Shown one piece after another: positions 1 through 64,000 of a stretch of DNA of 64,000 nucleotides; within the stretch, counting starts at the first letter, position 1; each line of letters starts with the position of its first letter. The DNA is taken from assembly GCA_024103355.1 (NCBI GenBank), contig JAGFIU010000043.1, positions 2,102-66,101 of the forward strand, written 5' to 3'. Origin of the DNA: Bacteroidota bacterium (GTDB taxonomy: Bacteria; Bacteroidota; Bacteroidia; NS11-12g; UBA955). A program made the translations under genes and the position numbers. The notes under the pieces were generated by a model. That model made no database searches. It was not told the origin of the DNA and saw only the letters and a program-made list of their open reading frames with translations.

Positions 1-256
1 CTTGTTCATTAAATTTTGCTCCTTTGAAACTAAATCCAACCTCTGTATAAAGTGATATTTTTTTTGATTTATTAATTGGATGTCTATAATATACACCTCC
101 TGTAAAGGCAAACAAAGGAAGAGGAGATTTAAACATTTTCCCATAAAAACTATTAGCAGCATAACCCATACGTATCCCTAAATCAAGAGACTCCTTCTCA
201 TCAGGATTGACAAATGTATAATCCTCTTCCTGCCCAAATAGATAATTGGAGGGCAT
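1..256 (-). CDS. Partial ORF: the N-terminal ~85 codons of a gene that runs off the window start. Hypothetical protein.
   Basis: ATG at 256..254 on the minus strand, with an open frame down to position 1 (MPSNYLFGQEEDYTFVNPDEKESLDLGIRMGYAANSFYGK...). It is missing from the ORF track because it is truncated. No family was recognised. Confidence 0.3.
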   Translation of the reverse strand, partial: MPSNYLFGQEEDYTFVNPDEKESLDLGIRMGYAANSFYGKMFKSPLPLFAFTGGVYYRHPINKSKKISLYTEVGFSFKGAKFNEQ

Positions 257-284
257 GAGTAGGATTAGTAATATATAAATGTGC

Positions 285-2156
285 TTAACCAATCTTATTC
301 CCTTTAAGTGATTTTTGAACAGCCTTATCCATTAATCTTTCTGCATAAGGTTTTGTGTATTCATTTAACTCATCCTTACACGCAAGTATAGCATCTTTTT
401 GATTGGATTCCAAAGTGTGTTTTAGTTTCTCGATAATCTTTTGGGTTTCTTTAATCTCGGTAGGCGTAAGCAAATCATTATTCCTTTCAATAAAACGCTC
501 GGTGGTTGAGATTAATTGCTTAGATTCTGTAATTGCTTCCTGCAACATACGGGCTTGCATATCTTCTTTTGCATTTTTAATTGAATCAAGCAACATGGAC
601 TCAACTTGTTCATCTGTAAGCCCATAGGCCGGTTTCACCTGAATTTCCTGTTTAACACCGGAGCGCAATTCGGTTGCATCTACTGTTAGAATACCGTCTG
701 CATCCAATAAAAAGGTGATTTCTATCTTGGGCAAACCTGCTAACATGGGCGGAATCCCTTTGAGCTCAAACTCTCCCAACAATCTATTGTCTGCAACCAT
801 TTCTCTCTCTCCCTGATAAATATTAATTTTTATTCCTGTCTGACCATCTTTTGAAGTTGTGTATTGTCGCCCGGCTTTACATGGGATTCGAGAATTTCTA
901 CTAATCAAAAAGTCCATTAAGCCTCCCAAGGTTTCAATTCCCAATGACAATGGTGTTACATCCAAAAGCAGGATATCTTTACGATTTCCGGCAAGCACAT
1001 CTGCCTCAACTGCTGCGCCAAGGGATACTACTTCATCGGGATTGAGTTTGTCGTTTAATTTTTCTTTTTCAAAAAACAATTTTACTGCTTCGCAAACAGC
1101 AGGAACTCGGGTAGAACCGCCCACCATAATAACCTCGTCTATTTCAGCCTTGCTGAGTGAAGCGTCTTTTAGTGCTAGCACACAAGATGCTATGGTTTTA
1201 TCTATCAATGGTTTTATGAGTCCTTCAAATTTTTCTTTTGTAAGAGATAATATTCCCGAGAAAACTTTGGTATCAATCTTTTCTGAGAATTCCGTTTGAT
1301 TGGAAAGTATTCTTTTTGCTTTTTCTGAAAATATTCTGAATTTCTGTGCACTGACTTTGTCTGAAAGGAGTTTATCCTGCAAAATCCCGTTCTGTGTAAT
1401 CCAATAATTTACAATGGCATTATCAAAATCATCTCCACCTAAGAAAGTATTTCCATTGGTTGACAGGACTTCAAATATACCGTTTTCAATTCTTAAAATA
1501 GAGATATCAAAAGTACCGCCACCAAGGTCATAAACCGCAACGGTTTTAGTCTGTTCTTTATTCAATCCTATACCATAAGCTAAACTTGCAGCCGTTGGTT
1601 CATTGATGATTCGCAACACATCAAGCCCTGCCATTTTGCCGGCATCTCTGGTTGCTTGTCTTTGAGCATCATTGAAATAAGCAGGAACGGTAATGACAGC
1701 TTTGTTAACATCGCCTTTCAAAACCCGGGATGCACGCTCTTTCAACTCTCTCAATATCATGGCCGACAATTCTATTGGATTATAAAATCTTTCACCAATA
1801 TTAATTTTGACCAATTCGTCTTCTTTCTCATCAATAATTCTGTAGTGAAAAAAATCTGACTTCGTTTTTACATCATTATAAGAACGACCCAGTAATCTTT
1901 TAACAGAGTAAATGGTTCTTTCAGGGTATATTTCCAACATTTCTTTTGCCTTCTCTCCTACTATTGCATGGTTATTTTCATCAAAATAAACAACAGAGGG
2001 GACAATGGTAACAGAATCATTGGACAGTGCTTTTGGCTTCCCGGTTTCAGAATCACAAACTGACACAAGGCTGTTGGTTGTTCCTAAATCAATTCCAACA
2101 ATATATTCAGGTTTCTTGAGTGTACCTTCTTTGACGTTAATACTAATTTTTGACAT
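285..2156 (-). CDS. Hsp70-family chaperone, HscA-like (non-DnaK type)
   Basis: Hsp70 nucleotide-binding signatures ([42 protein letters not shown]) in a 623-aa protein. The GTTNSLV form is typical of HscA rather than DnaK. It lies 6 bp downstream of korB on the same strand. Confidence 0.75.
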
Positions 2157-2162
2157 AATTTT

Positions 2163-3185
2163 TTAATCTACTTTCCAAGTAAACTTCCCTGCAATGACTT
2201 TGTCAATCTCACTCTCATCGGCATCCCATCCTTTAGATTCAAATAATTCATCATAAGTAGGCCTTTGTTTTGAATAGAAAACACCAAAAGGTCGTGGGAA
2301 TCCTTGCATATATGTAAATTGAGCAAGCAAAGTTGCTTTAACAAAATCTTGAGGGTCGTGCAACCATTCGTTGGTTTCATTGACTTCACTCAATGAAACA
2401 ATTTCAGGGCTGTGCCCTTTGAGCACAATAGCCTTATCCTTTTCTTTACCGAAAATAAGTTGCTTTCCCTGCTCCAAAATAATGATATTATCATCTTTGG
2501 CTTCTTTGTCAGTAAAGCTTTCAAAAACACCATCATTGAAAATATTACAGTTTTGATAAATTTCTACAAAAGAAGTTCCATTAAACTTAGATGCTTCAAG
2601 GATTGTATCGTGTAAATGAGCAGAGAATCGGTCTATAGTTCGGGCAACAAAAGAGGCACCCGCACCCAAAGTCAATGCCGGGGGGTTGAACGGATTGTCA
2701 ATAACTCCCAAGGGCGAAGACTTGGTTAATAATCCTTTTTCGGATGTCGGGGAGTGTTGTCCTTTTGTCAGTCCGTATATCTCGTTATTAAACAGCAAAA
2801 CATTGACATTGGGATTTCTTCTGCACAAATGAATTAAATGATTACCTCCGATAGACATACTATCACCATCACCGGTAATAATCCATACATCCAGCTCCGG
2901 TCGGGTTATTTTCAAACCGGTTGCAATAGCAAATGCACGTCCATGAATAGAGTGCATCCCATAAGTATCTACATAATACGGGAATCTTGAAGAACATCCT
3001 ATTCCTGAGATGAAAACAATGTCCTCTTTTCTTTTTCCTGTTTGCGGCAAAACTTTTTTTACTGCGTTCAAAACCGCATAATCACCGCAACCGGGGCACC
3101 AACGTACATCTTGGTCAGATTCAAAATCTTTTGATGTATATACTTTCGGTTGTGTTGTTTGTGTTAGAACTGAATCAACTTCCAT
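2163..3185 (-). CDS. korB: 2-oxoacid:ferredoxin oxidoreductase, beta (TPP-binding) subunit
   Basis: 340 aa with the N-terminal CPGCGDY Fe-S/TPP-region motif and a GDGD..SIGGNHL TPP-binding fold. It overlaps the upstream alpha-subunit stop by 11 nt. Confidence 0.85.
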   Translation of the reverse strand: MEVDSVLTQTTQPKVYTSKDFESDQDVRWCPGCGDYAVLNAVKKVLPQTGKRKEDIVFISGIGCSSRFPYYVDTYGMHSIHGRAFAIATGLKITRPELDVWIITGDGDSMSIGGNHLIHLCRRNPNVNVLLFNNEIYGLTKGQHSPTSEKGLLTKSSPLGVIDNPFNPPALTLGAGASFVARTIDRFSAHLHDTILEASKFNGTSFVEIYQNCNIFNDGVFESFTDKEAKDDNIIILEQGKQLIFGKEKDKAIVLKGHSPEIVSLSEVNETNEWLHDPQDFVKATLLAQFTYMQGFPRPFGVFYSKQRPTYDELFESKGWDADESEIDKVIAGKFTWKVD

Positions 3186-5040
3186 GATTAATTTCTGTTA
3201 TTTTTTCTAAAATTTCTCTTGCCAAGAAAGGTTTCCCTTTTACTTTATTCAATTGAATAATATTCGCATTAAAATTACTCTTGAGTATAAATGCCAACTG
3301 ACCGGAATTAAGTTCGGGTACAAGGATATTTTCAAAAGAATTAAGAACCATCTCCAGGTTTCTTGGAAAAGGGTTCAGGTATCTCAAATGTGCCTGACTT
3401 ACTTGAATTCCTGCTTTGTGAGCATCAGTAATAGCTGTGGTTATTGCACCTAAAGTAGAGCCCCAACCCAAGACAAGTAATTTACCCTTCTCATCTCCAT
3501 TCACTATTTTAAGCTCAGGAATAAAATCAACAATCTTTTCTACCTTTTTCCTCCTTAGGTCAACCATTAATTGATGATTATCAGGGTCGTAAGAAACATT
3601 TCCTGTAATATTTTCTTTCTCTAAGCCCCCTATTCTGTGTTGCATTCCGCTCATTCCGGGTACCGCCCATTGTCTGACAAAATTTTCATCTCTTTCATAA
3701 GGCTTGTAACCACTGACAGATTTAGCCAAATTAGGGTTAATTTTAGGGAGTTCTTCCATTCTCGGAAATTTCCAAGGCTCAGCACCATTGGCAATATAAC
3801 CGTCACTCAACAACATCACCGGAGTAACATGTTCCAAAGAGAGTTTGGCTGCTTCAAAAGCCATTTCAAAGCATTCCCTTGGACTTCCGGGGGCTATAAC
3901 AATCATAGGTGCTTCTCCATTTCTGCCAAACATCGCTTGAAACAAATCAGCCTGTTCGGTCTTTGTAGGCAAGCCTGTGGATGGGCCTCCTCTTTGTACA
4001 TTACAAATAACCAAGGGTATTTCTAAGGATATAGCCAATCCCATTGCTTCTGTTTTGAGTGCGATTCCCGGTCCTGAACTCACTGTAACCCCAAGATTTC
4101 CGCCATAAGATGCACCAATGGCTGCACAGATAGCAGCAATCTCGTCTTCTGCCATAAATGAATCAACTCCCAACTTTTTGTATTTTGCAAGTTCATGCAA
4201 AACATCGGAAGCAGGTGTGATAGGATATGCACCCAAAAATAATTTCAACCCGGACTTATGACCGGCAGCAATTAACCCCAAGGCCAAAGCCTCGTTTCCG
4301 GCAATTCCTCTATATGTGCCTGATTGTAAAGGAGCCGGTTTAACAACATATCTCTCATTAAACAGTTCCAATGTTTCACCAAAATTCCATCCTGCCTGAA
4401 TCAAAGCTTTGTTCCATTCTGCCCAATCCCCTTTCTTCCCAAAGCGCATTTCGGTCAAGGCAAAAACTTTATCTAAAGGTCTCTGATACATCCAACAAAC
4501 AAGACCGAGTGCCACCATATTCTTACCACGCTCCATTTCTTTGGTACTGATACCTTTGTCTGCTAAGGTTTCCTTAGCCACCTTTGATAAATCAACATTG
4601 ACTAATTTATAACCTTTTGCCTGAACTTCTCCAAGCGGGTCTGCATCAGACGAGTATCCTGCCAATCGCAGGTTTTTTGAATCAAAACCCAAAGTATTGG
4701 CAATAATAATTCCATTGGTTTTAAGCGTATCCAAATTACTTTTCAGTGCAGCAGCATTCATAGCAATCAACACATCACAACTATCACCGGGTGAGTATAT
4801 TTCTTCACTTCCAAATCTAATTTGGAAACCGGAAACTCCGGCAACGGTTCCTATGGGAGCTCGAATTTCAGCCGGGAAATCAGGGAAAGTAGCAATATCA
4901 TTTCCCGCTAAAGCTGAGGTAGAAGTAAATAAATTACCTGAAACTTGCATCCCATCACCCGAATCTCCCACAAACTTTATAACAACTGAGCTAAGCTCTT
5001 TCTCTTTCAAGGTCATTTCATCTGTTGTTTTGCGTTGCAA
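3175..5040 (-). CDS. korA: 2-oxoacid:ferredoxin oxidoreductase, alpha subunit (two-subunit KorAB type)
   Basis: 621 aa with the typical POR/KOR alpha domain order and motifs (GAYPITPASD..; GPGIALKTEAMGLAISLEIPLVI). It is paired with korB by a start/stop overlap. Confidence 0.85.
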   Translation of the reverse strand: MQRKTTDEMTLKEKELSSVVIKFVGDSGDGMQVSGNLFTSTSALAGNDIATFPDFPAEIRAPIGTVAGVSGFQIRFGSEEIYSPGDSCDVLIAMNAAALKSNLDTLKTNGIIIANTLGFDSKNLRLAGYSSDADPLGEVQAKGYKLVNVDLSKVAKETLADKGISTKEMERGKNMVALGLVCWMYQRPLDKVFALTEMRFGKKGDWAEWNKALIQAGWNFGETLELFNERYVVKPAPLQSGTYRGIAGNEALALGLIAAGHKSGLKLFLGAYPITPASDVLHELAKYKKLGVDSFMAEDEIAAICAAIGASYGGNLGVTVSSGPGIALKTEAMGLAISLEIPLVICNVQRGGPSTGLPTKTEQADLFQAMFGRNGEAPMIVIAPGSPRECFEMAFEAAKLSLEHVTPVMLLSDGYIANGAEPWKFPRMEELPKINPNLAKSVSGYKPYERDENFVRQWAVPGMSGMQHRIGGLEKENITGNVSYDPDNHQLMVDLRRKKVEKIVDFIPELKIVNGDEKGKLLVLGWGSTLGAITTAITDAHKAGIQVSQAHLRYLNPFPRNLEMVLNSFENILVPELNSGQLAFILKSNFNANIIQLNKVKGKPFLAREILEKITEINHGS

Positions 5041-5107
5041 AGTTATTAAAATTAACGCCTGTTAGAAAACCTTTAGAATATTATTCCGATTGATTTGAGC
5101 AAAAAAA

Positions 5108-5141
5108 AGAGCCGTATCTTAACAGACACGGCTCTTAAATA
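5108..5141 (-). terminator. Rho-independent terminator ending the ACIII operon
   Basis: GC-rich hairpin agagccgtatct-taa-cagacacggctct. It is preceded on the plus strand by A8, which gives a U-run after the hairpin on the minus-strand transcript. It sits immediately 3' of actF. Confidence 0.7.
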
Positions 5142-5155
5142 TTTTAAATTATTTT

Positions 5156-6535
5156 TTAAACTCCAACATCATGATGTGCTGACTCTTCGAGATAAGGATG
5201 ATTGATTGGGACAAGTGCTCTTTTTGTTAATGAAAGCAGTGTTAAGTATATAAATGTACCAGTAAATAGTAATAACATTCCAATCTCAAGCATTCCAAAT
5301 TGTGCAAGAGAACCAATAGTGCCGGGCATTACCATTAGATATACATCTATCCAATGCCCAAACAGTAAGATTACTGCAATCCAACCTAGTAATTTAGGAT
5401 TTCTCTTTGCATCCCTAGTCATTAAGACGAAAAATGGTATCACAAAGTTTATAACAATATTTATGTAAAAATAAGGTTTCCACTGATCCATTAATCTTAC
5501 TTGGTAATAGTATACCTCTTCAGGAATATGGGCATACCAAATTAGAAGGAACTGTGATATCCAAATATATCCCCAAAAAATAGAAAAGGCAAAAATAAAT
5601 TTACCTAAATCATGAATGTGTTCATCAGTTACAAGATTTAAATGACCTATTGATTTAAGATAAAGAACAATCAGAGTGATTGCGCATAAGGCAGCAACAA
5701 ATCCTGTTGCAAAATTATAAACGGAAAATATTGTTGAGTACCAATGTGCATCAACACTCATTATTACTAACCAACTAAGTACGCTAATTGAGAAAATAAA
5801 AAAAACAGTAAATGCTGCTGACCATCTGATAGATTTCTTAAACGGTGTGAGCCCTCCCTCTGCATCTTCTCGAACTGATAATGAACTTAGTTTTTTACCG
5901 ATTAAGAACCAAACTAATGGGATAATGATAATGCCACCAATGAAGAAAGAAGAATTTAGAAACCATGATTTTCCGGATAATATTTTATCATATCCCGGTT
6001 CACCAGGTTTTAAAGCCTCATGTTCATAATGAGCCCAATGATATAAATCAGACTTTCCTATAATGAGAATTAAAATTAGAATAATTGAAGCTATTGGCAG
6101 GAATGCTACAACTGATTCAATTACTCTTTTAAAAACTGTTGTCCATCCGGCATTAGCAATATATTGTAAAGCCCAAAAGAACAATGCTAGACAACTGACC
6201 AACACGAAAAAATAGGAATTTGTTAAGATGTTGGCATAAACTCTTGAATACCAAGGCTTATGTGCCCCAGCATCCTCCGGGATAGGTGGAGGTAGTGGAT
6301 GATTTACTTGATGGTCTCCATAATAATTTAACCTAGGTGTATTATTATCAGCTGCAACATGGTGATGTTCCTCGCTCGATGCCCCTTCATTTGAAGGATG
6401 AGTTTTGGGTGCTGTAGCTATTCCGATAATAGTAAGCAATAGTCCCAGCACAATAAGTATTAAACTGAATTTTGTTGCCTTCTTATTACCTGAGAAGAAC
6501 TCTTGTTTTAATTCTATTTTATGTCCGTGCGCCAT
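5156..6535 (-). CDS. actF: Alternative complex III subunit ActF (NrfD-like polytopic quinol-binding membrane subunit 2)
   Basis: 459-aa, highly hydrophobic protein with roughly ten predicted TM segments. It is the last gene of the actABCDEF order and shows the His-rich N-terminus typical of Bacteroidota ActF. Confidence 0.6.
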   Translation of the reverse strand: MAHGHKIELKQEFFSGNKKATKFSLILIVLGLLLTIIGIATAPKTHPSNEGASSEEHHHVAADNNTPRLNYYGDHQVNHPLPPPIPEDAGAHKPWYSRVYANILTNSYFFVLVSCLALFFWALQYIANAGWTTVFKRVIESVVAFLPIASIILILILIIGKSDLYHWAHYEHEALKPGEPGYDKILSGKSWFLNSSFFIGGIIIIPLVWFLIGKKLSSLSVREDAEGGLTPFKKSIRWSAAFTVFFIFSISVLSWLVIMSVDAHWYSTIFSVYNFATGFVAALCAITLIVLYLKSIGHLNLVTDEHIHDLGKFIFAFSIFWGYIWISQFLLIWYAHIPEEVYYYQVRLMDQWKPYFYINIVINFVIPFFVLMTRDAKRNPKLLGWIAVILLFGHWIDVYLMVMPGTIGSLAQFGMLEIGMLLLFTGTFIYLTLLSLTKRALVPINHPYLEESAHHDVGV

Positions 6536-6552
6536 TTGAATAAAGGTTAATA

Positions 6553-7215
6553 TTAATTATTAGTCTGAATTGTTGTTTGTTGATCTTGTTGCTCATTGTT
6601 CACAGTAGCGTTCTTATGATATCCAATACCACTCAGCTCTTGGATATGAGCAATAACCTGCCATCTCTCCTCTGGTGTTAAAACTGAAGCGTGGCTTCCC
6701 ATATTATTTTTACCATAAGTAATTACATGATACATCTTTCCAACAGGGAGGTTCTTGATATAATCATCTTGATATCCTTTCCATGGGGGTTTGATTGCAG
6801 CTACTCTCTTAAAAACACTACCATCATTATGACCTTCTACTCCATGACAAGGTGCACAATAAATGTTATAAAGGCGTTCACCTCTAACTGAATCAAAAGT
6901 AAAATCCTCTGGGTAATGAATTTGTATGGCAGAAGCTTCATAACCCTCTCCATTATTATCCAAAAGATATGCATAATCCAATTTACCAACAGCAATTGTC
7001 CCTTTTACAGGTTCACGCAAATTTGATCCAAATCTGTTTAATGTATTAGAATCCTTCTCCTTAAAAGGTTCATAGCCTTTATCATAATACATATCAGGTG
7101 CATATTCAACTCCCGGATTGTTTCCTCTGCTTTTTGCACAAGAACTCAAAAGGAATGAAACCCCAATCAATGAAAATATTATATAAAAATGTTTGTTCAT
7201 GTTTTTTCTAATCAT
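6553..7215 (-). CDS. actE: ACIII subunit ActE, mono-haem c-type cytochrome (probable lipoprotein)
   Basis: 220 aa with a signal peptide carrying a lipobox-like LSSC and a single CAPCHG haem-binding motif. Its operon position matches ActE. Confidence 0.65.
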   Translation of the reverse strand: MIRKNMNKHFYIIFSLIGVSFLLSSCAKSRGNNPGVEYAPDMYYDKGYEPFKEKDSNTLNRFGSNLREPVKGTIAVGKLDYAYLLDNNGEGYEASAIQIHYPEDFTFDSVRGERLYNIYCAPCHGVEGHNDGSVFKRVAAIKPPWKGYQDDYIKNLPVGKMYHVITYGKNNMGSHASVLTPEERWQVIAHIQELSGIGYHKNATVNNEQQDQQTTIQTNN

Positions 7216-7220
7216 TGTTA

Positions 7221-7805
7221 TTATTTAATCACATTATCTTCAAACTCATTATTATCTAGATTAACTCTTTGCCTTATTTCAACAGCACCCTTATCAGACA
7301 AGAGTTTAACCAATTCATCTGTATTAATCCCAGCTTCATCTAACGACATAGCAAGAACGATTCTATCGCTAGTTTGTCTAGGGTCGATTATCTCATTAGC
7401 TATTTTCCCATGAATCATTCCACTTCTTGCAAAAAACAATATGGCAATACCAAATGCGGTGCATAAGATTGAGAGTTCAAACATAACGGGTATCCATGAT
7501 GGAATGCCGGCATAAGGTTTACCACCAATAATCATTGGCCAATCAAAATACATAATTCCTGCCTGAAGGATAATTGCTAGAGACAAACCGGTCATAGCAC
7601 ATACAAAAGCTCCGATGGGTAATCTTGAACGTTTTAATCCCATAGCTTTTTCCATTCCATGAATCGGATATGGTGAATAGCAGTCTATAATATTCACACC
7701 TCTATTAAATACAGTTTGTGTAGCTTCTAATGCTGAATCACCATCTTCAAATATTCCAAATAGAACCTTTTTGTTATTTCTTAAACTTAGTTTCTTGTCA
7801 TTCAT
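7221..7805 (-). CDS. actD: ACIII subunit ActD (small membrane subunit)
   Basis: 194 aa with a central pair of TM helices, located between actC and actE as in known act operons. Confidence 0.55.
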   Translation of the reverse strand: MNDKKLSLRNNKKVLFGIFEDGDSALEATQTVFNRGVNIIDCYSPYPIHGMEKAMGLKRSRLPIGAFVCAMTGLSLAIILQAGIMYFDWPMIIGGKPYAGIPSWIPVMFELSILCTAFGIAILFFARSGMIHGKIANEIIDPRQTSDRIVLAMSLDEAGINTDELVKLLSDKGAVEIRQRVNLDNNEFEDNVIK

Positions 7806-7829
7806 TTTTCAAATCATTTTAAGTGTGAA

Positions 7830-9185
7830 TTATTCGCTGTCTTTCAAAATTGTTTTAATCTCAGCCATATTAATAACCGGAAGAAATTTGGCAAATAAGA
7901 AGAAAAACGTAAAGAACATTCCAAAAGTTCCCAAGTAAATTCCTATTTCAACCCATGTAGGGGAGTATAACGCCCAACCGGATGGTAGATATTCTCTATG
8001 TAAAGAAGTAACAATAATTACGAAACGTTCAAACCACATACCCACATTCACAACAATAGAAAGGAAGAATATGAACCATGGAGTAGTTCTTGCCCATTTC
8101 ATCCAAAAGAATTGAGGAGCAACAAGATTACATGTCATCATGCTCCAATATGCCCACCAATAAGGACCGGTAGCTCTGTTAAGAAAGGCATATTGTTCAT
8201 ACTCTACACCGGAGTATGCTGCCACAAAAAATTCCGTAATATAAGCCAAACCAACCAATGTACCGGTAAGCATAAGTACCTTTGCCATTGCTTCTAGGTG
8301 TCCGATGGTGATATAATCTTCATAATTTAATACCTTGCGCGCTATTATTAATAATGTACAAACCATTCCAAAGCCTGAGAAAATAGCTCCGGCAACGAAG
8401 TATGGAGGGAAAATGGTTGTATGCCAACCCGGAACCACGGAAGTTGCAAAGTCAAAAGACACAATAGTATGCACAGACAATACAAGAGGGGTTGAAATAC
8501 CCGCAAGAATAAGTGATACTACTTCATATCTATTCCATGTTCTGGTAGAACCTGTCCAGCCCATTGAGAAGAAGTTATACCAAAACTTACGTCCTTTTGT
8601 TGTAGCTCTGTCTCTGATAGTCGCAATATCCGGAATTAAACCTAAATACCAGAAAACAAGGGAAACAGAGAAATAAGTACTAACCGCAAAAACGTCCCAT
8701 AAAAGAGGTGAATTAAAGTTAACCCACAAAGAACCGAAAGCGTTTGGCAAAGGGAACACCCAATATGCACCGACCCAAACCCTACCCATGTGGAAGAGAG
8801 GGAATAATGCAGCACAAAGCACTGCAAAGATTGTCATAGCCTCAGCAGAACGGTTGATAGACATTCTCCACTTTTGTCTGAATAAGAGCAAAATTGCAGA
8901 AATCAATGTTCCTGCGTGTCCAATACCAATCCACCAAACGAAGTTGGTAATATCCCAACCCCACTGAACTGATTTATTTAATCCCCATGTACCAATACCC
9001 ACTAAGGTAGTGAGCGCAAGCGTAAATGCAAGCAATCCAAAGAAGATTACTGCAAGAGTAAATCCTATTTTCCAAGTAGTAGAAGGCTTGTTCTCAATTG
9101 GGCGACATATCTCATTACTCACATCCGCGAGCGACTTGTCCTTGGTAACTAATCGAGGGCGTATTGTTGTTATATTATGACTCAT
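7830..9185 (-). CDS. actC: ACIII subunit ActC (NrfD/PsrC-like quinol-interacting membrane subunit)
   Basis: 451-aa polytopic membrane protein that directly follows actB. Confidence 0.7.
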   Translation of the reverse strand: MSHNITTIRPRLVTKDKSLADVSNEICRPIENKPSTTWKIGFTLAVIFFGLLAFTLALTTLVGIGTWGLNKSVQWGWDITNFVWWIGIGHAGTLISAILLLFRQKWRMSINRSAEAMTIFAVLCAALFPLFHMGRVWVGAYWVFPLPNAFGSLWVNFNSPLLWDVFAVSTYFSVSLVFWYLGLIPDIATIRDRATTKGRKFWYNFFSMGWTGSTRTWNRYEVVSLILAGISTPLVLSVHTIVSFDFATSVVPGWHTTIFPPYFVAGAIFSGFGMVCTLLIIARKVLNYEDYITIGHLEAMAKVLMLTGTLVGLAYITEFFVAAYSGVEYEQYAFLNRATGPYWWAYWSMMTCNLVAPQFFWMKWARTTPWFIFFLSIVVNVGMWFERFVIIVTSLHREYLPSGWALYSPTWVEIGIYLGTFGMFFTFFFLFAKFLPVINMAEIKTILKDSE

Positions 9186-9212
9186 TGTATATCGAATGAA
9201 AAATTTTAAAAA

Positions 9213-12200
9213 TTAAATGTTTCTGATTTTAGTTAGGTATTTTACACCTTGTTGAAGGTTTAATTCTTCAAGCAAGTGATAAGAACGTTCGTTTTTATAT
9301 AGTTTAGATACTTCACTAGATGTATCGTTTAAATCCCCAAATACTATAGCGTTTGCCGGACATGATCTTTGGCAAGCAGTTTCAATTTCTCCATCTATCA
9401 TTTCTCTTCTTTCGCGTTTTGCTTTAAGCTTACCATCCTGGATTCTCTGTACACACATTGAACATTTTTCCATAACCCCTCTGGTTCTAACTGTAACATC
9501 AGGATTAATGACCATCTTACCTAAATCATTATTGAAGAAGAAATCAAACTTATCATTATCATTATATCTGAACCAGTTAAATCGTCTCACTTTGAAAGGA
9601 CAGTTATTGGCACAATACTTTGTCCCAATACAACGGTTGTATGTCATTTGGTTCAAACCTTCTGAACTATGAGTAGTTGCCAACACAGGACAAACCGTTT
9701 CGCATGGGGCATTATCGCAATGTTGGCACATAATCGGCTGGTGCATCACCTGTACATTCTCATAATAGAGATATTCTCCATCTTTTTTCTTTGCTTCAGC
9801 TCTGTCCAATGCTTCGATACCTTTTTCTTTGGTAACAAAATCCTTCTGATAATCTCTTTTTAGGAGTAAGTCATTAGAATAGTCAACATGTTCCACATTT
9901 TTGAATGCAAAATATCTGTCAATTCTGATCCAATGCATCTCTCGTCTTCTTCTCACTTCATCGCGTCCTACAACAGGAACGTTGTTTTCAATGCTACAGG
10001 CGACAACACAAGCACCACAACCGGTACAAGCATTTAGGTCAATAGCCATTGCCCAATAGTGACCGGGATTATCATCTCTTTTATATTCATGTCTTGACCA
10101 AAGTTCATATAGATGAGGTCTTGGCATATCATTTCCGGCATATGGGTTCTTATTAAATTCTGTTTGAGTAGCTTCTCTTAATAAATCACGACCTTCGATT
10201 GTATTATGAGTTTGAGTTTGAGCCAATACATAATTACCGGCAACTTTTTCAATTTGAACACCTGAAGCAACCCATTGTCTTGTACCGTTAACAAACGGAG
10301 CAAACGGATATGCATTCTTTCCGATAGTTTCATATGCACCTTTTTCCGCAGATTTACCTTTTCGTCCATAACCCAATGCTATTGAAATAGTATTGTTTGC
10401 TTGACCCGGTTGAATAAGTACAGGAAATTGATCTATCGTGATTCCATTGAGACTCACTTTTACTAAATCTCCTTCAGTGATTCCTTTTTTCTCAGCTAAT
10501 GCTTTTGGCAAAGCAACATAGTTATCCCATGTTACTTTAGAAACAGGATCAGGCAATTCTTGTACCCATGGATTACCACAGAATTTTCCATCTCTTATTC
10601 CCACTTTTTGATATAAAATCAAGTCTATAGCACTATTAACTTCTGGTACCATTTTGGAAATTATAGGACCATAAGTACTGAATTCAGCAGTAAAGCTAAT
10701 AGGAGTATTTTCTATCATAGGCAGGTTATATACCCCGTCATGAAGCACTTTATTAAAGGCAGCTTCATTAGTAACACCTGCAACATTCGTTATCCAAAAA
10801 TTCTTTAGATAGGTATAGTATATTGAAGTATCAAATTTTTGTGCCATTATTTCCTTACCTGCAAACGGGTCTTTAGCAGGTTTTTCTCCAAGTCCTATCC
10901 ATGTGAGTAAAGACACCTCTGCTTGTCGTGTATTAAACACAGGCGAAATGGTCGGTTGAAGAATTTGCAATTTACCTTTCTTAGGTTCTGCATCTCCCCA
11001 AGATTCCAAGTAGTGGTTATCCGGGCAAATATAATCAACATTTTCAGCTGTTTCATCAATGAATCCTGAGAGAGAAATTTTAGTTTTGATTTTGGCTAAA
11101 GCATTCTTTACACTATCTGCTTTATGGTAGTTGTAAATAGGGTTTGCATCCCAAAAAATTACAGCATCATAGGCCCCATTTGTAGCATCAGAAATAAATT
11201 TATCGAAATCGGCATCCAAACCTTTGTACTGATTTGAATAGTTATTTAGGTCAATAGTGTTACCATAGTTACCTAACAAAACATTGAGACCGTTAACCAT
11301 TTGTTGTACATAGGGGTCATTTGAACCGGATATAATGATTGATTTACCTTCATTGTCAAGCAAATCTTTTGCAACATTATCAAGCACATTTCCTGCAAGA
11401 TTAAGAACTCTTGTAACCGGAATTTTAGCTGTTCCTTTTTTCTCTGCAATTCTATTATAAAGAGTAGCGATATAGAGCGCTTCACTTGATTGTTTCATAG
11501 GGAATCTGATATCAGCATTGGTTCCCGTAAGAGAAAGGTTGGATTCAAACTGATAATGTCTTGACATATTTCCGGGAACTCTTCCTCTAGTGTATGAGCC
11601 GGTATATTCAACCGGAGAAATCCACGTACCTAAAAAGTCTGCTGCAAAACTTACAATGATTTTTGATTTTGAAAAATCATATGATGGAATAACGGCTTTC
11701 CCAAATCCATCTAAATTTGCTTTTAATATCCCACTATAAGAAATCGCATCATAAGTAATATGGTCAGTGCTATATTTTTCAGCAAATTTTTGAATTACGG
11801 AAAGCGCTGAAGGACTATGTATTGTACCGGAAACAATAGCAACTTTTTTGCTCGCAGCAAGTGCTTTCTCTATTTCACCATCTATAGTAGCCCAGTCAGT
11901 TGCTTTCCCACCTTTCATTGGGTTTTCTAATCTAGCAGTATCATAAAGTGAGAGAATACTTGCTTGACCTAAAGCAGATAGACCTCGTCCTGAAAAGGAA
12001 TTTGGGTTACCGTCAACTTTAATGGGCCTTCCTTCACGAACCTTAATTTGAACACCATATCCCTCTGAACTTGCACCTAAAGTAGAGTTATAATAGTTTG
12101 CAACTCCGGGAGTGACATCCTCGGGTTTAACCAAGTACGGGATTGCTTTTCTGATTGGAGCTTTGTTACATGCTGCCAATGCTACAGCGGTGATACTAAA

Positions 12201-12371
12201 ACCAAAGAATTTTAAGAAGTCTCTCCTATTTGAAGATAATTCAAAGTTATTCTCTTGTAGAACTTCATCTAAAGGTAGGTCTTCGCTAAACTCTTTTTTC
12301 AAATCTGCTTGAAATGAAGGTGTGTTAAGTAACTCATCCTCTCCTTTCCAATATTGTGTTTTATTAGACAT
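9213..12371 (-). CDS. actB: ACIII subunit ActB: Tat-exported molybdopterin-oxidoreductase-like domain fused to a 4Fe-4S ferredoxin domain
   Basis: 1052 aa. The twin-arginine motif SNRRDFLKF is followed by a hydrophobic stretch. The C-terminal half holds multiple Cys clusters (CTGCGACVVACSIENNVP, CQHCDNAPCETVCP, CIGTKYCANNCP). Confidence 0.75.
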   Translation of the reverse strand: MSNKTQYWKGEDELLNTPSFQADLKKEFSEDLPLDEVLQENNFELSSNRRDFLKFFGFSITAVALAACNKAPIRKAIPYLVKPEDVTPGVANYYNSTLGASSEGYGVQIKVREGRPIKVDGNPNSFSGRGLSALGQASILSLYDTARLENPMKGGKATDWATIDGEIEKALAASKKVAIVSGTIHSPSALSVIQKFAEKYSTDHITYDAISYSGILKANLDGFGKAVIPSYDFSKSKIIVSFAADFLGTWISPVEYTGSYTRGRVPGNMSRHYQFESNLSLTGTNADIRFPMKQSSEALYIATLYNRIAEKKGTAKIPVTRVLNLAGNVLDNVAKDLLDNEGKSIIISGSNDPYVQQMVNGLNVLLGNYGNTIDLNNYSNQYKGLDADFDKFISDATNGAYDAVIFWDANPIYNYHKADSVKNALAKIKTKISLSGFIDETAENVDYICPDNHYLESWGDAEPKKGKLQILQPTISPVFNTRQAEVSLLTWIGLGEKPAKDPFAGKEIMAQKFDTSIYYTYLKNFWITNVAGVTNEAAFNKVLHDGVYNLPMIENTPISFTAEFSTYGPIISKMVPEVNSAIDLILYQKVGIRDGKFCGNPWVQELPDPVSKVTWDNYVALPKALAEKKGITEGDLVKVSLNGITIDQFPVLIQPGQANNTISIALGYGRKGKSAEKGAYETIGKNAYPFAPFVNGTRQWVASGVQIEKVAGNYVLAQTQTHNTIEGRDLLREATQTEFNKNPYAGNDMPRPHLYELWSRHEYKRDDNPGHYWAMAIDLNACTGCGACVVACSIENNVPVVGRDEVRRRREMHWIRIDRYFAFKNVEHVDYSNDLLLKRDYQKDFVTKEKGIEALDRAEAKKKDGEYLYYENVQVMHQPIMCQHCDNAPCETVCPVLATTHSSEGLNQMTYNRCIGTKYCANNCPFKVRRFNWFRYNDNDKFDFFFNNDLGKMVINPDVTVRTRGVMEKCSMCVQRIQDGKLKAKRERREMIDGEIETACQRSCPANAIVFGDLNDTSSEVSKLYKNERSYHLLEELNLQQGVKYLTKIRNI

Positions 12372-12405
12372 TTAGTTTCTATGAAATGATTAGTTGATAA
12401 TTATA

Positions 12406-14127
12406 TTAATAATGGCACTTTGAGCAATCCAAACCACCAATGTTTGCAATTGTGATATTAACTTTTCCGTCCTTAAGATACTTACTTTTATCTCCATTCT
12501 TCTCAATATCCTTTTTGGCGAGCGCATGAAGTTTTTCGTAATAATCATTGTTCTCAACATCTACTCCTGAGTTTCTGTGACAATCTATGCACCAACCCAT
12601 TTGAAGTGTGGCGTATTGCTGAATAACTTCCATCTCTTGAACAGGCCCGTGACACTTTTGACATTCCAATCCGGCAACATTGGCATGCTGAGAGTGATTG
12701 AAATATGATAAATCCGGTAAATTATGTACCCTTACCCATTTGATATTCTTTGGATTATCTCCAAAGCGCTCTCCCGGTTTTGCATCAGGGTTGTAATCTA
12801 AGGCTGTATAAATCTTCTGAATTTCCGGAGAAACTTCACCGTTATATTTGTCTCTTAGTTGTACTCCAACGTGGCAATTCATACAAGTATTTAATGAAGG
12901 AATGCTCGCAGCTTTACTATAATCTACAGTACTATGGCAATAACGACAATCAATATTTAATTCACCGGCATGAAGCGCATGGGAATATGCAATCGGTTGT
13001 GTTGGGGCATATCCTCTCTGAACACCAACTTCTGTAACTCCAAAATAAAAACCATAAATACCTAAAACCAAACCCACTGATACAATAATTAATAGAGTAT
13101 TTATTGTTCTTCGAGAAGTACTATATTTGTTCTTAAGATGTTCTGTAAGTGATTTTTCTTTTTGTTCTGAGCCTTCAAATTCTTTTATTACATTGGATAA
13201 TTTCCTTCTGATTCTATAAAGTATTATAGCTACAATGAGTAAAACTACTGCAATTATAGCCACCACATAGAGTGTTGTTTTATTGTAAAAACTACCTTCA
13301 TTAGCGGACTTACCGTCATCTGTTTTTGTCTTACCTGAATCTTCTGCAACTTTAGGAGCACTCTCATAGTCAATCCAAGCTAGGATTGCATCTATATCCT
13401 CAGTAGTCAAATTCTCATATACATTCATCGCTGCACTATTATACTCTTTGTATAGTGCAATGGCATCAGGATCTCCTGATTCTCTTAATTGAACATTATT
13501 TTTTATCCAACTATGCAACCAATCTTTGCTTCTTCGTTTGGTTACATCCTTTAAGGCAGGCCCGATTACAACTCTATCAATTGCATGACATGCCATACAA
13601 GCTTGTTGTTCAAATAACTCTTTCCCCTTTTGGACTAAAGCATCAGGTGCGCCACCAGAAGCAGGCGCTGCTTTGGGCGAACTTTCTTCTTCTATCCACA
13701 ACAAAATCGACTTGATGTCATTATCAGATAGGTGCTCATATGTATTCATTGCAGCACCGTTATATTCTTTGTAAATTGCTATAGCATCCTTATCACCTGA
13801 TTCTCGTAACTGAACATTATTTCTAATCCATTTAATTAGCCACTCTTCACTTTTTTGCTTTGTTATATCTTTTAAAGCAGGACCAATTACAACCCTGTCA
13901 ATAGCATGACAGGCAAAACATGCTTGTTGTTCAAATAATTCTTTCCCTTTTGCTGCTGATGGGGCATCTTGAGCCTTAGCTACATAGGAACCATAAGTTA
14001 GTAATAGAGCAGTAAGGCTAATTGCCCTTACTGAATTTCTGATTATGTCTGATAGTCTTATCATTAGTACTATTAATATTATATACACTAATTTCCAAAG
14101 CACTTTTGCTTCAAAAATTCGGGGCAA
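12406..14127 (-). CDS. actA: ActA-like multihaem cytochrome c: two N-terminal mono-haem class-I-like domains plus a C-terminal pentahaem ActA domain (7 CXXCH motifs)
   Basis: 573 aa with a signal peptide. The motifs are CFACH and CMACH in two near-identical 88-aa repeats, two TM helices, then CRYCH, CMNCH, CIDCH, CQKCH and CSKCH. Confidence 0.7.
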   Translation of the reverse strand: MPRIFEAKVLWKLVYIILIVLMIRLSDIIRNSVRAISLTALLLTYGSYVAKAQDAPSAAKGKELFEQQACFACHAIDRVVIGPALKDITKQKSEEWLIKWIRNNVQLRESGDKDAIAIYKEYNGAAMNTYEHLSDNDIKSILLWIEEESSPKAAPASGGAPDALVQKGKELFEQQACMACHAIDRVVIGPALKDVTKRRSKDWLHSWIKNNVQLRESGDPDAIALYKEYNSAAMNVYENLTTEDIDAILAWIDYESAPKVAEDSGKTKTDDGKSANEGSFYNKTTLYVVAIIAVVLLIVAIILYRIRRKLSNVIKEFEGSEQKEKSLTEHLKNKYSTSRRTINTLLIIVSVGLVLGIYGFYFGVTEVGVQRGYAPTQPIAYSHALHAGELNIDCRYCHSTVDYSKAASIPSLNTCMNCHVGVQLRDKYNGEVSPEIQKIYTALDYNPDAKPGERFGDNPKNIKWVRVHNLPDLSYFNHSQHANVAGLECQKCHGPVQEMEVIQQYATLQMGWCIDCHRNSGVDVENNDYYEKLHALAKKDIEKNGDKSKYLKDGKVNITIANIGGLDCSKCHY

Positions 14128-14336
14128 ATATAGGAGCAGTTTCTATAAGTCAATATCCTTTTTAGTATTTAGAAAGTAATTTAAAACCTATCTAAATAGT
14201 ATTTGTAAGTGACTAATTATTAACGATATACAGTGTTGCGGAAATTTATATGAATTTTTCTTTCAAATCATCTCTCATTAACTCTCAGTAGCATTCTTAT
14301 CGGAAAATATTGAGAAAATCAATTAAAAAACTTGCA

Positions 14337-15359
14337 TTACTTTGGCTCTCTAGTATTCAAGAGAATTAGCCTATATTCTAAGAAGGTGCCTGCTCCATTA
14401 ATCTTAACAGAGGTTTCCATTCTAAATTCTGAAATATTCCTTCTTAGCTTGTCGAATGTGTGATATTCATCTCTTGAAACAATTATACGAGGTGGAGGAA
14501 TGTTGACCTCTCCTCCTGAAGTCCCTGTTAAATAATTCAAATAATCCTCTGCAAGGCTTTGAAAGTCTGATTCATCAGTTACTGAATTAAAGGAATGTTT
14601 AATTTCATCTCGATTCTCGGAAGTAATATAAAAGATTTCGTCACCTGACTTGCTTATACTCTCTCTATCTTTGAAAGGATTAGGTATCTCACATATAATA
14701 GGGTCCTTTATCCATAGATTAACTCTACGTCCAATTATCGAGAACATATTTAAATAGTAATTTGCAACCACAAGTTCAACTTCTTCAGGTTGTTCATACA
14801 GTTTTCTATATTCATCGTAAGTATTTAAACCTATTTTTTTATTCTCAAATTCTATTCTCAAATTTTGCAATAACGTATCTCGCCATTGTTCCCAATTCTT
14901 TAGACCAATGTAGTTAAATGAATCATCAAACTCCAACAGAACCGGAGCATTTCTTAAGGATTCTCGGGTTTCTAAATAAGCCGTTTTGCTCGGCTTATCA
15001 TATTTCATATAATGTGTTATACCTACTATCCATGTGTTTGAATCGGTATAGGATATGTTCATCACTGAATAAAGCGAATCAATCGTCATATAAATAGGCA
15101 TATCCCTCTCATTCGTATTCAAATTGGTTGTTTTATGAAAATACACAAGCTCCATCCCGTTTTTCCAATTTGGTTTAAAAGTAAAATGCATCGTGGTGTC
15201 AAGCTGAGCAAATGTCTTTGAAGCAGAAAGCACTATGCACATCACTATTAAGGAAGCAATAAAACCGCTTTTGAATGAGACATTGTTGTTCATGAATATT
15301 TCAAAATAAATTGCTGCAAAGATGCAAAAAACTATGCCAAAGTTGCTCCTACTAAACAA
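14337..15359 (-). CDS. Hypothetical secreted protein (the real start is probably the internal Met at about 15293)
   Basis: 340-aa ORF. Only the segment from the MNNNVSF Met onward has a signal-peptide-like hydrophobic region. No recognisable family. Confidence 0.4.
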   Translation of the reverse strand: MFSRSNFGIVFCIFAAIYFEIFMNNNVSFKSGFIASLIVMCIVLSASKTFAQLDTTMHFTFKPNWKNGMELVYFHKTTNLNTNERDMPIYMTIDSLYSVMNISYTDSNTWIVGITHYMKYDKPSKTAYLETRESLRNAPVLLEFDDSFNYIGLKNWEQWRDTLLQNLRIEFENKKIGLNTYDEYRKLYEQPEEVELVVANYYLNMFSIIGRRVNLWIKDPIICEIPNPFKDRESISKSGDEIFYITSENRDEIKHSFNSVTDESDFQSLAEDYLNYLTGTSGGEVNIPPPRIIVSRDEYHTFDKLRRNISEFRMETSVKINGAGTFLEYRLILLNTREPK

Positions 15360-15392
15360 TATTCTACCTTTGCTCCCGATTCAGAAACTAAA

Positions 15393-17369
15393 ATGATATT
15401 TAACAGAAAACAACTCGATGACTCAACGTTAATAGAGTTATATAAAAACCTCATATATCCCCGTATCATAGAAGAAAAAATGCTGATTTTGCTCAGACAA
15501 GGGAAAATAGGTAAATGGTTTTCCGGTATTGGGCAAGAAGCAATTGCAGTCGGGGCAACACTTGCGTTAAAGGATAATGATTATATACTTCCACTGCATA
15601 GAAATCTGGGAGTTTTTACCACTCGAAAAATTCCATTTTCCAAGCTCTTTGCACAATGGCAGGGGAAGAAGTCGGGTTTTACCAAAGGTCGCGACCGTTC
15701 TTTTCATTTTGGTACTAATGAATATCATATAGTCGGGATGATTTCGCACCTCGGTGCAATGGCGGGAGTGAGTAATGGAATCGCATTGGCTGAGAAAATT
15801 GATAAAACAGGCAATATCGCACTTGTTTTTTCCGGTGACGGTGGTACCAGCGAAGGTGATTATCATGAAGCTTTAAATGTGGCTGCTGTGTGGGATCTGC
15901 CGGTTATTTTTCTTATTGAAAACAACGGCTATGGGCTTTCTACTCCCGGCAATGAGCAATTTCGGTGCAAACAATTTATTGACAAAGGGATAGGCTATGG
16001 CATGGAAGCCATACAAATTGACGGGAACAACCTATTGGAGGTGTTTCACACTATCAAAGAAACCGCAGACTCAATCCGACAAAACCCTCGTCCCGTGCTG
16101 ATTGAATGTATTACCTTCAGAATGAGAGGACATGAAGAAGCCTCAGGTACAAAATATGTTCCGCGAGAATTGTTCGAAATATGGGCTAAAAAAGACCCCA
16201 TTTCCAACTATGAAAGCTATCTGATTCAACTAGGTTTATTGAATGAGGCACTTAAAAATCAAATCCACGATTCTTTCAAATCAGAAATTGACAGTGCTGT
16301 TAAAGTAGTAGAAAACGAACCGGATATTATTGCAGATACAAAAGAAGAACTTGCAGATATGTATGCAATATCTGATATCGTTCCTACCCTACCCGACACA
16401 AGCAAACAAAGTGAAAAACGTCTGGTTGATGCAATTTCAGACGGCTTGAAGCAAAGTCTTGAAAAATTTCCTCACTCATTGGTTATGGGTCAAGACATAG
16501 CTGAATATGGCGGTGTTTTTAAGGTTACAGAAAACTTCTATGAGATATTTGGCAAAGAACGAATCAGAAATACTCCCATCACTGAAAGTTCTATTTTGGG
16601 TGCCGGTTACGGCTTATCCATCAAAGGATGGAAAGCGGTTGTAGAAATGCAGTTTGGTGATTTTGTAAGTTGCGGTTTCAATCAAATTGTAAACAACCTT
16701 GCCAAATCTCATTATCGCTGGGCACAGAATGCAGATGTAGTGGTTAGACTTCCCACCGGAGCCGGTGTTGGCGCAGGTCCTTTCCACTCTCAAAGCACAG
16801 AAGCCTGGTTTACCCATGTTCCGGGACTAAAAGTAGTGTATCCCTCAAATCCGTTTGATGCTAAAGGATTGCTCTGCGCAAGCATCGAAGACCCTAATCC
16901 TATTCTGTTTTTTGAACACAAAGCATTGTATAGAAGCATTCACGGAATGGTTCCGGATAATTACTACACCTTACCAATCGGTAAAGGCCGAAAAATCAGC
17001 GAGGGAGATGAACTCAGTATTATTACTTACGGCTGGGCAGTTCATTGGGCAAAAGAAGCTTGTGAAAAAATGCAAATCAGTGCCGATATCATAGACCTGA
17101 GAACATTAATCCCATGGGATAAAGAAATGGTTTCGCAATCAGTACAAAAGACGGGCAAAGTGTTAGTCTTGCACGAAGACACGCTCACAGGCGGTTTCGG
17201 AGCTGAAATTGCAGCATGGATCAGCGAAAACTGTTTTGAACACTTGGACGCACCTGTACGCAGGCTGGGAAGCCTTGATACTCCTGTGCCTTTGGCTAAA
17301 GATTTGGAAAGAAATTTTCTTGGCAAAGCAAGACTGGAAACCGTCCTAAATGAGTTGAGAGCATATTAG
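15393..17369 (+). CDS. 2-oxoacid dehydrogenase E1 component with fused alpha and beta subunits (TPP-dependent; BCKDH/acetoin-type)
   Basis: 658 aa. The N-terminal half has the E1-alpha TPP-binding region (GDGGTSEGDYHEALNVAAVWDLPVIFLIENNGYG). The C-terminal half is E1-beta transketolase-like (EMQFGDFV.., pyrimidine-binding). Fused E1 genes are common in Bacteroidota. Confidence 0.8.
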   Translation: MIFNRKQLDDSTLIELYKNLIYPRIIEEKMLILLRQGKIGKWFSGIGQEAIAVGATLALKDNDYILPLHRNLGVFTTRKIPFSKLFAQWQGKKSGFTKGRDRSFHFGTNEYHIVGMISHLGAMAGVSNGIALAEKIDKTGNIALVFSGDGGTSEGDYHEALNVAAVWDLPVIFLIENNGYGLSTPGNEQFRCKQFIDKGIGYGMEAIQIDGNNLLEVFHTIKETADSIRQNPRPVLIECITFRMRGHEEASGTKYVPRELFEIWAKKDPISNYESYLIQLGLLNEALKNQIHDSFKSEIDSAVKVVENEPDIIADTKEELADMYAISDIVPTLPDTSKQSEKRLVDAISDGLKQSLEKFPHSLVMGQDIAEYGGVFKVTENFYEIFGKERIRNTPITESSILGAGYGLSIKGWKAVVEMQFGDFVSCGFNQIVNNLAKSHYRWAQNADVVVRLPTGAGVGAGPFHSQSTEAWFTHVPGLKVVYPSNPFDAKGLLCASIEDPNPILFFEHKALYRSIHGMVPDNYYTLPIGKGRKISEGDELSIITYGWAVHWAKEACEKMQISADIIDLRTLIPWDKEMVSQSVQKTGKVLVLHEDTLTGGFGAEIAAWISENCFEHLDAPVRRLGSLDTPVPLAKDLERNFLGKARLETVLNELRAY

Positions 17370-17457
17370 TTTTGACTGTAAGCAAAATTAGATTCTTTCA
17401 AAAACATATCATTCACAATACTATGCGATGCAAGATAGTGGACTGTTTCTGATTTTC

Positions 17458-18510
17458 CTACCTGAATCCTTCGTTGATATCTTGCAAAATATCATTTCCG
17501 GGGCACAAGGTTGCTTCGTTCAAGCGGTTGAGCGGGGTGTCGGAAGTATTTAAAATATTATGCAACTCTTTGGGATTGCGGTTGATATAAAGCAAGCCGG
17601 TTAGCACCTCTTGTTTTTCTTCTGCTCTTTTGAGTGCTGAGATAGCGGATAGTCGGTCTTCCGGATTCCATTCATTATCCAATTTATGAAATTGCAGTGC
17701 ACTGCCGTCATGCAGTTCAATAGTGGTAACTTCTCCTTCTCCATAGGACTTGGTAATGGGATCCATTACAGGCACATAATCTGCTCTACCAGTGCAGGCT
17801 GCATGTTCTCTCGCAAACTGATATGATTTTGTAGAGCCGGGATTATTATTGAATGTAACACAAGGTGAAACCACATTCAAAAAAGCAAATCCGGGATGGT
17901 TGATAGCAGCCTTGAGTAGAGGAATCAATTGGTCTTTGTCTCCCGAAAAGCTCTGAGCTACAAAAGAAGCTCCCAATTCTATTGCAAGGCTGGCCAAATC
18001 AATAGGCGGATAGGGGTTAACGCTTCCGGCTTTACTGATAGAACCTACATCGGCAGTGGCGGAATCTTGTCCTTTTGTAAGACCATAAACCCCATTATTC
18101 ATGCAGATATAAACCATGTTCAGGTTTTTGCGTATCACATGAACAAATTGTCCCATACCGATTGATGCAGAATCTCCATCGCCCGAAACACCGATATACA
18201 ATAACTCTTTGTTGGCAAGGTTTGCTCCGGTAGCCACAGCCGGCATGCGTCCGTGAACTGAGTTGAATCCGTGTGAATTGCTCAAAAAATAAGCAGGCGT
18301 TTTGGATGAACACCCAATTCCGGATAGTTTGGCAACTTTGTGTGGCTCTATATCCAATTCAAAACAAGCCTGAACAATGGCTGTGCTGATGGAATCGTGG
18401 CCGCAACCGGCACAAAGGGTTGAAATAACTCCTTCGTATTCGGCTGAGGTGTAGCCCAATTTATTTTTGGGTAATTCAGGATGTCGGAAACTTGGTTTAT
18501 AAAATGTCAT
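17458..18510 (-). CDS. 2-oxoacid:ferredoxin oxidoreductase beta subunit, second paralog
   Basis: 350 aa with CAGCGHD and GDGDSASIGMGQ TPP-binding motifs. It is collinear with the alpha-subunit paralog 12 bp upstream. Confidence 0.8.
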   Translation of the reverse strand: MTFYKPSFRHPELPKNKLGYTSAEYEGVISTLCAGCGHDSISTAIVQACFELDIEPHKVAKLSGIGCSSKTPAYFLSNSHGFNSVHGRMPAVATGANLANKELLYIGVSGDGDSASIGMGQFVHVIRKNLNMVYICMNNGVYGLTKGQDSATADVGSISKAGSVNPYPPIDLASLAIELGASFVAQSFSGDKDQLIPLLKAAINHPGFAFLNVVSPCVTFNNNPGSTKSYQFAREHAACTGRADYVPVMDPITKSYGEGEVTTIELHDGSALQFHKLDNEWNPEDRLSAISALKRAEEKQEVLTGLLYINRNPKELHNILNTSDTPLNRLNEATLCPGNDILQDINEGFR

Positions 18511-18522
18511 TGTTATTAATTG

Positions 18523-20343
18523 TTATTTAATTTGTGAAATAATATCATCAGCGGTAATTGGCATACCGTTATAATTTAAAACAGGAATCAATTTATTTGG
18601 ATTTATACCCATCTCAATCATCATCAGGCTGCGCAGTTGTGCATCGCGGTTTTGTTCTACTACATAAATTTTATCATGGGAATTAACAAACTCTTCTACT
18701 GACTTACTAAACGGAAAAGATTTGATTCGCATAGCATCCATTACCATTCCCTGTTTTTGGAGAATATGCATAGCCTCTTCTGCGGCATAAATTGAAGTGC
18801 CATAAAAGACAATCGCTGTTGCGCTTTTCTTTTCATCCTGATAGAAATGTGGCGCGGGCACCATCTCCTTTGCTGTATTAAATTTAACTAACAGCCTATC
18901 CATATTCTTCTTATAGGAATCTGAATCCTCGGTATATTTTGCATATTCGTTTTTGGATGTTCCTCTGGTAAAATATGAGCCTTTTGTAGGATGAGTTCCC
19001 GGATACGTTCTATAGGGTATCCCGTCTCCATCCACATCAAGGTAACGTCCAAAATTTTCAATTTTTTCCAAATCTTGAGCAGAGAGGACTTTGCCACGTT
19101 TAAATGTTCTGTTATCGTCCCATTTCAAAGGTTCTGACATGTGGTCATTCATACCCAAATCAAGGTCAGAGAGCAGAAGGATTGGTGTTTGTAATTGTTC
19201 TGCAAGGTCAAATGATTCTGCGGTAAAATCAAAGCACTCTTTCGGAGTAGATGGGAATAAAACAATATGCTTGGTATCTCCATGAGAAGCATAAGCTGCT
19301 TCCATCACATCACTTTGTTGTGTACGTGTTGGCATTCCTGTGGAAGGCCCTGTGCGTTGTATGTCAATCAACACTACCGGTATTTCGGCAAAATAAGCTA
19401 AACCCAAAAATTCGTTCATCAAAGAAACGCCCGGACCGCTGGTTGCAGTGAACGAACGTGCACCATTCCATCCTGCTCCGATAGCCATCCCGATTGCGGA
19501 TAATTCATCTTCTGCCTGAACAAAAGCATAATTCTTTTTTCCGGTTATGGGGTCAATGCGAAATTTGGAAGCGTATTCATTAAATGCTTCGGGTGTAGAA
19601 GTAGAAGGGGTTATTGGATACCATGCACAAACCGTTGCTCCTCCATAGACAGCTCCTATTCCGCAAGCGGTATTGCCATCAATCATAATAGAATCTTTAA
19701 CCAAATCTCTTCTTTCAACCCGCATATTCAATGGAAATTCAAAATGTTCTTTAACATAATCCACACCCATTTGTAATGCTTTTATATTGGGAGATATCAG
19801 TTTTTCTTTCCCTTTAAACTGAGATTGAAGGACATTTTCCAAAGCAGTAAACTCAATGTTCAGCAAAGCAGAAAGCGCTCCCACATAAATCACATTTTTA
19901 AAAAGCTGTCTTTGGCGTGGGTCTGTAAAAGCAGCGTTGGACATATCCATTAGCGGTATTCCAAAATAGGTAATATCTTCACGGATGAACTCATCATGCA
20001 AATGCTTAGAACTGTCATAGAGAAAATATCCTCCCGGCTTAACACAAGCAACGTCTTGATGCATACTTTGAGGGTTCATACAAACCATAAAGTCTACTCC
20101 TTCTCGCCTGCCCAACCAACCGTTTTCATTAACTCTGACTTCATACCAAGTGGGAAGTCCTTGAATATTGGAAGGAAAAATATTTTTGGGTGTTACCGGA
20201 ACCCCCATTCTAAAAATTGCTTTTGTAAAAAGAAAATTTGCACTTGCAGACCCTGTTCCATTCACATTTGCAAAGCGGATAACAAAATCGTTAACTTTTG
20301 TTGTGCCGGTCTTATCTGCTGCTAAAGCTTGAGATTCGAGCAT
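18523..20343 (-). CDS. 2-oxoacid:ferredoxin oxidoreductase alpha subunit, second paralog
   Basis: 606 aa with the same domain order as the 3175..5040 product (GPGVSLMNEFLGLAYFAEIPVVLI). Confidence 0.8.
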   Translation of the reverse strand: MLESQALAADKTGTTKVNDFVIRFANVNGTGSASANFLFTKAIFRMGVPVTPKNIFPSNIQGLPTWYEVRVNENGWLGRREGVDFMVCMNPQSMHQDVACVKPGGYFLYDSSKHLHDEFIREDITYFGIPLMDMSNAAFTDPRQRQLFKNVIYVGALSALLNIEFTALENVLQSQFKGKEKLISPNIKALQMGVDYVKEHFEFPLNMRVERRDLVKDSIMIDGNTACGIGAVYGGATVCAWYPITPSTSTPEAFNEYASKFRIDPITGKKNYAFVQAEDELSAIGMAIGAGWNGARSFTATSGPGVSLMNEFLGLAYFAEIPVVLIDIQRTGPSTGMPTRTQQSDVMEAAYASHGDTKHIVLFPSTPKECFDFTAESFDLAEQLQTPILLLSDLDLGMNDHMSEPLKWDDNRTFKRGKVLSAQDLEKIENFGRYLDVDGDGIPYRTYPGTHPTKGSYFTRGTSKNEYAKYTEDSDSYKKNMDRLLVKFNTAKEMVPAPHFYQDEKKSATAIVFYGTSIYAAEEAMHILQKQGMVMDAMRIKSFPFSKSVEEFVNSHDKIYVVEQNRDAQLRSLMMIEMGINPNKLIPVLNYNGMPITADDIISQIK

Positions 20344-20393
20344 ATATATTGTCTAAAATAATTGTTTCTAATAAGTTTAAGATAGTCTTTGAT

Positions 20394-22211
20394 TTAATAA
20401 ATTACTGTAGGCGGCAGTCCGTCTTCGCCCATATTATGTGCTTTTGTCACATTATAATAAAACTGCTTCATGTCCCAAGCTGAAGTAGGGCAACGCTCCG
20501 CACATAATCCACAATGCAGACAGACGTTTTCATCTTTGACCATGATTCTACCTGTTTTTACTTTGTCTGACACATAAAGACTTTGGTCAGTATTTAATGC
20601 GGGCATTGTCAACTTAGCGCGCATTTCTCCTTCGTCCTCTTCATTGAAGGTAAATGTAATACAATCCGTAGGGCAGACATCTACACAAGCATCACACTCA
20701 ATACATAAGTTTTCTTCAAAAACTGTTTGCATATCACAGTTGAGACAACGTTCTGCTTCTTTGAATGCTTCTAATTCATCAAAACCCAACTCCACTTCTT
20801 TTTTAATATTATTTAGCGTCTCAGACTTGTCTGCTTGTGGTACGATATATCTTTTGTCATTCACAACCTGACTATCATAACTCCATTCATGAATACCCAT
20901 CTTCATACTGTGCAGATTCACAAATGGAGACGGTCTGTCTTGTTTAATATTTAGACCTTCACACAACAGATGTATGGAAATAGCAACTTGATGTCCTTGG
21001 GCAACAGAGGTAATAATATTTTTAGGACCTAAAGAAGCATCACCGCCAAAAAAGACTTTTGGATGTGTTGAGGCAAAAGTTTTGGCATCCAAAATCGGCA
21101 TTCCCCATTCATTAAATTCTATTCCCAAATCACGTTCAATCCAGGGAAAGCTATTTTCCTGACCTATCGCCACTATGGCATCATCTGCTTCAAAAAAAAC
21201 ATCGGGCTCTCCGGTTGGTATTAATTTTCTTTTTCCTGTATCATCATAAACAGCCTTTACTTTTTCAAACATCATTCCCTGCAATTTTCCATCTTTTACT
21301 ACAAAGGATTTGGGAACATGATTATCAAAAATAGGGATATCTTCATGTAGTGCATCTTCAATTTCCCACTCTGAAGCTTTCATTTCAGATTTCGGACTTC
21401 TAACCACAACCTTTACATCCGTTCCGCCCAATCTTCTTGCAGTTCGGCAGCAATCCATTGCGGTATTTCCTCCACCCAAAACCAAAACTCTTTTTCCTAT
21501 TGATTTTGTATGTTCAAAAGCCACACTTGCGAGCCAATTGATACCCACATGAATATTTTCTTTGGCATCCCATCTCCCTGGCAAGTCGGGCAAATCGCGT
21601 CCTCTGGGAGCACCCGTACCTACATAAATAGCGTCATAATCTTTTTCAAGCATCTCTTTCATTGAAGACACATAATGATTAAAATGGGTATGGATACCTA
21701 AATCAAGAATATATCCAACCTCCTCGTCCAACACTTCATCCGGCAGTCTGAAAGAAGGAATTTGGCTGCGCATAAATCCTCCGCCTTTTGATTGGTCATC
21801 AAAGAGATGAATTTCATAACCAATTGGTGCGAGGTCTCGAGCAACGGTCAAAGAAGACGGACCTCCTCCAATCAACGCAATTTTTTTCCCGTTAGGTGGA
21901 AACGGGCCCTGAGGCATCATTCTTTTTACATCCTCCTTGTGGTCAGCTGCCACTCTTTTGAGTCTGCAAATTGCAACAGGCTTTTCTTCAACACGTCCAC
22001 GTCTGCATGCAGGTTCACATGGCCTATCACAAGTTCTGCCCAAAATCCCGGGAAACACATTGGAATCCCAGTTTACCATATAGGATTCACTGTAACGCCC
22101 TTGGGCAATCAGTCTTAAATACTGAGGAATCGGAGTGTGCGATGGACAAGCATATTGGCAATCCACCACTTTATGAAAGTATTCTGGATTCTTGGTATCA
22201 GTAGGTTTCAT
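20394..22211 (-). CDS. GltD-family NAD(P)H-dependent FAD/Fe-S oxidoreductase with a C-terminal 2x[4Fe-4S] ferredoxin domain
   Basis: 605 aa. The N-terminus has GltD-type Cys clusters (CPSHTP..CDRPCEPAC) and a Rossmann motif (IALIGGGPSSLTVARDLA). The C-terminus has CIECDACVDVCP and CLHCGLCAERCP. It lies 50 bp upstream of the second korA paralog on the same strand. Confidence 0.65.
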   Translation of the reverse strand: MKPTDTKNPEYFHKVVDCQYACPSHTPIPQYLRLIAQGRYSESYMVNWDSNVFPGILGRTCDRPCEPACRRGRVEEKPVAICRLKRVAADHKEDVKRMMPQGPFPPNGKKIALIGGGPSSLTVARDLAPIGYEIHLFDDQSKGGGFMRSQIPSFRLPDEVLDEEVGYILDLGIHTHFNHYVSSMKEMLEKDYDAIYVGTGAPRGRDLPDLPGRWDAKENIHVGINWLASVAFEHTKSIGKRVLVLGGGNTAMDCCRTARRLGGTDVKVVVRSPKSEMKASEWEIEDALHEDIPIFDNHVPKSFVVKDGKLQGMMFEKVKAVYDDTGKRKLIPTGEPDVFFEADDAIVAIGQENSFPWIERDLGIEFNEWGMPILDAKTFASTHPKVFFGGDASLGPKNIITSVAQGHQVAISIHLLCEGLNIKQDRPSPFVNLHSMKMGIHEWSYDSQVVNDKRYIVPQADKSETLNNIKKEVELGFDELEAFKEAERCLNCDMQTVFEENLCIECDACVDVCPTDCITFTFNEEDEGEMRAKLTMPALNTDQSLYVSDKVKTGRIMVKDENVCLHCGLCAERCPTSAWDMKQFYYNVTKAHNMGEDGLPPTVIY

Positions 22212-22551
22212 TGATTCAAATAAGTTTTGATTGGGTATTTCTTCTCAAGCATTCTAATAATTTACTTGGCAAATATATCAATATAATAATCTGACAAAAT
22301 CAAATTACAAACCCTGCCCTGAATTTAGAATCAAAACAAATAGAATATAAGGATTTCCGCAAACAAATCATAATACATTGATTAACAAACAATAAAATCA
22401 ATTACAAAAAAAGAATTAAACCCCTCATATTCAATAGTATTTAAGCAAAATAAGAAATCAACTAAATGGACACACCCTCGTTAATGCAAAACAGGTTGAT
22501 AAAATCCGTCATTGGAGTGGCATCGTACTCTCAAAGTAACCATTTAAGTAA

Positions 22552-22559
22552 TATATTTG
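22552..22559 (+). promoter_or_regulatory. Candidate Bacteroidota sigma-A -7 element (TAnnTTTG) for the GAPDH-like/gld operon
   Basis: The sequence tatatttg lies about 35 nt upstream of the 22594 start. No clear -33 TTG partner was found. Confidence 0.3.
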
Positions 22560-22593
22560 CGGCCATCTAAAATACTTAAAAAATCAAAACAAT

Positions 22594-24033
22594 ATGGCGT
22601 ACGAACAAGACTTGCAAGAGTGGATAAAAGCAGAAAAAGCGGCAATCGAACTCATACATGTAACCGGCAATTTATGGTTTGAGAAATCTGTAGAATTGGT
22701 AATATTCCGTAATCAGGTAGTTGACCGGAGTGCCAGTCAAATTCTAAGTTTAATTCAATATGCAAAAGAGATTGTAAAGAAACCAATAAATATCTTTGAC
22801 GCTCTGCTTGTTGCAAAAGAAATGCTTTCCTTCGAGTTATCCCCTTCACGTATTGACCTCGGAAGACTTACTTATGAATGGTTTCTCGAAAGAGAAAAGT
22901 ATGGTAATATAAAAGAATTTGTATCTGACAAATTAGCAACCTTCATTGGGAAGGACAAGAAAAATTTAGTCCCAAAAGATGTGGTTCTGTATGGGTTTGG
23001 TCGAATCGGTCGTATTCTTGCCCGTGAATTTATTATTCAAGCAGGTAAGGGAGAACAACTTAGACTTCGCGCTATAGTTACACGAGATAAAACAGATGAG
23101 GATTTAATCAAACGTGCAGCATTATTGCGCACAGACAGCGTACATGGCCCTTTCCCAGGAACAATTATTGAAGATATTCAAAATCGTACTCTGATTATCA
23201 ATGGCCATACCGTTCACATGATTTCTGCCAAAACTCCGGAAGAAATTGATTATACAAAATACGGAATCAATAATGCACTACTAATAGACAATACCGGTGT
23301 GGCAAGGGACAGAGAGGGTTTGAGCAAGCACTTATTATCAAAGGGTATCGACAAAGTATTGTTGACAGCACCCGGGAAAGGCGACATTCCCAATATTGTT
23401 TATGGAATCAACCATGCAAACCATGTCAAAGATGAGCGAATATTCTCTGCTGCATCATGCACAACCAACGCAATCGTGCCTATTCTTGCTGTTGTAAACA
23501 ACACATTAGGTATTGAACGCGGACACATTGAAACTGTCCATGCCTATACAAATGACCAAAACTTGTTAGATAATTACCATAAAAAATACAGAAGAGGTCG
23601 CTCAGCAGTGCTCAACCTTGTTATTACAGAGACAGGTGCTGCAAAAGCAGTTTCTAAGGCAATACCTGAACTCGAAGGCAAATTAACCGGTAATGCAGTA
23701 AGAGTGCCTACCCCAGATGTGTCTTTGGCAATACTTAACCTTACATTAAACAAGACAACAGACAAAGAAAGCATCAACGGGATTTTGAAAGATGCAGCAT
23801 TAAAAGGTGATTTAGTAGAACAGATTCTTTATTCATACAGCAATGAGTTGGTTAGTTCAGACCTTGTTGGCTGCCCACAAACAAGTATTGTTGACAGTCC
23901 TGCCACACTGATTAGCAAAGATGGCAAGAATGTAGTGCTCTATATATGGTATGACAACGAATACGGATATAGCCGACAAGTGGTTAGATTAGCAAAATAT
24001 CTATCCAATGTTATTCGTCTGACATACTATTAA
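22594..24033 (+). CDS. GAPDH-family NAD(P)-dependent dehydrogenase, long form with an extra N-terminal domain of about 120 aa
   Basis: 479 aa. It has a Rossmann motif (LYGFGRIGRILAREF) and the catalytic SCTTN signature (SAASCTTNAIVPIL). The GAPDH-like core is preceded by an unrecognised extension of about 120 aa. Confidence 0.7.
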   Translation: MAYEQDLQEWIKAEKAAIELIHVTGNLWFEKSVELVIFRNQVVDRSASQILSLIQYAKEIVKKPINIFDALLVAKEMLSFELSPSRIDLGRLTYEWFLEREKYGNIKEFVSDKLATFIGKDKKNLVPKDVVLYGFGRIGRILAREFIIQAGKGEQLRLRAIVTRDKTDEDLIKRAALLRTDSVHGPFPGTIIEDIQNRTLIINGHTVHMISAKTPEEIDYTKYGINNALLIDNTGVARDREGLSKHLLSKGIDKVLLTAPGKGDIPNIVYGINHANHVKDERIFSAASCTTNAIVPILAVVNNTLGIERGHIETVHAYTNDQNLLDNYHKKYRRGRSAVLNLVITETGAAKAVSKAIPELEGKLTGNAVRVPTPDVSLAILNLTLNKTTDKESINGILKDAALKGDLVEQILYSYSNELVSSDLVGCPQTSIVDSPATLISKDGKNVVLYIWYDNEYGYSRQVVRLAKYLSNVIRLTYY

Positions 24034-24049
24034 AAGTCATTCTATTATT

Positions 24050-24973
24050 ATGACAATCCGAGTCGAGAACCTGACTAAGATATATGGACCCCAAAAAGCG
24101 GTTGATAATATCAGTTTTGAGCTTAAGAAAGGCCAAATAGTAGGTTTTTTAGGACCTAATGGAGCAGGCAAAAGCACCACAATGAAAATGCTTACAGGCT
24201 TTATTCCTCCCAGTTCGGGAAATGCCTATATTGACAATATCAATGTGGAAGAACAACCTCTGATAACCCGCTCAAGGATTGGTTATTTACCCGAGCACAA
24301 CCCGCTTTACTTGGATATGTATATACGGGAGTATCTGCGTTTTATGGCGGAGATAAACAACGTGAAAAATCCCAAAAAGAGAACGGAGGAATTGATAGAA
24401 CTCACGGGTTTAACCTTGGAGAGGAAAAAGAAAATAGGACAACTCTCAAAAGGATATCGCCAGCGTGTGGGATTGGCACAAGCATTGATTCATAACCCTG
24501 ATGTATTAATCTTGGATGAACCAACTTCAGGCTTAGACCCCAATCAAATCGGAGAAATCAGAAAACTCATTCTGGAAATCGGTTCAGAGAAAACAGTTTT
24601 ACTTTCTACTCATATAATGCAAGAGGTAGAAGCGATTTGTCAAAGGACAATCATCATAAACCGAGGTAAGATTGTGGCAGATGCAGCAACAACTGAATTG
24701 GGCAAGAGAAATGATACAGATATTGTTATTTATGTTGAGTTTTCCAAAGAGATTTCAGAGTCAGACTTGCGCAAGATTCCCGAAGTAAAAAATGTTTCCA
24801 AAGGCTCTCAACCCAATTCATGGCATATCAATACTACCGAATCTCAGTCATGTAAAATTGCTCTCAATAAACTGATAGCAGGTGTTGGCGGGTATATTTT
24901 AGAACAGAAAGAAGAAAAACAAAGTTTAGAAGATATTTTCCAAAAACTAACTCGGAATGTGGACGATTTATAA
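24050..24973 (+). CDS. gldA: ABC transporter ATP-binding protein, GldA-like (gliding motility)
   Basis: 307 aa with Walker A (GPNGAGKST), the signature LSKGYRQR and Walker B (LILDEP). It is collinear with gldF/gldG-like genes through overlapping stop/start codons. Confidence 0.65.
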   Translation: MTIRVENLTKIYGPQKAVDNISFELKKGQIVGFLGPNGAGKSTTMKMLTGFIPPSSGNAYIDNINVEEQPLITRSRIGYLPEHNPLYLDMYIREYLRFMAEINNVKNPKKRTEELIELTGLTLERKKKIGQLSKGYRQRVGLAQALIHNPDVLILDEPTSGLDPNQIGEIRKLILEIGSEKTVLLSTHIMQEVEAICQRTIIINRGKIVADAATTELGKRNDTDIVIYVEFSKEISESDLRKIPEVKNVSKGSQPNSWHINTTESQSCKIALNKLIAGVGGYILEQKEEKQSLEDIFQKLTRNVDDL

Positions 24974-25691
24974 AAAAGAAATCAGAAGTTTTTTAAGCTC
25001 ACTCATTGCTTATGTAGTGATTGCAGTCTTTTTAATTGTAACCGGTATGTTCACTTGGTTGTTCAAAGACACCAGCGTTCTAGACAGTGGCTATGCAAAC
25101 CTTGACCCACTGTTTTCGATCGCACCGATTATTTTTATCTTTTTGGTTTCAGCAATTACCATGCGTAGTTTTTCTGAAGAGCGCAAGAGCGGCACTATTG
25201 AAACTCTGACCACAAGACCTGTTTCAGATATGTCAATCATAATGGGTAAATATTTTGCAGGACTAACCTTGGTATTATTTTCCATACTTCCAACCCTGCT
25301 CTATTATTACTCCGTAAACAAATTATCTATTAATCCCGAACAGACCGGTATTGACAAAGGAGCAACCTTAGGTTCCTATATCGGCTTATTATTACTTGGG
25401 GCGGTATATGTAGCTATTGGCACATTTGCCTCTGCATTGAGCGACAATCAGATTATTGCCTTTTTATTGTCAATGTTCCTATGCTTCTTTTTCTTCATTG
25501 CATTTGACTTTCTTTCGGATTTAGAGTTTTTGAAAAACTCTGATTTTTCAACAGAATGGCTCGGTATCAACTACCACTATCGTTCAATCAGTAAAGGAGT
25601 AGCAGACACCAGAGATTTAATTTACTTTCTGTCTTTGACCATTTTATTTCTTGGTTTCACTAAATTTATTTTTGGCAGCCGTAAGTGGTAA
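24957..25691 (+). CDS. gldF: ABC-2 type permease, GldF-like
   Basis: 244-aa six-TM ABC-2 permease. It overlaps gldA by 17 nt and gldG by 7 nt. Confidence 0.6.
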   Translation: MWTIYKKEIRSFLSSLIAYVVIAVFLIVTGMFTWLFKDTSVLDSGYANLDPLFSIAPIIFIFLVSAITMRSFSEERKSGTIETLTTRPVSDMSIIMGKYFAGLTLVLFSILPTLLYYYSVNKLSINPEQTGIDKGATLGSYIGLLLLGAVYVAIGTFASALSDNQIIAFLLSMFLCFFFFIAFDFLSDLEFLKNSDFSTEWLGINYHYRSISKGVADTRDLIYFLSLTILFLGFTKFIFGSRKW

Positions 25692-27484
25692 TCAATATGA
25701 GTAAGAAAAGAACACATCGAATTAAGAGTTTAATTGACCTTACGATTGTAATTGCAATCGTTGTGATTGCAAACCTTCTTTCTGCACAGTATTATACCAA
25801 GTTTGACCTTACCAAAGAGAAGCGATACACCTTGAGTGAAACATCCAAAAAACTTGCTAAGAGTGTAAATGACTATATATACATCAAAGTGTATTTGAAT
25901 GGAGAGTTAAGTTCAAAGTTTAAACAACTCAAAAATGCCACATTGGACATGCTGACAAACTTTAGGGAAGCATCCGGGAACAAGATTGAATATGAATTTA
26001 TTGACCCATTTGCAGGCAAGGACAACAAAGAGAAGCAGCAGATTCTACAAGATTTTGAACAAAAAGGCATTCCTCCGTACGATGATGTTGATGATGAAGA
26101 TATAGAATCACAAAAGCGCAATTTGATTATTCCGGGTGCTGAAGTATTTTACGGGACAGGAAAGAGTTTTGTAATCAATCTTCTCAAGACCGAATTGGGA
26201 CAAGCCAATGAAGAAAACATCAACCAATCCATTGAAAATCTAGAATACGAAATAGCACATGCCATTCGCAAATGTAAGGCAGACCAAAGTAAACGTATTG
26301 GATTTATAATAGGTCACGGAGAATTGAACGAACTACAACTGTACGATCTTAAAAAAGAGCTTGGCAGTTTTTATCGTTTGGACAATCTCAATATTGACCT
26401 TCGAGATTCAGCAGCCATTGCACTCTATGCAGACAAATTCACTGAAAATGATGAAGAGAATGCAAAGATTATCCTAAGCGGTTTGCAGAATCGTATTAAT
26501 CAATATGATGCAATTGTAGTTGCCAAGCCCCGTGTCGATTTGACACGTGAAGAAGCATTTCTAATTGACCAGTACATGATGCAAGGTGGCAAAAGCCTAT
26601 GGTTTATTGATGCACTACAAGCTGAAATGGATTCAATGAGCAAAACCGGCAGAATGGTTGCCGTTGATTACCCTTTAGAAAACCTGCGAGAGTTGCTTTT
26701 TCACTACGGAGTTAGAGTGAATGTGGATTTACTGCAAGATCTTCGTCGTTGTAATGACATTGCATTACGCGATCCATATTCCGCCAATAGCTATCGCAAT
26801 TTCCCATGGGTATATTTCCCTGTATTTACCGCACATCCGACATTATCCAAACATCCTATTAACCGTAATATCGAAGGAGTTTGGTCTCAATTTGGTGGAA
26901 CGATTAAGATATTAAACAAGGACAACATAAAGGCAACACCCCTGCTCATTAGTTCTGATTTAACTAAAATTTCCAATGCACCTGCACTCGTTGAGTTCAG
27001 TATTATTGATAAAATACGGATGAATGACAGAACCTTTTTAGCAACTTTTAATTCAGGGCCTCAGGTTGCAGGGGTTTTGTTAGAAGGTACATTCAAAACA
27101 GCCTTTGCACGCAGAAATGTCCGGTCCGATTTACCATTTATAGAAAGTGGAAAAGGCAGTATTATCGTTATTGCAGATGGAGATATTGCCAGGAATCATG
27201 TCAGCAGCCAAGGGGGGTATCTTGAACTTGGAAAGGATTTTATTACAGGAAGATTTTTTGGAAATAAAAAATTCTTGTTGAACTGTTTCGATTACTTACT
27301 TGATGATTCCGGATTAATCGAAATACGCTCTAAAGAAATCATACTGCGTTTGCTTGACAAAGAAAAAGTGAAAGAGGAGCGAACCTATTGGCAATTTTTT
27401 AATCTCGGGTTTCCGGTATTATTAATTCTCTTATTTGGGGTTGTTAATGCCTTGTTGAGAAGAAGAAAATATGCGCACACTTAG
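25685..27484 (+). CDS. gldG: GldG-like ABC-associated gliding motility auxiliary protein
   Basis: 599 aa with an N-terminal TM, a large extracytoplasmic domain and a C-terminal TM (..GFPVLLILLFGVVNALLRRRK). The size and topology match GldG. Confidence 0.6.
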   Translation: MVINMSKKRTHRIKSLIDLTIVIAIVVIANLLSAQYYTKFDLTKEKRYTLSETSKKLAKSVNDYIYIKVYLNGELSSKFKQLKNATLDMLTNFREASGNKIEYEFIDPFAGKDNKEKQQILQDFEQKGIPPYDDVDDEDIESQKRNLIIPGAEVFYGTGKSFVINLLKTELGQANEENINQSIENLEYEIAHAIRKCKADQSKRIGFIIGHGELNELQLYDLKKELGSFYRLDNLNIDLRDSAAIALYADKFTENDEENAKIILSGLQNRINQYDAIVVAKPRVDLTREEAFLIDQYMMQGGKSLWFIDALQAEMDSMSKTGRMVAVDYPLENLRELLFHYGVRVNVDLLQDLRRCNDIALRDPYSANSYRNFPWVYFPVFTAHPTLSKHPINRNIEGVWSQFGGTIKILNKDNIKATPLLISSDLTKISNAPALVEFSIIDKIRMNDRTFLATFNSGPQVAGVLLEGTFKTAFARRNVRSDLPFIESGKGSIIVIADGDIARNHVSSQGGYLELGKDFITGRFFGNKKFLLNCFDYLLDDSGLIEIRSKEIILRLLDKEKVKEERTYWQFFNLGFPVLLILLFGVVNALLRRRKYAHT

Positions 27485-27591
27485 ATTCTTGCCATATTTA
27501 TTCCAAATACTTTTAGGTTTCCACTCTTAGATAGAACTATATTTCCAATTACAAGTAGAGTTTGATGACCAAAATTGATTTTTAATACAAA

Positions 27592-30500
27592 TTACCACCA
27601 TTGTGTATTATCACTCACATCAAATGCTGAAGCACGCTCTCTGCCTTCAACCTTAAACTCTTCGGATAATTCTTCTAAGTATTTCTCACGTCTCTCAGGG
27701 TTATCAATATTGACATGGTATTGAAAAGTATTACCCACAGGGTAAACTTTCCCATCCCTTACTTCAACAACAACAAGGGCGTAATATTGGAAATCTTTTG
27801 GTGCAAAATTACGAGATTCGGCACTTTTGGTACTTATATACTGATGAATCTCATAATAGAACAATCTAAATTGTTTCCCTTTTGAGTTGACTTGCTCTTG
27901 CGAAATCAGATTAAAAGTATCTTTTTCCAAATCAAATTTAGACCCTGAAAACTCATCTGTTCCATTGATTGTTATTCGGGCCAACATTTCATCATCCAAA
28001 TATTTAGTAGGTATAATATCGAGCCGACCAATATCTTCCATATTTTTATATAGGTTAAATAAATACTTTGGGTTAGAGGCTATTTTATCGACCAAAACCT
28101 TGTTTGGATTAAGTTTGTTAATTAACTGATATTTAACCATCATAATTTGATTAATTTCAGAAGTGATAGAGGTATCATAGCTTTTCACCAAATTAGCGAC
28201 CTCATTGTTTTTGACCTGAGGAAGGAGTAGCTTATATTTCTGTATCAATGTTTCGTTATAAACAGGTGAAGAATAGCTATTATCAGCCTCTCCCACTGCC
28301 TCATCCATTGCCTTGGATATATTATTTTTTTGCTCAAACGCAAGGTATTTCTTCAAGACAAACTCCGACTCTTCTAACAGTTTTGGTAAAAATGGCTCAT
28401 AAAAAGCACCATTAATAATCCCGCTATCAAGCATATTGGATAGGTCTCCTAATATATAGGACTTATACTCCTGAATATGCTCATAATCATACATTTGGGG
28501 GTACATCTGTTTCCACAATTGCATACTGTCATTTCTAAGAGGTGACCAGATATCACTATCACTAACCATCACATAAGGTAAATCTTCATGCATGATTTCC
28601 TTCAATGCATTGATTGCCTTAATATTCTTCTGCGCACAAATTACTTCGATAGCATTTAACTGAATTGGATAATTATTGGGATTATTCAGGTATAATCTTT
28701 TGGCAAACTCAATCAATTTATCATCCTTGAGTTCAGAAAGTTTATCAAGCAATATTTGTTGAACAAACTCTTGCCCCTTCTCTCTAAATGGATAAGTTTC
28801 GATTATTTGGATAACTCTATCAATGTTTGATTTATTGAGTTTTACGAATTCAACGGATGAGATAGCCTTGTTAAACCTGGCACTATCACCTGAAAACAAA
28901 TCATCTAAAAATAAATCACCCTTATTTTCAAAGATTGAAATGCCAAAAGTAGAATCAATAGGTTTAAAACTATTATAAAAAGAATCAATAAATGGTGATG
29001 ATCGATGGACAGAATCTACAAGGGTTCGTAATACATATTGTGCATCACCGCCCTCCTTGATTATATGTCTCAATTTGATAAGCCGCATACTTCCTGTGTC
29101 AGACAAATACAAATCCATGATATGAAGTCCATCCTTTTGGAACCGCACTTGAGAGGACACAGCTAATGTCATGTCTTTTGTTGACTTTCTTACAATCTCA
29201 TTAAAAAGGGAATCAACATCGGGGTAGTAGGTATATTGATGAAATTTTTCAAAAAACACTCTGATTCGTTCACCTGTTTCAGACAAATAAATATACACTT
29301 TTGAGAAGTCTTCATAGTCTTTCCGAGTTTCATAATATCCCAGATATCTTGCACTACTTTCATTGATATCCTTGGAAGTCAGTGTTGAAAAATATAATAA
29401 GGTATCAGTAAATCTCTCAAACGGTTTATGGTTCTCGAAAGGTTCAATTTTAAAGGAATTAAAGAATTTATTTGCGGCTCTTTTGTTCTTATGTGTTTTG
29501 GCTGCAAGTAAATAATAAAAGCCTCCGGAAATAAGCATCCTAAAATAGGTGATTTCACCGCTTTCTCCCGCTTTTGGAACTAGTGAAAAATCAAGACAAG
29601 GGAGTCCTTGCCATTTACCAAGTTTCTTATCTGCAACTTGTTTACTATGTTTTTTGGCAAGTTTTTCAGCGGTTCTTTCCAATTCAAAATTATCTTCTTC
29701 AATATAGTAGAAATCAATTAATACATTGCGTGTCAATAAAAACAAGCTATTTGTTTTGCTGTCATAACCTTGGAAAAGAGGTTGATTATAAACAGCCGAA
29801 ATCGGCAAATCTGAATCAAGCACATGCACAGGTGGCATTTCCACAGAAAATCCTCCATAGACATATTTTGTTCTTTTCCATTCTGTCTGTTTACTTTTAT
29901 CAATAAATTTCAATGTTGAGAAAATCGAATCAGACCAAGGTTCAATAAAATCACCTTTTCCACCCATTTTAAAAATGATAATTTCCAAAGGGGTAACAAA
30001 AATTTGATAGTGTTGCAAATCACCTGACTTTGTTCTGTTTTTTACTTCAATGCCTTTGTAAACACCATTCTTAATTCTTTGTTTTGACAATATTTTTCCG
30101 GGTATATTCTCGAAGAGTAGGCTGTCAATTTTATCAAGATAGATATCGGGTGTAATTTCCGACATTATACTAAAAGTGGCAATTTTGTTAACTGAAAAGA
30201 AGGAACCATTGGTCATCTCTGAACAAAGAAAATGAGTACCGCTGTATGGCAACTCATAGAGTTTAGCCGGCAGATTGATAGCAAACTGACTATCGGGAGA
30301 AACTTGTTTTGTGAGCGTCAAATTGGTTTTGAGTGAGTCATAATATTTTTTGGTTTCAGCCGCAATATCAGTTTTTGTAAAAATAACCGGTCTGACAGTG
30401 CACCCTTTTTTTCGCAAATATTCGATCACACCAAAGTCACCACCCAAATGCGCTGCTCCAACTCCGGCAAAGACAGAATGCCCTTTCATTAGAACAAACA

Positions 30501-31281
30501 TACTATCTGCCATCAAGCGATTGCGTTCATTGAGGAACCAATGGATATAATGGGGTGTTGAGAAGAGATTTTGCAGTTCAAGCACCAAGTCTAAATCTTG
30601 TTGACGATAAGCATCCTGAAATATTTCGCTTATGTCTTGAGTTTTCATTCGTTCTTCAAGCCACAAAGGGATAGGTTTTTCATCTTTTTTATTTTTTCTC
30701 TCTGTTTGAGCAATTCTTAGCAAGTCGTTTGTATGTTTAATATTTTCTAATCCAACCACTGTTCTTCCTGTCTTTGCACCTGCCATATAGATAAACATAT
30801 CGAGATAAGTATCTTCTTCAAAGTCTGCCATATACGGGTCACTTCTAAACTGTAGCGAATTAATCATTACGTCTCTGCTTGCTAAATAAGACCCAATCAC
30901 ATTATTTTGTGGAGGGTCTAAAGGAAATATTTTTTGATAAAAACCCTTGTCTGTATACGTATTAAATGGATAAGCACCAAAATACTCGGTGGCATATTTC
31001 AAATTCATTATTTCATCTAACCAGTTTGTGGGGTTTGATTCTAATGCAATAATATCAGCATGTTTTAGTCCTATAAAAAAAGTATCACTAAGATTAAACG
31101 CAAGTTTGCTGCTCACATGCATTGTTCCGTACAGATATGATTTTTGTCCGGGATTCTGGGGTGAGGTTACCTCCCACAACAAGGACTGATATTTTTTCTC
31201 GCTTGTTTGTGCATTAAGGAAGTCTATCGAATGGCTAAAATAAAATGCAGCTATTGAGAACAGAATAACAATTTTTTTCAT
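27592..31281 (-). CDS. Large secreted protein with an N-terminal TIKI/TraB/GumN-family domain and an unassigned C-terminal region of about 900 aa
   Basis: 1229 aa with a signal peptide. GumN-type motifs are LLWEVTSPQNPGQKSYLYGTMHV and VFAGVGAAHLGGDFGVIEYLRKKGCTVRPV. The rest has no recognised domain. Confidence 0.5.
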   Translation of the reverse strand: MKKIVILFSIAAFYFSHSIDFLNAQTSEKKYQSLLWEVTSPQNPGQKSYLYGTMHVSSKLAFNLSDTFFIGLKHADIIALESNPTNWLDEIMNLKYATEYFGAYPFNTYTDKGFYQKIFPLDPPQNNVIGSYLASRDVMINSLQFRSDPYMADFEEDTYLDMFIYMAGAKTGRTVVGLENIKHTNDLLRIAQTERKNKKDEKPIPLWLEERMKTQDISEIFQDAYRQQDLDLVLELQNLFSTPHYIHWFLNERNRLMADSMFVLMKGHSVFAGVGAAHLGGDFGVIEYLRKKGCTVRPVIFTKTDIAAETKKYYDSLKTNLTLTKQVSPDSQFAINLPAKLYELPYSGTHFLCSEMTNGSFFSVNKIATFSIMSEITPDIYLDKIDSLLFENIPGKILSKQRIKNGVYKGIEVKNRTKSGDLQHYQIFVTPLEIIIFKMGGKGDFIEPWSDSIFSTLKFIDKSKQTEWKRTKYVYGGFSVEMPPVHVLDSDLPISAVYNQPLFQGYDSKTNSLFLLTRNVLIDFYYIEEDNFELERTAEKLAKKHSKQVADKKLGKWQGLPCLDFSLVPKAGESGEITYFRMLISGGFYYLLAAKTHKNKRAANKFFNSFKIEPFENHKPFERFTDTLLYFSTLTSKDINESSARYLGYYETRKDYEDFSKVYIYLSETGERIRVFFEKFHQYTYYPDVDSLFNEIVRKSTKDMTLAVSSQVRFQKDGLHIMDLYLSDTGSMRLIKLRHIIKEGGDAQYVLRTLVDSVHRSSPFIDSFYNSFKPIDSTFGISIFENKGDLFLDDLFSGDSARFNKAISSVEFVKLNKSNIDRVIQIIETYPFREKGQEFVQQILLDKLSELKDDKLIEFAKRLYLNNPNNYPIQLNAIEVICAQKNIKAINALKEIMHEDLPYVMVSDSDIWSPLRNDSMQLWKQMYPQMYDYEHIQEYKSYILGDLSNMLDSGIINGAFYEPFLPKLLEESEFVLKKYLAFEQKNNISKAMDEAVGEADNSYSSPVYNETLIQKYKLLLPQVKNNEVANLVKSYDTSITSEINQIMMVKYQLINKLNPNKVLVDKIASNPKYLFNLYKNMEDIGRLDIIPTKYLDDEMLARITINGTDEFSGSKFDLEKDTFNLISQEQVNSKGKQFRLFYYEIHQYISTKSAESRNFAPKDFQYYALVVVEVRDGKVYPVGNTFQYHVNIDNPERREKYLEELSEEFKVEGRERASAFDVSDNTQWW

Positions 31282-31311
31282 TCTAATTTTTTAAAGTGGC
31301 AAATCTAAATT

Positions 31312-31343
31312 AATAACTGCTTGAAAAACGTCAAGTAGTTATT
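31312..31343 (-). terminator. Possible terminator hairpin after the BspA-like gene
   Basis: Imperfect 13-bp inverted repeat aataactgcttga / tcaagtagttatt with a 6-nt loop. The U-run is weak. Confidence 0.35.
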
Positions 31344-31422
31344 AATTAGTGTATTTAGAATTTAATTTGGTAAAATAGATTATTGAAATACAGAGACATG
31401 AAATTTTGTCATCATCAATCTC

Positions 31423-33753
31423 TTATTCCTTCACAATCTTGTTGACTTGTCCGGCTATGTTTATGAAGTAAATTCCGCTTACTAATCCTGACAAATCAAT
31501 TTCTAGTATTCTTTTTTCTAATTTGCCTTGCATAACCAATCTCCCTTGTACATCGGTAATCTTATATTCCTCTCCTACTTTCCCCTCGATTTTTGTCAAT
31601 CCTGTTGTCGGATTGGGATATATTGTAAATGGTTGGTATAAATTAATCGGAAATTCAACAAATCTTATTGGACTCAACTCACTTTTGCCATCATAATCTA
31701 CCTGGCGAAGGCGATAATAATTTAGTTTCTTTGGGTTGGAATCAACTAATTGATAATAACTCATTGAATAGATTGTTCCTTTTCCTTGAACAATTCCAAT
31801 AGATTCCCAATTTATTCCATCGCTATTTCTCAATACTTCAAAATGACTATTGTTTACCTCTTGAGCAGTTTGCCATGTAAGCTCTACCCTTGTATTACTA
31901 AAGTCTGGCGTTGCCTGAAAATCAATGAGCTCCACAGGCAACGGAACTGGACCACCCCCTATTGCAAAAGGTGAAAAGGCGCCATTGTAGCCAGTATGCG
32001 TCAAAGTTGTCCCACTTGCACTGCCACTGCCCGATGTCGCTATCTCCCATGCACTTATGCCTGAATTGTAGTGGTTGAGTGTGGGTGTTGCCAACAACGC
32101 TGACTCCTCTCCCGAATTCCAATAAAATTTAAAATCTACTCCACTGCCTCCATTCGCACTGGCTTTGTCTATATCCCATGTACGTTTTACGTGAGGGGGT
32201 ATCAATACACTCCCCGTCAATCCATCTTCATAAGCCTCATCCAATATCCTGATACTAAAAACATCGGCAGAACCTGTGTTGTTTTTTATCTCAATAGGAT
32301 TGTATGCACTGTTACCTACAGGGAACAACAAGGTAGCGCCATTAGCCACATTCATCTTGAGTTTACCGGTTCCGGTTGTTTTCACATAACCTGTTCCGAT
32401 ATTGCTTAGTCCGGTCACTGTCAGATTGTAATTTCCTAAGACAATCTTCTTACCCGAATTAATCATATTGATTACTCCCACTGTTCTGTCTTGGTCTAAT
32501 TCCAAATCCCTGACTACAGTACTGTGAAATTTAAAATTATCACCGGATGCAGGTAAGCCTCCCTTGTACCAATTTCCCGACTTTGACCAATCATTGTCGG
32601 TTGTACCTATCCACTCACATGGGCAATTGGAAACATCTTTACCATTATCACTAATCGTCCAACTCTTGGTAGTGGCTAAATAGTCACGAGCAGATTGAGC
32701 ATATGCTGCGTATTTGATACTTGCAGCTCCTAAGGTTATATTGCTTGGAGCTGTACCTCCCGTTGCCCAACCTATCAAGGTAGCTCCATAATTTGAACAA
32801 TCCATTCCTGAATTACTAAACATACTTACTAAACTTGTTACACTTAACAAATTCCAATTACCTAAATTCTGATTGAAATTACTCGCATTATAAAACATAA
32901 AATTCATATTGGTAACCGCGCCCGTACTCCAACTACTTATATTTCCATTGAAAGAACTTGCATTGCGAAACATAGCACTCATATTAGTTACCTTTGACAC
33001 ATCCCAAGAATTCAAATCTTGGTTAAAACTACTAGCATCATTAAACATTGAATTCATATTGGTGACAGAACCCGTACTCCAAGCGTCTATATTTTTATTG
33101 AAAGAACTTGCATTGCGAAACATAGCACTCATATTAGTTACCTTTGACACACCCCAAGAATTCAAATCTTGGTTAAAACTACTAGCATCATTAAACATAT
33201 AACTCATATCGGTCACAGAGTCAGTTTTCCAACTGCTTATATTTCCATCGAAGGAACTTGCTGAAGAAAACATAGAACTCATATTAGTTACCTTCGACAC
33301 ATCCCAAGAATTCAAATTTTGATTAAAATTACTTGCAATATAAAACATAGCATTCATATTGATTACTGAGCCCGTATTCCAATTGCTAATATCCGCATTG
33401 AAGGAACTTGCTGAAGAAAACATAGAGCTCATATCGGTTATACCTTCTGTATGCCAATTCCAATTTGCGCTTGAACCTTTTAGATTTGTGCAAGATGCAA
33501 ACATATTTGAAAGGTTTGTAACTTTTGCCAAAACCGGAGTATCTGTGGCGGTAATATCCATTCGCGAGCATCCATAAAAAGATTTCACAAAACTCGACCA
33601 TGTACTATCTCCCCATTGGGTGATTAGCTTGAGCGAATCTTTCTGTCCTCCATTATTAAAATAGATTTGCGGGAAAGACCCGTGAATCTCAACCTTATAT
33701 AATTTATCCGCGGTTCCAGTTGTAACAGTGAACGGGCCCGAGCCGGATAACAC
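31423..33753 (-). CDS. DUF285/BspA-type 26-residue-repeat surface protein with a T9SS type-A C-terminal sorting domain. The ORF as called starts at an internal GTG.
   Basis: About 10 tandem 26-aa repeats (..SVTNMSAMFRNASSFNQDLNSWDVSKV..). The C-terminal Por-secretion tail is YPNPTTGLTKIEG...GIYFINIAGQVNKIVKE. The same frame stays open upstream to an in-frame TAA at 33865..33867. Confidence 0.7.
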   Translation of the reverse strand: MLSGSGPFTVTTGTADKLYKVEIHGSFPQIYFNNGGQKDSLKLITQWGDSTWSSFVKSFYGCSRMDITATDTPVLAKVTNLSNMFASCTNLKGSSANWNWHTEGITDMSSMFSSASSFNADISNWNTGSVINMNAMFYIASNFNQNLNSWDVSKVTNMSSMFSSASSFDGNISSWKTDSVTDMSYMFNDASSFNQDLNSWGVSKVTNMSAMFRNASSFNKNIDAWSTGSVTNMNSMFNDASSFNQDLNSWDVSKVTNMSAMFRNASSFNGNISSWSTGAVTNMNFMFYNASNFNQNLGNWNLLSVTSLVSMFSNSGMDCSNYGATLIGWATGGTAPSNITLGAASIKYAAYAQSARDYLATTKSWTISDNGKDVSNCPCEWIGTTDNDWSKSGNWYKGGLPASGDNFKFHSTVVRDLELDQDRTVGVINMINSGKKIVLGNYNLTVTGLSNIGTGYVKTTGTGKLKMNVANGATLLFPVGNSAYNPIEIKNNTGSADVFSIRILDEAYEDGLTGSVLIPPHVKRTWDIDKASANGGSGVDFKFYWNSGEESALLATPTLNHYNSGISAWEIATSGSGSASGTTLTHTGYNGAFSPFAIGGGPVPLPVELIDFQATPDFSNTRVELTWQTAQEVNNSHFEVLRNSDGINWESIGIVQGKGTIYSMSYYQLVDSNPKKLNYYRLRQVDYDGKSELSPIRFVEFPINLYQPFTIYPNPTTGLTKIEGKVGEEYKITDVQGRLVMQGKLEKRILEIDLSGLVSGIYFINIAGQVNKIVKE

Positions 33754-33867
33754 TCCTGACCAACCATTGTTAGAGGCATTCCCTACCTCTTCCCAATAGA
33801 CCTTAAAGTTATAACTGCTTCCTCTCGTAGGGATAATTATCTGTCCACTACTGTTGGCTCGCCATTA

Positions 33868-33975
33868 TACAATAAACGGATCTAATGCCCTTGCATCTGA
33901 TAGTTTTAGTAACAAGAGCAATAACAATCCAAATCGAAAAAAAGTGCGATGATTAAATAACCAAATTATTTTCAT
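33868..33975 (-). other. 36-codon signal-peptide ORF in frame with the BspA-like CDS and separated from it by a single TAA
   Basis: MKIIWLFNHRTFFRFGLLLLLLLKLSDARALDPFIV, then TAA, then the same frame continues as WRANSSGQIIIPTRGSSYNFKVYWEEVGNASNNGWSG into the 31423..33753 ORF. Confidence 0.45.
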
Positions 33976-34138
33976 AAAGTCTATATTTTAGGATTGCGCA
34001 AATATAATCTCACTTTTATTACACAATATTTTATAAATACTTTTTTTTAATACCTTTTTAGTCATCCCAATAGTTAAATTAATAAAACGAGTCCAAACAT
34101 AGCCAAGCATAGTTAGAGCAGTTATGCTTTATTGAAAA

Positions 34139-34176
34139 AGAGCCATTAGGGAAGCTTCCCTAATGGCTCTTTTTTA
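34139..34176. terminator. Bidirectional rho-independent terminator
   Basis: Perfect 32-nt palindrome agagccattagggaagcttccctaatggctct, flanked by A5 upstream and T6 downstream. Confidence 0.75.
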
Positions 34177-34196
34177 TTCTTTTATTTATAAATGAA

Positions 34197-34319
34197 TTAT
34201 TCCTTCACAATCTTGTTGACTTGTCCGGCTATGTTTATGAAGTAAATTCCGCTTACCAATCCTAATAATTCAACAAAAGCTATCGTAATGTTTGTGCATG
34301 AAATATGGAAAAACAAACC
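34197..34319 (-). pseudogene. Orphan 3' remnant of a T9SS type-A CTD gene (last 40 codons plus stop, no start codon)
   Basis: Translates as GLFFHISCTNITIAFVELLGLVSGIYFINIAGQVNKIVKE*. Bases 34197..34256 are identical to 31423..31482, the 3' end of the BspA-like gene. An upstream in-frame TAA lies at 34320..34322 and no ATG is present. Confidence 0.55.
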
Positions 34320-34341
34320 TTAAAGCCATAGAGATAAGCCC

Positions 34342-34349
34342 TATCTTTG
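34342..34349 (+). promoter_or_regulatory. Candidate -7 promoter element (TAnnTTTG) for the 2475-aa gene
   Basis: The sequence tatctttg lies about 22 nt upstream of ATG 34372. Confidence 0.3.
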
Positions 34350-34368
34350 CACTCCGCATTCGTGTAAG

Positions 34369-37300
34369 GTGATGGCTCTAAGAAAAACATTTATTTTGTT
34401 ACTATTATCAAGTATTCTTATTGGCATCAGCCGGCAAGCAAAGGCACAGTGCGTTGCTGATTACAGCATCATTTCTCGCAGTTGCGACAAAGACACCGTT
34501 CATTTTTCCTTTACCGGCAACGGGAAAAAGTTTCAATGGGACTTTGATGATCCTGCTTCTGGTGTTAGAAACTCTGACACTCTCAGCAATCCAAAACATC
34601 AATTTACTTCAGCAGGTTCCTATTATGTCAGATTGGTTGTTTTTGACTCCGCATGCACTGATACCGTTACCAAATTAGTACAGATATACACAAATCCAAC
34701 CATTGCTTATTCATACTCTAATAATTGTAAAAATCTGATTTCCAAATACAATTCTTCGATTACCATTGATTCGGTTGATTCCATCAGACAGATTTATTGG
34801 TTTTTGAACAATGTACTTATTGATTCAGGAAGCAACATCTCTCACATATTTTCAGACACTGGGATAATAAACCTATCCACAGTTGTTGTTACCGGGGAGG
34901 GATGTACTGACAGCTTTAATAAACCTATAAAGGTATTCCCGGCCCCTGTTATAGAATCAGACAAGTCAAGTGCATGTGAAGATAAGGATATTAATTTCAA
35001 TCTCAAATCCGGTTTTGTACCTGAAATTAAAAATTACAAATGGAATTTCGGTGACGGCTCAATCAGCAGTCAAGCCTCACCTAAATATCAATTCTCTAAT
35101 GGTGGGCTTTACCCTGTTTCGCTTTTGCTAACCTATTCAGACAGCAGCTCCTGTTTATCAAACGCTGATTCAATCAAGATAACAAACAAACCCAATACCG
35201 CATTTCGTCTTTTGAGTGATAGCGTTCAATGTTTTCAAGGAAATCAATTTTGTTTTGAATTTTTGGGCAGGGAAAAGAATTTGAGTTATCGTTCTGTCAT
35301 ATTTGGTGATGGCAATAAGAACAACACTTTCCCATTGACAGACAGCACACTTTATTACTCATACAACGACAGTTTAGGCAGAGTTTATTCAATAACTTAT
35401 GAAGCTATTGACTCAAACGGTTGTTCAAACACAACAACCATTGACAGCTTAATAACACTTCACCCTAAGATCAATTTATTATTTGGTTACAGTAGAACTC
35501 TTGGATGTTTCAGCACTCCTGTATCATTCACAAATTACAGCAACACCACACCTCCTAGCATTATAAAATTCAAATGGGATTTTGGTGACAGCACCCTTGA
35601 CTCTACATCGTGGAATCCAAGTCATACTTATACACAAAACGGAATATTCTCGGTTTCGCTCGAAGTTCTGAGTGACAAGGGTTGTCAAGTGAAAACAACT
35701 TACAACAAAATCATCGAAAATGTAAACTTCAAAGCAGATACTCACTTGGACAGTGTCATTAGTTTTTGTAGAAGCGACAACAAATTTTTCTATAAACAAA
35801 CCCCGATACTCGGTGCCAGCGTACGATGGTATTGGGGAGATGGTGACACCTCTTACACATGGAGTGTAAACAAACATTACAATAACCCGGGTACATATTA
35901 TCCAAGAATAAGAATCTGGGCTTCTAACTGTATTGTTGATACTGTTTTCGATACGATAACCATTACAGGGCCTCGTGCTTTAGCAAGCAATATAATCAAC
36001 CGATATCAATGTCAAATCAAAGACACTATATACTTTACAAACAGCAGTTTATTCGATTTTAACAAAAGCAGAAGTACATTTTGGGATTTTGGTGATATTT
36101 ATGCACCAAGTTGTACGACAAACCTCGCAAAGGGTATCAATGTAGGTATGAATTGTCGATATAGCACCGACAGCATTTTAACCCAACACTATTACACCCC
36201 CGGCAAAGAGCAGTGTTACTATACAAAATTGGTTGTAAGTGATTCCATAATAGGTTGTGCGGACTCAACGTATATAAGCCTTCCGCTAACAGCACCCAAA
36301 GCGGATATAGACCTCTTAGCCACTCCTCCTCGATTAGGAATGAGTCTTAACAAAAATAGAACTTGCCTGAGTGAAGAAGGAGACTATGTCAATGTCTTAG
36401 TTCTAAACTTAAATAACACACAGCCTGCTTGTGCCAGACAACGATGGTGGGTGATGTGGGACTCTCTTGGTGCACGCCAATCAGGCAGCTTTGATTCACA
36501 TTGGGAATCTTATGCCGACTCGCATTACTATAGTTTTGCAAATAAACCTGCCGACACAAATGGATATGTAACTATCGGATTGATTATTGAGAATGGTAGC
36601 GACTCTAGCAACAACGTTTGCAGAGATACGGCATGGTATCACCATTTTTTGAAATTTGAAATTTATGACCCTGAATTTGTTTCAGACTATGACTCAACTG
36701 TACAGTACTGCAAAGGTTCAACTTTTACTTTTCGTTTAAAGGATACAACACAAAAAGCACTTTCTAAAGTAATATGGGATTGGGCTGACGGGAGTTTGTC
36801 TCAACTAACATCAGGAAACCTTACGGCACCTATCAAACACACATTCTATAAGCCCGGAATATACAAAGTTATTGTAACTGTGATTACTGACTCCGGTTGT
36901 ATTGCAACTTATTCAAAGAGAATCGAAGTAGGCTATAACATCAATTTTGGCGTAAGTAATGTTTATTCGTCTTCGGGGCAACGATTTTGTGAGAATACCA
37001 AAATACCCTTATCGTTTGATGTCGGTTATATTGGCACTACACGCAATGAATGGCATGATACCATGCGTTTGAAAGCCGGTAAAGAAAAAATCAGGTGGGA
37101 TATGGGAGACGGTCTTGGTTATCAGGACTTGGGATTTCCGCCTTTTTCCTATCAATACAACAAAGGAGGTTATTATAAAATATCCTTGATAGCTGAAGAC
37201 AGTGTAGGCTGTATGGATACAATGACAGTTCCCGATGCCATTCTTATTACTCATATCAAGTCAAAAATTACAACCTCACAAGACAGCTTTGTTTGTGCAC

Positions 37301-40300
37301 AAGGGATTCAATTCAATTCTAATGTTTCTCAATATGACAGCACAAGCACAGTTCCTCAAGGCAGTGCGGAAACTATTACCTATCGTTGGGAATTTGCTCC
37401 GGGCATACCCTACAACACGTTATCCGATCCTTTTGTTCTGTTGAAAGAAGGTGATTACAATGTTAAACTAAAGGTTACCAATACAACGGGATGTGAAGAC
37501 TCCTCTTTTAAAAGTATAAGCATCATCGGTCCAAAAGCAGAGTTTGTATTTCTTTCCGACTCTATCGGTTGTCAACCCCTGGAGGTTACTTTCAAAAACA
37601 AAAGTAAAGGTGCCACAAATTATATTTGGAGATTCAAAGACAGCAGTGGAAATGTGTTGAACACCGTCTCCTCCGGCAATGTTAGCTTTACTTATCCTCA
37701 GTTTGGAAAATATTATCCGTCTCTTACTGTTCAAGGAACTTATATCAAAAATGGAGTAAGTATTACCTGTTCCAATACTTTTCCTGACTCTATTCCTAAG
37801 CCATTTAGGGAAATTACAGTATTGGAAATCCCCAAACCTGATTTCACCCATGTTACCAACTGTTTCAGCAAAACCACACAGTTTACTAACAAGACTTATA
37901 CAGGTAGTTCAACTCTGAACTCTGTTTATTGGGATTTTGGAGACGGCAGCACTTCTACTGACAACAATCCTTCTCATCAATACAGTGATACCGGAAGATA
38001 TACAATAACATTAATTGCTTATTCTGCAAACGGCTGCTCAGATACATTAAAACGAATGATTGTCATATCCCCTACTCCAATCCCCAATTTTAATTTTACA
38101 AACCAATGTGCCGGAGTTCCCATTCAATTCAAAGATTCAACAAAAACGTTTAATGATGTTATTGTCAATTGGAGCTGGAGTTTTGGCGATAGCACTTTCA
38201 GCAATCTGAATATTGAAAATAAAAGCTATGCAAAAGGAGGTTCTTACAATGTTAAACTGGTCGTTACCAATATGGCAGGTTGTTCCGATTCTGTTTCTAA
38301 AATAGTAAAGGTTCATTATAAACCTCTTGTTAATTTCTCGGTTCCACATACTTGTTCCCATCAAGACTTGGCAATTTCAAATCTGAGCAGTGTTGCAGAC
38401 ACTACACTCTCTTATCAATGGAATTTTGCAGACGGGACATATTCTACAGATTTTGCTCCCTCAAAATCATATACAAATAACGGCAATTACAAAATCAAAC
38501 TGCAAGCATTGAGTGGCTTTGGCTGCGTTGATTCTATTACAAAAAACATTCAAATAAACCCAACGCCTTATAGCAATTTTAATATCAATAGTGCTACACA
38601 GTGTTTTGCCGAACATGAGTTTGTGTTTAGCAATACAACATCACTTGTATCAGGTACATTTTCTTCACTCTGGAAGTTTGGAGATGGGAATACGAGCGTT
38701 ATCAAATCTCCCACACATCAATATACAAGCATAGGCTCCTATGCCATTGACTTGATTACCACCTCTGATTTTGGTTGTAAAGACACCATTTCTAAAAGCG
38801 TGACAGTGCAATCCAATCCATCAGCCAATTTCACTATTGACAAAGTTCAACAATGTTTGCTCGGCAATGCCTTTACTTTTACTGATATTACTGGTACTCC
38901 TAACAGAACATGGCAAATCAAAGGAATTAACTATGCAGATAGTGTACTCAAATACAGTTTTGTTGACACCGGAGTTCACACAATTCGCATGGTTGCCATA
39001 TCAACAAATACTTGTACTGATACAATCTATCGAACGGTAGAAGTGCTTCCCATGCCGATTGCAAAAATTGGTGTAAACAGCCCGGGACAATGCGTAAACA
39101 ACCAAAATTTCTCCTTTTCCGACTTAACAACACTTGCCAAATATCCATCATGGACTCCTTCTTGGGATTTCGGAAACGGGAAAACCGCTGGAATTTCCAA
39201 CCCGACCACAAGTTATGACACTGCCGGATTTTATACTGTTACGCTAAAAGTGCTTTCAAGCAAAGGTTGTGCTGATACCACTCAATACAAAGTTGAGGTT
39301 TATTCTAAACCAACACCTGATTTTGCTATCAATGATGACGAGCAATGTCAATTGAACAACTTGTTTGTGTTCACAAATAAGTCAAAAGTTGCAAAAGGCT
39401 CACTCTCTTATCAATGGACATTTGGTGATGGGGCAAGCAGTATTCTAACCAATCCAAAACACAGCTATACACTAAAAGGAAATTTACCTGTTAAACTCAT
39501 TACGACCAGTTCCTTAGGTTGTGTGGACTCGATTTCGCGAACCATTACTTTGCGAGCAAAACCAACCGCTTCAATAGCAGTAAACAAAGCACAACAATGT
39601 ATCAATCCCAATTTGTTCACTTTCAGCAGTAAGAGTCAAAGCAATGAGGGTTCTTTTGTTTCTTACGAATGGAACATTCCTTCACAGCCAATAAGCAGTT
39701 TGCAAACCAATGACACATTTTTCTATAGTTTTCCAAACTATGGAGCATTCCCTGTTCATCTCTATGTTACAACGAGTTTCGGCTGCGCTGATTCTACTCA
39801 AATGTCTGTTGAAGTTTATCCAAAACCCAAATCTTTGTTTTCTATCAATGATTCTACACAATGCCTTAACAAACAACTATTTTCTTTCAGCAACTTAAGC
39901 ACAATTCCCTACGGTACATTGAGCTATCAATGGACTTTTGGAGATGGCAAAGGCTCTACCGCTAAACATCCTTCTTATACCTTCAACAACGCTGATACTT
40001 TTATTGTAAAAATGATTGCAACCTCAAACAATAATTGCAAGGATACTACCTCTTTGCCCGTGATTGTATATCCCAAACCCTTTGTTAATTTTAACATCAA
40101 CGACTCAGGACAGTGTCTGACAGGTAATCTCTATGAATTAAACAATCTTAGCAACATTTCTTATGGCACTTTATCATATTTCTGGGATTTAGGAAATGGT
40201 AAAACATCAACTCAAAAAGACACACAAATCAGCTACAATGCTTATGGTACATATAAGATTTTATTACAATCAACCTCTAACTTTGGTTGTATAGATAGCG

Positions 40301-41796
40301 TTTCGTATAAAGTAAAAGTTTATCCAAAGCCTACACCTGACTTTGCTATCAACAAAGAGAAACAATGTTTGAATGAGAACCAATATAAAATCAGCTCTCG
40401 TTCCAATATTGCTTATGGTACTTTGACCTATCAATGGCAATTAGGTGATGGCGCAACAGCAAGCGGTGACTCTATAATTCATCATTACAACAATATAGGC
40501 ACCTATACTATCAAAATGGTTTCAACCTCAAACTTTGGTTGTGTGGATTCAAGCAGTAAAGAAATCAGGATTTGGGCAAATCCTCAAAGTGCTTTTGCCG
40601 CCAACAATCCTGCACAATGTATTAATACACAAGATTTTCAATTTATCAATCAATCCCGCATTAATGAAGGCGCTATCGATTCACAGACATGGAATTTTGG
40701 CAACGGAAATTTCAGTAACTCACAATCTCCAAACCAATTTTTCAAAAGTACCGGACGTTATCGAATCAGTCTGATATCTCATTCTGACAGCGGCTGTTTG
40801 GATTCTGCTGTCAACTATATTGATATTTATCCAAAACCCGAAGCCGCTTTTGATATCAATGACACATCACAGTGTTTATATACCAACCTATTTGAGTTTA
40901 CTGACCAATCAAAAGACACATTGAACCTCATCAATTATCGTTGGATATTAGGTAATGACAGTTCTGCTAACTCAAAAAATACATCCTTTAAATTTAATAA
41001 AATTGGTTTTCACGACATAGAACATCAAGTAATATCAGAATTGGGTTGTGCAGACACCATAATCAGAAAGATATATGTAAAGCCAATGCCTGACCCGAGT
41101 TTTGAAAAATTGGATATTTATTATTGTAATAACAAAGGGCCATTTTCATTCAACACAACCACACCGGGTGGAACTTTCTACGGTAAAAACATAGAAAACA
41201 ATCTATATATGCCTCAGATATTGTGGAGAGACACCATCGAATATAAAGTAACCGTAGATGGATGTTTGGATTCAAGTTCTCAGGTTACACAGGTCTATCC
41301 GGCTCCTTCTGTCTTTCTCGGCTCAGACACCATGCTTTGCAAATATGAATCATTGGAATTTGATGTTAGCTTTTGGAACAGCACTTACGAATGGCAGGAT
41401 CGAAATAAAGAGGCAAAATACCTAGTTAAACGTCCCGGATTATACAAGGTTACCGTAACCAATTTTTGCGGTTCTGTTTCGGATTCTGTTTATGTAGAAT
41501 ATGGGGAATATAATTGCCGATTATATCTGCCTACATCTTTTAGCCCAAACAAAGACGGGCTTAATGATTATTACAACCCCATTACGTATGATGTTGAAAG
41601 TTTTCATATCCAGATTTTCAACCGCTGGGGGCAAATGGTTTATGACGGCACACAAAACGACCCCGGATGGGATGGCTCCTATATGGGAATGCCTTGTGAA
41701 CCCGGAATGTTTATTGTCCAAGTTTCGTATTCATACAAATTCAAAAACGAATACCGAAATATTACAGAAAGCTCCCCACTATACTTGATGAAATAA
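34369..41796 (+). CDS. Giant cell-surface protein with about 23 tandem PKD domains and a T9SS type-B (gliding motility-associated) C-terminal domain. SprB/adhesin-like.
   Basis: 2475 aa with a signal peptide. The W-x-F-G-D-G...N-P-x-H-x-Y...G-x-Y PKD signature recurs about every 90 aa. The C-terminal motif SFSPNKDGLNDYY..IQIFNRWGQMVY..WDG matches the type-B CTD. The probable true start is ATG 34372. Confidence 0.8.
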   Translation: MMALRKTFILLLLSSILIGISRQAKAQCVADYSIISRSCDKDTVHFSFTGNGKKFQWDFDDPASGVRNSDTLSNPKHQFTSAGSYYVRLVVFDSACTDTVTKLVQIYTNPTIAYSYSNNCKNLISKYNSSITIDSVDSIRQIYWFLNNVLIDSGSNISHIFSDTGIINLSTVVVTGEGCTDSFNKPIKVFPAPVIESDKSSACEDKDINFNLKSGFVPEIKNYKWNFGDGSISSQASPKYQFSNGGLYPVSLLLTYSDSSSCLSNADSIKITNKPNTAFRLLSDSVQCFQGNQFCFEFLGREKNLSYRSVIFGDGNKNNTFPLTDSTLYYSYNDSLGRVYSITYEAIDSNGCSNTTTIDSLITLHPKINLLFGYSRTLGCFSTPVSFTNYSNTTPPSIIKFKWDFGDSTLDSTSWNPSHTYTQNGIFSVSLEVLSDKGCQVKTTYNKIIENVNFKADTHLDSVISFCRSDNKFFYKQTPILGASVRWYWGDGDTSYTWSVNKHYNNPGTYYPRIRIWASNCIVDTVFDTITITGPRALASNIINRYQCQIKDTIYFTNSSLFDFNKSRSTFWDFGDIYAPSCTTNLAKGINVGMNCRYSTDSILTQHYYTPGKEQCYYTKLVVSDSIIGCADSTYISLPLTAPKADIDLLATPPRLGMSLNKNRTCLSEEGDYVNVLVLNLNNTQPACARQRWWVMWDSLGARQSGSFDSHWESYADSHYYSFANKPADTNGYVTIGLIIENGSDSSNNVCRDTAWYHHFLKFEIYDPEFVSDYDSTVQYCKGSTFTFRLKDTTQKALSKVIWDWADGSLSQLTSGNLTAPIKHTFYKPGIYKVIVTVITDSGCIATYSKRIEVGYNINFGVSNVYSSSGQRFCENTKIPLSFDVGYIGTTRNEWHDTMRLKAGKEKIRWDMGDGLGYQDLGFPPFSYQYNKGGYYKISLIAEDSVGCMDTMTVPDAILITHIKSKITTSQDSFVCAQGIQFNSNVSQYDSTSTVPQGSAETITYRWEFAPGIPYNTLSDPFVLLKEGDYNVKLKVTNTTGCEDSSFKSISIIGPKAEFVFLSDSIGCQPLEVTFKNKSKGATNYIWRFKDSSGNVLNTVSSGNVSFTYPQFGKYYPSLTVQGTYIKNGVSITCSNTFPDSIPKPFREITVLEIPKPDFTHVTNCFSKTTQFTNKTYTGSSTLNSVYWDFGDGSTSTDNNPSHQYSDTGRYTITLIAYSANGCSDTLKRMIVISPTPIPNFNFTNQCAGVPIQFKDSTKTFNDVIVNWSWSFGDSTFSNLNIENKSYAKGGSYNVKLVVTNMAGCSDSVSKIVKVHYKPLVNFSVPHTCSHQDLAISNLSSVADTTLSYQWNFADGTYSTDFAPSKSYTNNGNYKIKLQALSGFGCVDSITKNIQINPTPYSNFNINSATQCFAEHEFVFSNTTSLVSGTFSSLWKFGDGNTSVIKSPTHQYTSIGSYAIDLITTSDFGCKDTISKSVTVQSNPSANFTIDKVQQCLLGNAFTFTDITGTPNRTWQIKGINYADSVLKYSFVDTGVHTIRMVAISTNTCTDTIYRTVEVLPMPIAKIGVNSPGQCVNNQNFSFSDLTTLAKYPSWTPSWDFGNGKTAGISNPTTSYDTAGFYTVTLKVLSSKGCADTTQYKVEVYSKPTPDFAINDDEQCQLNNLFVFTNKSKVAKGSLSYQWTFGDGASSILTNPKHSYTLKGNLPVKLITTSSLGCVDSISRTITLRAKPTASIAVNKAQQCINPNLFTFSSKSQSNEGSFVSYEWNIPSQPISSLQTNDTFFYSFPNYGAFPVHLYVTTSFGCADSTQMSVEVYPKPKSLFSINDSTQCLNKQLFSFSNLSTIPYGTLSYQWTFGDGKGSTAKHPSYTFNNADTFIVKMIATSNNNCKDTTSLPVIVYPKPFVNFNINDSGQCLTGNLYELNNLSNISYGTLSYFWDLGNGKTSTQKDTQISYNAYGTYKILLQSTSNFGCIDSVSYKVKVYPKPTPDFAINKEKQCLNENQYKISSRSNIAYGTLTYQWQLGDGATASGDSIIHHYNNIGTYTIKMVSTSNFGCVDSSSKEIRIWANPQSAFAANNPAQCINTQDFQFINQSRINEGAIDSQTWNFGNGNFSNSQSPNQFFKSTGRYRISLISHSDSGCLDSAVNYIDIYPKPEAAFDINDTSQCLYTNLFEFTDQSKDTLNLINYRWILGNDSSANSKNTSFKFNKIGFHDIEHQVISELGCADTIIRKIYVKPMPDPSFEKLDIYYCNNKGPFSFNTTTPGGTFYGKNIENNLYMPQILWRDTIEYKVTVDGCLDSSSQVTQVYPAPSVFLGSDTMLCKYESLEFDVSFWNSTYEWQDRNKEAKYLVKRPGLYKVTVTNFCGSVSDSVYVEYGEYNCRLYLPTSFSPNKDGLNDYYNPITYDVESFHIQIFNRWGQMVYDGTQNDPGWDGSYMGMPCEPGMFIVQVSYSYKFKNEYRNITESSPLYLMK

Positions 41797-41810
41797 GAGT
41801 TGTAAGTTTC

Positions 41811-44800
41811 TTATCGCAGCAATTCTATTTTCCCGGTAAAGACCTCTTCTTCTGTAACAACACGAACAAAATAAACGCCTTGTGCAAATGCCGACAGGTT
41901 GATGAAATTATCGTTTTTCAATAACTCTGATACATTAGAACTGAATATTGCCGTTCCCTTTGAATCATATATTTTCAACTCACCGCTTTGAATACCGTTT
42001 TTGAATTCAACTTTAAAAATTCCGGTACCGGGGTTAGGATAAATCAATAACCCGTTTTGTGAAAAAGTTTGAGAAATCCCGAGATTTGTTACAGTGTGTG
42101 AAAACGAGCTGCTACACTCGCAACCTTCAGGAGTTCTGATATTTAATTTCACATTATAATTACCATCCTCTTTAAATTGATGCGTAGGCTTTTTTGCATC
42201 AGAACTATTTCCATCACCAAAGTCCCAAGTATATTCACCATCAAAATCTTGTGCTTCAAACTCATAGCCTCTGTGACCGGGAATCCATATACTATTGATA
42301 GAAAAATCACAAATTGGTGTTACCCCTACCCTAACTTTTTTGTAGGCCGTATCGGAACAAACTGCATTATTTGCAAAAGCAACTAACATCACATTATAAT
42401 TGGTTGCAAGATTAATTTTATAGATATGATTAGGAACAAATACATCATTATATACGGTATCTCCCATATCCCATTTATACTTAGCAATTCCAAAGTTGAC
42501 AATAGTTTTGTTTATTGGTTGAAAAGAAGTTTGAGTACACAAAGTATCTTTCATAGTAAACTGGGCATCCGGCTTATGTCCTGCACCGATTTGCATTGAA
42601 GCGTTATTACTACATCCATTAGAGAAGGTTACTTGTAAATTGACCGTTTTAAGTCCAACATTTCCGAATGTAACGATTGGGGTTGAATCGTAATAATTTT
42701 TCCCATCAATTTTCCACTTAAAGCTTGCACTTTCACCTGCCGGAATCACAACATTTCCCTTAAACAAAGTAGGGTTATTAATACAAGCATCTGAAGTGCT
42801 AATCGATATTTGGGGACTTATTCCTACTAAAATTGATTTTATGATAGAATCTTTACATCCATTGACTGTATTCACAAGCAATTTCACCGACTTACTACCT
42901 TCGGATTGAAAATTATAGGTAGGATTGTTTTGTAAAGACTTTCCTTCACCGGTTCCAAAATGCCACTCACTACTCCAAGTTGAGAAAGCGATTGTAGTTT
43001 TATTAGTAAATCCAACCGGAGTTCCTAAACAAATGGGGCTTACAAAATCAAAATCAGTTTTTGGAACCGGGAATAGAGTCAAGACTTTTGAGAAAGTATC
43101 CTCACACCCACTCTCTGAAGATGCGATTAATCTAATTGCATAATCCCCTGCAGACGTGTAGGTTATTAATGGAGATGTGGTGTCTGAGGTCTGTCCATTC
43201 CCAAAATCCCAACGGTATAAAGTAGTATCTGACTTCCCAATGGTTTTGTTTTGAATGTTAACTTGGCTTCCAAAGCACGCATTGTCCACTGAAAATTTTG
43301 CTTCAGGGTATTCATTTACATGAATGACTTTTGTAAGCGATTTTTCAAATCCAAACACACTTGTGGTTGTTTTAAGAGTGACAGAGTATTTACCCGGGGA
43401 AGTGTATGTATGTCTTGGATTGTATGATTTTGAGGTATTCCCATCTCCAAAATCCCAATCGTAACTAAGTGTTCCGCTTTTAACAAATGATTTATTTTCG
43501 AAAAAAATCTCGGTCGACACACAAGCCTTACTCACAAGAAAATCCGGTTTCCCGTAGGGAGATACAAATATCTTAATACTGATGGTAGAATCACAATTTG
43601 TCAAATCATTATGGATGACGAGTCTTGCTTCAAGCATACTATCAATAACAAAATCCGTTGGACTTATTAACCATTGTCCCTTATTTCCACTGCTTGGTAG
43701 CGGATAATAGTTAGATAAAAGTAACGTATCCATCATCGAATTCAGCACATAGGTTATTACAGAATAATTTGTCAGAGATAAAGGGAAATCAACATCAAAA
43801 CTCAAGGAATCTCCCGGAATGACAACATAATAGTCTCGTGTAGAATCAGGATCTAAACCTTTAGAATGAATACTCTTAGCAATTACAGCAGAAGTAATCC
43901 CTCTGCGAATATTTAGGTTAAAGACCAATGTATCATTACTATTATCATCATCATAATGCGAAATAAAAACTCTTAAAATGGAGTTATCAGGCTCTCCAAT
44001 CAAATCAAATTTTGGAAGTTTAAAGAATGTAGTATCATTTGCTTTAACAGTGTCTATTTCTATGAAGTCAATCGAATGTGAGTTTAAAGCATATCCAATC
44101 TTAGCATCAGTATAATCAAAATTGAATTTACTGATTATAAACCCTTCAAATTCAGGTTTAGATTCGGAGCAGATATCATAATCACCACCATTAAAATCTC
44201 CCATGAGCAAGAAATCGAAATCAACTTCAACCGCTCCAATATCCGGCTTTGAAGAATCTCGAGTAAAACCTAAAATATCATTTGTAATTCCATTTGGATA
44301 GGCAAAGGATTTATAAAAAGTACCTGAACTATTTAATGCCGGATTAAGAAAAGAAAGGTTATTCTTGCCACCATTAACAAATGCAGGGTCTGCATTGATA
44401 TTACTGTCTGCACCGGAGAGAAAATTAAGATTATTCACAGAAATTAAACTTTGTGGGTTATTGGCACCTTGTAAATAGTTGAGGGAGTATATGGCTGCAT
44501 TGTTTGAAGAAGTTGTGGGATTATAATACAGATTATTATTTTTAATCTCATACAAATATTGGAAGTTAGGTCCATTGTTATTTGCAGTCGAGGCTTTCAC
44601 ATTAAAATATGAATTATTATTTGAAAAAATCGTTTGAAGTTGTCTTGGGATAGTGGGATACAAAGGAATACTCTTACTCCCGGAAATGTTGAAATAGTCA
44701 TTTACAGTAACTGTACCCGGATATTGGGTGTAGTCAAATGACCTATAAAAAGTATTATTTATAATATCACCTGTGGTAGCATACCAATCTATAACAAATT

Positions 44801-46112
44801 TTGCCTCTCGAATCGGATTTGAGATAGGTGGATATGCTATGTTATTAGAGAAAACATTGTTTGTGAGATAAACGTTTTGTGCCAGATAGGCTGCAAATGG
44901 GTAAACATTGGCTTTATTATCGTACTTATTGCCTGAATAATTATTAACTACTTTATTATCTTCCACTCTAATAATATTAGTACCGTTATAACCGCTATGC
45001 ATATCTGATGTATTCCCTTCAGTTCTGGATATCGCGATACCATAAAAAGTGTGCGCATTATCAGTTCTGGAACTGTCGCCAATATTTTGAATTGTATTTC
45101 CAATAATCTCAATATCTTGGCTGGGATAAGCAGACAAATAAGGGTAATAGAGCTGGATTCCATAATAATAGGTATCGTCTTTATCATCTTGTATGGGTCC
45201 ATTGGTTGTTCTAACTATGGTATTATTGTTGTACTTTCCTCCACCGGATGCATAAGAATAAATTGCAACACCACTGGCATTAATGATTTTATTTCGAATA
45301 AAAGAATTGTTACCGGAATTTGATGTTCCATCACCTAATTCAAATATACCATATGTAGCTCCACGTCTGCCATTACCATCCAAAACACATATTATTTTGT
45401 TATTCTCAAAAAGATTCCCTTTTCCATTGGCATTTCTCACGTTGTGTTTTAGACTATTAACAGAATTACCAAAAACGACAATGGCTCCGGCATCTGAATA
45501 ATTGGAACGGTTAACTGACTCATCTTGGGTATGGTTAGTATTGATTGTAATCTTATCATAATTAAAGTTGTCATTAGTGATATTGCAATTTCTAAAAATA
45601 TTATAGTCTGCACCATCTGACAGAATCACAGTTTCTGACCAAAGTGTATTCCAATTAACAATTTGCAAACTGTCAAACACGAAATAATCAGCTCCTTTGA
45701 GCCAAAGTACATACTTTGCACTCGGATTAGGATTATAATAAAAATAAGGATAATTCCCTTTTACGACAACTCTTCGGGAGGAATTTAGGGAGTCGTGAGG
45801 TAATATTACGATTTGCTCATTAACAACCGAACTTATAATGTTGAGTACAATATCACCACTTCCGGTCACACCGGGACCCTGAACCGGGCCTCCGTCACTT
45901 CTACTCCCCAATGCAATATCATCAAAAAAAGATTGTAAGTTCGTATAGTTTGTCATACTTGCAGCACTACTTCCGTCCAATGTATAAGAATTGGAAGCAG
46001 AAAGCTGAGCGCGTGAAATTGTTGCATGAAGGATTAAGAAGATAACAACAGCAGCATGTTGAAGCAATCCATTTAGTTTTAAATTAAAGTATTTTTTTTT
46101 CATATATTGCAT
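41811..46112 (-). CDS. Large secreted protein with a parallel beta-helix (pectin-lyase-like) region, several PKD domains and a T9SS type-A C-terminal sorting domain
   Basis: 1433 aa with a signal peptide. There are N-terminal beta-helix-like NN(T/K)I repeats and PKD motifs (WDFGDGNTSKSYNPRHTYTSPGKYSV; WDFGNGQTSDTTSP). The C-terminal tail is LLIYPNPGTGIFKVEF...GVYFVRVVTEEEVFTGKIELLR. Confidence 0.75.
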   Translation of the reverse strand: MQYMKKKYFNLKLNGLLQHAAVVIFLILHATISRAQLSASNSYTLDGSSAASMTNYTNLQSFFDDIALGSRSDGGPVQGPGVTGSGDIVLNIISSVVNEQIVILPHDSLNSSRRVVVKGNYPYFYYNPNPSAKYVLWLKGADYFVFDSLQIVNWNTLWSETVILSDGADYNIFRNCNITNDNFNYDKITINTNHTQDESVNRSNYSDAGAIVVFGNSVNSLKHNVRNANGKGNLFENNKIICVLDGNGRRGATYGIFELGDGTSNSGNNSFIRNKIINASGVAIYSYASGGGKYNNNTIVRTTNGPIQDDKDDTYYYGIQLYYPYLSAYPSQDIEIIGNTIQNIGDSSRTDNAHTFYGIAISRTEGNTSDMHSGYNGTNIIRVEDNKVVNNYSGNKYDNKANVYPFAAYLAQNVYLTNNVFSNNIAYPPISNPIREAKFVIDWYATTGDIINNTFYRSFDYTQYPGTVTVNDYFNISGSKSIPLYPTIPRQLQTIFSNNNSYFNVKASTANNNGPNFQYLYEIKNNNLYYNPTTSSNNAAIYSLNYLQGANNPQSLISVNNLNFLSGADSNINADPAFVNGGKNNLSFLNPALNSSGTFYKSFAYPNGITNDILGFTRDSSKPDIGAVEVDFDFLLMGDFNGGDYDICSESKPEFEGFIISKFNFDYTDAKIGYALNSHSIDFIEIDTVKANDTTFFKLPKFDLIGEPDNSILRVFISHYDDDNSNDTLVFNLNIRRGITSAVIAKSIHSKGLDPDSTRDYYVVIPGDSLSFDVDFPLSLTNYSVITYVLNSMMDTLLLSNYYPLPSSGNKGQWLISPTDFVIDSMLEARLVIHNDLTNCDSTISIKIFVSPYGKPDFLVSKACVSTEIFFENKSFVKSGTLSYDWDFGDGNTSKSYNPRHTYTSPGKYSVTLKTTTSVFGFEKSLTKVIHVNEYPEAKFSVDNACFGSQVNIQNKTIGKSDTTLYRWDFGNGQTSDTTSPLITYTSAGDYAIRLIASSESGCEDTFSKVLTLFPVPKTDFDFVSPICLGTPVGFTNKTTIAFSTWSSEWHFGTGEGKSLQNNPTYNFQSEGSKSVKLLVNTVNGCKDSIIKSILVGISPQISISTSDACINNPTLFKGNVVIPAGESASFKWKIDGKNYYDSTPIVTFGNVGLKTVNLQVTFSNGCSNNASMQIGAGHKPDAQFTMKDTLCTQTSFQPINKTIVNFGIAKYKWDMGDTVYNDVFVPNHIYKINLATNYNVMLVAFANNAVCSDTAYKKVRVGVTPICDFSINSIWIPGHRGYEFEAQDFDGEYTWDFGDGNSSDAKKPTHQFKEDGNYNVKLNIRTPEGCECSSSFSHTVTNLGISQTFSQNGLLIYPNPGTGIFKVEFKNGIQSGELKIYDSKGTAIFSSNVSELLKNDNFINLSAFAQGVYFVRVVTEEEVFTGKIELLR

Positions 46113-46183
46113 TGACTATTTGATTTTCAAATTTGAATTCAATTTTCAAATTCTCCAAATAATCATTACAATTTTAAAGCAAA

Positions 46184-48493
46184 CTAAAAATTTGCATTAA
46201 TACTCAATGAAGGCAGTATGGGTAGTTGGTCAACACGCGTAAAACTCACTCTATCAAAATAAAAAACATTATTTCTGTTATAAACGTTCGTTATAGAGAA
46301 TACTGCCCATACTTTAGTATTCTTCTTTTTGTAAAAAATCTTCTCAGCAGAAAAATCTAATCGGTGATAATAAGGTAATCTACCACCATTTAACTGGCCA
46401 TATAGGATTCCTAGATCACCATTGTTCGACAAATAATTAGTACCAATCCCTTGAGACTGGAAATCTAATTTTTCATAATAACCAACAGACTGTGTAAAAG
46501 GGAATCCGGAACCAAGATTCCAGCGTAAATTTAGACTCCAAGTCTTCTTCTTATCGGGAGTATAGGCTAATAAAGTATTTACATTATGTCTTCTATCCCA
46601 ATGTGTCGGATAAGTAATAACCCCATCAAACCTATCCACCCATGTAATTGAATACACAGCCCAAAAATAGAATTTCTTACTCTCATACTTGAATGTAAAA
46701 TCTCCTCCATAAGCATCACCTGATTCAACAATAAAATCTTTCTTTTGAGAATCAGGTTTGTCAGCATAGGCGGGAATATCATCAAACAGTTTATCTCTGT
46801 TGATGTTTGTTAATTGTGGGAATCCTTTATAAAATCCTTCAACATTGATTTCAATATTATCAGTAAGTTCAAATTCAAATCCTGAAACCAAATGCCACGA
46901 TTTTTGTAATCTGGAAGTAACCGGATGACCGTCAAACTCGGCAGGAAGATTATTTGGTCCGGATAAAAAACCATAAAAGAGATTGACAACATCTCTGTCT
47001 GAGATAGCACTCATCAGATTTTGAGAATACATACCTGAAGCAGCTTTAAATCTCACTTTTCGAGAAATATTATATTTGGCGGAAACTCTTGGCTCAATAG
47101 TACGACTCCCCAACGAAGCATATTCTTGGAGACGCAACCCTGCATCAAACAAAAACCGATGTCTAATATACTTATAGAGTACAAAACCAGCAATCTCTGT
47201 GTTGATATTATCTTGAGTTATACGTCTTCCGTTTGAATTAAAAATTTCGAAATCCGTGTTGAATCCGTTTACCTCAAGGCCATATCTGAATTCATCTCTT
47301 TTTAGATAGGAGGTGAAATTAATTCCCAGATTAAACCCTCCCACACCACTTTTTCGGGGTTTTCCATCAGACTCAATTTGCGTCATCATATAATCAGAAT
47401 ATGCTACAAAGCCATCAATTTTGGTTTTGGTTGATTCAGGGATAAACACAAAACGGCTTCCAAATCCATTAGACACCCAATGATAATTGGTGCTATTGGG
47501 AAAATTAACTCTATCATCAAAACGGAACCCAAACAACTTCAGACTGCTGCCATTAGGAGAATGAAACGAGGTTTTTGCATATATATCTGTGAAGTTATAA
47601 GGCAGTTTATCAGAATTAGCATAGGAATAAAAAATTGGTGCACTTTGTTCTAGATAAGACTTCTTGATAGACAGCACATAGGAGCTGCTTCCTGAACCTT
47701 GGACAAATGATTTTAACGGACCTTCAAGTGAAATTTTAGAAAGAAACGGTCCTAAATTGATATTCCCTCCATGTTGAGTTTTGTTTCCATCTCTAGTCTT
47801 AATATCTACAATTGCAGAAATTCTATCTCCGTATTCTGCACCAAAACCAGCCGAATAAACATCTGCTGTCTTTATTAAATCTGCATCAAAAACGGAAAAT
47901 AGGCCAATGGAATGAAAAGGATTGTATATGGTCATCCCATCTAATAAAATTTTATTCATTACAGGAGAACCTCCTCTAATATAAAGCTGTCCACCTTGGT
48001 CTCCGGTAAAAACAACCCCCGGCAGTATTTGTAAATATTGCGCAATATCCGGTGCCCCACCCATTGCAGGCAAGCGTTTTATATCCTTTGCATCAATGGT
48101 AACTTTTGACACTGTAGGGTCTATGCTTCTGTCATTCTTCTTTCCTTTAACTTCTGCTGTATTAAGAGTTTCGGATTTTTGGGTTAGAAATATATTCTGA
48201 ATGACAGTTTGCCCTTGTTTAATATTCACAACAATCTTTGCAGAATCATATCCAATATATGTACAAATTAATGTGTATGAACCTTCTCGTAAATTATTAA
48301 TAGTATAAAATCCATCAAAGTCAGAAGTAGAGCCTCTTTGTGCTTCAACAACATAGATATTTGCCGAAATTATGGCATCTCCTTTGATTCCATCTCTCAC
48401 AATACCCTTTACTTCTCCACTTTCTTGTGCAGAAGCAACGATGGAATTGAACAAAATAAAAAACGTAATAAGTAAAATTCGATTAACTTTCAT
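46184..48493 (-). CDS. TonB-dependent receptor-like outer-membrane beta-barrel with an N-terminal carboxypeptidase-regulatory-like domain and a plug domain
   Basis: 769 aa with a signal peptide. It has a CarbopepD_reg-like segment (VKGIVRDG..EGSYTLICTYIGYD), a plug-like segment (GGAPDIAQYLQILPGVV..GGQLYIRGG) and a C-terminal aromatic residue (..SINANF). Confidence 0.6.
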   Translation of the reverse strand: MKVNRILLITFFILFNSIVASAQESGEVKGIVRDGIKGDAIISANIYVVEAQRGSTSDFDGFYTINNLREGSYTLICTYIGYDSAKIVVNIKQGQTVIQNIFLTQKSETLNTAEVKGKKNDRSIDPTVSKVTIDAKDIKRLPAMGGAPDIAQYLQILPGVVFTGDQGGQLYIRGGSPVMNKILLDGMTIYNPFHSIGLFSVFDADLIKTADVYSAGFGAEYGDRISAIVDIKTRDGNKTQHGGNINLGPFLSKISLEGPLKSFVQGSGSSSYVLSIKKSYLEQSAPIFYSYANSDKLPYNFTDIYAKTSFHSPNGSSLKLFGFRFDDRVNFPNSTNYHWVSNGFGSRFVFIPESTKTKIDGFVAYSDYMMTQIESDGKPRKSGVGGFNLGINFTSYLKRDEFRYGLEVNGFNTDFEIFNSNGRRITQDNINTEIAGFVLYKYIRHRFLFDAGLRLQEYASLGSRTIEPRVSAKYNISRKVRFKAASGMYSQNLMSAISDRDVVNLFYGFLSGPNNLPAEFDGHPVTSRLQKSWHLVSGFEFELTDNIEINVEGFYKGFPQLTNINRDKLFDDIPAYADKPDSQKKDFIVESGDAYGGDFTFKYESKKFYFWAVYSITWVDRFDGVITYPTHWDRRHNVNTLLAYTPDKKKTWSLNLRWNLGSGFPFTQSVGYYEKLDFQSQGIGTNYLSNNGDLGILYGQLNGGRLPYYHRLDFSAEKIFYKKKNTKVWAVFSITNVYNRNNVFYFDRVSFTRVDQLPILPSLSINANF

Positions 48494-48878
48494 TCATCTA
48501 AATTCAAGCCACGAAACAAAAGAAAAAAAGCATTCTAAAACATACTAATAGATGATAATTGAGGAATGTACATATTTATGCCATAAAACCTCATACACTC
48601 AAAACAAATGGAAATCACAGTGTGCTAAGTCAATACTTCTAATAATCTAAGCCTTTATCCGAGAACCGAAAATATCTATACAAATAGCGTATTATAACTC
48701 TTTGTTATTTCTAAATTACTTGTACATTTGCCAACGCAATAAGGACAAGAACATCAGAAAAATTATGTTTTCTACAGAGTCTTATCAGTCAATGAAAAAC
48801 AGCTCAAAGCATAATCTTGTCAATATTTCTAAGACTATCTCAATCAATTTCTTATCAAACTAAAATCACCATTAAGTA

Positions 48879-50492
48879 ATGCGAAGAAAATTTGTATTTA
48901 TTTCAAGTGCCTCATTAATTGTAACCTTTGGATTGGCTTGGTTTCTCAGTCATAATTGGTATGTACTGTTTGCCATCTTGTTAATACTCACGATAATGGG
49001 TTACCAAGACATGATGCAGTCTAAACATGCAATCAGAAGAAACTTTCCGCTAGTTGGGCGTTTACGATATTTGATGGAAGACCTAAGACCCAAACTCTAC
49101 CAATATTTTATTGAGTCCGACATTAACGGACATCCTTTTCATAGAGTGGACCGTTCCACTATTTATCAACGTTCCAAAAAAACCTTACAAACCATACCAT
49201 TTGGGACACAATTTGATGTGTATGCTGAGGGCTACGAATGGATGTGCCATTCAATTGCCCCAAAAGCATTCGATACTCTAAACCATGACCCAAGAGTAAT
49301 GATTGGCAATAAAGATTGTAAACACCCTTATTCTGCAAGTATTCTCAATGTATCAGCAATGAGTTATGGTGCATTAAGTGCAAAAGCAGTTGAGGCAATG
49401 AATGGTGGAGCAAAAATTGGCAACTTTGCCCAAAACACCGGAGAAGGTGGGATAAGCCCATACCACCTCAAACAAGGAGGAGACTTGATTTGGCAAGTAG
49501 GAACAGGTTATTTTGGCTGTCGAGATGAACAAGGGAATTTCAATCCTGAACTTTTTGCAGAAAAGGCAAAGCTACCACAAGTCAAAATGATTGAACTAAA
49601 ACTCTCACAAGGAGCGAAGCCCGGTCATGGTGGAATTCTTCCTGCAATTAAAAACACAGAAGAAATCGCAGCAATAAGACATGTAAAACCTCACACAAAA
49701 ATTGCATCTCCGCCCTACCATTCTGCATTTAATACACCCTATGAAATGGTTCAATTCATTAAGAAATTAAGAGATTTGTCAGATGGGAAGCCCGTAGGAT
49801 TCAAGATATGTATTGGTCATAAAAATGAGTTTATTGCTATTTGCAAAGCAATGATTGAGTTGGATATATATCCTGATTTCATTACGGTTGATGGAGGTGA
49901 AGGCGGAACAGGTGCTGCACCACAAGAATTCTCAAACTATATAGGTGCTCCACTCTTGGATGGGCTTGATTTTGTTCATAATATCCTTACCGGTCTAGGA
50001 ATTCGTAAACATATCAAACTAATTGCCTCCGGAAAAATCACTACCGGATTTCATATTGCAAGAGCCATAGCTCTAGGTGCAGATATCTGTAATTCAGCCA
50101 GAGGAATGATGATTGCTATTGGTTGTATTCAATCATTATTGTGCAATACAAATCGCTGCCCTACCGGTATCACTACACACGACCCTCAATTAACAGCCGG
50201 ATTGGATGTTGCCGATAAAAAAGTTCGTTTAGCTAACTATCATGAAGAAGTGATTAATGCATTTGTTGAAATTTTAGGAGCTTCAGGACTTGATGAGGCA
50301 AAGAATATTACCCGCTCTCATATCTACAGAAGAATCTCACTCAATGAGATGCTTACCTATGAAGAGATTTTCCCCTCAATCAAAGAGGGTTCTATGGCTG
50401 AGGGGATTATTCCCGAAAAATATAAGTTAGATTTTGCTTATGCAGATATTCATAGCTGGGGAATTCCGGTTTCTGCAAATGCTAAATATTAA
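48879..50492 (+). CDS. Glutamate synthase domain-2 family FMN-dependent oxidoreductase (stand-alone GltB-like) with N-terminal TM helices
   Basis: 537 aa. It matches the Glu_synthase central-domain family by sight (..DGGEGGTGAAP.., GxxTG, Cys cluster CNTNRCPTGI for a 4Fe-4S centre). Confidence 0.65.
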   Translation: MRRKFVFISSASLIVTFGLAWFLSHNWYVLFAILLILTIMGYQDMMQSKHAIRRNFPLVGRLRYLMEDLRPKLYQYFIESDINGHPFHRVDRSTIYQRSKKTLQTIPFGTQFDVYAEGYEWMCHSIAPKAFDTLNHDPRVMIGNKDCKHPYSASILNVSAMSYGALSAKAVEAMNGGAKIGNFAQNTGEGGISPYHLKQGGDLIWQVGTGYFGCRDEQGNFNPELFAEKAKLPQVKMIELKLSQGAKPGHGGILPAIKNTEEIAAIRHVKPHTKIASPPYHSAFNTPYEMVQFIKKLRDLSDGKPVGFKICIGHKNEFIAICKAMIELDIYPDFITVDGGEGGTGAAPQEFSNYIGAPLLDGLDFVHNILTGLGIRKHIKLIASGKITTGFHIARAIALGADICNSARGMMIAIGCIQSLLCNTNRCPTGITTHDPQLTAGLDVADKKVRLANYHEEVINAFVEILGASGLDEAKNITRSHIYRRISLNEMLTYEEIFPSIKEGSMAEGIIPEKYKLDFAYADIHSWGIPVSANAKY

Positions 50493-50507
50493 TACTTGAT
50501 AAAACTC

Positions 50508-50541
50508 AAAAAAAGGCGAGATCAACTATCTCGCCTTTTTT
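50508..50541. terminator. Bidirectional terminator between convergent genes
   Basis: A7, then hairpin ggcgagat / atctcgcc (loop caact), then T6. Confidence 0.7.
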
Positions 50542-50552
50542 ATTGGTTCATT

Positions 50553-51146
50553 TCAAAAATTAAATTTCCCTTGAAGCGGTAATAATCTAAAGGATTTTCT
50601 ATGTTCATGGCAAATACCAAACTTAGCAATTCCTTCTCTATGCTGTACTGTTGGATACCCTTTGTTTTTATTCCACCCGTACATAGGAAATTTTTGATGT
50701 GCTTCTTTCATGTACTCATCTCGGTAAGTCTTGGCAAGAATAGATGCAGCGGCAATATTCATAAAACGCGCATCACCTTTGACATGAGTAGCAAAAGGGA
50801 TTTTATTCCATTTTTTGAATCTGTTTCCGTCCACAGAAACGAAGTAGGGTATGGTTGTTAGTTTGCTCAAAGCTTTGTGCATGGCTGAAACCGAAGCCCA
50901 CAAAATATTCAAAGTATCAATTTCTTCTGGTGTACATTGCTCAACTGCCCAAATAGTTTTTGCTTCAATTTCTATTCTTAGAGTATCTCTCTGTTTTTCA
51001 GTCAGTTGTTTAGAATCATTCAATCCTTCAATATTAACTCCTTTGGGTATAATTACAGCAGCAGCAAAGACAGGTCCTGCAAGACAGCCCCTGCCGGCTT
51101 CATCGCATCCTGCTTCATATTTCAACTTGGTAAACTGCTTTTCCAT
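50553..51146 (-). CDS. rnhB: Ribonuclease HII
   Basis: 197 aa with GCDEAGRGCLAGPVFAAAVI and the DDSKQL motif typical of RNase HII. Confidence 0.85.
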   Translation of the reverse strand: MEKQFTKLKYEAGCDEAGRGCLAGPVFAAAVIIPKGVNIEGLNDSKQLTEKQRDTLRIEIEAKTIWAVEQCTPEEIDTLNILWASVSAMHKALSKLTTIPYFVSVDGNRFKKWNKIPFATHVKGDARFMNIAAASILAKTYRDEYMKEAHQKFPMYGWNKNKGYPTVQHREGIAKFGICHEHRKSFRLLPLQGKFNF

Positions 51147-52198
51147 TATTCGAGCAACAACTTTATTTCTGCTAACACTTCCTCTACACTTATTGTTTCC
51201 ATTGAACTTTCTCCTGACTTTGTATTAGAAATGTGGTGGATTACCCTTGCTTTTTGTCCAAAAGGATAAAAGACACCATACGGCACAGGACCAAACAATC
51301 CCACCAAAGGCGTTCCGGCTACATTGGCTATGTGCATGGGGCCGCTATCGTTCCCGACATACAAAGAGGCCCTTTTACAAAATTCAAATAACTGAGTAAG
51401 AGAAAAGGCTCCAGCTAAATTCATAGCCTTATGCTTCATTAATTTAATAAGAGATGCAATACGTTCAGATTCGCTTTTAGCACCTATCAACACAATTTGG
51501 AAACCATACTGTTCAATTAAAATATCTGCTAGCCGAGCAAATCGCTCGTGCGCCCACTCCTTTACAGGCAAATTAGAGGCAGCATGAAGAATAGCAAAGT
51601 GTTGTAGATTGTTTTGGGTTAGAAAATTATCAATAAAATCTTTGTCTGATGGTGATGAAAAAAGTTCCGGTAACGGCATTTCAGACTCTCCCAAAAGAGG
51701 TTTTATTACAAGAAAGTTGGTTTCTCTATCACTCAGATTCCCGGAAGCAGGTCTATAATTGAAGCGTACAGTACCTCTATCCAAACGATAAGACGGAAGA
51801 TACTGCAATGATTTAAGCAATGTCGCTCTTGTTCCTCTGAGCTCTATAACCAATTCATACCTCTTTTTCCAATCAGAAACAGAACAAAAAATAAAGTCCA
51901 CATTGGGGTTGAATTGCATAAAAGTTTTGCAAATAGGTTTGCAAAGCAGGTTTATCTTGGCATTCGGATATTTTTCCCTCAATAATTTAAAAACCGGAGT
52001 AGCGGAAATCATATCTCCAATCTCATCAATTTTAACCACTAAGATTTCTGAAGGTTGTAAACTTTTATTACCAAACAGATTTATACAAGCAGAAAGAAAT
52101 GCATTGGCTGCAAAAAGCATTTTTTCGGGTAAATTGTGTAATAATCTCATTGGAAATATTAACTCAAAATCAGAATGCGAAAATGAAACAAATAACAC
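51146..52198 (-). CDS. Glycosyltransferase family 9 (LPS heptosyltransferase-like)
   Basis: 350 aa with GT9 motifs (ILVVKIDEIGDMISATPVFKLLREKYP; GNDSGPMHIANVAGTPLVGLFGP). It has a 1-nt stop/start overlap with rnhB. Confidence 0.7.
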   Translation of the reverse strand: MLFVSFSHSDFELIFPMRLLHNLPEKMLFAANAFLSACINLFGNKSLQPSEILVVKIDEIGDMISATPVFKLLREKYPNAKINLLCKPICKTFMQFNPNVDFIFCSVSDWKKRYELVIELRGTRATLLKSLQYLPSYRLDRGTVRFNYRPASGNLSDRETNFLVIKPLLGESEMPLPELFSSPSDKDFIDNFLTQNNLQHFAILHAASNLPVKEWAHERFARLADILIEQYGFQIVLIGAKSESERIASLIKLMKHKAMNLAGAFSLTQLFEFCKRASLYVGNDSGPMHIANVAGTPLVGLFGPVPYGVFYPFGQKARVIHHISNTKSGESSMETISVEEVLAEIKLLLE

Positions 52199-52267
52199 AA
52201 ATTATCGTTGAGATAAAAAGTCACCATATCGTTGCGAAAATAATGGTGATTTTGGGATAATTTTGAC

Positions 52268-53434
52268 GTGGTGAATATTTTTTACACAAAGAAGCTTATC
52301 AAAATAGGTTTGTTTATAGGCGCACTGCTTATAGGAGCATTCTCACTTATTTATACAAACAACATGGTGAAGAAGCTTCGAATAGAGGAGCAGAAAAAAA
52401 TAGCGATTTGGGCAAAAGCACAAGAACAACTTGCCACTGCTGAAGAAGAATCCGAACTCAGTTTTTTTTATAGTATTGTAGAAGACAACAAGACAATTCC
52501 TGTTATTCTTGAGTCAAATGACGGTAGGCTCACTTACCGGAACTTAGATTCAAAAAAAGCAAAGGATCCACAATATGTGAAAGAAAAATTAGAAGAAATG
52601 AAGAATGGCTATCCACCTATAACAATAATCGTTATGGGCGAGGAAGTAGGTCATTTATATTACAGTGATTCCTATATTCTAACACAACTTCAAAACTACC
52701 CTATCTATCAGTTAGGGATCGTTTCTCTTTTTATTTTTGTTTCCTATTTTGCATTTTCAATTGCTAGAAAATCTGAACAGAATAAAGTGTGGGTAGGGCT
52801 TGCAAAGGAAACAGCACATCAATTAGGAACCCCTATCTCTTCTCTTATGGCTTGGACAGAATTATTGGAAATGGATGCTGAACAAGCTACTCCCGAATCT
52901 TTTCAAGAGATGAAAAAAGATATAAATAGATTAATGGTTATTACTGAAAGGTTTTCAAAAATTGGTTCAGAGCCGGAATTGTTAGTACAAAACATCAATT
53001 CAATACTTGATGAATCTATTAAATACATGAAAACTCGAAGTTCTGATAAAATTGAATATGTATTTGTAGAAAGGCATAAAGATTTATTAGTTAGATTAAA
53101 CAAAGCTTTGTTTGAGTGGGTAATTGAAAATATATGCAAAAATGCCATAGATGCAATGGGGGGGAGCGGAAAAATTACGATTAGTATCTTTCTACTTCGA
53201 CAGCGAATATTTATTGATTTTACAGATATTGGGAAGGGAATACCACCCAATAAATTCAAAACAATCTTTAGACCAGGTTATACTACAAAGAAACGGGGAT
53301 GGGGTCTTGGGTTATCTCTAGTTAAAAGAATTGTTACAGAATACCATAAGGGGAAGATTTTTGTAAAAGAGTCAATACCTAATGAAAAAACTACGATTCG
53401 AATTATCCTAAAATGTGAAAGCGCACCCGTATAA
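52268..53434 (+). CDS. Sensor histidine kinase (two TMs, about 115-aa periplasmic loop, HisKA + HATPase_c)
   Basis: 388 aa with H-box AHQLGTPISS, an N-box region (NAIDAM) and G-boxes (GKGIPP; GWGLGLSLVKRIV). Confidence 0.7.
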   Translation: MVNIFYTKKLIKIGLFIGALLIGAFSLIYTNNMVKKLRIEEQKKIAIWAKAQEQLATAEEESELSFFYSIVEDNKTIPVILESNDGRLTYRNLDSKKAKDPQYVKEKLEEMKNGYPPITIIVMGEEVGHLYYSDSYILTQLQNYPIYQLGIVSLFIFVSYFAFSIARKSEQNKVWVGLAKETAHQLGTPISSLMAWTELLEMDAEQATPESFQEMKKDINRLMVITERFSKIGSEPELLVQNINSILDESIKYMKTRSSDKIEYVFVERHKDLLVRLNKALFEWVIENICKNAIDAMGGSGKITISIFLLRQRIFIDFTDIGKGIPPNKFKTIFRPGYTTKKRGWGLGLSLVKRIVTEYHKGKIFVKESIPNEKTTIRIILKCESAPV

Positions 53435-53477
53435 GAGTATAAAAAACGTATTTCAAATCACGTAAAATAATATTTTA

Positions 53478-54419
53478 CTATCTGACAAAGGGACTTTTTA
53501 ATTTCTTTAACCACTTCTTCCACCTATAATACGAATACTTAAACATCCAAGCAAAACCAAAGGTTGAGAAGAAACTAAATGCCGCATAAACCAATGCAGG
53601 TTTTTCCATTTCAGAACTATCAAGTAGTGTTCCGGCAATAAGTAGCGCCATTGCTGTGTTCTGCAATCCCACTTCAATTAAAATTGTAAGCCTATTTCTA
53701 AAATTGACATTAACCAGAGAGCCTGCAATATAGCCAAAGAACATCCCAACAAAGTTTATTAAAAGTCCCGGAGCCATCATATATAAAAACTCGCTACCCT
53801 CCAGTTTTGTCCCTCCAATATCCTTATTGGCAAATATCTTAACAGAAAAAATAAAAAATAGCAACAGTGGCAATATATAGCGCAAAATCGGTCTTGCTCT
53901 CTTGGCAATATTCTTAAACTTCGCTCTCACCATGACTCCAATTATAGTTGGCAATACTGTAATAAAAAATATAGTAAGAAATGTTTCCCAAAATGGGAGT
54001 CTGAACTTGATTGCATTTTCATGCATAAAGAAGTCGAGTGCAAGATTAGTAAATATTGGGACTGTGATAAGCGTAATTACTGCGTTAAAAACAGACATTG
54101 AGATAGACAATGCGGTATTGCCATTCATTAAAAAACTTAAAAGGTTAGAACTGATTCCCGAAGGGCAAATAGTAATAATAAAAAAACCAACTTTTAATAC
54201 AGGGTCCAAATCCAAAAATTGCATGATTAGTACCGCAGATAATGGAAGTAGAATTATCTGCGAGAAAAGACCTATCGTGAGTGATTTGGGATTAAGAAAG
54301 AGATTGGAAAACTCATGTTTGGTAAGAGTAATTCCTAAGCTGAATGTAATCAATGCGAGAGTTACATTAACTAAGATATCAATATTTTCAATACTTGCAA
54401 ACATGATGAATCGGTGCAA
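53478..54419 (-). CDS. Bile acid:sodium symporter (BASS) family transporter
   Basis: 313-aa polytopic protein with a BASS-like signature EVGLQNTAMALLIAG. Confidence 0.5.
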   Translation of the reverse strand: MHRFIMFASIENIDILVNVTLALITFSLGITLTKHEFSNLFLNPKSLTIGLFSQIILLPLSAVLIMQFLDLDPVLKVGFFIITICPSGISSNLLSFLMNGNTALSISMSVFNAVITLITVPIFTNLALDFFMHENAIKFRLPFWETFLTIFFITVLPTIIGVMVRAKFKNIAKRARPILRYILPLLLFFIFSVKIFANKDIGGTKLEGSEFLYMMAPGLLINFVGMFFGYIAGSLVNVNFRNRLTILIEVGLQNTAMALLIAGTLLDSSEMEKPALVYAAFSFFSTFGFAWMFKYSYYRWKKWLKKLKSPFVR

Positions 54420-54420
54420 A

Positions 54421-55113
54421 TTATAGAAATATTAATTTAAAAAAAGAAAAAATAAAGACTAATCCAATGATAATAAAGACACCTCCGAAATATCTATTCA
54501 AATGATAAAATGTTCTGTGACCAATTTTTCGACCAATAAAATCAGCAGTTACAACCTTCAATATATCCATTAAATAGAGCATAAGTAATATTCCTAATAG
54601 ATTTAAAATAAGGTTGGTTCTATAATCATTACCTGAGCTATATTTTAAACTGATTGCTCCCAAAACATTAAACCATAGTACAAAAGTAAATGGATTTATT
54701 AGATTAAGACTAAAACCACTCAGTAGGCTTTTTCCTCCTTTTGTCCTCTCTCTATAAGATTGAAGAAAAAGTCTATACGAACTCTTAACGTATTTCATTC
54801 CCAAAACAATCATAGCAATGCCTGCCCCCAAGCTATATAATTGCTCAAAATAAACATTTTCAAACAAACCGGACAATCCATATATCAACAATAACACTAC
54901 CACAAAATCACTCAATACCACACCTGTAGCCAACCACCATCCTTTGAACTTCCCCGACTGCATACTCACATTCAATAGCTTGAAAAAAGCCGGTCCGAAA
55001 AGCAGCAATGAAATCACAACACCTTCAAGCAGTCCGTTAAAGAATGGTAATAGCATAATATGAATCAGCCCGTAAAGAACGCAAAGATTGAGGATATTTT
55101 TGTAACTTCGCAA
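54421..55113 (-). CDS. LysE/RhtB-type small-molecule exporter-like membrane protein
   Basis: 230 aa with about six TMs. The N-terminal ..LLLFGPAFF.. region resembles the LysE motif. Weak call. Confidence 0.35.
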   Translation of the reverse strand: MRSYKNILNLCVLYGLIHIMLLPFFNGLLEGVVISLLLFGPAFFKLLNVSMQSGKFKGWWLATGVVLSDFVVVLLLIYGLSGLFENVYFEQLYSLGAGIAMIVLGMKYVKSSYRLFLQSYRERTKGGKSLLSGFSLNLINPFTFVLWFNVLGAISLKYSSGNDYRTNLILNLLGILLMLYLMDILKVVTADFIGRKIGHRTFYHLNRYFGGVFIIIGLVFIFSFFKLIFL

Positions 55114-55134
55114 TGAAACTTATTTTTAAATAAT

Positions 55135-55551
55135 ATGACTATCCACAATCTCATTCTTCACCATCGTCAAGGGATGGAATTTGACACAGAAATCAACGGG
55201 TTTCCGCTTGTTCTCAATAGTGAGAATCTAACCAATGGCGAACCGGCAGGTATTTCACCTAAAAAATTATTACTTGCCGCTCTGAGCGGCTGCACAGCAA
55301 TGGATGTCAAAAGCCTGCTGGACAAAATGAGGGTTGAATTCTCGGATTTCTCGGTTTCTGTTGAAGCACCCTTAGGCGATGAACATCCAAAAACTTATCT
55401 TAAATATAGTATTGTTTACAAAATCAGAATAAATCAAAAAGACAGGGACAAAATGGAGAAAGCAGTGAATTTGTCAATGGAAAGATATTGTGGCGTAAGT
55501 GCTATGCTAAGAAAATCAGCTCCCGTTAATTATAAGATAGAATATCTATAA
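55135..55551 (+). CDS. OsmC/Ohr-family peroxiredoxin-like protein
   Basis: 138 aa with the conserved LAALSGCTAMDV cysteine motif and a second Cys (RYCGVSA). Confidence 0.7.
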   Translation: MTIHNLILHHRQGMEFDTEINGFPLVLNSENLTNGEPAGISPKKLLLAALSGCTAMDVKSLLDKMRVEFSDFSVSVEAPLGDEHPKTYLKYSIVYKIRINQKDRDKMEKAVNLSMERYCGVSAMLRKSAPVNYKIEYL

Positions 55552-55584
55552 GAAAGCAAGGTTTGACAGCGCCTTAACAATATA

Positions 55585-56451
55585 TCATAAAATCGTAATC
55601 ATGGCAATTTGAACCATGAAAACATAGACCCAAACTACGGCAATAAAACCATCAAATCGATCCCAGATACCGCCATGTCCGGGAAGTAAATTACCACTGT
55701 CCTTAGCTCCTACCATTCGCTTTACTGCCGATTGAATTAAATCTCCAATGGTGGCAGCCGTACCGAAGATGATTCCGGCATAAATATGAGTGTACCAAGG
55801 TATCTGATTTTCAAATAATCCAAATCTAATCATTAGATAAGATGCAAGACCGCAAAATAGAATCCCGGAAATAAAACCCTCAATCGTTTTGTTTGGAGAA
55901 ATCTTGGGCATGAGCTTGTGTTTTCCAAAGGTTTTACCCCCCAAATAAGCAAAAGTATCATTGCTCCACACCACAATCAACAGATAAAGAAGCAACTGAT
56001 AATTGTACCTGCCTTCATTCGTATCCACCAACGGGACAAGAAGAATGAACGGATAAACAAAATAAAGATAGCCCAAACCCAAAAGACCTGCTGAAGAAAA
56101 AACATCCTTTTTGAGCGCAAAAAGGTTGTATAATAACAAACATAAAGAAAGGGCAATAAAAAGACCTAATGCGGGTATTTTAAATTCTCCTATAAAAACA
56201 GCATACACAAGCAGTATCAATCCTCCTGTAATCGCTCCAAAATAAGGGTTCACTTTATTTTCTTGCTCTTTATACAATTTCAAAAATTCAAATAAACTCA
56301 AAGCACTTATTAATACAATCAATACCCGAAAACTCTCAACTCTCCAAAGTACTGCCCCCAACACCACTGCAACAAACACTATTCCCGTAAGTGCTCTTTG
56401 CATGAAATTACTCATCTTCACCTCCTGCTTCGTTTTGTTCTTCGACCTCAA
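55585..56451 (-). CDS. cdsA: Phosphatidate cytidylyltransferase
   Basis: 288-aa polytopic protein with the CTP_transf_1 C-terminal signature (SAVKRMVGAKDSGNLLPGHGGIWDRFDG). Confidence 0.75.
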   Translation of the reverse strand: MRSKNKTKQEVKMSNFMQRALTGIVFVAVVLGAVLWRVESFRVLIVLISALSLFEFLKLYKEQENKVNPYFGAITGGLILLVYAVFIGEFKIPALGLFIALSLCLLLYNLFALKKDVFSSAGLLGLGYLYFVYPFILLVPLVDTNEGRYNYQLLLYLLIVVWSNDTFAYLGGKTFGKHKLMPKISPNKTIEGFISGILFCGLASYLMIRFGLFENQIPWYTHIYAGIIFGTAATIGDLIQSAVKRMVGAKDSGNLLPGHGGIWDRFDGFIAVVWVYVFMVQIAMITIL

Positions 56452-57373
56452 TTAATTGCTTAGGAAACATCTTCATTAAAAAGAAGATTCCTATACCCAA
56501 CCCCAACAAAGAGGGCAGCACCCAAGCGACACCGGGTACATAGTCATCCTTCATAAATTCTTTGGCTTCAGTTCCTCCCACATAATAAGTTAAGGCAACA
56601 ATAAATCCATTATGGACAAAATGCATCAGTATAGTATAAGCAAGATTGCGGGTTCTGAAATAAATATAGCCAAAAAGCAAGCCTACATAAAAAATCGGTA
56701 TGATTTGTTCAAACTTGAAATGGAAAAGTGAAAACACCAATGCACTCACAATGATTCCGGCTACTGCCGAACCAAACCATTCTGACACATAGCGTTGAAG
56801 CAAACCCCTGAAAAACACTTCTTCCACAAAAGCCGGCAGCAATGCCATCACAAAAAGTCGAATCATCAAATCCCAAATATTATTCATCACAAGGAGAGAA
56901 TCTGTCAAAGAAGACATTTTTTGATTCATGGATTCAGTTAACTCCTTAAATCCTCCTATATCAGGAATCGGAATGCGATAGTTCAACGCTCCCAACAGGT
57001 TTACCACAGCAATATTTGAAAAAATAATTAACAAACACAAAAGCAAAGCCTTTAGGTTGGGGTTGTTACTGAGTCCCAAATAATCAAAAACTCTGTATCT
57101 ATATGATTTTAGAAAAATAAAAGCTGTTACAAAAAAACCTCCGAAAGAACTGATAACCTGCAACCAAAGCATAACCTGAATACCATAATCGTAATGGGAA
57201 GGATTGCTAACAATCAGCGGAATATCTTCAAAAGTAACATCGTACATCCTTGTAACCAAAACAAAGCCCAGTAATGGGAAAATCATGAAGTTAGAGAGTA
57301 TAAAAACTCCGAGTAAAACCAAGAATCGGGAAGAATATTGAACTCTGTGTTTGGTATCTAACTGAGATTGCAT
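56408..57373 (-). CDS. CPBP-family (CAAX/Abi) intramembrane metalloprotease
   Basis: 321 aa with motifs EEVFFRGLL, FSLFH and HFVHN. It overlaps cdsA by 44 nt. Confidence 0.7.
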   Translation of the reverse strand: MQSQLDTKHRVQYSSRFLVLLGVFILSNFMIFPLLGFVLVTRMYDVTFEDIPLIVSNPSHYDYGIQVMLWLQVISSFGGFFVTAFIFLKSYRYRVFDYLGLSNNPNLKALLLCLLIIFSNIAVVNLLGALNYRIPIPDIGGFKELTESMNQKMSSLTDSLLVMNNIWDLMIRLFVMALLPAFVEEVFFRGLLQRYVSEWFGSAVAGIIVSALVFSLFHFKFEQIIPIFYVGLLFGYIYFRTRNLAYTILMHFVHNGFIVALTYYVGGTEAKEFMKDDYVPGVAWVLPSLLGLGIGIFFLMKMFPKQLIEVEEQNEAGGEDE

Positions 57374-57412
57374 AAATACTTACTTTTGCAGCAATAATAA
57401 TTCTGTGCAAAT

Positions 57413-58411
57413 TTGGTAAAAATAGCCGATATACAACTACCCGATTTTCCATTGTTATTGGCACCTATGGAAGATGTCAGCGACCCTCCTTTTCGCTATG
57501 TATGCAAAATCAACGGGGCAGATTTGATGTACACAGAATTTATCTCTTCTGAAGGCTTGATTCGAGATGCTGCGAAAAGCACACAGAAATTAGATGTCTT
57601 TGAATATGAACGCCCGATTGGAATACAACTTTTCGGAGGAGAAATCGAAAGCATGAAAGAAGCATGCGAGATTGCCACCCAAGCCAATCCCGACCTGATA
57701 GACATAAATTATGGATGTCCGGTAAAAAAAGTAGTTTGCAAAGGAGCCGGAGCCGGAATTTTGACCAATATACCCAAGATGAGAGCAATTACAGAAGCTA
57801 TGGTCAAAGCCACCAATCTACCTGTGACAGTCAAAACTCGTTTAGGTTGGGATGATAGTTCCAAAAATATTGAAAATGTAGCTGAGCAATTACAAGATGT
57901 TGGAATAAAAGCACTGACCATACACGGTAGGACAAGAGTACAACTTTACAAAGGCTCAGCTGATTGGACACTAATTGGCAAAATCAAAGCAAACCCGCAT
58001 ATTCAAATTCCAATTTTTGGAAACGGTGATATTGACTCTCCTCAAAAAGCATTGGAAATGAAAAACAAGTATGGAGTTGACGGCATAATGATTGGCAGAG
58101 CAGCAATAGGCTATCCTTGGATTTTCAGAGAAATTAAACATTATATAAAAACAGGAGAAACACTTCCTCCTCCAACCTTGGAAGAACGCGTAGAAACTTG
58201 CCGAGTCCATTTTGAGAAAAACCTTGAATGGAAAGGAGAACATATTGGAATTGTGGAAATGCGTAGGCACTACGCTGGTTATTTCAAAGGACTACCGGAT
58301 TTTAAGTCAATCAAAACACAGCTTGTAACATCAAATAATCCAGAAGAAATAAGAAATTTACTCAATCAAATCCTTGTTCAATACAATGGAATTGAAAATT
58401 TTGCTATGTAA
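57413..58411 (+). CDS. dus: tRNA-dihydrouridine synthase (DusB-like)
   Basis: 332 aa with the Dus TIM-barrel motifs LAPMEDVSDPPFR, INYGCPVKKV and HGRTRVQ. Confidence 0.85.
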   Translation: MVKIADIQLPDFPLLLAPMEDVSDPPFRYVCKINGADLMYTEFISSEGLIRDAAKSTQKLDVFEYERPIGIQLFGGEIESMKEACEIATQANPDLIDINYGCPVKKVVCKGAGAGILTNIPKMRAITEAMVKATNLPVTVKTRLGWDDSSKNIENVAEQLQDVGIKALTIHGRTRVQLYKGSADWTLIGKIKANPHIQIPIFGNGDIDSPQKALEMKNKYGVDGIMIGRAAIGYPWIFREIKHYIKTGETLPPPTLEERVETCRVHFEKNLEWKGEHIGIVEMRRHYAGYFKGLPDFKSIKTQLVTSNNPEEIRNLLNQILVQYNGIENFAM

Positions 58412-58463
58412 GCAAATTGTGCATTATAAATTTTATTAAAAAACTATTTTTACCGCAATATTT

Positions 58464-59051
58464 ATGAAAACAAACCTATCCAAACACTTAAAAACTAAAA
58501 TAATATCTCAATTAACAATGTTAATCCTATTATTTTCCATTTGTCCAAATCTAAATGCACAAAAAACCAGATGGCCTTTTCGAGTTGAAGGTAGTGACAA
58601 TGGTAGAGGCGTACCTAAAATATGGTCATACGGATATAATCCCAACGCAATTACTCCGTATAAAGACAGAAAAGAAAATAAAAAAATTAAGCCGGGTAAA
58701 AAACCCGCAGTACTTCGATTCAAGTTCGAAAAATTTGAAGCATGCCAAGTAGTGGTAACAGAAACCTATAATCCCGGAGCTATAACAAAAGTAGAAATTG
58801 GATATAAACCATCCGGTAAAGGAAGAACACTAAAAAAGGTCGTATGGGAAGGAACAGCACAAGCCACGGTGTCAAAATATACGGTAAAATATTTTCATTT
58901 TGATATGACTCCTAACATTACTGATGTTTGGCTTTATGTTGATTATTCAGCAATCGATGGGGTAAATCAATTCGGAGGAGTTTGCCTTACAAACTCGACA
59001 GCAGATTATTATCCAAGAATTAATATCCCAAAAAGAAAAATATTTACTTAA
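58464..59051 (+). CDS. Hypothetical secreted protein. It may be the N-terminal part of the downstream PD40/OmpA gene (same frame, single TAA between them).
   Basis: 195 aa with a signal peptide (..LTMLILLFSICPNLNAQ). The frame stays open from 59052 to the next ORF. Confidence 0.4.
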   Translation: MKTNLSKHLKTKIISQLTMLILLFSICPNLNAQKTRWPFRVEGSDNGRGVPKIWSYGYNPNAITPYKDRKENKKIKPGKKPAVLRFKFEKFEACQVVVTETYNPGAITKVEIGYKPSGKGRTLKKVVWEGTAQATVSKYTVKYFHFDMTPNITDVWLYVDYSAIDGVNQFGGVCLTNSTADYYPRINIPKRKIFT

Positions 59052-59144
59052 AATGTAACCAAGCTAAACGATAACATCAACGGAAAAAAAAATCCTTCAG
59101 GGTTAATCTTAACCGTTGACAACAAATACCTGTTCTTTTCTAAC

Positions 59145-60626
59145 ATGGATAAAAACTACGAACAGATATATAGGGCTGAGCTCAATGAAGACAAACAAAT
59201 TATCAAAGTTGTTCCAAGCGAATTCAACTTACCTAAGGGAAAGTCAAGAACCAGCGGTTTGATTGGAATCAGTCAAGATAACAATATTGCTTATGTTTCT
59301 GACATGAAACTAACCCGTTTTGAATTCTATAAGACATATTTAGGTAAATCAATATTTGGAAAAGCAAAGTGGAAATATGAAAAGGAGAAAATAAAAAACT
59401 ATAAAAACGGAGGCATATTCATTGACTATGTGATGAGCTATGACGGGAATGTCGTTATCTTGGGTTATAAAGAAAAAAGTGATATGGGCGACCTCTATAA
59501 AGAAGACCTCTATGTATCAATAAAAGATGCAAAAGGAAATTGGTCTCCTTTTAAACACATGGGATTTGACATTAACACATTGGGAACAGAAACACCATGT
59601 TATCTCGCACCGGATAATAAGACACTTTACTTTTCCTCCTCCGGAAGAATCGGTTTTGGACAAGGCGATATTTATATTACTCGTAGGCTTGATGACAGTT
59701 GGACAAATTGGAGTGAACCACTCAATCTCGGCAATTCTGTGAATTCTTTTGAACACGAAAACAGTTTTGTCATTGATGGACAGTCAGGCAGAATCTATTT
59801 TATTCGCTGGGAAGATGATGTACACACCAATATCTATACATCAGAGTTATATGTAGAACCTCCTGCACCCATTGAGCAACCTCCTTTAGAAATTCCTACA
59901 ACAGATTCTATTCCGGAGCAAGATACTGTTGCTATTGTCCAGATAACACCTCCGCCTACACCCGAGCCTGTTATGGAAGAAGAAATCATGCCTGAACCGG
60001 TGATAATTATCAGAGGTATTACAACCAACAAAAAAAATGGCGAGATAATTCAGGCCGAAATCAAATATTATGATATCTATACAGGGCAAGTAATTGGGAA
60101 AGTAATCTCTAACGCAGAAACCGGTGAATATTCTCTCATACTACGCAAAGGAATTTATTATTCATTTGATGCAAATGCAGATAACTTTATTGGCGAAAGC
60201 CATAGTCTGAACACTACAGAACTGAAGGATTTCGGTAAAATCGAACAAAATTTTGAACTTACTCCAATAGAGAAAGATGTTACAATAAGATTAAACAATA
60301 TTTTCTTTGAAACAGATAAGTCAGAACTCTTACCGGCTTCTTTTACGGAACTAGACAAGTTGTTAGGTTTGTTAAATAAAAATTCCAATATCAAGATTGA
60401 AATATCAGGTCACACAGATGATGTAGGTTCTGAAAGTTACAACCAAAAACTGTCTGAGCGCAGGGCAAATGCTGTGAGAGATTACCTCATTTCAAAAGGT
60501 ATAAAAGCGGAAAGAATTGTTGCAAAAGGATATGGTGAAGCTAAGCCGGTGGTTGAGAATAACAGTACGGAGAATCGTGCTCTGAACAGAAGGGTAGAAT
60601 TTACGATATTGGAAATAGGAAAATAG
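59145..60626 (+). CDS. OmpA-family protein: PD40 (TolB-like) repeats, a carboxypeptidase-regulatory-like domain and a C-terminal OmpA peptidoglycan-binding domain
   Basis: 493 aa with PD40-like TLYFSSSGRIGFGQGDIYI and an OmpA domain (NIFFETDKSELL...ISGHTDDVGSESYNQKLSERRANAVRDYL). The called ORF has no signal peptide. Confidence 0.7.
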   Translation: MDKNYEQIYRAELNEDKQIIKVVPSEFNLPKGKSRTSGLIGISQDNNIAYVSDMKLTRFEFYKTYLGKSIFGKAKWKYEKEKIKNYKNGGIFIDYVMSYDGNVVILGYKEKSDMGDLYKEDLYVSIKDAKGNWSPFKHMGFDINTLGTETPCYLAPDNKTLYFSSSGRIGFGQGDIYITRRLDDSWTNWSEPLNLGNSVNSFEHENSFVIDGQSGRIYFIRWEDDVHTNIYTSELYVEPPAPIEQPPLEIPTTDSIPEQDTVAIVQITPPPTPEPVMEEEIMPEPVIIIRGITTNKKNGEIIQAEIKYYDIYTGQVIGKVISNAETGEYSLILRKGIYYSFDANADNFIGESHSLNTTELKDFGKIEQNFELTPIEKDVTIRLNNIFFETDKSELLPASFTELDKLLGLLNKNSNIKIEISGHTDDVGSESYNQKLSERRANAVRDYLISKGIKAERIVAKGYGEAKPVVENNSTENRALNRRVEFTILEIGK

Positions 60627-60631
60627 ATGAG

Positions 60632-61870
60632 CTAAGCGGCTTCGTTGAGGTAGCCGCTGATCTTTTCGCGTATATCCGCTAATTTAATAGTCAGTTTTTT
60701 ATTCTTGCTACTTTTTTCAGGTATCTCATACATATAATCCAGCATAATTTGTTCACAGATAGCACGCAATCCCCGTGCACCTAATTTGTGTTCAATTGCT
60801 TTTTTAACAACATATTTCAGTACATCATTTTGAATATCAAGTTCAACTCCCTCCATTTCAAAAAGCTTTTTATATTGTTTTACTATGGCATTTTTGGGCT
60901 CGGTTAGGATACGATAGAGCGCATCTTCATCTAATTCATCCAAAGACACTACAACCGGCAATCTACCTAATATTTCCGGTATCAAACCAAAATTTCTTAA
61001 ATCTTCCGGTGAAACGTAATGCAATATTTCTTTCTCTGCAACTTGCTTCTTTTTAGATGCTTTGAAACCCAAAGCTTGTGCATTTACTCTTCGTTTAATA
61101 ATAGACTCAATTCCTTCGAAAGCTCCTCCACAAATGAATAAGATATTGGAGGTATCCACTTTAACATAATCTTGGTCAGGGTGTTTTCTTCCACCTTTGG
61201 GAGCAATATTGGCAACCGTACCTTCCAACAATTTCAACAGTCCTTGCTGAACTCCTTCTCCCGAAACATCACGAGTAATAGAGGGGTTTGCAGATTTGCG
61301 CGAAATCTTGTCAATTTCATCAACATAAACAATTCCACGCTGAGCAGCTTCCACATTGTAATTTGCCGCCTGCAACAAGCGTGAGATAATGCTTTCTACA
61401 TCTTCGCCAACATAGCCTGCTTCAGTTAGCACAGTGGCATCAGCAATACAAAACGGAACATTGAGTGTTTTTGCCAATGTACGTGCCAATAGAGTCTTAC
61501 CGGTTCCTGTTTTACCCAAGAGCAGAACATTGGATTTTTCAATTTCAACTTCGTTATTCACATCTAAGGACATCAGCCGTTTATAGTGATTATAAACTGC
61601 GACAGACAACACTTTTTTTGCTTTATCTTGTCCAATCACATATTGGTCTAAGTGGGCTTTGAGTTTGGCAGGGGTATTCAGTTCCAACTCAAAAGTCTTT
61701 TTTGATTTTGGTTCTGATTTTATTTTTGAAACTCCAATTGCTTCATCCACAATATCATAAGCCTGCACAATACACGATTCACAAATATGACCGTCTATGC
61801 CGCTGATAAGCATGGCAACTTGGTCCTTTCCTTTTCCGCAAAAGGCGCATTTAATCTGTTTATCCTTCAT
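60632..61870 (-). CDS. clpX: ATP-dependent Clp protease ATP-binding subunit ClpX
   Basis: 412 aa with an N-terminal zinc finger (CAFCGK...CESC), Walker A (GKTGTGKT) and the GYVG pore loop. Confidence 0.9.
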
Positions 61871-61885
61871 TGAATGAAAAGAATC

Positions 61886-62551
61886 TTAGTCTTTCTTTTT
61901 AATCAAAACCTCATCAACCATTCCATAGGCTTTGGCTTCTTCAGCAGTCATCCAATGGTCACGGTCGCTGTCTTTTTCAACTGTTTTAAAAGGCTGACCT
62001 GAGTGAAAAGCAATAATTTCATAAAGCTCTTTTTTGAGTTTAAGAATCTCTTTCAAAGTGATTTCCATATCACTTGCTTGACCTTGTGCTCCGCCAAGGG
62101 GTTGATGTATCATAACTCTGGAGTGTTTAAGAGCAGTTCTTTTGCCTTTAACACCTGCACACATTAGAACTGCACCCATGGAGGCAGCCATTCCGGTACA
62201 AATAGTAGCCACATCAGAACTTACATATTGCATAGTATCATAGATTGCCAACCCTGCATACACACCTCCTCCGGGACTGTTGATATAAATCTGAATGTCT
62301 CTGCCCGGATTGGTAGAATCCAAAAACAAGAGTTGTCCTATAATAATGTTAGCAACTTCATCATTAATTCCTGTTCCGAGAAAAATTATCCTATCCATCA
62401 TCAAACGTGAGAAAATATCCATTTGACTCATATTGAGTTGGCGTTCCTCAATGATATAAGGTGTCATGTTTTCGATTGCACTTTCTACTCTTAGAGAGCT
62501 CATCCCGAGATGTTTTGTAGCATATTTTTTAAATTCTTTTCCGTAGTCCAT
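61886..62551 (-). CDS. clpP: ATP-dependent Clp protease proteolytic subunit ClpP
   Basis: 221 aa with the Ser/His/Asp catalytic context (GMAASMGAVL; MIHQPLGG). It sits immediately upstream of clpX. Confidence 0.9.
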   Translation of the reverse strand: MDYGKEFKKYATKHLGMSSLRVESAIENMTPYIIEERQLNMSQMDIFSRLMMDRIIFLGTGINDEVANIIIGQLLFLDSTNPGRDIQIYINSPGGGVYAGLAIYDTMQYVSSDVATICTGMAASMGAVLMCAGVKGKRTALKHSRVMIHQPLGGAQGQASDMEITLKEILKLKKELYEIIAFHSGQPFKTVEKDSDRDHWMTAEEAKAYGMVDEVLIKKKD

Positions 62552-62729
62552 TTTCCAAATAATTTAGCGCAAATCTAATCCTAATTATCTTTACTCAACA
62601 ACAATTTTATCCGACAAAAGTCAATACACATGAAAATTATTGACATTCATACAATAACATAACTTGTTATAGTCCAATCAATCTAAAAATCAAGGCTCAA
62701 AAACTAAAATAGTATTTAACTTTGCGGGC

Positions 62730-63869
62730 ATGAAATTTGAAACCAAAACTATTCATGCAGGAGTTCATTCAGACCCTGCCACAGGGGCAATCATGACCCC
62801 TATTTATCAAACTTCAACTTATGCCCAATCTGCTCCCGGAGTACACAAAGGATACGAATATTCACGTACGCACAATCCCACGAGGACTGCATTACAAGAC
62901 AACCTCGCGGCATTGGAAAGTGGAAAATGGGGATTGGTATTTGCCTCCGGCATGGCTGCTACAGATACCGTTGCCAAATTGCTTAAACCCAATGATGAGG
63001 TTATTGCATCCAATGATTTGTATGGCGGTACTTACCGAATTTTCACTAAGGTTTTTCAAGATTATGGAATCAAATTTCATTTTGTTGACATGTCAAACCT
63101 TGACAACGTAGAAGCAAAAATTAATTCTAAGACAAAGCTAATATGTGCTGAAACACCCACAAATCCCTTATTAAAAATTGTGGACTTGAGAAAAGTGGCT
63201 GCCATTGCAAAATCACACCAAATTTTGCTTGCTGTTGACAACACCTTTGCTTCTCCATACTTACAAAATCCACTGGCATTGGGTGCAGACCTTGTTGTAC
63301 ACTCTGCAACCAAGTACATAGGAGGACACAGCGATGTAGTCATGGGAGCTATTTGCGGCAATAGCAACGAGTTATTTGAAAAACTAAGTTTTATTCAAAA
63401 CTCCTGCGGTGCAGTGCCGGGTCCTATGGATTGTTTTCTTGCAATCAGAGGAATTAAAACATTGCATGTCAGAATGGAAAGGCACTGTCAGAACGCTTCT
63501 AAGGTTGCCAACTTCTTGATAAATCATCCTAAGGTTTCCAAAGTTTATTATCCGGGTTTAGCAAACCACAAAGGACATGAAATAGCAAAAAATCAAATGA
63601 GAGATTTTGGCGGCATGCTTTCTTTTGAACTAAAAGATGATTCCGTTCAGGCAGCTCATAAATTCTTGAGTTCTTTAAAAATATTTGTTTTGGCGGAATC
63701 ATTGGGAGGTGTAGAATCCTTAGCCGGACACCCTGCAACCATGACTCACGCCTCAATTCCAAAAGAAGAAAGAGAAAAAGCAGGATTGAAAGACTCACTC
63801 ATTCGCTTGAGTATAGGGATTGAAAATGTAGATGACTTAATTGAAGATTTATCACAAGCAATGGGTTAA
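62730..63869 (+). CDS. PLP-dependent Cys/Met-metabolism enzyme (cystathionine gamma-synthase/gamma-lyase/beta-lyase family)
   Basis: 379 aa with the fold-type I signature and PLP-lysine context (VHSATKYIGGHSDVVMGAI). Confidence 0.8.
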   Translation: MKFETKTIHAGVHSDPATGAIMTPIYQTSTYAQSAPGVHKGYEYSRTHNPTRTALQDNLAALESGKWGLVFASGMAATDTVAKLLKPNDEVIASNDLYGGTYRIFTKVFQDYGIKFHFVDMSNLDNVEAKINSKTKLICAETPTNPLLKIVDLRKVAAIAKSHQILLAVDNTFASPYLQNPLALGADLVVHSATKYIGGHSDVVMGAICGNSNELFEKLSFIQNSCGAVPGPMDCFLAIRGIKTLHVRMERHCQNASKVANFLINHPKVSKVYYPGLANHKGHEIAKNQMRDFGGMLSFELKDDSVQAAHKFLSSLKIFVLAESLGGVESLAGHPATMTHASIPKEEREKAGLKDSLIRLSIGIENVDDLIEDLSQAMG

Positions 63870-63957
63870 AATCTATTATTCTCAAATAAATCATTCCTTT
63901 TCCAAGAATGTATGGTAGATTAAAACCTTAATAAAACAATAGATTTAAAAAAACTAA

Positions 63958-63991
63958 AAAGCCCATTGAAAAACTCAATGGGCTTATTTAT
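63958..63991 (+). terminator. Rho-independent terminator after the PLP enzyme gene
   Basis: Hairpin agcccattga / tcaatgggct with loop aaaac, followed by a T-rich tract. Confidence 0.55.
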
Positions 63992-64000
63992 GTTGCTGTC

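Follow-up and report, generated by a model that had tools for sequence, protein, structure and literature searches.

Tandem duplication of the N-terminal cytochrome c domain in the ActA subunit of a Bacteroidota alternative complex III

The act operon and the repeat within actA

The window, by which the whole 64-kb stretch of Bacteroidota DNA analysed here is meant, contains the six genes of an alternative complex III (ACIII) operon, all located on the minus strand. The first of them, actA (12406..14064), codes for the heptahaem cytochrome c subunit. It heads an actABCDEF cluster, as indicated by scanning the five ORFs that follow it against Pfam and NCBIfam and by the synteny common to related loci, in keeping with the assignment made in the preliminary description. 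These five ORFs are actB (9213..12371; 1052 aa), an Fe-S and molybdopterin-like subunit recognised by Pfam/NCBIfam and displaying a TAT-type N-terminus in its sequence, actC (7830..9185; 451 aa), an NrfD-like quinol-binding membrane subunit (PF03916), actD (7221..7805; 194 aa; PF11821 ActD, E=4.8e-50), actE (6553..7215; 220 aa), a monohaem cytochrome c according to Pfam, with a lipobox (LLSSC) in its sequence, and finally actF (5156..6535; 459 aa), which has no Pfam match and was assigned by its operon position and conserved synteny. Besides ActA, the actE product is the sole CXXCH protein of the 64-kb window. As for oxidase genes, none was found within the 64-kb window, which agrees with the earlier statement that none flanks the operon. 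The window is also rich in 2-oxoacid:ferredoxin oxidoreductases.

The true start of actA is probably the ATG at 14064, giving 552 aa, rather than the TTG at 14127. The 552-aa product is 100% identical to the database protein MCO6495483.1 (P0001), and the TTG falls within a TATATTTG box resembling the Bacteroidetes -7 promoter element.

A direct-repeat search revealed, inside actA, a 298-nt direct repeat (13333-13630 and 13654-13951) with 72% identity and a period of 321 nt (107 aa). Numbered from the TTG, the repeat units correspond to aa 61-148 (13684-13947, minus strand) and aa 168-255 (13363-13626, minus strand). Compared in register, they share 66 of 88 residues (75%) and 193 of 264 nucleotides (73%), with 20, 9 and 42 differences at codon positions 1, 2 and 3, respectively. 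The tandem repeat announced at these coordinates was therefore recovered by both the repeat search and the in-register comparison, and so was its description as a diverged 321-bp direct repeat at the DNA level; the figure of about 85% identity given for the units has to be lowered to the protein and DNA values above. Tandem Repeats Finder does not report the 321-nt repeat, because the copies are too diverged. Each unit harbours one CXXCH motif (CFACH and CMACH) and five more are found downstream, which brings ActA to the seven motifs previously counted. The duplication of the cytochrome domain in this ActA is confirmed as real, neither a product of chance nor an artefact.

Domain layout of the seven-haem subunit

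The N-terminal region (aa 1-31; 13972..14064, minus strand as for all the segments below) reads as a predicted signal peptide, with a putative cleavage between YVAKA and QD and no lipobox Cys; the AF2 model has a helix at aa 2-28. Domain 1 (aa 39-128; 13681..13950), a cytochrome c domain according to Pfam PF13442 and PF00034, has its CFACH at aa 49-53 and its distal Met at position 106, and, of the 14 positions that never vary in the homologous domain among 83 ActAs, it retains all. It is followed by linker 1 (aa 129-145; 13630..13680), a Pro/Ala/Gly-rich sequence of 17 aa (SPKAAPASGGAPDALVQ) with AF2 pLDDT values below 50 at aa 133-135. Domain 2 (aa 146-235; 13360..13629; PF00034 at aa 144-232), with CMACH at aa 156-160 and distal Met213, corresponds, as judged by alignment, to the one mobile domain present in F. 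johnsoniae ActA.

Domain 2 is modelled by AF2 with a pLDDT of 81-96 and a helical class I cytochrome c layout, and the best Foldseek hit of its model is 3CP5, with a TMt of 0.71 and a probability of 1.00, as expected for an all-alpha cytochrome c fold. Domain 1, 75% identical to domain 2, is modelled with moderate confidence only (pLDDT 41-88), owing to sparse sequence coverage. In both units, CXXCH lies near the domain N-terminus and the distal Met in the C-terminal half, which is the class I c-type arrangement, and neither C49/C52/H53/M106 nor C156/C159/H160/M213 vary among 11 heptahaem ActAs. At the level of sequence, both domains thus keep CXXCH, the distal Met and all the family-invariant residues. 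Their pI values are 5.12 and 5.04, their charge is nearly equal and their invariant residues are identical.

Domain 2 is tethered to the first transmembrane (TM) helix by linker 2 (aa 236-257; 13294..13359), a charged, Gly/Ser-rich segment of roughly 22 aa, and AF2 stays under a pLDDT of 50 from aa 242 to aa 260. Hydropathy places TM helix 1 at about aa 258-289 (13198..13293; AF2 helix at aa 262-297) and TM helix 2, which brings the chain back to the periplasm, at about aa 319-344 (13033..13110; AF2 helix at aa 319-346). The presence of two such helices between the repeat units and the pentahaem module had been noted before, and the two hydrophobic segments bear it out. The pentahaem ActA module itself (aa 345-552; 12409..13032; Pfam Cytochrome_C7 and CIII) has CXXCH motifs at aa 373, 394, 468, 492 and 547 and is homologous to solved ActA structures. 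The match with 6BTM_A (E=2.4e-94) aligns residues 131-552 with residues 42-444 of that chain, covering domain 2, both TM helices and the pentahaem module, and the module also matches 8K9E_A (E=1e-33), 6F0K_A (E=1e-30) and 6LOD_A (about 1e-26). The 6BTM_A alignment, hydropathy and AF2 together display the tethered N-terminal monohaem domain followed by two TM helices that is typical of the Flavobacterium-type ActA, except that the protein has seven CXXCH motifs and two N-terminal domains where that type has exactly six haem motifs.

Distribution and age of the seven-haem form

The anchor-plus-pentahaem arrangement that the preliminary description took as the classical ActA is the form found in Rhodothermus and Roseiflexus, the Bacteroidota norm being hexahaem, with a single N-terminal monohaem domain ahead of the same helix pair. 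Six CXXCH motifs are present in 116 of the 120 close homologues of the window ActA and in 74 of the 80 GTDB loci listed, these 80 being a score-biased sample rather than a census, with the window's own species not among them. Seven-haem ActA was found in 3/120 close homologues, in 15/149 representatives clustered at 50% identity and, among the GTDB loci listed, in 5/80, including the cultured Lutibacter aestuarii. It is a minority form, yet not a unique one. A di-haem extension common to all Bacteroidota ActAs would have made it typical of the phylum; this is not the case, since the di-haem form is in the minority. It is not a novelty of the present lineage either, seven-haem ActA also occurring in several other Bacteroidota lineages. 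A literature search on hexaheme and heptaheme ACIII returned no description of a seven-haem ActA. Concerning the di-domain region alone, used as a query, it returned only short single-domain cytochromes and not the parent ActA, so that it gave no usable count.

Orthologues 87-88% identical to the window ActA retain both domain copies. Within this window clade, the domain 1 copies cluster with a bootstrap of 100% and the domain 2 copies with 93%; the paralogous domains are 73-77% identical to each other vs. 63-71% to those of single-domain relatives. In the broad tree, the monophyly of domains 1 and 2 of the window clade reaches 47% bootstrap, and an older duplication followed by losses is therefore possible. 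Elsewhere, the two domains are sisters with bootstraps of 100% (P0139), 99% (P0151), 89% (P0135) and 75% (P0121). As domains 1 and 2 are closest to each other in most of the other heptahaem ActAs, separate duplication events are indicated, and the seven-haem form appears to have arisen several times independently. Such recurrent, apparently independent duplications suggest a selectable benefit.

Between the two domain copies, dN/dS is about 0.04 with saturated dS; between orthologues, dN is 0.04-0.05 and dS is again saturated. Sequence comparison shows the window-clade duplication to be old, dating from the ancestor shared by a small group of Bacteroidia, with strong purifying selection on both copies ever since.

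Among the 65 Bacteroidota loci whose flank is long enough, 58 have cox2-cox1 immediately after actF; the window clade has no cox2-cox1 beside its act operon. The lack of oxidase genes next to the operon is genuine and out of the ordinary, yet it does not go along with the duplication. The heptahaem operons of Lutibacter, a Vicingus-like MAG and P0127 are directly followed by cox2-cox1, and the closest hexahaem relatives (P0011, L013, L014 and L016) also have no cox neighbours. The connection once drawn between the di-haem extension and the missing oxidase genes does not hold, and as a general rule it was rejected, hepta- and hexahaem operons both occurring with or without cox.

Possible role of the second domain and likeness to known systems

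The reading favoured here, with a probability of roughly 0.7, is that of a Flavobacterium-type ActA whose N-terminal tethered monohaem cytochrome c domain was duplicated in tandem, giving a heptahaem subunit. Both predicted haem domains would be strung out like beads on the periplasmic side, with the TM hairpin as their anchor. Electrons from menaquinol would pass through ActB to the five-haem wire (and ActE), and from this wire to the proximal domain 2 and the distal domain 1, either in series or in parallel, with domain 1 docking on the acceptor, presumably a terminal oxidase whose genes lie elsewhere. With the second domain, a swinging arm may reach farther, or electrons may pass through one more relay step. 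No new function would come with it, as the single domain of F. johnsoniae ActA is already thought to act in this way: PMC8552683, citing the 6BTM paper, presents it as the proposed mobile exit through which electrons reach cytochrome aa3. The built-in, cytochrome-like electron exit put forward in the preliminary description is thus an idea already published there for the single domain, and for this reason only the second copy is new. The duplication, although genuine, departs only modestly from the architecture known from Flavobacterium.

It is unlikely that the extra domain is redundant, i.e. a tolerated and drifting duplication of the mobile domain in a complex working exactly as the hexahaem form does. 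The near-equal charge and pI of the copies and their common invariant residues would fit such redundancy, as would the operon contexts, with or without cox genes, shared by the hexahaem and heptahaem forms. ActE is also still encoded, so that nothing has obviously been replaced. Against this, purifying selection on both copies is strong over a divergence that saturates synonymous sites, paralogue-specific residues are kept among orthologues, and the duplication was apparently fixed several times independently, whereas a superfluous haem domain, given the cost of its maturation, should tend to decay or vanish.

A sharpened form of the proposal in the preliminary description would have the di-haem arm adapted to another or a further acceptor, for example a cbb3 oxidase or periplasmic reductase not bound in a supercomplex, where it would stand in for a free cytochrome c and account for the lost cox2-cox1; this seems quite improbable. 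The window clade does depart from the 58/65 loci in lacking cox2-cox1, the many 2-oxoacid:ferredoxin oxidoreductases of the window hint at a low-oxygen lifestyle, and no c-type cytochrome other than ActA and ActE is encoded in the 64 kb. However, the Lutibacter, Vicingus-like and P0127 heptahaem ActAs precede cox2-cox1, the nearest hexahaem relatives are equally devoid of cox neighbours, and an aa3 oxidase may simply be encoded outside the 64-kb window.

Finally, although P0001 is annotated as a MAG, the chance that the repeat was collapsed or expanded during metagenome assembly, which the preliminary description had asked to be considered, is negligible and misassembly of the 321-bp unit was rejected, because dN/dS is about 0.04 with saturation at synonymous sites and at least five independent runs agree (5 separate runs yielded the identical 552-aa protein, and its 87%-identical orthologue was assembled in at least five samples, one of them with a 322-kb contig), the copies, 73% identical in DNA, being far too diverged to confuse an assembler and the reading frame, haem motifs and linkers of actA all being intact.

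Coming back to the tandem duplication of a Flavobacterium-type domain, a broader and rather doubtful extension would be that its fixation in several Bacteroidota and Chlorobiota-like lineages, each time independent, is owed to what a two-haem "double-jointed arm" offers ACIII over the single domain, which could be reach beyond a supercomplex or a branch point to two acceptors; in the window lineage, where the act-cox linkage is lost, this arm would serve a non-aa3 partner. The domain was duplicated and then conserved, apparently several times, which provides comparative evidence of its importance in the exit path and points to the N-terminal domain as a functionally important, dosage- or geometry-sensitive part of the electron exit. 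The swinging-arm model could be tested on a natural variant, the heptahaem form of the cultured L. aestuarii. Otherwise, this is an incremental architectural variant, the identity and function of ACIII being unchanged.

As regards known systems, the di-haem cytochrome cc (QcrC) of the actinobacterial bcc-aa3 supercomplex and the di-haem CcoP of cbb3 oxidases have built-in tandem class I domains that replace a diffusible cytochrome c. The analogy is one of concept only, host complex and topology differing from those of ACIII. Homology to QcrC was rejected (NCBIfam bc1_QcrC_actin at 20.7 bits vs. a cut-off of 200; Foldseek probability of QcrC chains ≤0.10), and so was homology to di-haem cytochromes of the c4 type, no c4 family appearing in the Pfam and NCBIfam scans.

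The best match of the repeated unit, in both sequence and fold, is the monohaem cytochrome c of Rhodothermus marinus (3CP5/6CUK), with phmmer E-values of 8e-8 to 9e-9 and, in Foldseek, 33-34% identity and a TMt of 0.69-0.71. That protein has class I His/Met ligation and is free-standing, whereas in the window ActA the domain is fused twice. The ActAs of R. marinus and Roseiflexus castenholzii (6F0K_A, 211 aa; 6LOD_A, 226 aa; 8K9E_A) have a homologous pentahaem module with the anchor directly upstream (E about 1e-26 to 1e-34); they possess a single N-terminal TM helix and no N-terminal cytochrome c domain (PMC5928083).

The other heptahaem ActAs display the same architecture, and the CXXCH and Met of either domain do not vary among them. 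They are found in Lutibacter aestuarii CCUG 60022 (L020), Lutibacter sp. (L043), Flavobacteriaceae MAGs (L017-L019), a Vicingus-like member of the Flavobacteriales (P0121) and a Chlorobiota MAG (P0126), as well as in P0124, P0127, P0135, P0136, P0139 and P0151. They are 33-41% identical to the window protein, and several keep cox2-cox1 as neighbours.

The F. johnsoniae ActA (6BTM chain A, 444 aa), part of an ACIII-aa3 supercomplex, shares with the window ActA its operon position, the pentahaem module, the two-helix hairpin and the tethered class I cytochrome c domain. The genes cox2-cox1 come after actF in Flavobacterium as in most Bacteroidota, but not in the window operon. ActE is dispensable in F. 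johnsoniae (PMC8552683), and the mobile N-terminal haem domain is, according to the same paper, invisible in cryo-EM. By analogy, the mobile-exit role proposed there for the N-terminal haem would carry over directly from the F. johnsoniae ActA, with its one N-terminal domain and six haems, to the window ActA, with two domains in tandem and seven haem motifs.

The actA gene and its product

A mechanical ORF call places actA at 12406-14127 on the minus strand, opening at TTG. This TTG (14127) lies within TATATTTG (window 14120-14127, minus strand), about 60 nt upstream of an ATG at 14064. The -7 promoter box of the Bacteroidetes has the consensus TAnnTTTG, which we take TATATTTG to resemble. Since the TTG falls in this promoter-like stretch and the ATG agrees with a 552-aa database protein identical to the window ActA (MCO6495483.1, 'MAG: c-type cytochrome [Bacteroidetes bacterium]', hereafter P0001; ATG start 14064), ATG 14064 is probably the true start. 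Residues are numbered from it, those of the preliminary description being 21 higher. Five ORFs follow on the same strand, namely ActB (Fe-S and molybdopterin-like, with a TAT-type N-terminus), ActC (NrfD-like), ActD (PF11821, E = 5e-50), ActE (monohaem, with a lipobox) and, as the fifth, ActF; the gene is therefore the actA of an alternative complex III (ACIII) operon, as had been proposed.

From the sequence, ActA was read as opening with a signal peptide (aa 1-31). Two cytochrome c domains come next, domain 1 (d1, distal; aa 39-128) with CFACH and domain 2 (d2, proximal; aa 146-235) with CMACH, joined by a linker of 17 residues rich in Pro, Ala and Gly. A second, charged linker of some 22 aa leads to a pair of hydrophobic helices (about aa 258-289 and 319-344), and the C-terminal module holds five more CXXCH. 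The tandem pair of cytochrome c domains, followed by two helices and a pentahaem module, is thus confirmed, with seven CXXCH. In the AlphaFold2 model (mean pLDDT 69), d2 reaches 81-96, its helices laid out as in a class I cytochrome c, and the linkers stay below 50; d1 is modelled less confidently than d2 because just three sequences cover it. A fold search placed first 3CP5, a monohaem cytochrome c that Rhodothermus marinus has as a protein of its own (33% identity, TMt 0.71); by sequence, too, it is one of the domain's closest matches. Free-standing small cytochromes c of 120-300 aa (P0288-P0324, such as a 160-aa protein of a Chitinophagaceae genome) share about 50% identity with the N-terminal domain of ActA; some may be fragments and others look like unfused relatives.

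Concerning the haem ligands, an alignment of 83 ActAs shows 14 invariant residues in the N-terminal domain (G, C, C, H, G, P, L, W, W, N, N, D, A and M), all 14 of which are kept in d1, shifted 107 residues upstream. Both cysteines, the histidine and the distal methionine are invariant in both domains of 11 heptahaem ActAs from divergent lineages. With pI values of 5.1 and 5.0, the two domains are near-identical in charge and so give no hint of different partners.

Age, origin and distribution of the duplication

A repeat search of the window returned a direct repeat of 298 nt with a spacing of 321 nt and 72% identity. Compared in register, the 88-aa units share 66 of 88 residues (75%, and not the roughly 85% first estimated) and 193 of 264 nt (73%), third codon positions holding 42 of the 71 differences. 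Between d1 and d2, dN is 0.17, dS is saturated and dN/dS is about 0.04 (Nei-Gojobori), which points to an old duplication and to strong purifying selection on both copies; for orthologous copies in the sister species, dN is 0.04-0.05 and dS is again saturated.

All three members of the window clade (P0001, P0002 and P0003) have seven CXXCH. In a tree of the domains of the 40 closest ActAs, their six domains form one group, within which d1s cluster together and d2s cluster together; bootstrapping of a wider tree supports the d1 group at 100% and the d2 group at 93%, but their union at only 47%. Paralogous copies are 73-77% identical, orthologous copies 89-94%, and the single domains of the nearest hexahaem (six-CXXCH) relatives are 63-71% identical to either copy. 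Judged from these trees and identities, the simplest reading is that one duplication took place before this small clade diversified.

As for wider distribution, a single N-terminal domain is the rule in Bacteroidota ActA: six CXXCH were counted in 116 of the 120 best homologues and in 74 of the best 80 loci from GTDB species genomes. The di-haem extension, whose universality would have made it lineage-typical, is thus a minority form. When 1.84 billion 50%-identity representatives were searched without a profile and CXXCH counted in the best 149, there were seven in 15 proteins, six in 80 and five in 29. Ten of the 15 have two recognisably related tandem cytochrome c domains (P0121, P0124, P0126, P0127, P0135, P0136, P0139 and P0151, plus the more diverged P0175 and P0204). 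Follow-up covered the first eight, which share the tandem architecture of the window ActA; in several of them d1 and d2 are mutual closest relatives, with bootstraps of 100% (P0139), 99% (P0151), 89% (P0135), 75% (P0121) and 65% (P0136), which suggests that duplication occurred several times independently. In the remaining five (P0177, P0194, P0210, P0221 and P0225) the second haem domain is unrelated, just 16-23% identical to the first, and therefore a different insertion; they represent a second class of seven-haem ActA. Heptahaem forms occur in five of the best 80 GTDB loci (three Flavobacteriaceae MAGs, a Lutibacter sp. and the cultured Lutibacter aestuarii CCUG 60022), further named carriers being Vicingus-like Flavobacteriales and a Chlorobiota MAG; since score ranking favours two-domain proteins, the true frequency lies below these sample fractions. 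The variant recurs across several lineages and appears undescribed, no description of a heptahaem ActA having been found in the literature searched.

Oxidase genes and surroundings of the operon

The absence of flanking oxidase genes was borne out, no cox1- or cox2-like gene being found anywhere in the 64-kb window, where ActA and ActE are the only CXXCH proteins. Of the 65 Bacteroidota loci whose downstream sequence is long enough, 58 have cox2-cox1 immediately after actF; the window is unusual in that actF is followed instead by 2-oxoacid:ferredoxin oxidoreductase genes and hscA. The operon (5156-14064) shares its lack of cox neighbours with L001/L002 (the seven-haem sister species), L011-L014, L016 and L018, and the closest hexahaem relatives (P0011, L013, L014 and L016) lack them too. 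Conversely, cox2-cox1 follows the heptahaem operons of Lutibacter, the Vicingus-like MAG and P0127, and these oxidases are aa3-type, as in F. johnsoniae, given that their cox2 has no cytochrome c domain. The missing oxidase genes are thus a trait of the wider lineage and not a correlate of the second domain.

Genes around the operon encode, among other products, 2-oxoacid:ferredoxin oxidoreductases (two sets), HscA and the E1 component of a 2-oxoacid dehydrogenase. Two 2-oxoacid:acceptor oxidoreductase alpha/beta pairs flank the operon (2163-5040 and 17458-22211, both minus strand), the second adjoining a 605-aa protein with Fer4_20, pyridine-nucleotide disulphide oxidoreductase and 4Fe-4S domains. 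Directly upstream of actA, a 340-aa ORF (14337-15359, minus strand) contains a hydrophobic segment near its N-terminus and matches no Pfam or NCBIfam model; L001/L002 have a 347-aa gene there, also without a Pfam match. At this position, Flavobacterium sp. RS13.1 (L064) and the Vicingus-like MAG (L093) have a small SPOR-domain protein, and Lutibacter (L020) a 123-aa ORF with no Pfam match. Farther away are a 479-aa glyceraldehyde-3-phosphate dehydrogenase homologue (22594-24033, plus strand), whose NAD-binding domain begins only at residue 129, after about 128 N-terminal residues with no domain assignment, and two very large ORFs (34369-41796, plus strand, 2475 aa; 41811-46112, minus strand, 1433 aa), near a DUF285 protein of 776 aa that carries a C-terminal T9SS sorting domain (31423-33753).

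Proposed role of the second domain and relation to known ActA forms

Once exported by Sec and fitted with haem, both domains would be periplasmic and tethered to the two-helix hairpin, d2 on its linker of about 22 residues and d1 17 residues farther out. Electrons from menaquinol oxidation at ActC would pass through ActB to the ActA haem wire (with ActE) and on to the tethered haems, which would carry them to the terminal acceptor. With a second haem, electrons could be carried farther or through one more relay step, or one arm could be loading while the other is unloading. That the second copy is simply redundant is argued against by the selection acting on both copies and by the recurrence of the duplication. 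Comparing gene neighbourhoods gave no support for the idea of an adaptation to an acceptor other than aa3. Misassembly, initially named as a possible refutation, is excluded as the source of the repeat, the same 552-aa protein having been assembled from five separate sequencing runs and P0003, an 87% identical orthologue, from at least five samples, one of them giving a 322-kb contig. What the data show directly is the architecture, the conserved haem ligands, the purifying selection on both copies and the flexible linkers. Seen across lineages, the heptahaem variant strengthens the view that the mobile domain matters functionally, and L. aestuarii is a cultured organism in which the swinging-arm model could be tested.

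The preliminary description stands for actA and its duplication, but it measured novelty against the wrong baseline. The anchor plus pentahaem module, taken there as the classical ActA, is the Rhodothermus form (PMC5928083), and the soluble-cytochrome-like electron exit had already been published for the single domain: according to PMC8552683, F. johnsoniae ActA binds six c-type haems and its N-terminal domain was put forward as the shuttle that delivers electrons to cytochrome aa3, a transfer for which ActE is not required. The best solved-structure match is indeed F. johnsoniae ActA (6BTM chain A, 444 aa; residues 131-552, E = 2.4e-94), the alignment spanning d2, both helices and the pentahaem module. 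The window ActA is a heptahaem variant of this known hexahaem Flavobacterium-type ActA, the second domain copy being its sole new element: F. johnsoniae ActA has one N-terminal domain and six haems, the window ActA two and seven, whereas the pentahaem ActAs of Rhodothermus and Roseiflexus (211-226 aa), which align only from window residue ~315 on, lack the cytochrome c domains altogether.

What the first reader, a model, noticed from the sequence alone, without database searches (positions are those of the whole stretch)
17458..22211. Second KorAB paralog pair directly downstream of a GltD-like flavoprotein carrying its own ferredoxin domain
The window holds two full alpha/beta OFOR pairs about 13 kb apart. 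In the second, a 605-aa GltD-type NAD(P)H:acceptor oxidoreductase with a C-terminal 2x[4Fe-4S] domain sits 50 bp upstream on the same strand. This arrangement would let NAD(P)H, ferredoxin and 2-oxoacid chemistry be wired in a single transcription unit. Examples include an NADPH-driven reductive carboxylation or a ferredoxin-regenerating module. It exists alongside an aerobic ACIII chain and a conventional TPP E1 dehydrogenase (15393..17369) encoded divergently next door.
Basis: inference. Interest (0 to 1): 0.5.

Follow-up and report, generated by a model that had tools for sequence, protein, structure and literature searches.

The report
Three-subunit NADP-linked 2-oxoglutarate oxidoreductase operon
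The three genes are a conserved operon for an iron-sulfur 2-oxoglutarate-oxidising enzyme that carries its own NADP-reducing flavoprotein subunit; this enzyme type was purified from Azoarcus evansii in 2003, so this is a new Bacteroidota member of a known kind rather than a new system.

Summary
On the minus strand lie a 605-aa GltD/NfnB-type flavoprotein with a C-terminal 2x[4Fe-4S] domain (22211..20394), a 50-bp gap, a 606-aa OFOR alpha (20343..18523), a 12-bp gap and a 350-aa OFOR beta (18510..17458). A second OFOR pair lies at 5040..2163.

The arrangement is not new. All three proteins are 59-64% identical over full length to adjacent gene trios in Aromatoleum (Azoarcus) evansii and A. aromaticum EbN1. 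The EbN1 depositors named theirs '2-ketoglutarate: NADP oxidoreductase, gamma/alpha/beta subunit', after the enzyme purified from A. evansii in 2003.

The gene order is strongly conserved:
- 62 of 80 genomes found with the flavoprotein have alpha and beta downstream.
- 74 of 75 testable metagenome loci found with the alpha have the flavoprotein directly upstream.
- Many gene junctions overlap.

The most likely function is oxidation of 2-oxoglutarate to succinyl-CoA and CO2. Electrons would run from TPP through five [4Fe-4S] clusters to FAD and NADP+.

NADPH-driven reductive carboxylation is thermodynamically unlikely. The two OFOR pairs share only 24-34% identity. The E1 gene is convergent, not divergent.

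Verdict: new member of a known kind, of modest interest.

The parts
20394..22211 (-). korC (KGOR gamma): a 605-aa, 67.9-kDa NADP(H)-binding flavoprotein of the GltD/NfnB family, with four predicted [4Fe-4S] sites and a C-terminal dicluster ferredoxin domain.
   Evidence: Domain and family hits are. It is 64% identical over 591 aa to the A. evansii homolog P0192 and 60.6% to EbN1 CAI10532, named '2-ketoglutarate: NADP oxidoreductase, gamma subunit'. In 30 family members the following Cys are invariant: 18, 22, 61, 65, 69, 82, 489, 492, 503, 506, 509, 513, 564, 567, 570 and 574. The motifs GGGPSS (115-120) and GGGNTAMD (246-253) are also present.
20344..20393 (-). 50-bp korC-korA spacer.
   Evidence: It contains no terminator-like hairpin and no promoter-like site, and no TAnnTTTG motif. 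In homologous loci this junction runs from overlapping to 150 bp or less in 46 of 62 cases.
18523..20343 (-). korA2 (KGOR alpha): a 606-aa, 67.8-kDa OFOR alpha subunit with domains III, I and II and the YPITP motif.
   Evidence: Domain and family hits are. It is 60% identical to A. evansii alpha and 59.5% to EbN1 alpha. The best solved structure is Magnetococcus OGOR, 6n2n_A.
18511..18522 (-). 12-bp korA-korB spacer.
   Evidence: The A-to-B gap is 150 bp or less in 51 of 54 homologous loci, and many overlap by 4 bp.
17458..18510 (-). korB2 (KGOR beta): a 350-aa, 37.7-kDa TPP-binding subunit with one [4Fe-4S] site.
   Evidence: Domain and family hits are. It is 59% identical to the A. evansii and EbN1 beta subunits. 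The motifs LCAGCGH, GIGCSS, SPCVTFNN and GDGDS...NNGVYGLTKGQ are conserved. The best solved structure is 6n2n_B.
22270..22277 (-). Candidate Bacteroidota-type -7 promoter element TATATTTG, about 58 nt upstream of the korC start codon. TTG motifs lie 17 and 23 nt further upstream.
   Evidence: This is the only such motif in the 5' region, found by the pattern scan. It is a consensus match only.
2163..5040 (-). korA1/korB1: a separate two-subunit OFOR (621 aa and 340 aa) with no flavoprotein partner. It is context, not part of the module.
   Evidence: Family hits are. It shares 24% (alpha) and 34% (beta) identity with pair 2 and scores higher against Magnetococcus OGOR (277 bits).

Best explanation
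The three genes form one operon, korC-korA-korB. It encodes a three-subunit 2-oxoglutarate:NADP+ oxidoreductase of the Azoarcus evansii KGOR type, probably with (alpha-beta-gamma)2 composition.

Proposed mechanism:
- KorA and KorB form a two-subunit OFOR core that lacks the internal ferredoxin domain.
- At the thiamine diphosphate site, 2-oxoglutarate is decarboxylated and the succinyl group passes to CoA.
- The two electrons leave one at a time through the single [4Fe-4S] cluster of KorB.
- They enter the C-terminal dicluster ferredoxin domain of KorC, which stands in for the missing OFOR domain V.
- They then cross the two GltD-type [4Fe-4S] clusters of KorC, reach its FAD, and leave as hydride on NADP+.

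The net reaction is 2-oxoglutarate + CoA + NADP+ -> succinyl-CoA + CO2 + NADPH. It is strongly downhill, so the enzyme should run oxidatively.

Shown here: gene order, domain content, conserved cofactor ligands, orthology to the Aromatoleum trios, and two-way conserved synteny.

Inferred: a stable complex, the order of the clusters in the wire, 2-oxoglutarate and NADP+ specificity, and the direction of the reaction.
For: Anatomy and operon structure:
- There is no terminator or promoter motif in the 50-bp or 12-bp gaps, and a Bacteroidota-type TAnnTTTG motif lies upstream of korC only.

Orthology:
- KorC, KorA and KorB are 64/60/59% identical over full length to the adjacent 592/618/351-aa genes on the A. 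evansii chromosome.
- They are 60.6/59.5/59.3% identical to EbN1 plasmid genes CAI10532-4, which the depositors named '2-ketoglutarate: NADP oxidoreductase, gamma/alpha/beta subunit'.
- Azoarcus sp. CIB and chromosomal EbN1 copies carry the same name.
- PMC10134865 lists the A. evansii KGOR flavoprotein subunit as a clade of the GltD/NfnB family, citing Ebenau-Jehle et al. 2003.
- Predicted masses are 67.9/67.8/37.7 kDa here and 65.5/68.0/37.4 kDa in A. evansii. From my memory of the 2003 abstract, the reported subunits were 63, 62 and 37 kDa, with FAD, TPP and Fe-S.

Synteny:
- 62 of 80 genomes have alpha and beta downstream of KorC, 46 of them with a gap of 150 bp or less and many overlapping. 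These span Bacteroidota, Acidobacteriota and Lysobacterales.
- 74 of 75 testable metagenome loci found with KorA2 have KorC directly upstream.
- Variovorax megaplasmids carry the trio too.

Cofactor sites:
- 16 invariant Cys in KorC give four [4Fe-4S] sites, alongside FAD and NADPH glycine motifs.
- The VVVRS motif after the NADPH beta-strand is shared with A. evansii.
- KorB has four cluster Cys and the TPP motif, and KorA has YPITP.
- Two-subunit OFORs lack domain V and dock an external dicluster ferredoxin in a large pocket (PMC5020499).
Against: - There is no biochemical data for any Bacteroidota member.
- The 2003 paper is not held in the library, so its subunit sizes, cofactor content and NADP+/2-oxoglutarate specificity rest on my memory, on the depositor annotations and on one citing paper.
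- I could not verify that the A. evansii trio in L083 is the copy that was purified. Aromatoleum genomes carry more than one copy.
- 12 of 80 loci, mostly Pyrinomonadaceae, have KorC with no alpha or beta within 6 kb. Linkage is therefore not absolute.
- At 60% identity, substrate specificity is likely but not guaranteed to be retained.
- The AF2 model of KorC was poor in all Fe-S regions, with mean pLDDT 59.9.
- The host appears aerobic (ACIII), whereas the Azoarcus enzyme was described from anaerobic growth.
Confidence: 0.75

Rival explanations
1. KorA2B2 is an ordinary ferredoxin-dependent 2-oxoglutarate:ferredoxin oxidoreductase. KorC is a separate, co-expressed NADPH:ferredoxin oxidoreductase, not a stable subunit. 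It would equilibrate the ferredoxin and NADP(H) pools and could regenerate reduced ferredoxin from NADPH.
For: - GltD/NfnB-type proteins can act as ferredoxin-linked enzymes, for example AadN in R. palustris, which substitutes for KorAB (PMC9973337).
- KorC occurs without adjacent alpha and beta in 12 of 80 genomes.
- KorC is more conserved than alpha or beta, at 72-78% against 59-75%.
- From memory, the A. evansii enzyme also passed electrons to ferredoxin.
Against: - 74 of 75 KorA2-type alphas have KorC directly upstream.
- Overlapping stop and start codons are frequent, which suggests stoichiometric co-translation.
- From memory, the Azoarcus enzyme was purified as a 1:1:1 three-subunit complex, and the depositors named the proteins as subunits.
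- KorC carries its own ferredoxin domain, which removes the need for a diffusible carrier.
Confidence: 0.12
2. The module runs in reverse as an NADPH-driven 2-oxoglutarate synthase, carrying out reductive carboxylation of succinyl-CoA. It might use the NfnB-like FAD for electron bifurcation to reach the low potential required.
For: - Both alphas are closest among solved structures to the reverse-TCA OGOR of Magnetococcus.
- The closest solved relatives of KorC are subunits of bifurcating enzymes (Nfn, Stn-type).
Against: - The succinyl-CoA+CO2/2-oxoglutarate couple is about -520 mV and NADP+/NADPH is -320 mV (established values). Reduction by NADPH alone would cost roughly +39 kJ/mol.
- No second, high-potential electron exit is encoded next to the trio. 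There is no NfnA/PyrK-like partner.
- No ATP-citrate lyase or other reverse-TCA marker lies in the window's annotated ORFs.
- The host has an aerobic ACIII chain.
- From memory, the Azoarcus enzyme works oxidatively.
Confidence: 0.05
3. The enzyme is an NAD(P)+-linked OFOR for a different 2-oxoacid, such as pyruvate, branched-chain or aromatic 2-oxoacids.
For: - The NCBIfam hit is only to the generic subfamily 'OAFO_sf'.
- Two-subunit OFORs can be broad in specificity (PMC5020499).
- A. evansii also has an NAD+-linked phenylglyoxylate OFOR. NCBIfam PadG and PadI give weak hits only.
Against: - The proteins are 59-64% identical over full length to the Aromatoleum KGOR trios.
- Scores against PadG and PadI are far below their cutoffs (46 and 24 bits against 700).
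- The best structural relative is a 2-oxoglutarate-specific OGOR.
- The beta active-site segment GCSSKTP is shared with A. evansii KorB.
Confidence: 0.08

Closest known systems
2-Oxoglutarate:NADP+ oxidoreductase (KGOR) of Azoarcus/Aromatoleum evansii (Ebenau-Jehle, Boll and Fuchs, J Bacteriol 2003; title verified), and the trios annotated after it in A. aromaticum EbN1 and Azoarcus sp. CIB
   Same: - The three genes are in the same order, gamma-alpha-beta.
- The subunit sizes match.
- The domain content is the same.
- Identity is 59-64% in every subunit.
- All cofactor ligands are conserved.
   Different: - The host is an aerobic-looking Bacteroidota MAG with ACIII, not a denitrifying aromatic degrader.
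- The trio is not next to benzoyl-CoA pathway genes.
- There is a 50-bp spacer instead of overlapping genes.
- The activity is untested.
Two-subunit KorAB-type 2-oxoglutarate:ferredoxin oxidoreductases (Magnetococcus marinus OGOR 6N2N, Thauera aromatica KorAB, M. tuberculosis KorAB, Hydrogenobacter KorAB, Sulfolobus StOFOR)
   Same: - The alpha (III-I-II) and beta (VI) architecture is the same.
- There is a single [4Fe-4S] cluster.
- The TPP and YPITP motifs are present.
- There is no internal ferredoxin domain.
   Different: Those enzymes use a free ferredoxin. Here a dedicated flavoprotein with a fused ferredoxin domain is encoded upstream, and this holds for nearly every member of this alpha clade. 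Pair 1 of the window (korA1B1) is the more typical representative of this kind.
NfnB / GltD / dihydropyrimidine dehydrogenase-type NADPH flavoproteins (PDB 5JCA_L, 4YLF_B, 2VDC_G, 1GT8) and the larger Stn/Nfn-type fusions (8OH5_C, 9N5U_A, 9BOV_A)
   Same: They share the Fer4_20 module with two [4Fe-4S] clusters and the FAD/NADPH domains. Bit scores are 128-264. Like DPD, KorC adds a C-terminal dicluster domain to extend the wire.
   Different: - There is no NfnA/PyrK partner, no GltB partner and no FMN/DHODH domain.
- The first CxxC of the N-terminal cluster is circularly permuted to residues 489-492.
- It has VRS instead of YRR after the NADPH strand.
- It has an invariant Cys254-Cys255 pair.
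Other OFORs wired to pyridine nucleotides: phenylglyoxylate:NAD+ oxidoreductase PadEFGHI of A. evansii, and pyruvate:NADP+ oxidoreductase (PNO) of Euglena and Cryptosporidium (from general knowledge; the NCBIfam PadG and PadI names were seen)
   Same: The logic is the same: a TPP/Fe-S 2-oxoacid oxidoreductase is coupled directly to NAD(P)+ through an attached flavoprotein.
   Different: The subunit sets and flavoprotein modules differ. PNO uses a fused P450-reductase-like FMN/FAD domain, and Pad has five subunits. Sequence similarity is only weak.

Membership tests
Three-subunit 2-oxoglutarate:NADP+ oxidoreductase (Azoarcus evansii-type KGOR) | Three adjacent co-directional genes: a GltD-like flavoprotein with a ferredoxin domain (gamma), then OFOR alpha, then OFOR beta. 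| tested here: met
   The order is the same in A. evansii, EbN1, Variovorax, 62 of 80 genomes and 74 of 75 metagenome loci.
Three-subunit 2-oxoglutarate:NADP+ oxidoreductase (Azoarcus evansii-type KGOR) | Full-length sequence similarity of each subunit to the Aromatoleum proteins named as KGOR subunits. | tested here: met
   Identity is 64/60/59% to A. evansii and 60.6/59.5/59.3% to EbN1 CAI10532-4. Against the window's other OFOR pair it is 24-36%.
Three-subunit 2-oxoglutarate:NADP+ oxidoreductase (Azoarcus evansii-type KGOR) | Cofactor sites for TPP, FAD, NADP(H) and multiple [4Fe-4S] clusters. | tested here: met
   This was tested at motif level only. KorC has 16 invariant Cys and the FAD and NADPH glycine motifs. 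KorB has four Cys and the GDG...NN TPP motif. The AF2 model was too poor to check geometry.
Three-subunit 2-oxoglutarate:NADP+ oxidoreductase (Azoarcus evansii-type KGOR) | A stable alpha-beta-gamma complex that catalyses 2-oxoglutarate- and CoA-dependent NADP+ reduction. | not testable with these tools
   This needs protein purification and an enzyme assay.
Three-subunit 2-oxoglutarate:NADP+ oxidoreductase (Azoarcus evansii-type KGOR) | Identity of the purified A. evansii subunits (published N-terminal sequences) with the L083 trio. | not testable with these tools
   The paper (PMC225024) is not held. Only its title and one citing statement were seen.
Two-subunit (alpha-beta)2 OFOR without domain V | Alpha has domains III, I and II with YPITP. 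Beta has a TPP domain and one [4Fe-4S] cluster. Neither alpha nor beta has a ferredoxin domain. | tested here: met
   The family description comes from PMC5020499.
Nfn (NADH-dependent ferredoxin:NADP+ oxidoreductase) | An NfnB-like subunit paired with an NfnA/PyrK-like [2Fe-2S]-FAD subunit. | tested here: not met
   The NfnB-like module is present. No PyrK/NfnA-like gene lies among the neighbours. The flanking genes are OFOR alpha and beta, E1, GAPDH and an ABC transporter.
Glutamate synthase small subunit (GltD) | Scores above the GltD family cutoffs and is encoded with a GltB large subunit. | tested here: not met
   TIGR01317 scores 142 bits against a cutoff of 448, and TIGR01318 scores 195 against 483. 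No GltB is adjacent.
NCBIfam NF009410 (PRK12771) 'NAD(P)-binding protein' | Score above the curated cutoff. | tested here: not met
   The score is 381 bits against a cutoff of 516, although the match is full length (3-582 of the protein). No curated NCBIfam model names this family.

The most novel reading that the evidence does not exclude
In strictly aerobic Bacteroidota, Acidobacteriota, Lysobacterales and Variovorax, the korCAB module may be an oxygen-tolerant, NADPH-producing 2-oxoglutarate oxidoreductase. It would work as a regular oxidative TCA-cycle step, beside or instead of the lipoamide 2-oxoglutarate dehydrogenase complex. That is a physiological role quite different from the anaerobic aromatic-ring-reduction context in which the enzyme was discovered. 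A more remote variant is that the NfnB-like FAD of KorC gives the complex bifurcating or confurcating behaviour.
Probability: 0.35. Interest if true: 0.45.

Novelty: new member of a known kind. Interest (0 to 1): 0.3.

Why it matters
This enzyme type has been characterised in only one organism, and current pipelines label it 'FAD-dependent oxidoreductase' plus '2-oxoacid:acceptor oxidoreductase'. Metabolic reconstructions of the many Bacteroidota, Acidobacteriota and Proteobacteria that carry it therefore miss a direct 2-oxoglutarate-to-NADPH link.

Recognising the trio as one enzyme has three uses:
- It corrects TCA-cycle and NADPH-budget models for these abundant soil and freshwater aerobes.
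- It points to cultured hosts, such as Lacihabitans and Variovorax, in which oxygen tolerance of an OFOR could be studied.
- It offers a self-contained, ferredoxin-independent OFOR module for engineering.

It does not reveal a new kind of system.

Tried and rejected
- The AlphaFold2 model of KorC, built from a 30-sequence alignment, had mean pLDDT 59.9, with all Fe-S regions below 50. It was not used and no fold search was run.
- I tried to read the primary 2003 KGOR paper, the MmOGOR structure paper and the OFOR phylogeny review. None is held.
- Ten literature searches found no description of this module in Bacteroidota.
- Substrate-specificity prediction from active-site residues was dropped. 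The only residue map available is for Sulfolobus StOFOR, and it gives contradictory guidance: position K49b is Lys in KorB2 and A. evansii, but Arg in the 2-oxoglutarate-specific Magnetococcus enzyme.
- An Rfam scan of 17000..23000 found nothing.
- The 88-nt convergent spacer after korB2 folds no better than shuffled sequence.
- Conserved neighbourhood beyond the trio was rejected. None of the window's E1, GAPDH or 340-aa ORF recurs next to the trio in 80 genomes.
- The sigma-70-like site inside korC (20478..20451) was considered as an internal promoter. It was discounted because promoter-like hits in the region are not clearly enriched (24 against 16 +/- 4 in shuffles) and because Bacteroidota use a different consensus.
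Full report
**1. Observation**

The ORF map matches the finding exactly. On the minus strand lie a 605-aa ORF (22211..20394), a 50-bp gap, a 606-aa ORF (20343..18523), a 12-bp gap and a 350-aa ORF (18510..17458).

Pfam gives these domains:
- The first protein has a GltD/DPD-type Fer4_20 domain (17-93), a pyridine-nucleotide-disulfide-oxidoreductase FAD/NAD(P) domain (110-406) and a 2x[4Fe-4S] dicluster domain (497-578).
- The second has the OFOR gamma-like (POR) and TPP-proximal (POR_N) domains.
- The third has a TPP-binding domain.

NCBIfam places the alpha above the cutoff of TIGR03710, '2-oxoacid:acceptor oxidoreductase subunit alpha'.

A first OFOR pair (621 aa and 340 aa) lies at 5040..2163. 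It sits directly downstream of an alternative complex III operon (5156..14127) and upstream of hscA.

Two details of the finding need correcting:
- The E1 gene (15393..17369, + strand) is convergent with the beta gene, not divergent.
- The two OFOR pairs are very distant. The alphas share 24% identity. The betas share 34%, over only the N-terminal 208 residues.

**2. What it is**

A tblastn of the flavoprotein against plasmid records found the same three-gene arrangement on plasmid 2 of Aromatoleum aromaticum EbN1. The three window proteins are 60.6, 59.5 and 59.3% identical to the EbN1 proteins over full length. An exact-sequence look-up shows that the EbN1 depositors named them '2-ketoglutarate: NADP oxidoreductase, gamma / alpha / beta subunit' (CAI10532-4).

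A search with the EbN1 gamma subunit found more homologs:
- The same name is used in Azoarcus sp. CIB and on the EbN1 chromosome.
- There is a 592-aa homolog in Aromatoleum evansii.

On the A. evansii chromosome that gene is followed, with overlapping or abutting junctions, by a 618-aa alpha and a 351-aa beta. The window proteins are 64, 60 and 59% identical to these.

A. evansii is the organism from which a 2-oxoglutarate:NADP+ oxidoreductase was purified (Ebenau-Jehle, Boll and Fuchs, J Bacteriol 185:6119, 2003). I verified the title in two reference lists. PMC10134865 lists the flavoprotein subunit of that KGOR as a clade of the GltD/NfnB family.

The primary paper is not held. The following details come from my memory of its abstract: three subunits of 63, 62 and 37 kDa in 1:1:1 ratio; FAD, TPP and Fe-S cofactors; specificity for 2-oxoglutarate and NADP+. 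The predicted masses fit well, at 67.9/67.8/37.7 kDa here and 65.5/68.0/37.4 kDa in A. evansii.

**3. Conservation of the arrangement**

I searched one genome per species with the flavoprotein and obtained 80 loci. They came from Bacteroidota (Chitinophagales, Flavobacteriales, Cytophagales, Saprospirales), Acidobacteriota (Pyrinomonadaceae) and Lysobacterales. The results were:
- In 62 loci an alpha of the same type follows on the same strand.
- In 46 of those the junction is 150 bp or less, and about half of those overlap.
- The alpha-beta junction is 150 bp or less in 51 of 54 loci.
- Six loci have too little downstream sequence to judge.
- Twelve loci, mostly Pyrinomonadaceae, have no alpha or beta within 6 kb.

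Where the gamma-alpha distance is 1-5 kb, the inserted genes are unrelated cargo, such as a Gp49/HTH toxin-antitoxin pair, an amidase and a nucleotidyltransferase.

The reverse test is sharper. Of 80 metagenome loci retrieved with the alpha subunit, 75 have enough upstream sequence to judge, and 74 of these carry the flavoprotein directly upstream.

None of the window's other neighbours (E1, GAPDH, the 340-aa ORF) recurs next to the trio. The three genes are therefore a self-contained module. Cultured carriers include Lacihabitans species and Variovorax paradoxus.

**4. Transcription unit**

The 50-bp and 12-bp gaps contain no terminator-like hairpin and no promoter-like site. The Bacteroidota -7 motif TAnnTTTG occurs only three times on this strand between 17300 and 22700. 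One copy (TATATTTG, 22277..22270) lies 58 nt upstream of the korC start, with TTG 17 and 23 nt further upstream. None lies in the intergenic gaps.

A sigma-70-like match lies inside the 3' end of korC (20478..20451). It is the best consensus match in the region. However, such matches are not clearly enriched over shuffles, and this phylum uses a different promoter consensus. No Rfam family matches 17000..23000.

Co-transcription is therefore likely but not shown.

**5. Cofactor anatomy and mechanism**

In an alignment of 30 gamma subunits from three phyla, 16 Cys that fit cluster-ligand motifs are invariant. Two further invariant Cys, at 254 and 255, are described at the end of this section.
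- Cys 503, 506, 509, 513 and 564, 567, 570, 574 form two classical CxxCxxCxxxCP motifs. This is the ferredoxin domain.
- Cys 18, 22, 61, 65, 69 and 82 correspond to the GltD/NfnB/DPD N-terminal cluster region.

The first CxxC of that N-terminal region is missing from the N-terminus. It appears instead at residues 489-492, in the motif EAERCLNC. In Pyrococcus NfnI-L, residues 12-48 (...EAERCLQC) align to KorC 458-495, and residue 51 onward aligns to KorC 17 onward. This is a circular permutation. The larger Stn/Nfn-type fusion proteins share it, aligning colinearly to KorC 18-502. The permutation puts the ferredoxin domain 10 residues after the relocated CxxC.

Other cofactor sites:
- FAD (GGGPSS) and NADPH (GGGNTAMD) motifs are invariant in KorC.
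- The strand after the NADPH motif ends in VVVRS in all members, including A. evansii, where Nfn and Stn have YRR.
- KorB2 keeps the four cluster cysteines and the GDG...NN TPP motif.
- KorA2 keeps YPITP.

Two-subunit OFORs lack the internal ferredoxin domain and are thought to dock a free dicluster ferredoxin in a large pocket (PMC5020499).

From these points I infer a linear wire: TPP, then the KorB [4Fe-4S], then the KorC ferredoxin-domain clusters, then the KorC GltD-type clusters, then FAD, then NADP+.

With the standard potentials (about -520 mV for succinyl-CoA+CO2/2-oxoglutarate and -320 mV for NADP+/NADPH; established knowledge), the oxidative direction releases about 39 kJ/mol. NADPH-driven carboxylation is therefore unlikely without an extra energy input. 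No partner for a second, high-potential electron exit is encoded nearby.

The AF2 model of KorC was confident only in the flavin and nucleotide core, with mean pLDDT 59.9. It cannot test the wire.

An invariant vicinal Cys254-Cys255 in the NADPH loop is specific to this family and unexplained. Solved relatives have Ala-Ala or Val-Ala at that position.

**6. The other OFOR pair**

korA1/korB1 scores higher than pair 2 against the Magnetococcus OGOR structure (277 against 226 bits). It has no flavoprotein partner and looks like a conventional ferredoxin-dependent KorAB.

The window therefore encodes two different routes from a 2-oxoacid to reducing power. One goes through free ferredoxin and one goes directly to NADP+. 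I did not pursue pair 1 further.

**7. Comparison with known systems, and novelty**

The module passes every membership feature of the Azoarcus-type KGOR that can be tested in silico: gene order, full-length similarity of all three subunits, and cofactor motifs. Activity and complex formation cannot be tested here.
- It is not an Nfn, because there is no NfnA partner.
- It is not a glutamate synthase small subunit, because it scores far below the cutoffs and has no GltB.
- It falls below the cutoff of the generic NCBIfam model PRK12771.

It is best described as a new member, in a new phylum, of a known but little-studied enzyme type that is generically annotated.

What is not described in the literature I could search is the wide distribution of this module. 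It occurs in aerobic Bacteroidota, Acidobacteriota, Lysobacterales and Variovorax. Gamma subunits are 72-78% identical between Bacteroidota and Acidobacteriota. This suggests a mainstream role in oxidative metabolism rather than the anaerobic aromatic-degradation context of its discovery. That is the most novel reading left open.

**8. Verdict**

Confidence that this is a three-subunit 2-oxoglutarate:NADP+ oxidoreductase operon is about 0.75. Interest is 0.3.

Noticed in passing
window 285..14127 (- strand): The alternative complex III operon (14127..5156) runs directly into korA1 (5040..3175), korB1 (3185..2163) and an HscA-type Fe-S assembly chaperone (2156..285), all on the same strand. A respiratory complex, a ferredoxin-type OFOR and an Fe-S chaperone may be co-expressed.
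   Followed up: partly
window 20394..22211 (-), KorC residues 254-255: An invariant vicinal Cys-Cys sits in the NADPH-binding loop (GGGNTAMDCCR) in all 30 family members aligned. Solved Nfn, Stn and GltD relatives have Ala-Ala or Val-Ala there. It could be a redox-sensitive switch; its role is unexplained.
   Followed up: partly
window 20394..22211 (-), KorC residues 458-495 and 17-22: The segment carrying the first CxxC of the GltD/NfnB N-terminal cluster region is circularly permuted to after the flavoprotein core. It lies immediately before the ferredoxin domain. The PDB chains 9BOV_A, 9N5U_A and 8OH5_C share this arrangement.
   Followed up: partly
L009 7878..11290; L039 8651..12404: In Weeksellaceae/Flavobacteriia and Pyrinomonadaceae genomes, the korC-korA spacer has acquired unrelated cargo while keeping the gene order. 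The cargo includes a Gp49/HTH toxin-antitoxin pair, an SDH-type protease-like gene, an amidase, a nucleotidyltransferase and a RibD_C protein.
   Followed up: partly
window 20451..20478 (- strand): The best sigma-70-type promoter match of the region (TTGGGA-16-TATAAT, 10 of 12) lies inside the 3' end of korC, about 108 nt upstream of the korA2 start. It is probably meaningless in Bacteroidota but could be an internal promoter.
   Followed up: no
window 14337..15359 (-) and 5156..6535 (-): A 340-aa ORF between ACIII and the E1 gene has no Pfam or NCBIfam match. Neither does the 459-aa last ORF of the ACIII cluster, which may be ActF.
   Followed up: no
window 22594..24033 (+): A 479-aa GAPDH with a 128-residue N-terminal extension is encoded divergently from korC. 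It matches the known long-form family PRK08289 above cutoff (689 bits), so the extension is real and ordinary.
   Followed up: yes
window 27592..46112: There are several very large ORFs: 1229 aa with a TraB/PrgY/GumN domain, 776 aa with DUF285 repeats and a T9SS sorting tail, and further ORFs of 2475 aa and 1433 aa. The last two were not examined.
   Followed up: no

Follow-up and report, generated by a model that had tools for sequence, protein, structure and literature searches.

A large Bacteroidota family of predicted exported TraB/GumN proteins combines a TIKI-fold domain with PsbP-like modules and a putative HEAT/ARM-type solenoid

We find that the gene at 27592..31281 in the window (the 64,000-nucleotide stretch of Bacteroidota DNA analyzed here) codes for a typical representative of a large family of Bacteroidota proteins that are 1200 residues long and predicted to be exported. 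In this family, a probably active TraB/TIKI domain is followed by three PsbP-like modules, a putative HEAT/ARM helical solenoid, a small tail domain, and an aromatic-rich C-terminal tail (Table 1). The ORF runs from ATG to stop on the minus strand, while the plus strand over the same interval is full of stops, and together with the profile match described below it agrees with the initial annotation of a 1229-aa protein made of a TIKI/TraB/GumN domain and an extension of about 900 aa. That annotation regarded the long form as abnormal beside GumN/TraB proteins of about 300 aa, a view contradicted by its spread through the phylum: at least 556 species genomes have the same architecture, among them those of Flavobacteriales, Chitinophagales, Sphingobacteriales, Saprospiraceae, and Bacteroidales MAGs. 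Full-length homologs measure 1160-1250 aa (coverage 87-100%), with the best match being 49% identical among species-representative genomes (UBA6161) and 74% identical among metagenomic matches (P0001). The extension falls into 578 clusters at 50% identity, and in nearly all of the best 150 of these it lies behind an N-domain of about 300 aa. Long-form homologs already carry the database label "TraB/GumN family protein", so the window protein joins an existing family whose architecture is undescribed.

Table 1. Features of the long-form TraB/GumN gene, its product, and the flanking genes (window positions).
Feature	Position	Strand	Remark
Upstream intergenic elements	31300..31347	.	Palindrome and promoter-like motif
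Complete ORF, 1229 aa plus stop codon, long-form TraB/GumN family protein	27592..31281	-	ORF list and translation
Predicted Sec signal peptide, residues 1-24	31210..31281	-	Read from sequence; cleavage between ...LNA and Q25
TraB/PrgY/GumN (TIKI-fold) domain, residues 34-298	30388..31182	-	PF01963 match
First GxxH motif, G52-T-M-H55	31117..31128	-	G52, T53, H55 invariant
Second GxxH motif, G275-A-A-H278	30448..30459	-	G275, H278 invariant
PsbP/Mog1-like domain 1, residues 324-454	29920..30312	-	Conserved FENIPGK motif, residues 390-396
PsbP/Mog1-like domain 2, residues 469-608	29458..29877	-	Conserved acidic motif D523-FYYIEEDNFE-533
PsbP/Mog1-like domain 3, residues 611-770	28972..29451	-	Most divergent copy; strand/helix order alike in model
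Putative HEAT/ARM-type alpha-solenoid, residues 788-1104	27970..28920	-	
Small C-terminal alpha/beta domain, residues 1122-1212	27646..27918	-	Four antiparallel strands and a long helix
Disordered C-terminal tail, residues 1213-1229	27595..27645	-	pLDDT < 50
gldA/F/G-like ABC transporter	24050-27484	+	Convergent with target gene
DUF285 protein with Por_Secre_tail domain	31423-33753	-	
Protein with 14 PKD domains and CHU_C domain	34369-41796		
PKD protein with Por_Secre_tail domain	41811-46112		

The N-terminal domain matches PF01963 (TraB_PrgY_gumN) at residues 34-298 over profile positions 1-263 of 263 (E = 3.8e-25, 89.7 bits against a curated cut-off of 26.8 bits), and the same profile recognizes all 40 of 40 divergent homologs. 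This full-profile alignment bears out, rather than refutes, the placement of a GumN-type domain within the first 300 or so residues after the signal peptide, and the motifs originally read as GTMHV and VGAAHLGG/LRKKGCTV are both found in the protein (G52-T-M-H55-V, G273-V-G-A-A-H278-L-G-G, and L289-RKKGCTV296). The definition of the family by two GxxH motifs reportedly goes back to Sanchez-Pulido & Ponting in 2013 and Bazan et al. in 2013; here, both motifs are invariant in 120 homologs and in a set of 40 at 26-34% identity, as is the whole catalytic-type set of H55, E81, E156, E179, R253, N254, and H278. The domain is predicted to have the alpha/beta fold with a parallel beta-sheet core that is expected of TIKI proteins, and it contains the conserved Glu after strand 2, the second Glu, and the Arg-Asn pair (E81, E156, E179, R253, N254). 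The profile, the two GxxH motifs, the Glu residues, the Arg-Asn pair, and the predicted fold are shared with TIKI1/2, PrgY, TraB, GumN, E. coli YbaP, and TRABD. Searches against PDB sequences with the whole protein, the N-domain, and the 120-sequence profile returned no true match, and matches to the TGIF1 homeobox (E about 0.6) were dismissed as chance.

The invariant residues are of the same kind as the catalytic His/Glu set of the RRSP and Ere enzymes, the active site of RRSP being a 2His/2Glu set (PMC6254334). Some proteins of the TIKI family are metal-dependent, like TIKI itself; others are metal-independent, like the endopeptidase RRSP, or are esterases, or have no catalytic role (PMC6254334, PMC12329661). 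The initial annotation proposed a metalloprotease; a large exported hydrolase is still the most reasonable reading, but a metalloprotease is too specific a claim, since the family includes metal-independent, esterase, and non-catalytic members besides TIKI, which is reported to be metal-dependent. The TIKI fold also serves in Ere esterases and in heme binding by ChaN, and it has purely structural roles in PMT C1/C2 and in the respiratory supercomplex of Tetrahymena, where TraB is a subunit. Since esterases, heme binders, and structural proteins all use this fold, residue conservation by itself is no proof of a peptidase. The TraB/TIKI domain is probably a functional hydrolase and most likely a peptidase.

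Whereas typical TraB/PrgY/GumN members are about 260-400 aa long and single-domain or membrane-tethered, the protein described here carries a conserved 900-aa extension with five further domains. The initial statement that this part matches nothing holds at the sequence level, where residues 300-1229, whole or as five segments, have no match in Pfam, NCBIfam, or the PDB, but not at the level of structure, where the folds can be assigned. Even at E up to 10, a Pfam scan of the five segments brought up nothing beyond noise (Thioredoxin_8, 0.056; CH, 0.014), and a weak DUF4240 match inside the HEAT region (E = 0.035) was not reproduced. Structure prediction, suggested earlier as a check on the extension, resolves it into three domains of PsbP/Mog1-like fold, a helical solenoid of probable HEAT/ARM type, and a small alpha/beta domain. 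The PsbP/Mog1-like domains show an antiparallel sheet with flanking helices and resemble PsbP, Mog1, or DcrB significantly in structure, yet they are only 8-14% identical to proteins of this fold and match none of the Pfam families PsbP, DUF1795, and LpqN. The assignment of domain 3 rests mainly on the model because hhalign aligned it to domain 2 with a probability of only 43.9% (E = 2.4e-4). The putative HEAT/ARM region falls below the Pfam threshold and, unlike YibA of E. coli (Pfam HEAT_2) and similar bacterial HEAT/ARM repeat proteins, forms a domain within a larger exported protein. Together, a pLDDT of 89.4 and a pTM of 0.84 for the predicted whole-protein model point to domains packed compactly in a defined way and not strung out like beads.

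Conservation runs over the entire length of the extension and affects mostly Gly, Pro, Asp, Glu, and aromatic residues, among them D523, E528, D530, and E533 of PsbP-like domain 2, which are invariant in the homolog alignment. N358, E391, G395, D626, D728, Q874, and P902 are further invariant positions of the extension. No invariant set of His, Cys, or Ser residues that might form a second active site was found in the extension in either the 120 or the 40 homologs. The C-terminal tail opens with a conserved R-x-R-A and closes with the aromatic ...TQWW; at least three of the last 10 residues are F, W, or Y in 112 of 120 homologs, and 104 of the 120 end in Y, F, or W.

The protein starts with MKKIVILFSIAAFYFSHSIDFLNA followed by Q, which comprises a basic n-region, a hydrophobic core, and an Ala-Gln junction, and a small residue followed by Gln stands at this junction in 112 of 119 homologs. 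From these features and their conservation, we infer export, with signal peptidase I predicted to cleave before Q25. The protein does not qualify as a lipoprotein: it has no lipobox with Cys at +1 and no Cys within its first 35 residues, and just 2 of 119 homologs show a lipobox-like pattern. It would be a soluble envelope protein that leaves the cytoplasm by the Sec route, export being a trait of YbaP, GumN, and TIKI as well, with the periplasm being most likely as a default assumption over the surface. Upstream of the gene lies a palindrome with a 17-bp stem (31308-31347) that has no second copy in the window. Next to it, reading along the minus strand, comes TAGATTTG (31307-31300), 19 nt ahead of the ATG. 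This element fits TAnnTTTG, the published Bacteroidetes consensus for the -7 promoter motif, and is a candidate promoter. A scan for sigma-70 promoters and terminators was uninformative (17 sites versus 17.5 expected), likely because this is the wrong promoter type for Bacteroidota.

Weighing these results, we lean towards a Sec-exported, soluble envelope hydrolase, with a peptidase being most probable, whose extension recruits, holds, or encloses the substrate. The N-terminal TraB/TIKI domain would hydrolyze the substrate, presumably a peptide or protein, while the 900-residue extension would be a fixed accessory apparatus without a catalytic center of its own, made up of the PsbP-like modules, the solenoid, the small domain, and the tail, that delivers the substrate to the TraB domain or keeps it there. 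In other envelope proteins, PsbP/Mog1-like folds are protein-, peptide-, or lipid-binding platforms, and the substrate-binding role suggested for the extension is drawn by analogy with them. Envelope proteins of this fold include PsbP/CyanoP, DcrB, LpqN, MTC28, Apa, Tli4/TplEi, and the Eag/SciW chaperones, and the extension may be likened to Tli4/TplEi, a tandem-domain T6SS immunity protein that grips its partner with tandem PsbP-like domains; to our knowledge, no fusion of a PsbP/Mog1-like fold to a hydrolase has been described. The nearest mechanistic analogy is RRSP (DUF5), a MARTX effector with a TIKI core and a His/Glu site that needs a non-catalytic lobe to recruit its substrate (PMC6254334). 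RRSP differs in being a toxin of the host cytosol, in having no sequence similarity to our protein outside the core, in its first-motif Glu (ExH), which is Thr here (GTMH), and in its accessory lobe, which is N-terminal, helical, and membrane-targeting, whereas the extension is C-terminal to the core. In the literature searched, we found no characterized member of the long family and no demonstrated substrate for it, nor for bacterial TraB/GumN/YbaP proteins outside the enterococcal pheromone system.

The strongest alternative, which we nevertheless consider unlikely, is an esterase or other non-peptide envelope hydrolase acting on a lipid, a glycolipid, a polysaccharide substituent, or a small molecule, with the PsbP-like modules binding a hydrophobic or glycan ligand. 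GumN of the xanthan cluster is suspected of such a non-peptide role, and the TIKI superfamily holds the Ere esterases with the same His-Glu chemistry (PMC6254334). However, the Pfam match is to TraB/PrgY/GumN and not to Erythro_esteras, the characterized members of the TraB/TIKI branch (TIKI and PrgY) act on peptides or proteins, and HEAT/ARM solenoids and tandem PsbP-like claws such as Tli4/TplEi are typically protein binders.

Less probable again is a non-catalytic binder or scaffold, either a periplasmic heme/tetrapyrrole-binding protein like ChaN or a structural subunit of an envelope complex. Such a role would suit the genomic setting in part of the family, where the gene is divergent from the ferrochelatase gene hemH in 45 of 84 related loci, all showing synteny of the Flavobacteriaceae type, and hemA and hemCD lie 1-5 kb downstream in 23 loci. 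This synteny belongs to a single family, however, and is absent from other lineages and from the 64-kb window, in which no homolog of the Flavobacteriaceae hemH, MscS, or AmiA-like neighbors occurs anywhere. Heme binding by ChaN is not known to use these motifs, and the full His/Glu/Arg-Asn set stays invariant at 26-34% identity, as would be expected of an enzyme.

The gene lies between gldAFG-like genes and three Por_Secre_tail/CHU_C genes, as the initial annotation described, and in one Bacteroidales MAG (L060) gldF and gldG are found 1.7 kb downstream, yet a T9SS-secreted surface or extracellular protease working with the adjacent cargo island or gld genes is a very improbable and largely refuted reading. 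T9SS cargo is recognized by a C-terminal sorting domain that folds into an Ig-like beta-sandwich and matches Por_Secre_tail (PF18962/TIGR04183) or CHU_C (PF13585), and such a T9SS C-terminal domain is absent from the 1229-aa protein by sequence, profile, and fold, with no match to Por_Secre_tail, CHU_C, or TIGR04183 at E up to 1. A resemblance of the last 80 aa to such a domain, raised earlier as something to check, was not found, with hhalign giving a probability of 0.1-0.3% for the target's C-terminal profile against the C-terminal domains of its neighbors and 95.7% for two neighbor domains against each other as a positive control. The protein is not T9SS cargo. Its position carries no functional signal either, since the gene is convergent with gldG, the neighborhood differs elsewhere, and the T9SS C-terminal domain is lacking; gldF and gldG are nearby only in the window's own lineage and in L060, and proximity to gldAFG and to T9SS cargo genes is not a conserved trait. 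ABC ATPase genes next to Chitinophagales homologs cluster with GldA in a BLAST graph, which is misleading because they encode double-ATPase proteins of 577-608 aa that are only 28% identical to the window GldA and are not gldA genes. With no shared neighborhood, a functional link to the gld genes was rejected, and the neighborhood as a whole gives no consistent clue to function.

A more speculative proposal, which we rate as rather unlikely, is that the long TraB proteins form a Bacteroidota-specific class of self-contained envelope processing enzymes, with a TIKI site enclosed by a claw of three PsbP-like domains and a HEAT solenoid, that would trim or degrade a defined set of exported proteins or peptides, or cell-wall-derived peptides, and use the conserved aromatic tail for docking or autoregulation. 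In Flavobacteriaceae, the long TraB gene probably shares an operon with the gene for an AmiA-like (DUF1460) muropeptide amidase, which hints at the cell-wall peptide option. For annotation, our findings mean that the gene does not belong with the T9SS cargo and gliding genes on either side of it. Many bacteria have TraB/GumN/YbaP proteins, and conservation over the full 1200 residues across several orders, together with an intact active-site signature, makes the long family a good entry point to bacterial TIKI-fold enzymes, with the domain map as a guide for choosing point mutations and module deletions. If the processing-enzyme proposal is true, this would be the first housekeeping function assigned to a bacterial TraB/GumN/YbaP protein.

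The gene for the long-form TraB/GumN family protein is a single unbroken ORF of 1229 codons, and the plus strand of the same interval contains many stops. The initial annotation had described a secreted protein with a TIKI/TraB/GumN domain, two recognizable motifs, and some 900 residues that match nothing, and each of these points was borne out. We found that PF01963 (TraB/PrgY/GumN) aligns with residues 34-298 over its entire length (Pfam profile positions 1-263 of 263; E = 3.8e-25; 89.7 bits, with the curated cut-off at 26.8) and that the motifs lie at G52-TMH55-V, GVGAAH278-LGG, and L289-RKKGCTV. G52, T53, H55, E81, E156, E179, R253, N254, G275, and H278 are invariant both in an alignment of 120 full-length homologs and in 40 homologs picked for divergence (26-34% identity). 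In sequence, this set is the His/Glu(/Arg-Asn) signature by which catalytically competent TIKI-superfamily members are defined. The two outcomes named beforehand as fatal to the annotation, no alignment to TraB/GumN models and variable catalytic positions, were thus both looked for, and neither occurred. The N-terminus, with MKKIVILFSIAAFYFSHSIDFLNA immediately before QTSE at the predicted junction, looks like a signal peptidase I substrate and lacks a lipobox; 112 of 119 homologs have a small residue and then Gln at this junction, the arrangement known from signal peptidase I substrates of Bacteroidetes. We infer that the protein is exported.

Residues 300-1229 had no match in Pfam, NCBIfam, or PDB sequences, whether searched as the whole protein, a 120-sequence profile, or five separate segments. 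An AlphaFold2 model of residues 30-1229, built from the 120-sequence alignment, reached a mean pLDDT of 89.4 and a pTM of 0.84, which in a six-domain protein implies a defined overall arrangement in the model. Residues 324-454, 469-608, and 611-770, assigned as PsbP/Mog1-like domains, have a common strand/helix order; hhalign relates the first to the second (92.7% probability, E = 4e-7) and, weakly, the second to the third (43.9%, E = 2.4e-4), and Foldseek matches to the extension have probability 1.0 and target-normalized TM-scores of 0.45-0.61. A probable HEAT/ARM solenoid, a small alpha/beta domain, and an aromatic tail complete the extension. Conservation runs along its full length, with invariant positions that are mainly Gly, Pro, Asp, Glu, and aromatics and stretches such as FENIPGK (390-396), the acidic D523-FYYIEEDNFE-533, and F772-xPxDTxxG780; in both alignments, these positions suggest no second catalytic centre. 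This structural annotation is very likely correct and is held much more firmly than the peptidase reading below. At least three F/W/Y residues occur within the final 10 positions in 112 of the 120 homologs, and the terminal residue is aromatic in 104 (for example, ...TQWW, ...YYGY, and ...FNWFNW); possible roles of the tail are docking, contact with a membrane, and autoinhibition.

Read most economically, the protein would be an exported, soluble envelope hydrolase in which the TraB domain would perform the chemistry and the extension would provide substrate binding, and we lean modestly towards this view, with a peptidase as the favoured activity. A peptidase is favoured since the characterized members of the TraB/TIKI branch act on peptides or proteins, with PrgY counteracting a peptide pheromone; since Tli4/TplEi holds its protein partner with PsbP-like domains in tandem; and since HEAT/ARM solenoids are protein-binding scaffolds. 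On the same branch, TIKI trims Wnt N-termini (PMC12329661). RRSP needs its 2His/2Glu set to cleave Ras, and its TIKI core is inactive without the appended lobe, a precedent for a TIKI core with an accessory part (PMC6254334). An esterase of the Ere type, with a lipid or glycan as substrate, could draw on the His-Glu pair proposed as water activator in both Ere esterases and TIKI proteins (PMC6254334), and we consider it unlikely beside the features that favour a peptidase. Since RRSP is metal-independent and the metal in Ere enzymes is structural (PMC6254334), the term 'metalloprotease' should not be asserted.

The placement given initially, with the gld operon on one side and the T9SS cargo island on the other, is accurate but carries no functional weight, as the gene is convergent with gldG and its neighbours differ elsewhere. 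At the locus of a 74%-identical relative, xseA, xseB, and a DUF4256 gene separate the ortholog from gldG, and the DUF285 cargo gene is absent, which suggests recent insertion or loss; the Zobellia and Putridiphycobacter loci have wholly different neighbours. When all ORFs of 84 related loci were clustered, the sole recurrent neighbours formed one Flavobacteriaceae-type synteny block (L003, L007, L015, L018, L022, and others; for example, L003 5494-6525 and 11467-12396). It comprises a divergent upstream ferrochelatase gene, hemH (45 of 84 loci), an AmiA-like gene (PF07313, formerly DUF1460) directly downstream on the same strand (33 loci, gap mostly 0-35 bp) and, further downstream, an AraC regulator (24 loci) and hemA/hemCD (23 loci), with hemE/hemF also there in Flavobacteriaceae. 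None of hemH, the AmiA-like gene, the AraC gene, or hemA/hemCD has a homolog within the 64-kb window. These hem genes would speak for a non-catalytic or heme-binding protein and the invariant catalytic-type residues against one, a reading that is decidedly improbable. The AmiA-like and long TraB genes probably form an operon in one family, possibly a pairing with a peptidoglycan-recycling amidase in Flavobacteriaceae; DUF1460 is said to have been characterized by Xu and colleagues in 2014 as a specific NlpC/P60 muropeptide amidase. This link is the sole hint, a weak one, at a substrate class, namely, cell-wall peptides. Separately, ABC ATPase genes beside Chitinophagales homologs were rejected as gldA, the products being 28%-identical double-ATPase proteins.

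Secretion as a T9SS protease has very little to recommend it beyond the adjacent cargo genes, since Por_Secre_tail, CHU_C, and TIGR04183 had no match in the protein, nor in the C-terminus scanned by itself with E allowed up to 10, and hhalign of the C-terminal 130-residue profile gave 0.1-0.3% probability with the C-terminal domains of the three adjacent cargo proteins, compared to 95.7% for two of those domains against each other. By these comparisons, the C-terminus, about which the initial annotation had asked, is unlike a T9SS C-terminal domain, and the protein is not T9SS cargo. Directly after the palindrome upstream of the gene, 19 nt before the ATG, lies TAGATTTG, which fits the Bacteroidota -7 promoter motif; the palindrome could act as terminator for the gene upstream, as an operator, or in both roles. 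Elsewhere in the window, the 2-oxoacid:ferredoxin oxidoreductase region forms a ferredoxin-linked redox cluster, and this Bacteroidota genome encodes aerobic respiratory genes as well; the long one-strand run, with two ORFs scanned, resembles by gene order alternative complex III (ActA, ActB...) followed by oxidase-like genes.

Features of the window and their coordinates
Feature	Position	Strand	Description
Gene run	285-14127	-	long, one strand
Molybdopterin/4Fe-4S protein	9213-12371	-	1052 aa
Multiheme cytochrome c	12406-14127	-	
2-Oxoacid:ferredoxin oxidoreductase	17458-22211	-	alpha and beta subunit genes (POR/POR_N, TPP_enzyme_C); adjoining 605-aa Fer4_20 + Pyr_redox_2 + 2x[4Fe-4S] fusion
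GAPDH-like protein	22594-24033	+	479 aa, ~140 aa longer than canonical; NAD-binding domain from residue 129; gap between N and C domains; directly upstream of gldA-like gene
Long-form TraB/GumN gene	27592..31281	-	1229 aa
Disordered tail	27595-27645	-	last 17 residues, behind conserved R-x-R-A; aromatic-rich family-wide
Palindrome	31300-31347		palindrome of 17-bp stem and 6-nt loop, unique in window, plus the -7-like motif that follows it; between DUF285 cargo gene and TraB/GumN gene
Three large T9SS cargo genes in a row	31423-46112		first, DUF285 repeats + Por_Secre_tail (776 aa); second, 14 PKD domains + CHU_C (2475 aa); third, PKD + Por_Secre_tail (1433 aa)
TonB-dependent receptor	46184-48493		after cargo genes

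A word-indexed search returned 2385 relatives, the best 120 of which are nearly all 1160-1250 aa with query coverage of 87-100%, and their existing labels read 'TraB/GumN family protein' or 'YbaP (TraB family)'. Relatives are encoded in at least 556 genomes (one genome per species scanned), with Flavobacteriaceae, Crocinitomicaceae, Vicingaceae, Weeksellaceae-type genera, Chitinophagaceae, Saprospiraceae, Sphingobacteriales, and Bacteroidales MAGs among the matches listed. One label among them lies outside Bacteroidota, that of a 'Methylophilus' MAG, and probably reflects a binning error; in a MAG labelled as the betaproteobacterium Methylophilus rhizosphaerae, contig CALRQJ020000004.1 (locus L079) carries a copy of this Bacteroidota-specific gene with Chitinophagales-like neighbours, so that either the contig was probably binned wrongly or the MAG carries a wrong label. 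Searching residues 301-1229 alone against 1.84 billion cluster representatives gave 578 clusters (318 with E <= 1e-30). Since nearly all of the best 150 begin to match at about residue 295-350 in proteins of about 1200 aa, the extension appears confined to the TraB long-form architecture; shorter matches look like truncated gene calls, and none of these 150 places the extension behind another catalytic domain. The closest relative, from a metagenome assembly, is 74% identical, the closest species-representative genome among the matches listed is 49% identical, and the searched databases hold no identical sequence. As a family member the protein is routine, and the family is already named after its N-terminal domain. 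We found no publication on the long-form protein in the literature searched, and to our knowledge the domain composition of the extension has no earlier description. At the level of the family, this architecture varies the TraB/TIKI theme in an undescribed way, and for a specialist it is a useful lead more than a surprise.

Follow-up and report, generated by a model that had tools for sequence, protein, structure and literature searches.

T9SS substrates require a Sec signal peptide, which takes them to the periplasm, and a CTD, which takes them across the outer membrane (PMC12618676). The BspA-family/DUF285 T9SS type-A proteins of the Bacteroidota are the described proteins closest to the gene analyzed here, which has their repeats, their CTD and the same layout as its relatives P0061 and P0013. 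It differs from them in that a TAA at codon 37 severs the signal peptide from the body of the protein. The gene lies on the minus strand near the middle of the window, by which we mean the whole 64,000-nucleotide stretch of DNA that was analyzed; the DNA comes from a MAG of an uncultured member of the Bacteroidota.

Three other kinds of system offer points of comparison. As in nonsense pseudogenes that are masked by a downstream start, a stop occupies a site where homologs have a sense codon, homology continues in the same frame on both sides of it and the CDS has been made to begin at the next start codon of that frame. Nothing here is unusual for that class, except that the base call comes from one consensus. 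The locus also resembles cases of programmed read-through or recoding, where an in-frame stop is followed by a long, intact and conserved ORF in the same frame. Finally, as in slipped-strand phase variation, of which the pentamer repeats within the signal-peptide region of Neisseria opa genes are an example, a surface protein is encoded here with a repeat tract (T7) among its signal-peptide codons. We regard the event itself as an ordinary one, in which a T9SS BspA-like cargo gene either lost its function to a single-base stop or owes that stop to one wrong base call, and was afterwards annotated incorrectly from an internal GTG.

Anatomy of the interrupted gene

On the minus strand, the ATG at 33975-33973 starts a 36-codon stretch, MKIIWLFNHRTFFRFGLLLLLLLKLSDARALDPFIV, that ends at an in-frame TAA. 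Beyond this TAA (33867-33865), the same frame runs for 813 codons without a stop, through the GTG at 33753, to the TAA at 31425-31423 (Table 1). An earlier note on this DNA had proposed that the internal TAA parts a 36-codon signal peptide from its body and that the frame stays open into a 776-aa DUF285/T9SS-CTD ORF, and both points were confirmed. Base composition alone would give an open stretch of 36 codons with a chance of ∼8%; the signal-peptide ORF is nevertheless more than a chance ORF, because a family motif is split by the TAA and a promoter box lies upstream of the ATG. The two ORFs, one for the signal peptide and one of 776 aa, are a single T9SS cargo gene cut by an in-frame TAA.

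Table 1. Coordinates of the interrupted gene, its signals and repeats, and a second interrupted gene in the window
Feature	Position	Strand	Remarks
Whole interrupted gene	31423..33975	-	850 codons counting the internal TAA; signal peptide, PF[IV]xxW module, DUF285/PARCEL repeats, unannotated middle region, T9SS type-A CTD
Codons 1-36	33868..33975	-	Sec-type signal peptide plus LDPFIV, the first residues of the mature module
T7 homopolymer (A7 on the plus strand)	33937..33943	-	Within the signal-peptide codons, in frame
In-frame TAA, codon 37	33865..33867	-	Next base T (UAAU)
Stretch of 37 codons ahead of the annotated GTG	33754..33864	-	Encode the module core: W38, IIIPT, YNFKVYWEE
776-aa ORF from the internal GTG	31423..33753	-	As in GenBank MCO6495494.1
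DUF285 repeat DNA	32809..33457	-	75/150-nt periodicity, exact 46-55-nt copies
Own 3' end of the gene	31414..31499	-	Last 25 CTD codons plus stop; copy one of the 86-nt direct repeat
Terminator-like hairpin beyond the stop codon of the gene	31308..31347	-	17-pair stem, listed on the plus strand only
Bacteroidota -7 promoter box, TATATTTG	33999..34006	-	Perfect fit to TAnnTTTG / TAHHTTTG
Hairpin just downstream of the relic stop codon	34133..34176	-	Perfect 20-bp stem with T tracts
Relic second copy of the gene's 3' end	34188..34273	-	Upstream of the promoter; 91% nt identity
Gene for an OmpA-like envelope protein that has a signal peptide	58464-60626	+	Split by a TAA at 59049-59051

The 36-codon peptide has a basic n-region (K2, H9, R10 and R14), a Leu-rich h-region of 11 residues (15-25) with a mean Kyte-Doolittle value of 2.6, and A-R-A at residues 28-30, with cleavage predicted after residue 30. 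Downstream of the TAA there is no hydrophobic segment. Hydropathy never exceeds 0.9 in this part of the protein, and the GTG-start ORF has neither a hydrophobic N-terminal segment nor a signal peptide, in agreement with the earlier statement that it has no export signal of its own. The signal peptide is therefore encoded but is not contiguous with the mature protein, because the TAA at 33865-33867 intervenes.

The joined protein scores 307.9 bits against PF03382 (DUF285; Pfam cutoff 25) and 102.3 bits, in six stretches, against TIGR02167 (PARCEL; NCBIfam cutoff 30). At the C-terminus, residues 785-848 match PF18962 (Por_Secre_tail) with E = 5e-11, and the TIGR04183 sorting domain reaches 40.6 bits (cutoff 23). 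A middle region, residues ∼450-780 (window ∼31640-32630), separates the DUF285 repeats from the CTD; it reads CPCEWIGTTDNDWS ... YYRLRQVDYDGKSELSPI and is strongly conserved in three related proteins (P0005, P0061 and P0013). It has no significant Pfam match, the best being a sub-threshold hit to Ig_J (E = 0.0055). Further cargo genes of the CTD or CHU_C type adjoin the locus (41811-46112 and 34372-41796), which suggests that the host has a functioning T9SS; no core T9SS genes were identified within the 64-kb window.

GenBank describes the locus differently. The protein MCO6495494.1 (“BspA family leucine-rich repeat surface protein”, from a 78.9-kb contig) is exactly the 776-aa product of the GTG-start ORF, which means that the TAA is present in the deposited record. 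The entry is presented as a complete protein and is not marked as a pseudogene. Missing from it are the first 74 codons of the gene, and with them the signal peptide and the invariant residues of the module that follows the signal peptide; among the codons left out of the CDS are those from 33754 to 33864 on the minus strand. The 776-aa CDS is an artefact of ORF calling. MCO6495494.1 is what is left, after N-terminal truncation, of an 850-codon gene, and in its annotated form it is not exportable. Catalogues of T9SS cargo and surface proteins that are drawn from such MAG annotations will consequently include dead genes.

Homology across the stop and signals for the start

That the two pieces belong together is shown by a motif that bridges the TAA. 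The mature protein begins with an N-terminal module, PF[IV]T[TV]W[KR]...ITIPT...YNYxVDW, of which PFI lies before the stop and the Trp after it. We scanned genomes with the post-stop part of the module as query and inspected each of the 55 loci found codon by codon. In 55 of 55, the frame is open and a sense codon stands at the position of the TAA, and in ∼20 of them the module follows directly behind a signal peptide, as it does here. A metagenome scan with the same query gave 46 further related loci, all at ≤52% identity; the count of sense codons rests on the 55 genome loci and not on these. Neither scan (55 + 46 loci) returned a locus above 52% identity or a close ortholog. Formal alignment of the module shows W38 and P49 to be invariant and F34, I48, G52, Y55 and W61 to be conserved at ≥90%, and the product of the GTG start lacks all seven of these residues.

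No Pfam or NCBIfam model matches this module (residues 31-74, window 33754-33885, extending to ∼33570). Its consensus, PF[IV]TTWKT...ITIPT...YNYxVDW...FPQIYFNN, stands ahead of DUF285 repeats in many genomes (loci L001-L101), where it is placed either directly behind the signal peptide or internally. The hosts of the module are labelled Bacteroidota, Patescibacteria/CPR, Campylobacterota, Nitrospirales, KSB1, Gammaproteobacteria and others. Within the window there are no paralogs of the module; only a relic of 25 CTD codons was found.

Full-length relatives give the same picture. P0061 (46% identity) and P0013 (40%) have the same architecture, with the signal peptide continuous with the module. 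Codons 1-36 of the window gene align with the signal peptide and PF[IV]T of its homologs. The closest relative, P0005, is 63% identical over 820 aligned positions with no frameshift, and it has Glu at the site of the TAA (PFIAEWRA, against PFIV*WRA in the window, the asterisk marking the stop). The correspondence continues on the far side, where P0005 reads PFIAEWRADNNG against PFIV*WRANSSG in the window and, over a longer stretch, PFIAEWRADNNGDIIIPT against PFIV*WRANSSGQIIIPT. By hand count from the alignment, 29 of the 37 residues encoded between the TAA and the GTG (residues 38-74) are identical to P0005; at ∼78%, this exceeds the 63% average of the gene. A further homolog search for Logan fragments of the 5' end of the gene gave nothing above 58% identity. 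The change is most simply explained as GAA to TAA at codon 37, that is, one G-to-T substitution on the coding strand. The GAA is taken from a probable paralog of 63% identity, and in the wider family the residue preceding the invariant Trp is mostly T and sometimes V, I, L, K or F.

P0005 is MCO6495825.1, a protein of 774 aa from an 87.5-kb contig. Its accession is 331 numbers from that of MCO6495494.1, and on this ground we rejected the idea that it is an ortholog from another species; it is most likely a paralog in the same MAG. Its annotated start, MFSGTPFIAEW, likewise leaves it without a signal peptide. Either this start has been miscalled, or P0005 is a second copy disrupted at the junction of signal peptide and module.

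The signals for expression also point to the ATG. The -7 consensus of Bacteroidota promoters, TANNTTTG, has been refined to TAHHTTTG, and adenines at -12 and -13 have a role in initiation (PMC6847099). At the present locus, a -7 box (34006-33999) ends 23 nt upstream of ATG 33975, and six other window genes that lead operons have such a box 18-34 nt upstream of their starts. The background frequency of the box is 0.68 per kb per strand, and none occurs within 120 nt of GTG 33753. The ATG is preceded by A at each of -11 to -14, whereas the GTG has G, T, G and T at -3, -6, -12 and -13. The -7 box and the A-rich leader thus serve ATG 33975 and not the internal GTG. A scan for sigma-70 promoters yielded 10 sites against 12.9 expected and was uninformative for this phylum, so the -7 box was used instead. 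The hairpin at 34133-34176 is a terminator that insulates the promoter of the gene from upstream transcription, and the inverted repeat at 31308..31347, to judge by its sequence, may also act as a terminator for the minus-strand gene. We also considered reinitiation at the ATG that overlaps the stop (TAATG) and rejected it, since this ATG is out of frame and opens an ORF of only five codons.

The earlier note had argued that the two pieces are one gene because T9SS cargo needs a signal peptide. Homology across the TAA and the placement of the promoter and start signals lead to the same conclusion by other routes. The comparison with relatives that it had suggested came out in favor of a sense codon, both in the 55 genome loci and in the closest full-length proteins.

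Origin of the internal TAA

Why, then, does a TAA stand at codon 37? The earlier note had offered a fresh nonsense mutation, a sequencing error and a regulated or read-through stop. These proved to be the right options, with nonsense mutation first, sequence error second and read-through far behind. An altered genetic code can be set aside: of the 37 large ORFs in the window, 27 terminate with TAA, seven with TAG and three with TGA.

A functional stop, at which read-through or recoding (through a UAA-suppressing tRNA or a leaky context, for instance) would yield a little full-length protein under regulation, would account for the intact ORF beyond the TAA. It could also draw on the presence of two in-frame TAAs in 64 kb, both at Glu codons, and on the in-genome paralog P0005, which is also annotated without a signal peptide. 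The properties of the stop nevertheless make this very improbable. Unlike the signals of programmed read-through, it is the main genuine terminator of ordinary genes in the window, and it is followed by U. In E.coli, UAAU is among the most efficient contexts for termination. The RNA downstream of the TAA folds no better than shuffled sequence (minimum free energy z = -1.0), no Rfam element lies near the stop (sub-threshold hits only, all on the terminator hairpin) and the 64-kb window contains no tRNA genes. The stop is also not conserved, being found in 0 of 55 homologous loci, among relatives that in no case examined exceed 63% identity. At the second site, 59049, a strain of 99.97% identity has GAA, which argues that neither stop is a conserved feature. 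In a more specific version, the two TAA-at-Glu codons (33865 and 59049), each within an otherwise intact gene for an envelope protein with a signal peptide, would be inefficiently read as sense codons in this lineage, perhaps through a UAA-reading tRNA-Glu variant. This strikes us as scarcely credible, and nothing supports it; if it were true, TAA decoding would provide tunable low-level expression of envelope proteins, and P0005 would be a third case.

Phase variation was considered as well. Surface-protein genes are commonly phase-variable, and this gene has a T7 tract in its signal-peptide codons, an A8 run (34041-34048) in its promoter region and long internal repeats, so the locus might be one that switches via the T7 tract or the repeats and is at present OFF. 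We judge this highly unlikely. The lesion is an in-frame substitution 70 nt downstream of the T7 tract, and not a frameshift as slipped-strand variation would produce; the tract itself is in frame. A point nonsense mutation has no fast mechanism of reversion, and no inverted repeats of an invertible promoter flank the promoter.

There remain a real mutation and an error in the consensus. To compare the window with other assemblies of the same population, we used seven SRA runs assembled by Logan, which were reached through the neighboring genes; the runs are SRR23890175, SRR25844856, SRR25844866, SRR25844865, SRR25844851, SRR13799152 and SRR11182811. Together, 14 Logan contigs match 57.3 kb of the window (99.96-100% identity), and none of them spans 31059-34226 (∼3.2 kb), which is the sole internal stretch of the window left uncovered. 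A single MAG consensus is thus the source of the TAA at 33865, and mutation and consensus error are not separable from the sister assemblies. One contig, SRR23890175_636165, ends at ∼34227, inside the 86-nt relic repeat, and the k=31 assemblies break here because of exact 46-60-nt repeats in and around the gene. The exact products of the 776-aa ORF, P0004, P0005, the TraB-like neighbor and the 36-aa ORF are likewise found in no other assembly on record.

Elsewhere in the window, the background between it and the sister assemblies is ∼1 difference per 4 kb, and at some of the differing sites two to four independent samples share a variant that the window does not have. About 14 sites are possibly window-specific, comprising nine nonsynonymous and three synonymous differences, with the rest intergenic or an indel. 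The 9:3 split is near the ratio expected without selection and fits either very recent mutations or errors. One of the differences between assemblies is a TCG at 26743-26745 that is absent from two independent Logan assemblies, an in-frame indel polymorphism in the gene for a GldG-like ABC auxiliary protein (25685..27484).

The comparison also brought out a second interrupted gene. The OmpA-like gene is split into products of 195 aa (58464..59051) and 493 aa (59145..60626, same frame), and neither half is on record elsewhere. The Logan contig SRR23890175_636165 (L106), 99.97% identical to the window, has GAA (Glu) at 59049 and a single gene of 720 aa. Two further G-to-A differences (D to N and E to K) lie within 37 nt of 59049, and this same-strand cluster, 59049-59085, looks error-like. 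The joined OmpA-like protein has only sub-threshold matches, to the CHU_0125 and PorE families via its OmpA domain.

If codon 37 is likewise a consensus error, then the organism has GAA there and makes an intact exported protein of 850 aa. The gene is otherwise perfectly intact, and the only other broken gene in the covered 57.3 kb also has TAA where GAA is found elsewhere, with three same-strand G-to-T/A changes crowded into 37 nt. At both sites, the change to TAA is G:C to T:A, a type associated with oxidative DNA damage, and the products of neither TAA allele were found in other assemblies. Against this, substitution errors are rare in a short-read consensus, and a k-mer assembler adopts an error only when several reads share it. 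Elsewhere, the window departs from the Logan contigs in ways that resemble ordinary strain variation (the in-frame 3-nt indel and the sites supported by several samples), and the absence of the allele elsewhere weighs little because repeat-induced breaks left the region of the gene unassembled there. We consider a consensus error unlikely, but give it appreciable weight.

The interpretation that we find probable is that the locus is a recent nonsense pseudogene or null allele, in which the TAA would be real in the DNA, the ancestral codon GAA and the function lost. That the same assembly contains another derived nonsense allele, at 59049, counts for this reading too. The lesion would be recent, because the 813 codons after it are still open and residues 38-74 are still ∼78% identical to P0005. 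In its intact form, the gene would have encoded a BspA-like surface protein carried by Sec across the inner membrane and then by the T9SS across the outer membrane. The G-to-T change on the coding strand (plus-strand position 33867) would have turned codon 37, most probably GAA, into TAA. Transcription would still start from the -7 box at 34006-33999 and translation from ATG 33975; the ribosomes would terminate after 36 codons and leave a signal peptide with no body attached. A protein re-initiated at GTG 33753 would carry no signal peptide and would begin 38 residues into the module; it would stay in the cytoplasm and reach neither the periplasm nor the T9SS. Whichever the cause, two GAA-to-TAA interruptions in 64 kb flag this MAG for its consensus accuracy or its pseudogene load.

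Repeats and turnover at the locus

The earlier note had also called the locus unstable, pointing to nearby 7-T homopolymers and to highly repetitive DNA inside the gene. A T7 tract and such repeats are indeed present, but neither is the cause of the interruption, which is an in-frame substitution. What had gone unseen is a rearrangement scar at the locus. The last 25 CTD codons and the stop form one copy of an 86-nt direct repeat with a 60-nt exact core (31423-31482). The second copy, upstream of the promoter, encodes ...LVSGIYFINIAGQVNKIVKE followed by a stop, with 88% aa identity over the 25 codons; it is followed by its own terminator hairpin and lies 95 nt from a divergent gene for a 2475-aa PKD protein. 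This relic is probably what remains of an upstream tandem paralog that has been almost wholly deleted, and the same 86-nt repeats could mediate the loss, by loop-out, of the whole present gene.

Compared with the homopolymers, the scar is better evidence for a gene family in turnover, and a redundant paralog together with a deleted tandem copy fits such a family. The locus may then serve as an example of fast turnover in a repetitive surface-protein family, with duplication, deletion scars and nonsense alleles side by side. On the downstream side, Logan contigs end at 31058 and 30302, inside the TraB-like gene and at points where the window has no repeat; these ends may be due to structural differences between strains in the neighborhood of the BspA-like gene.
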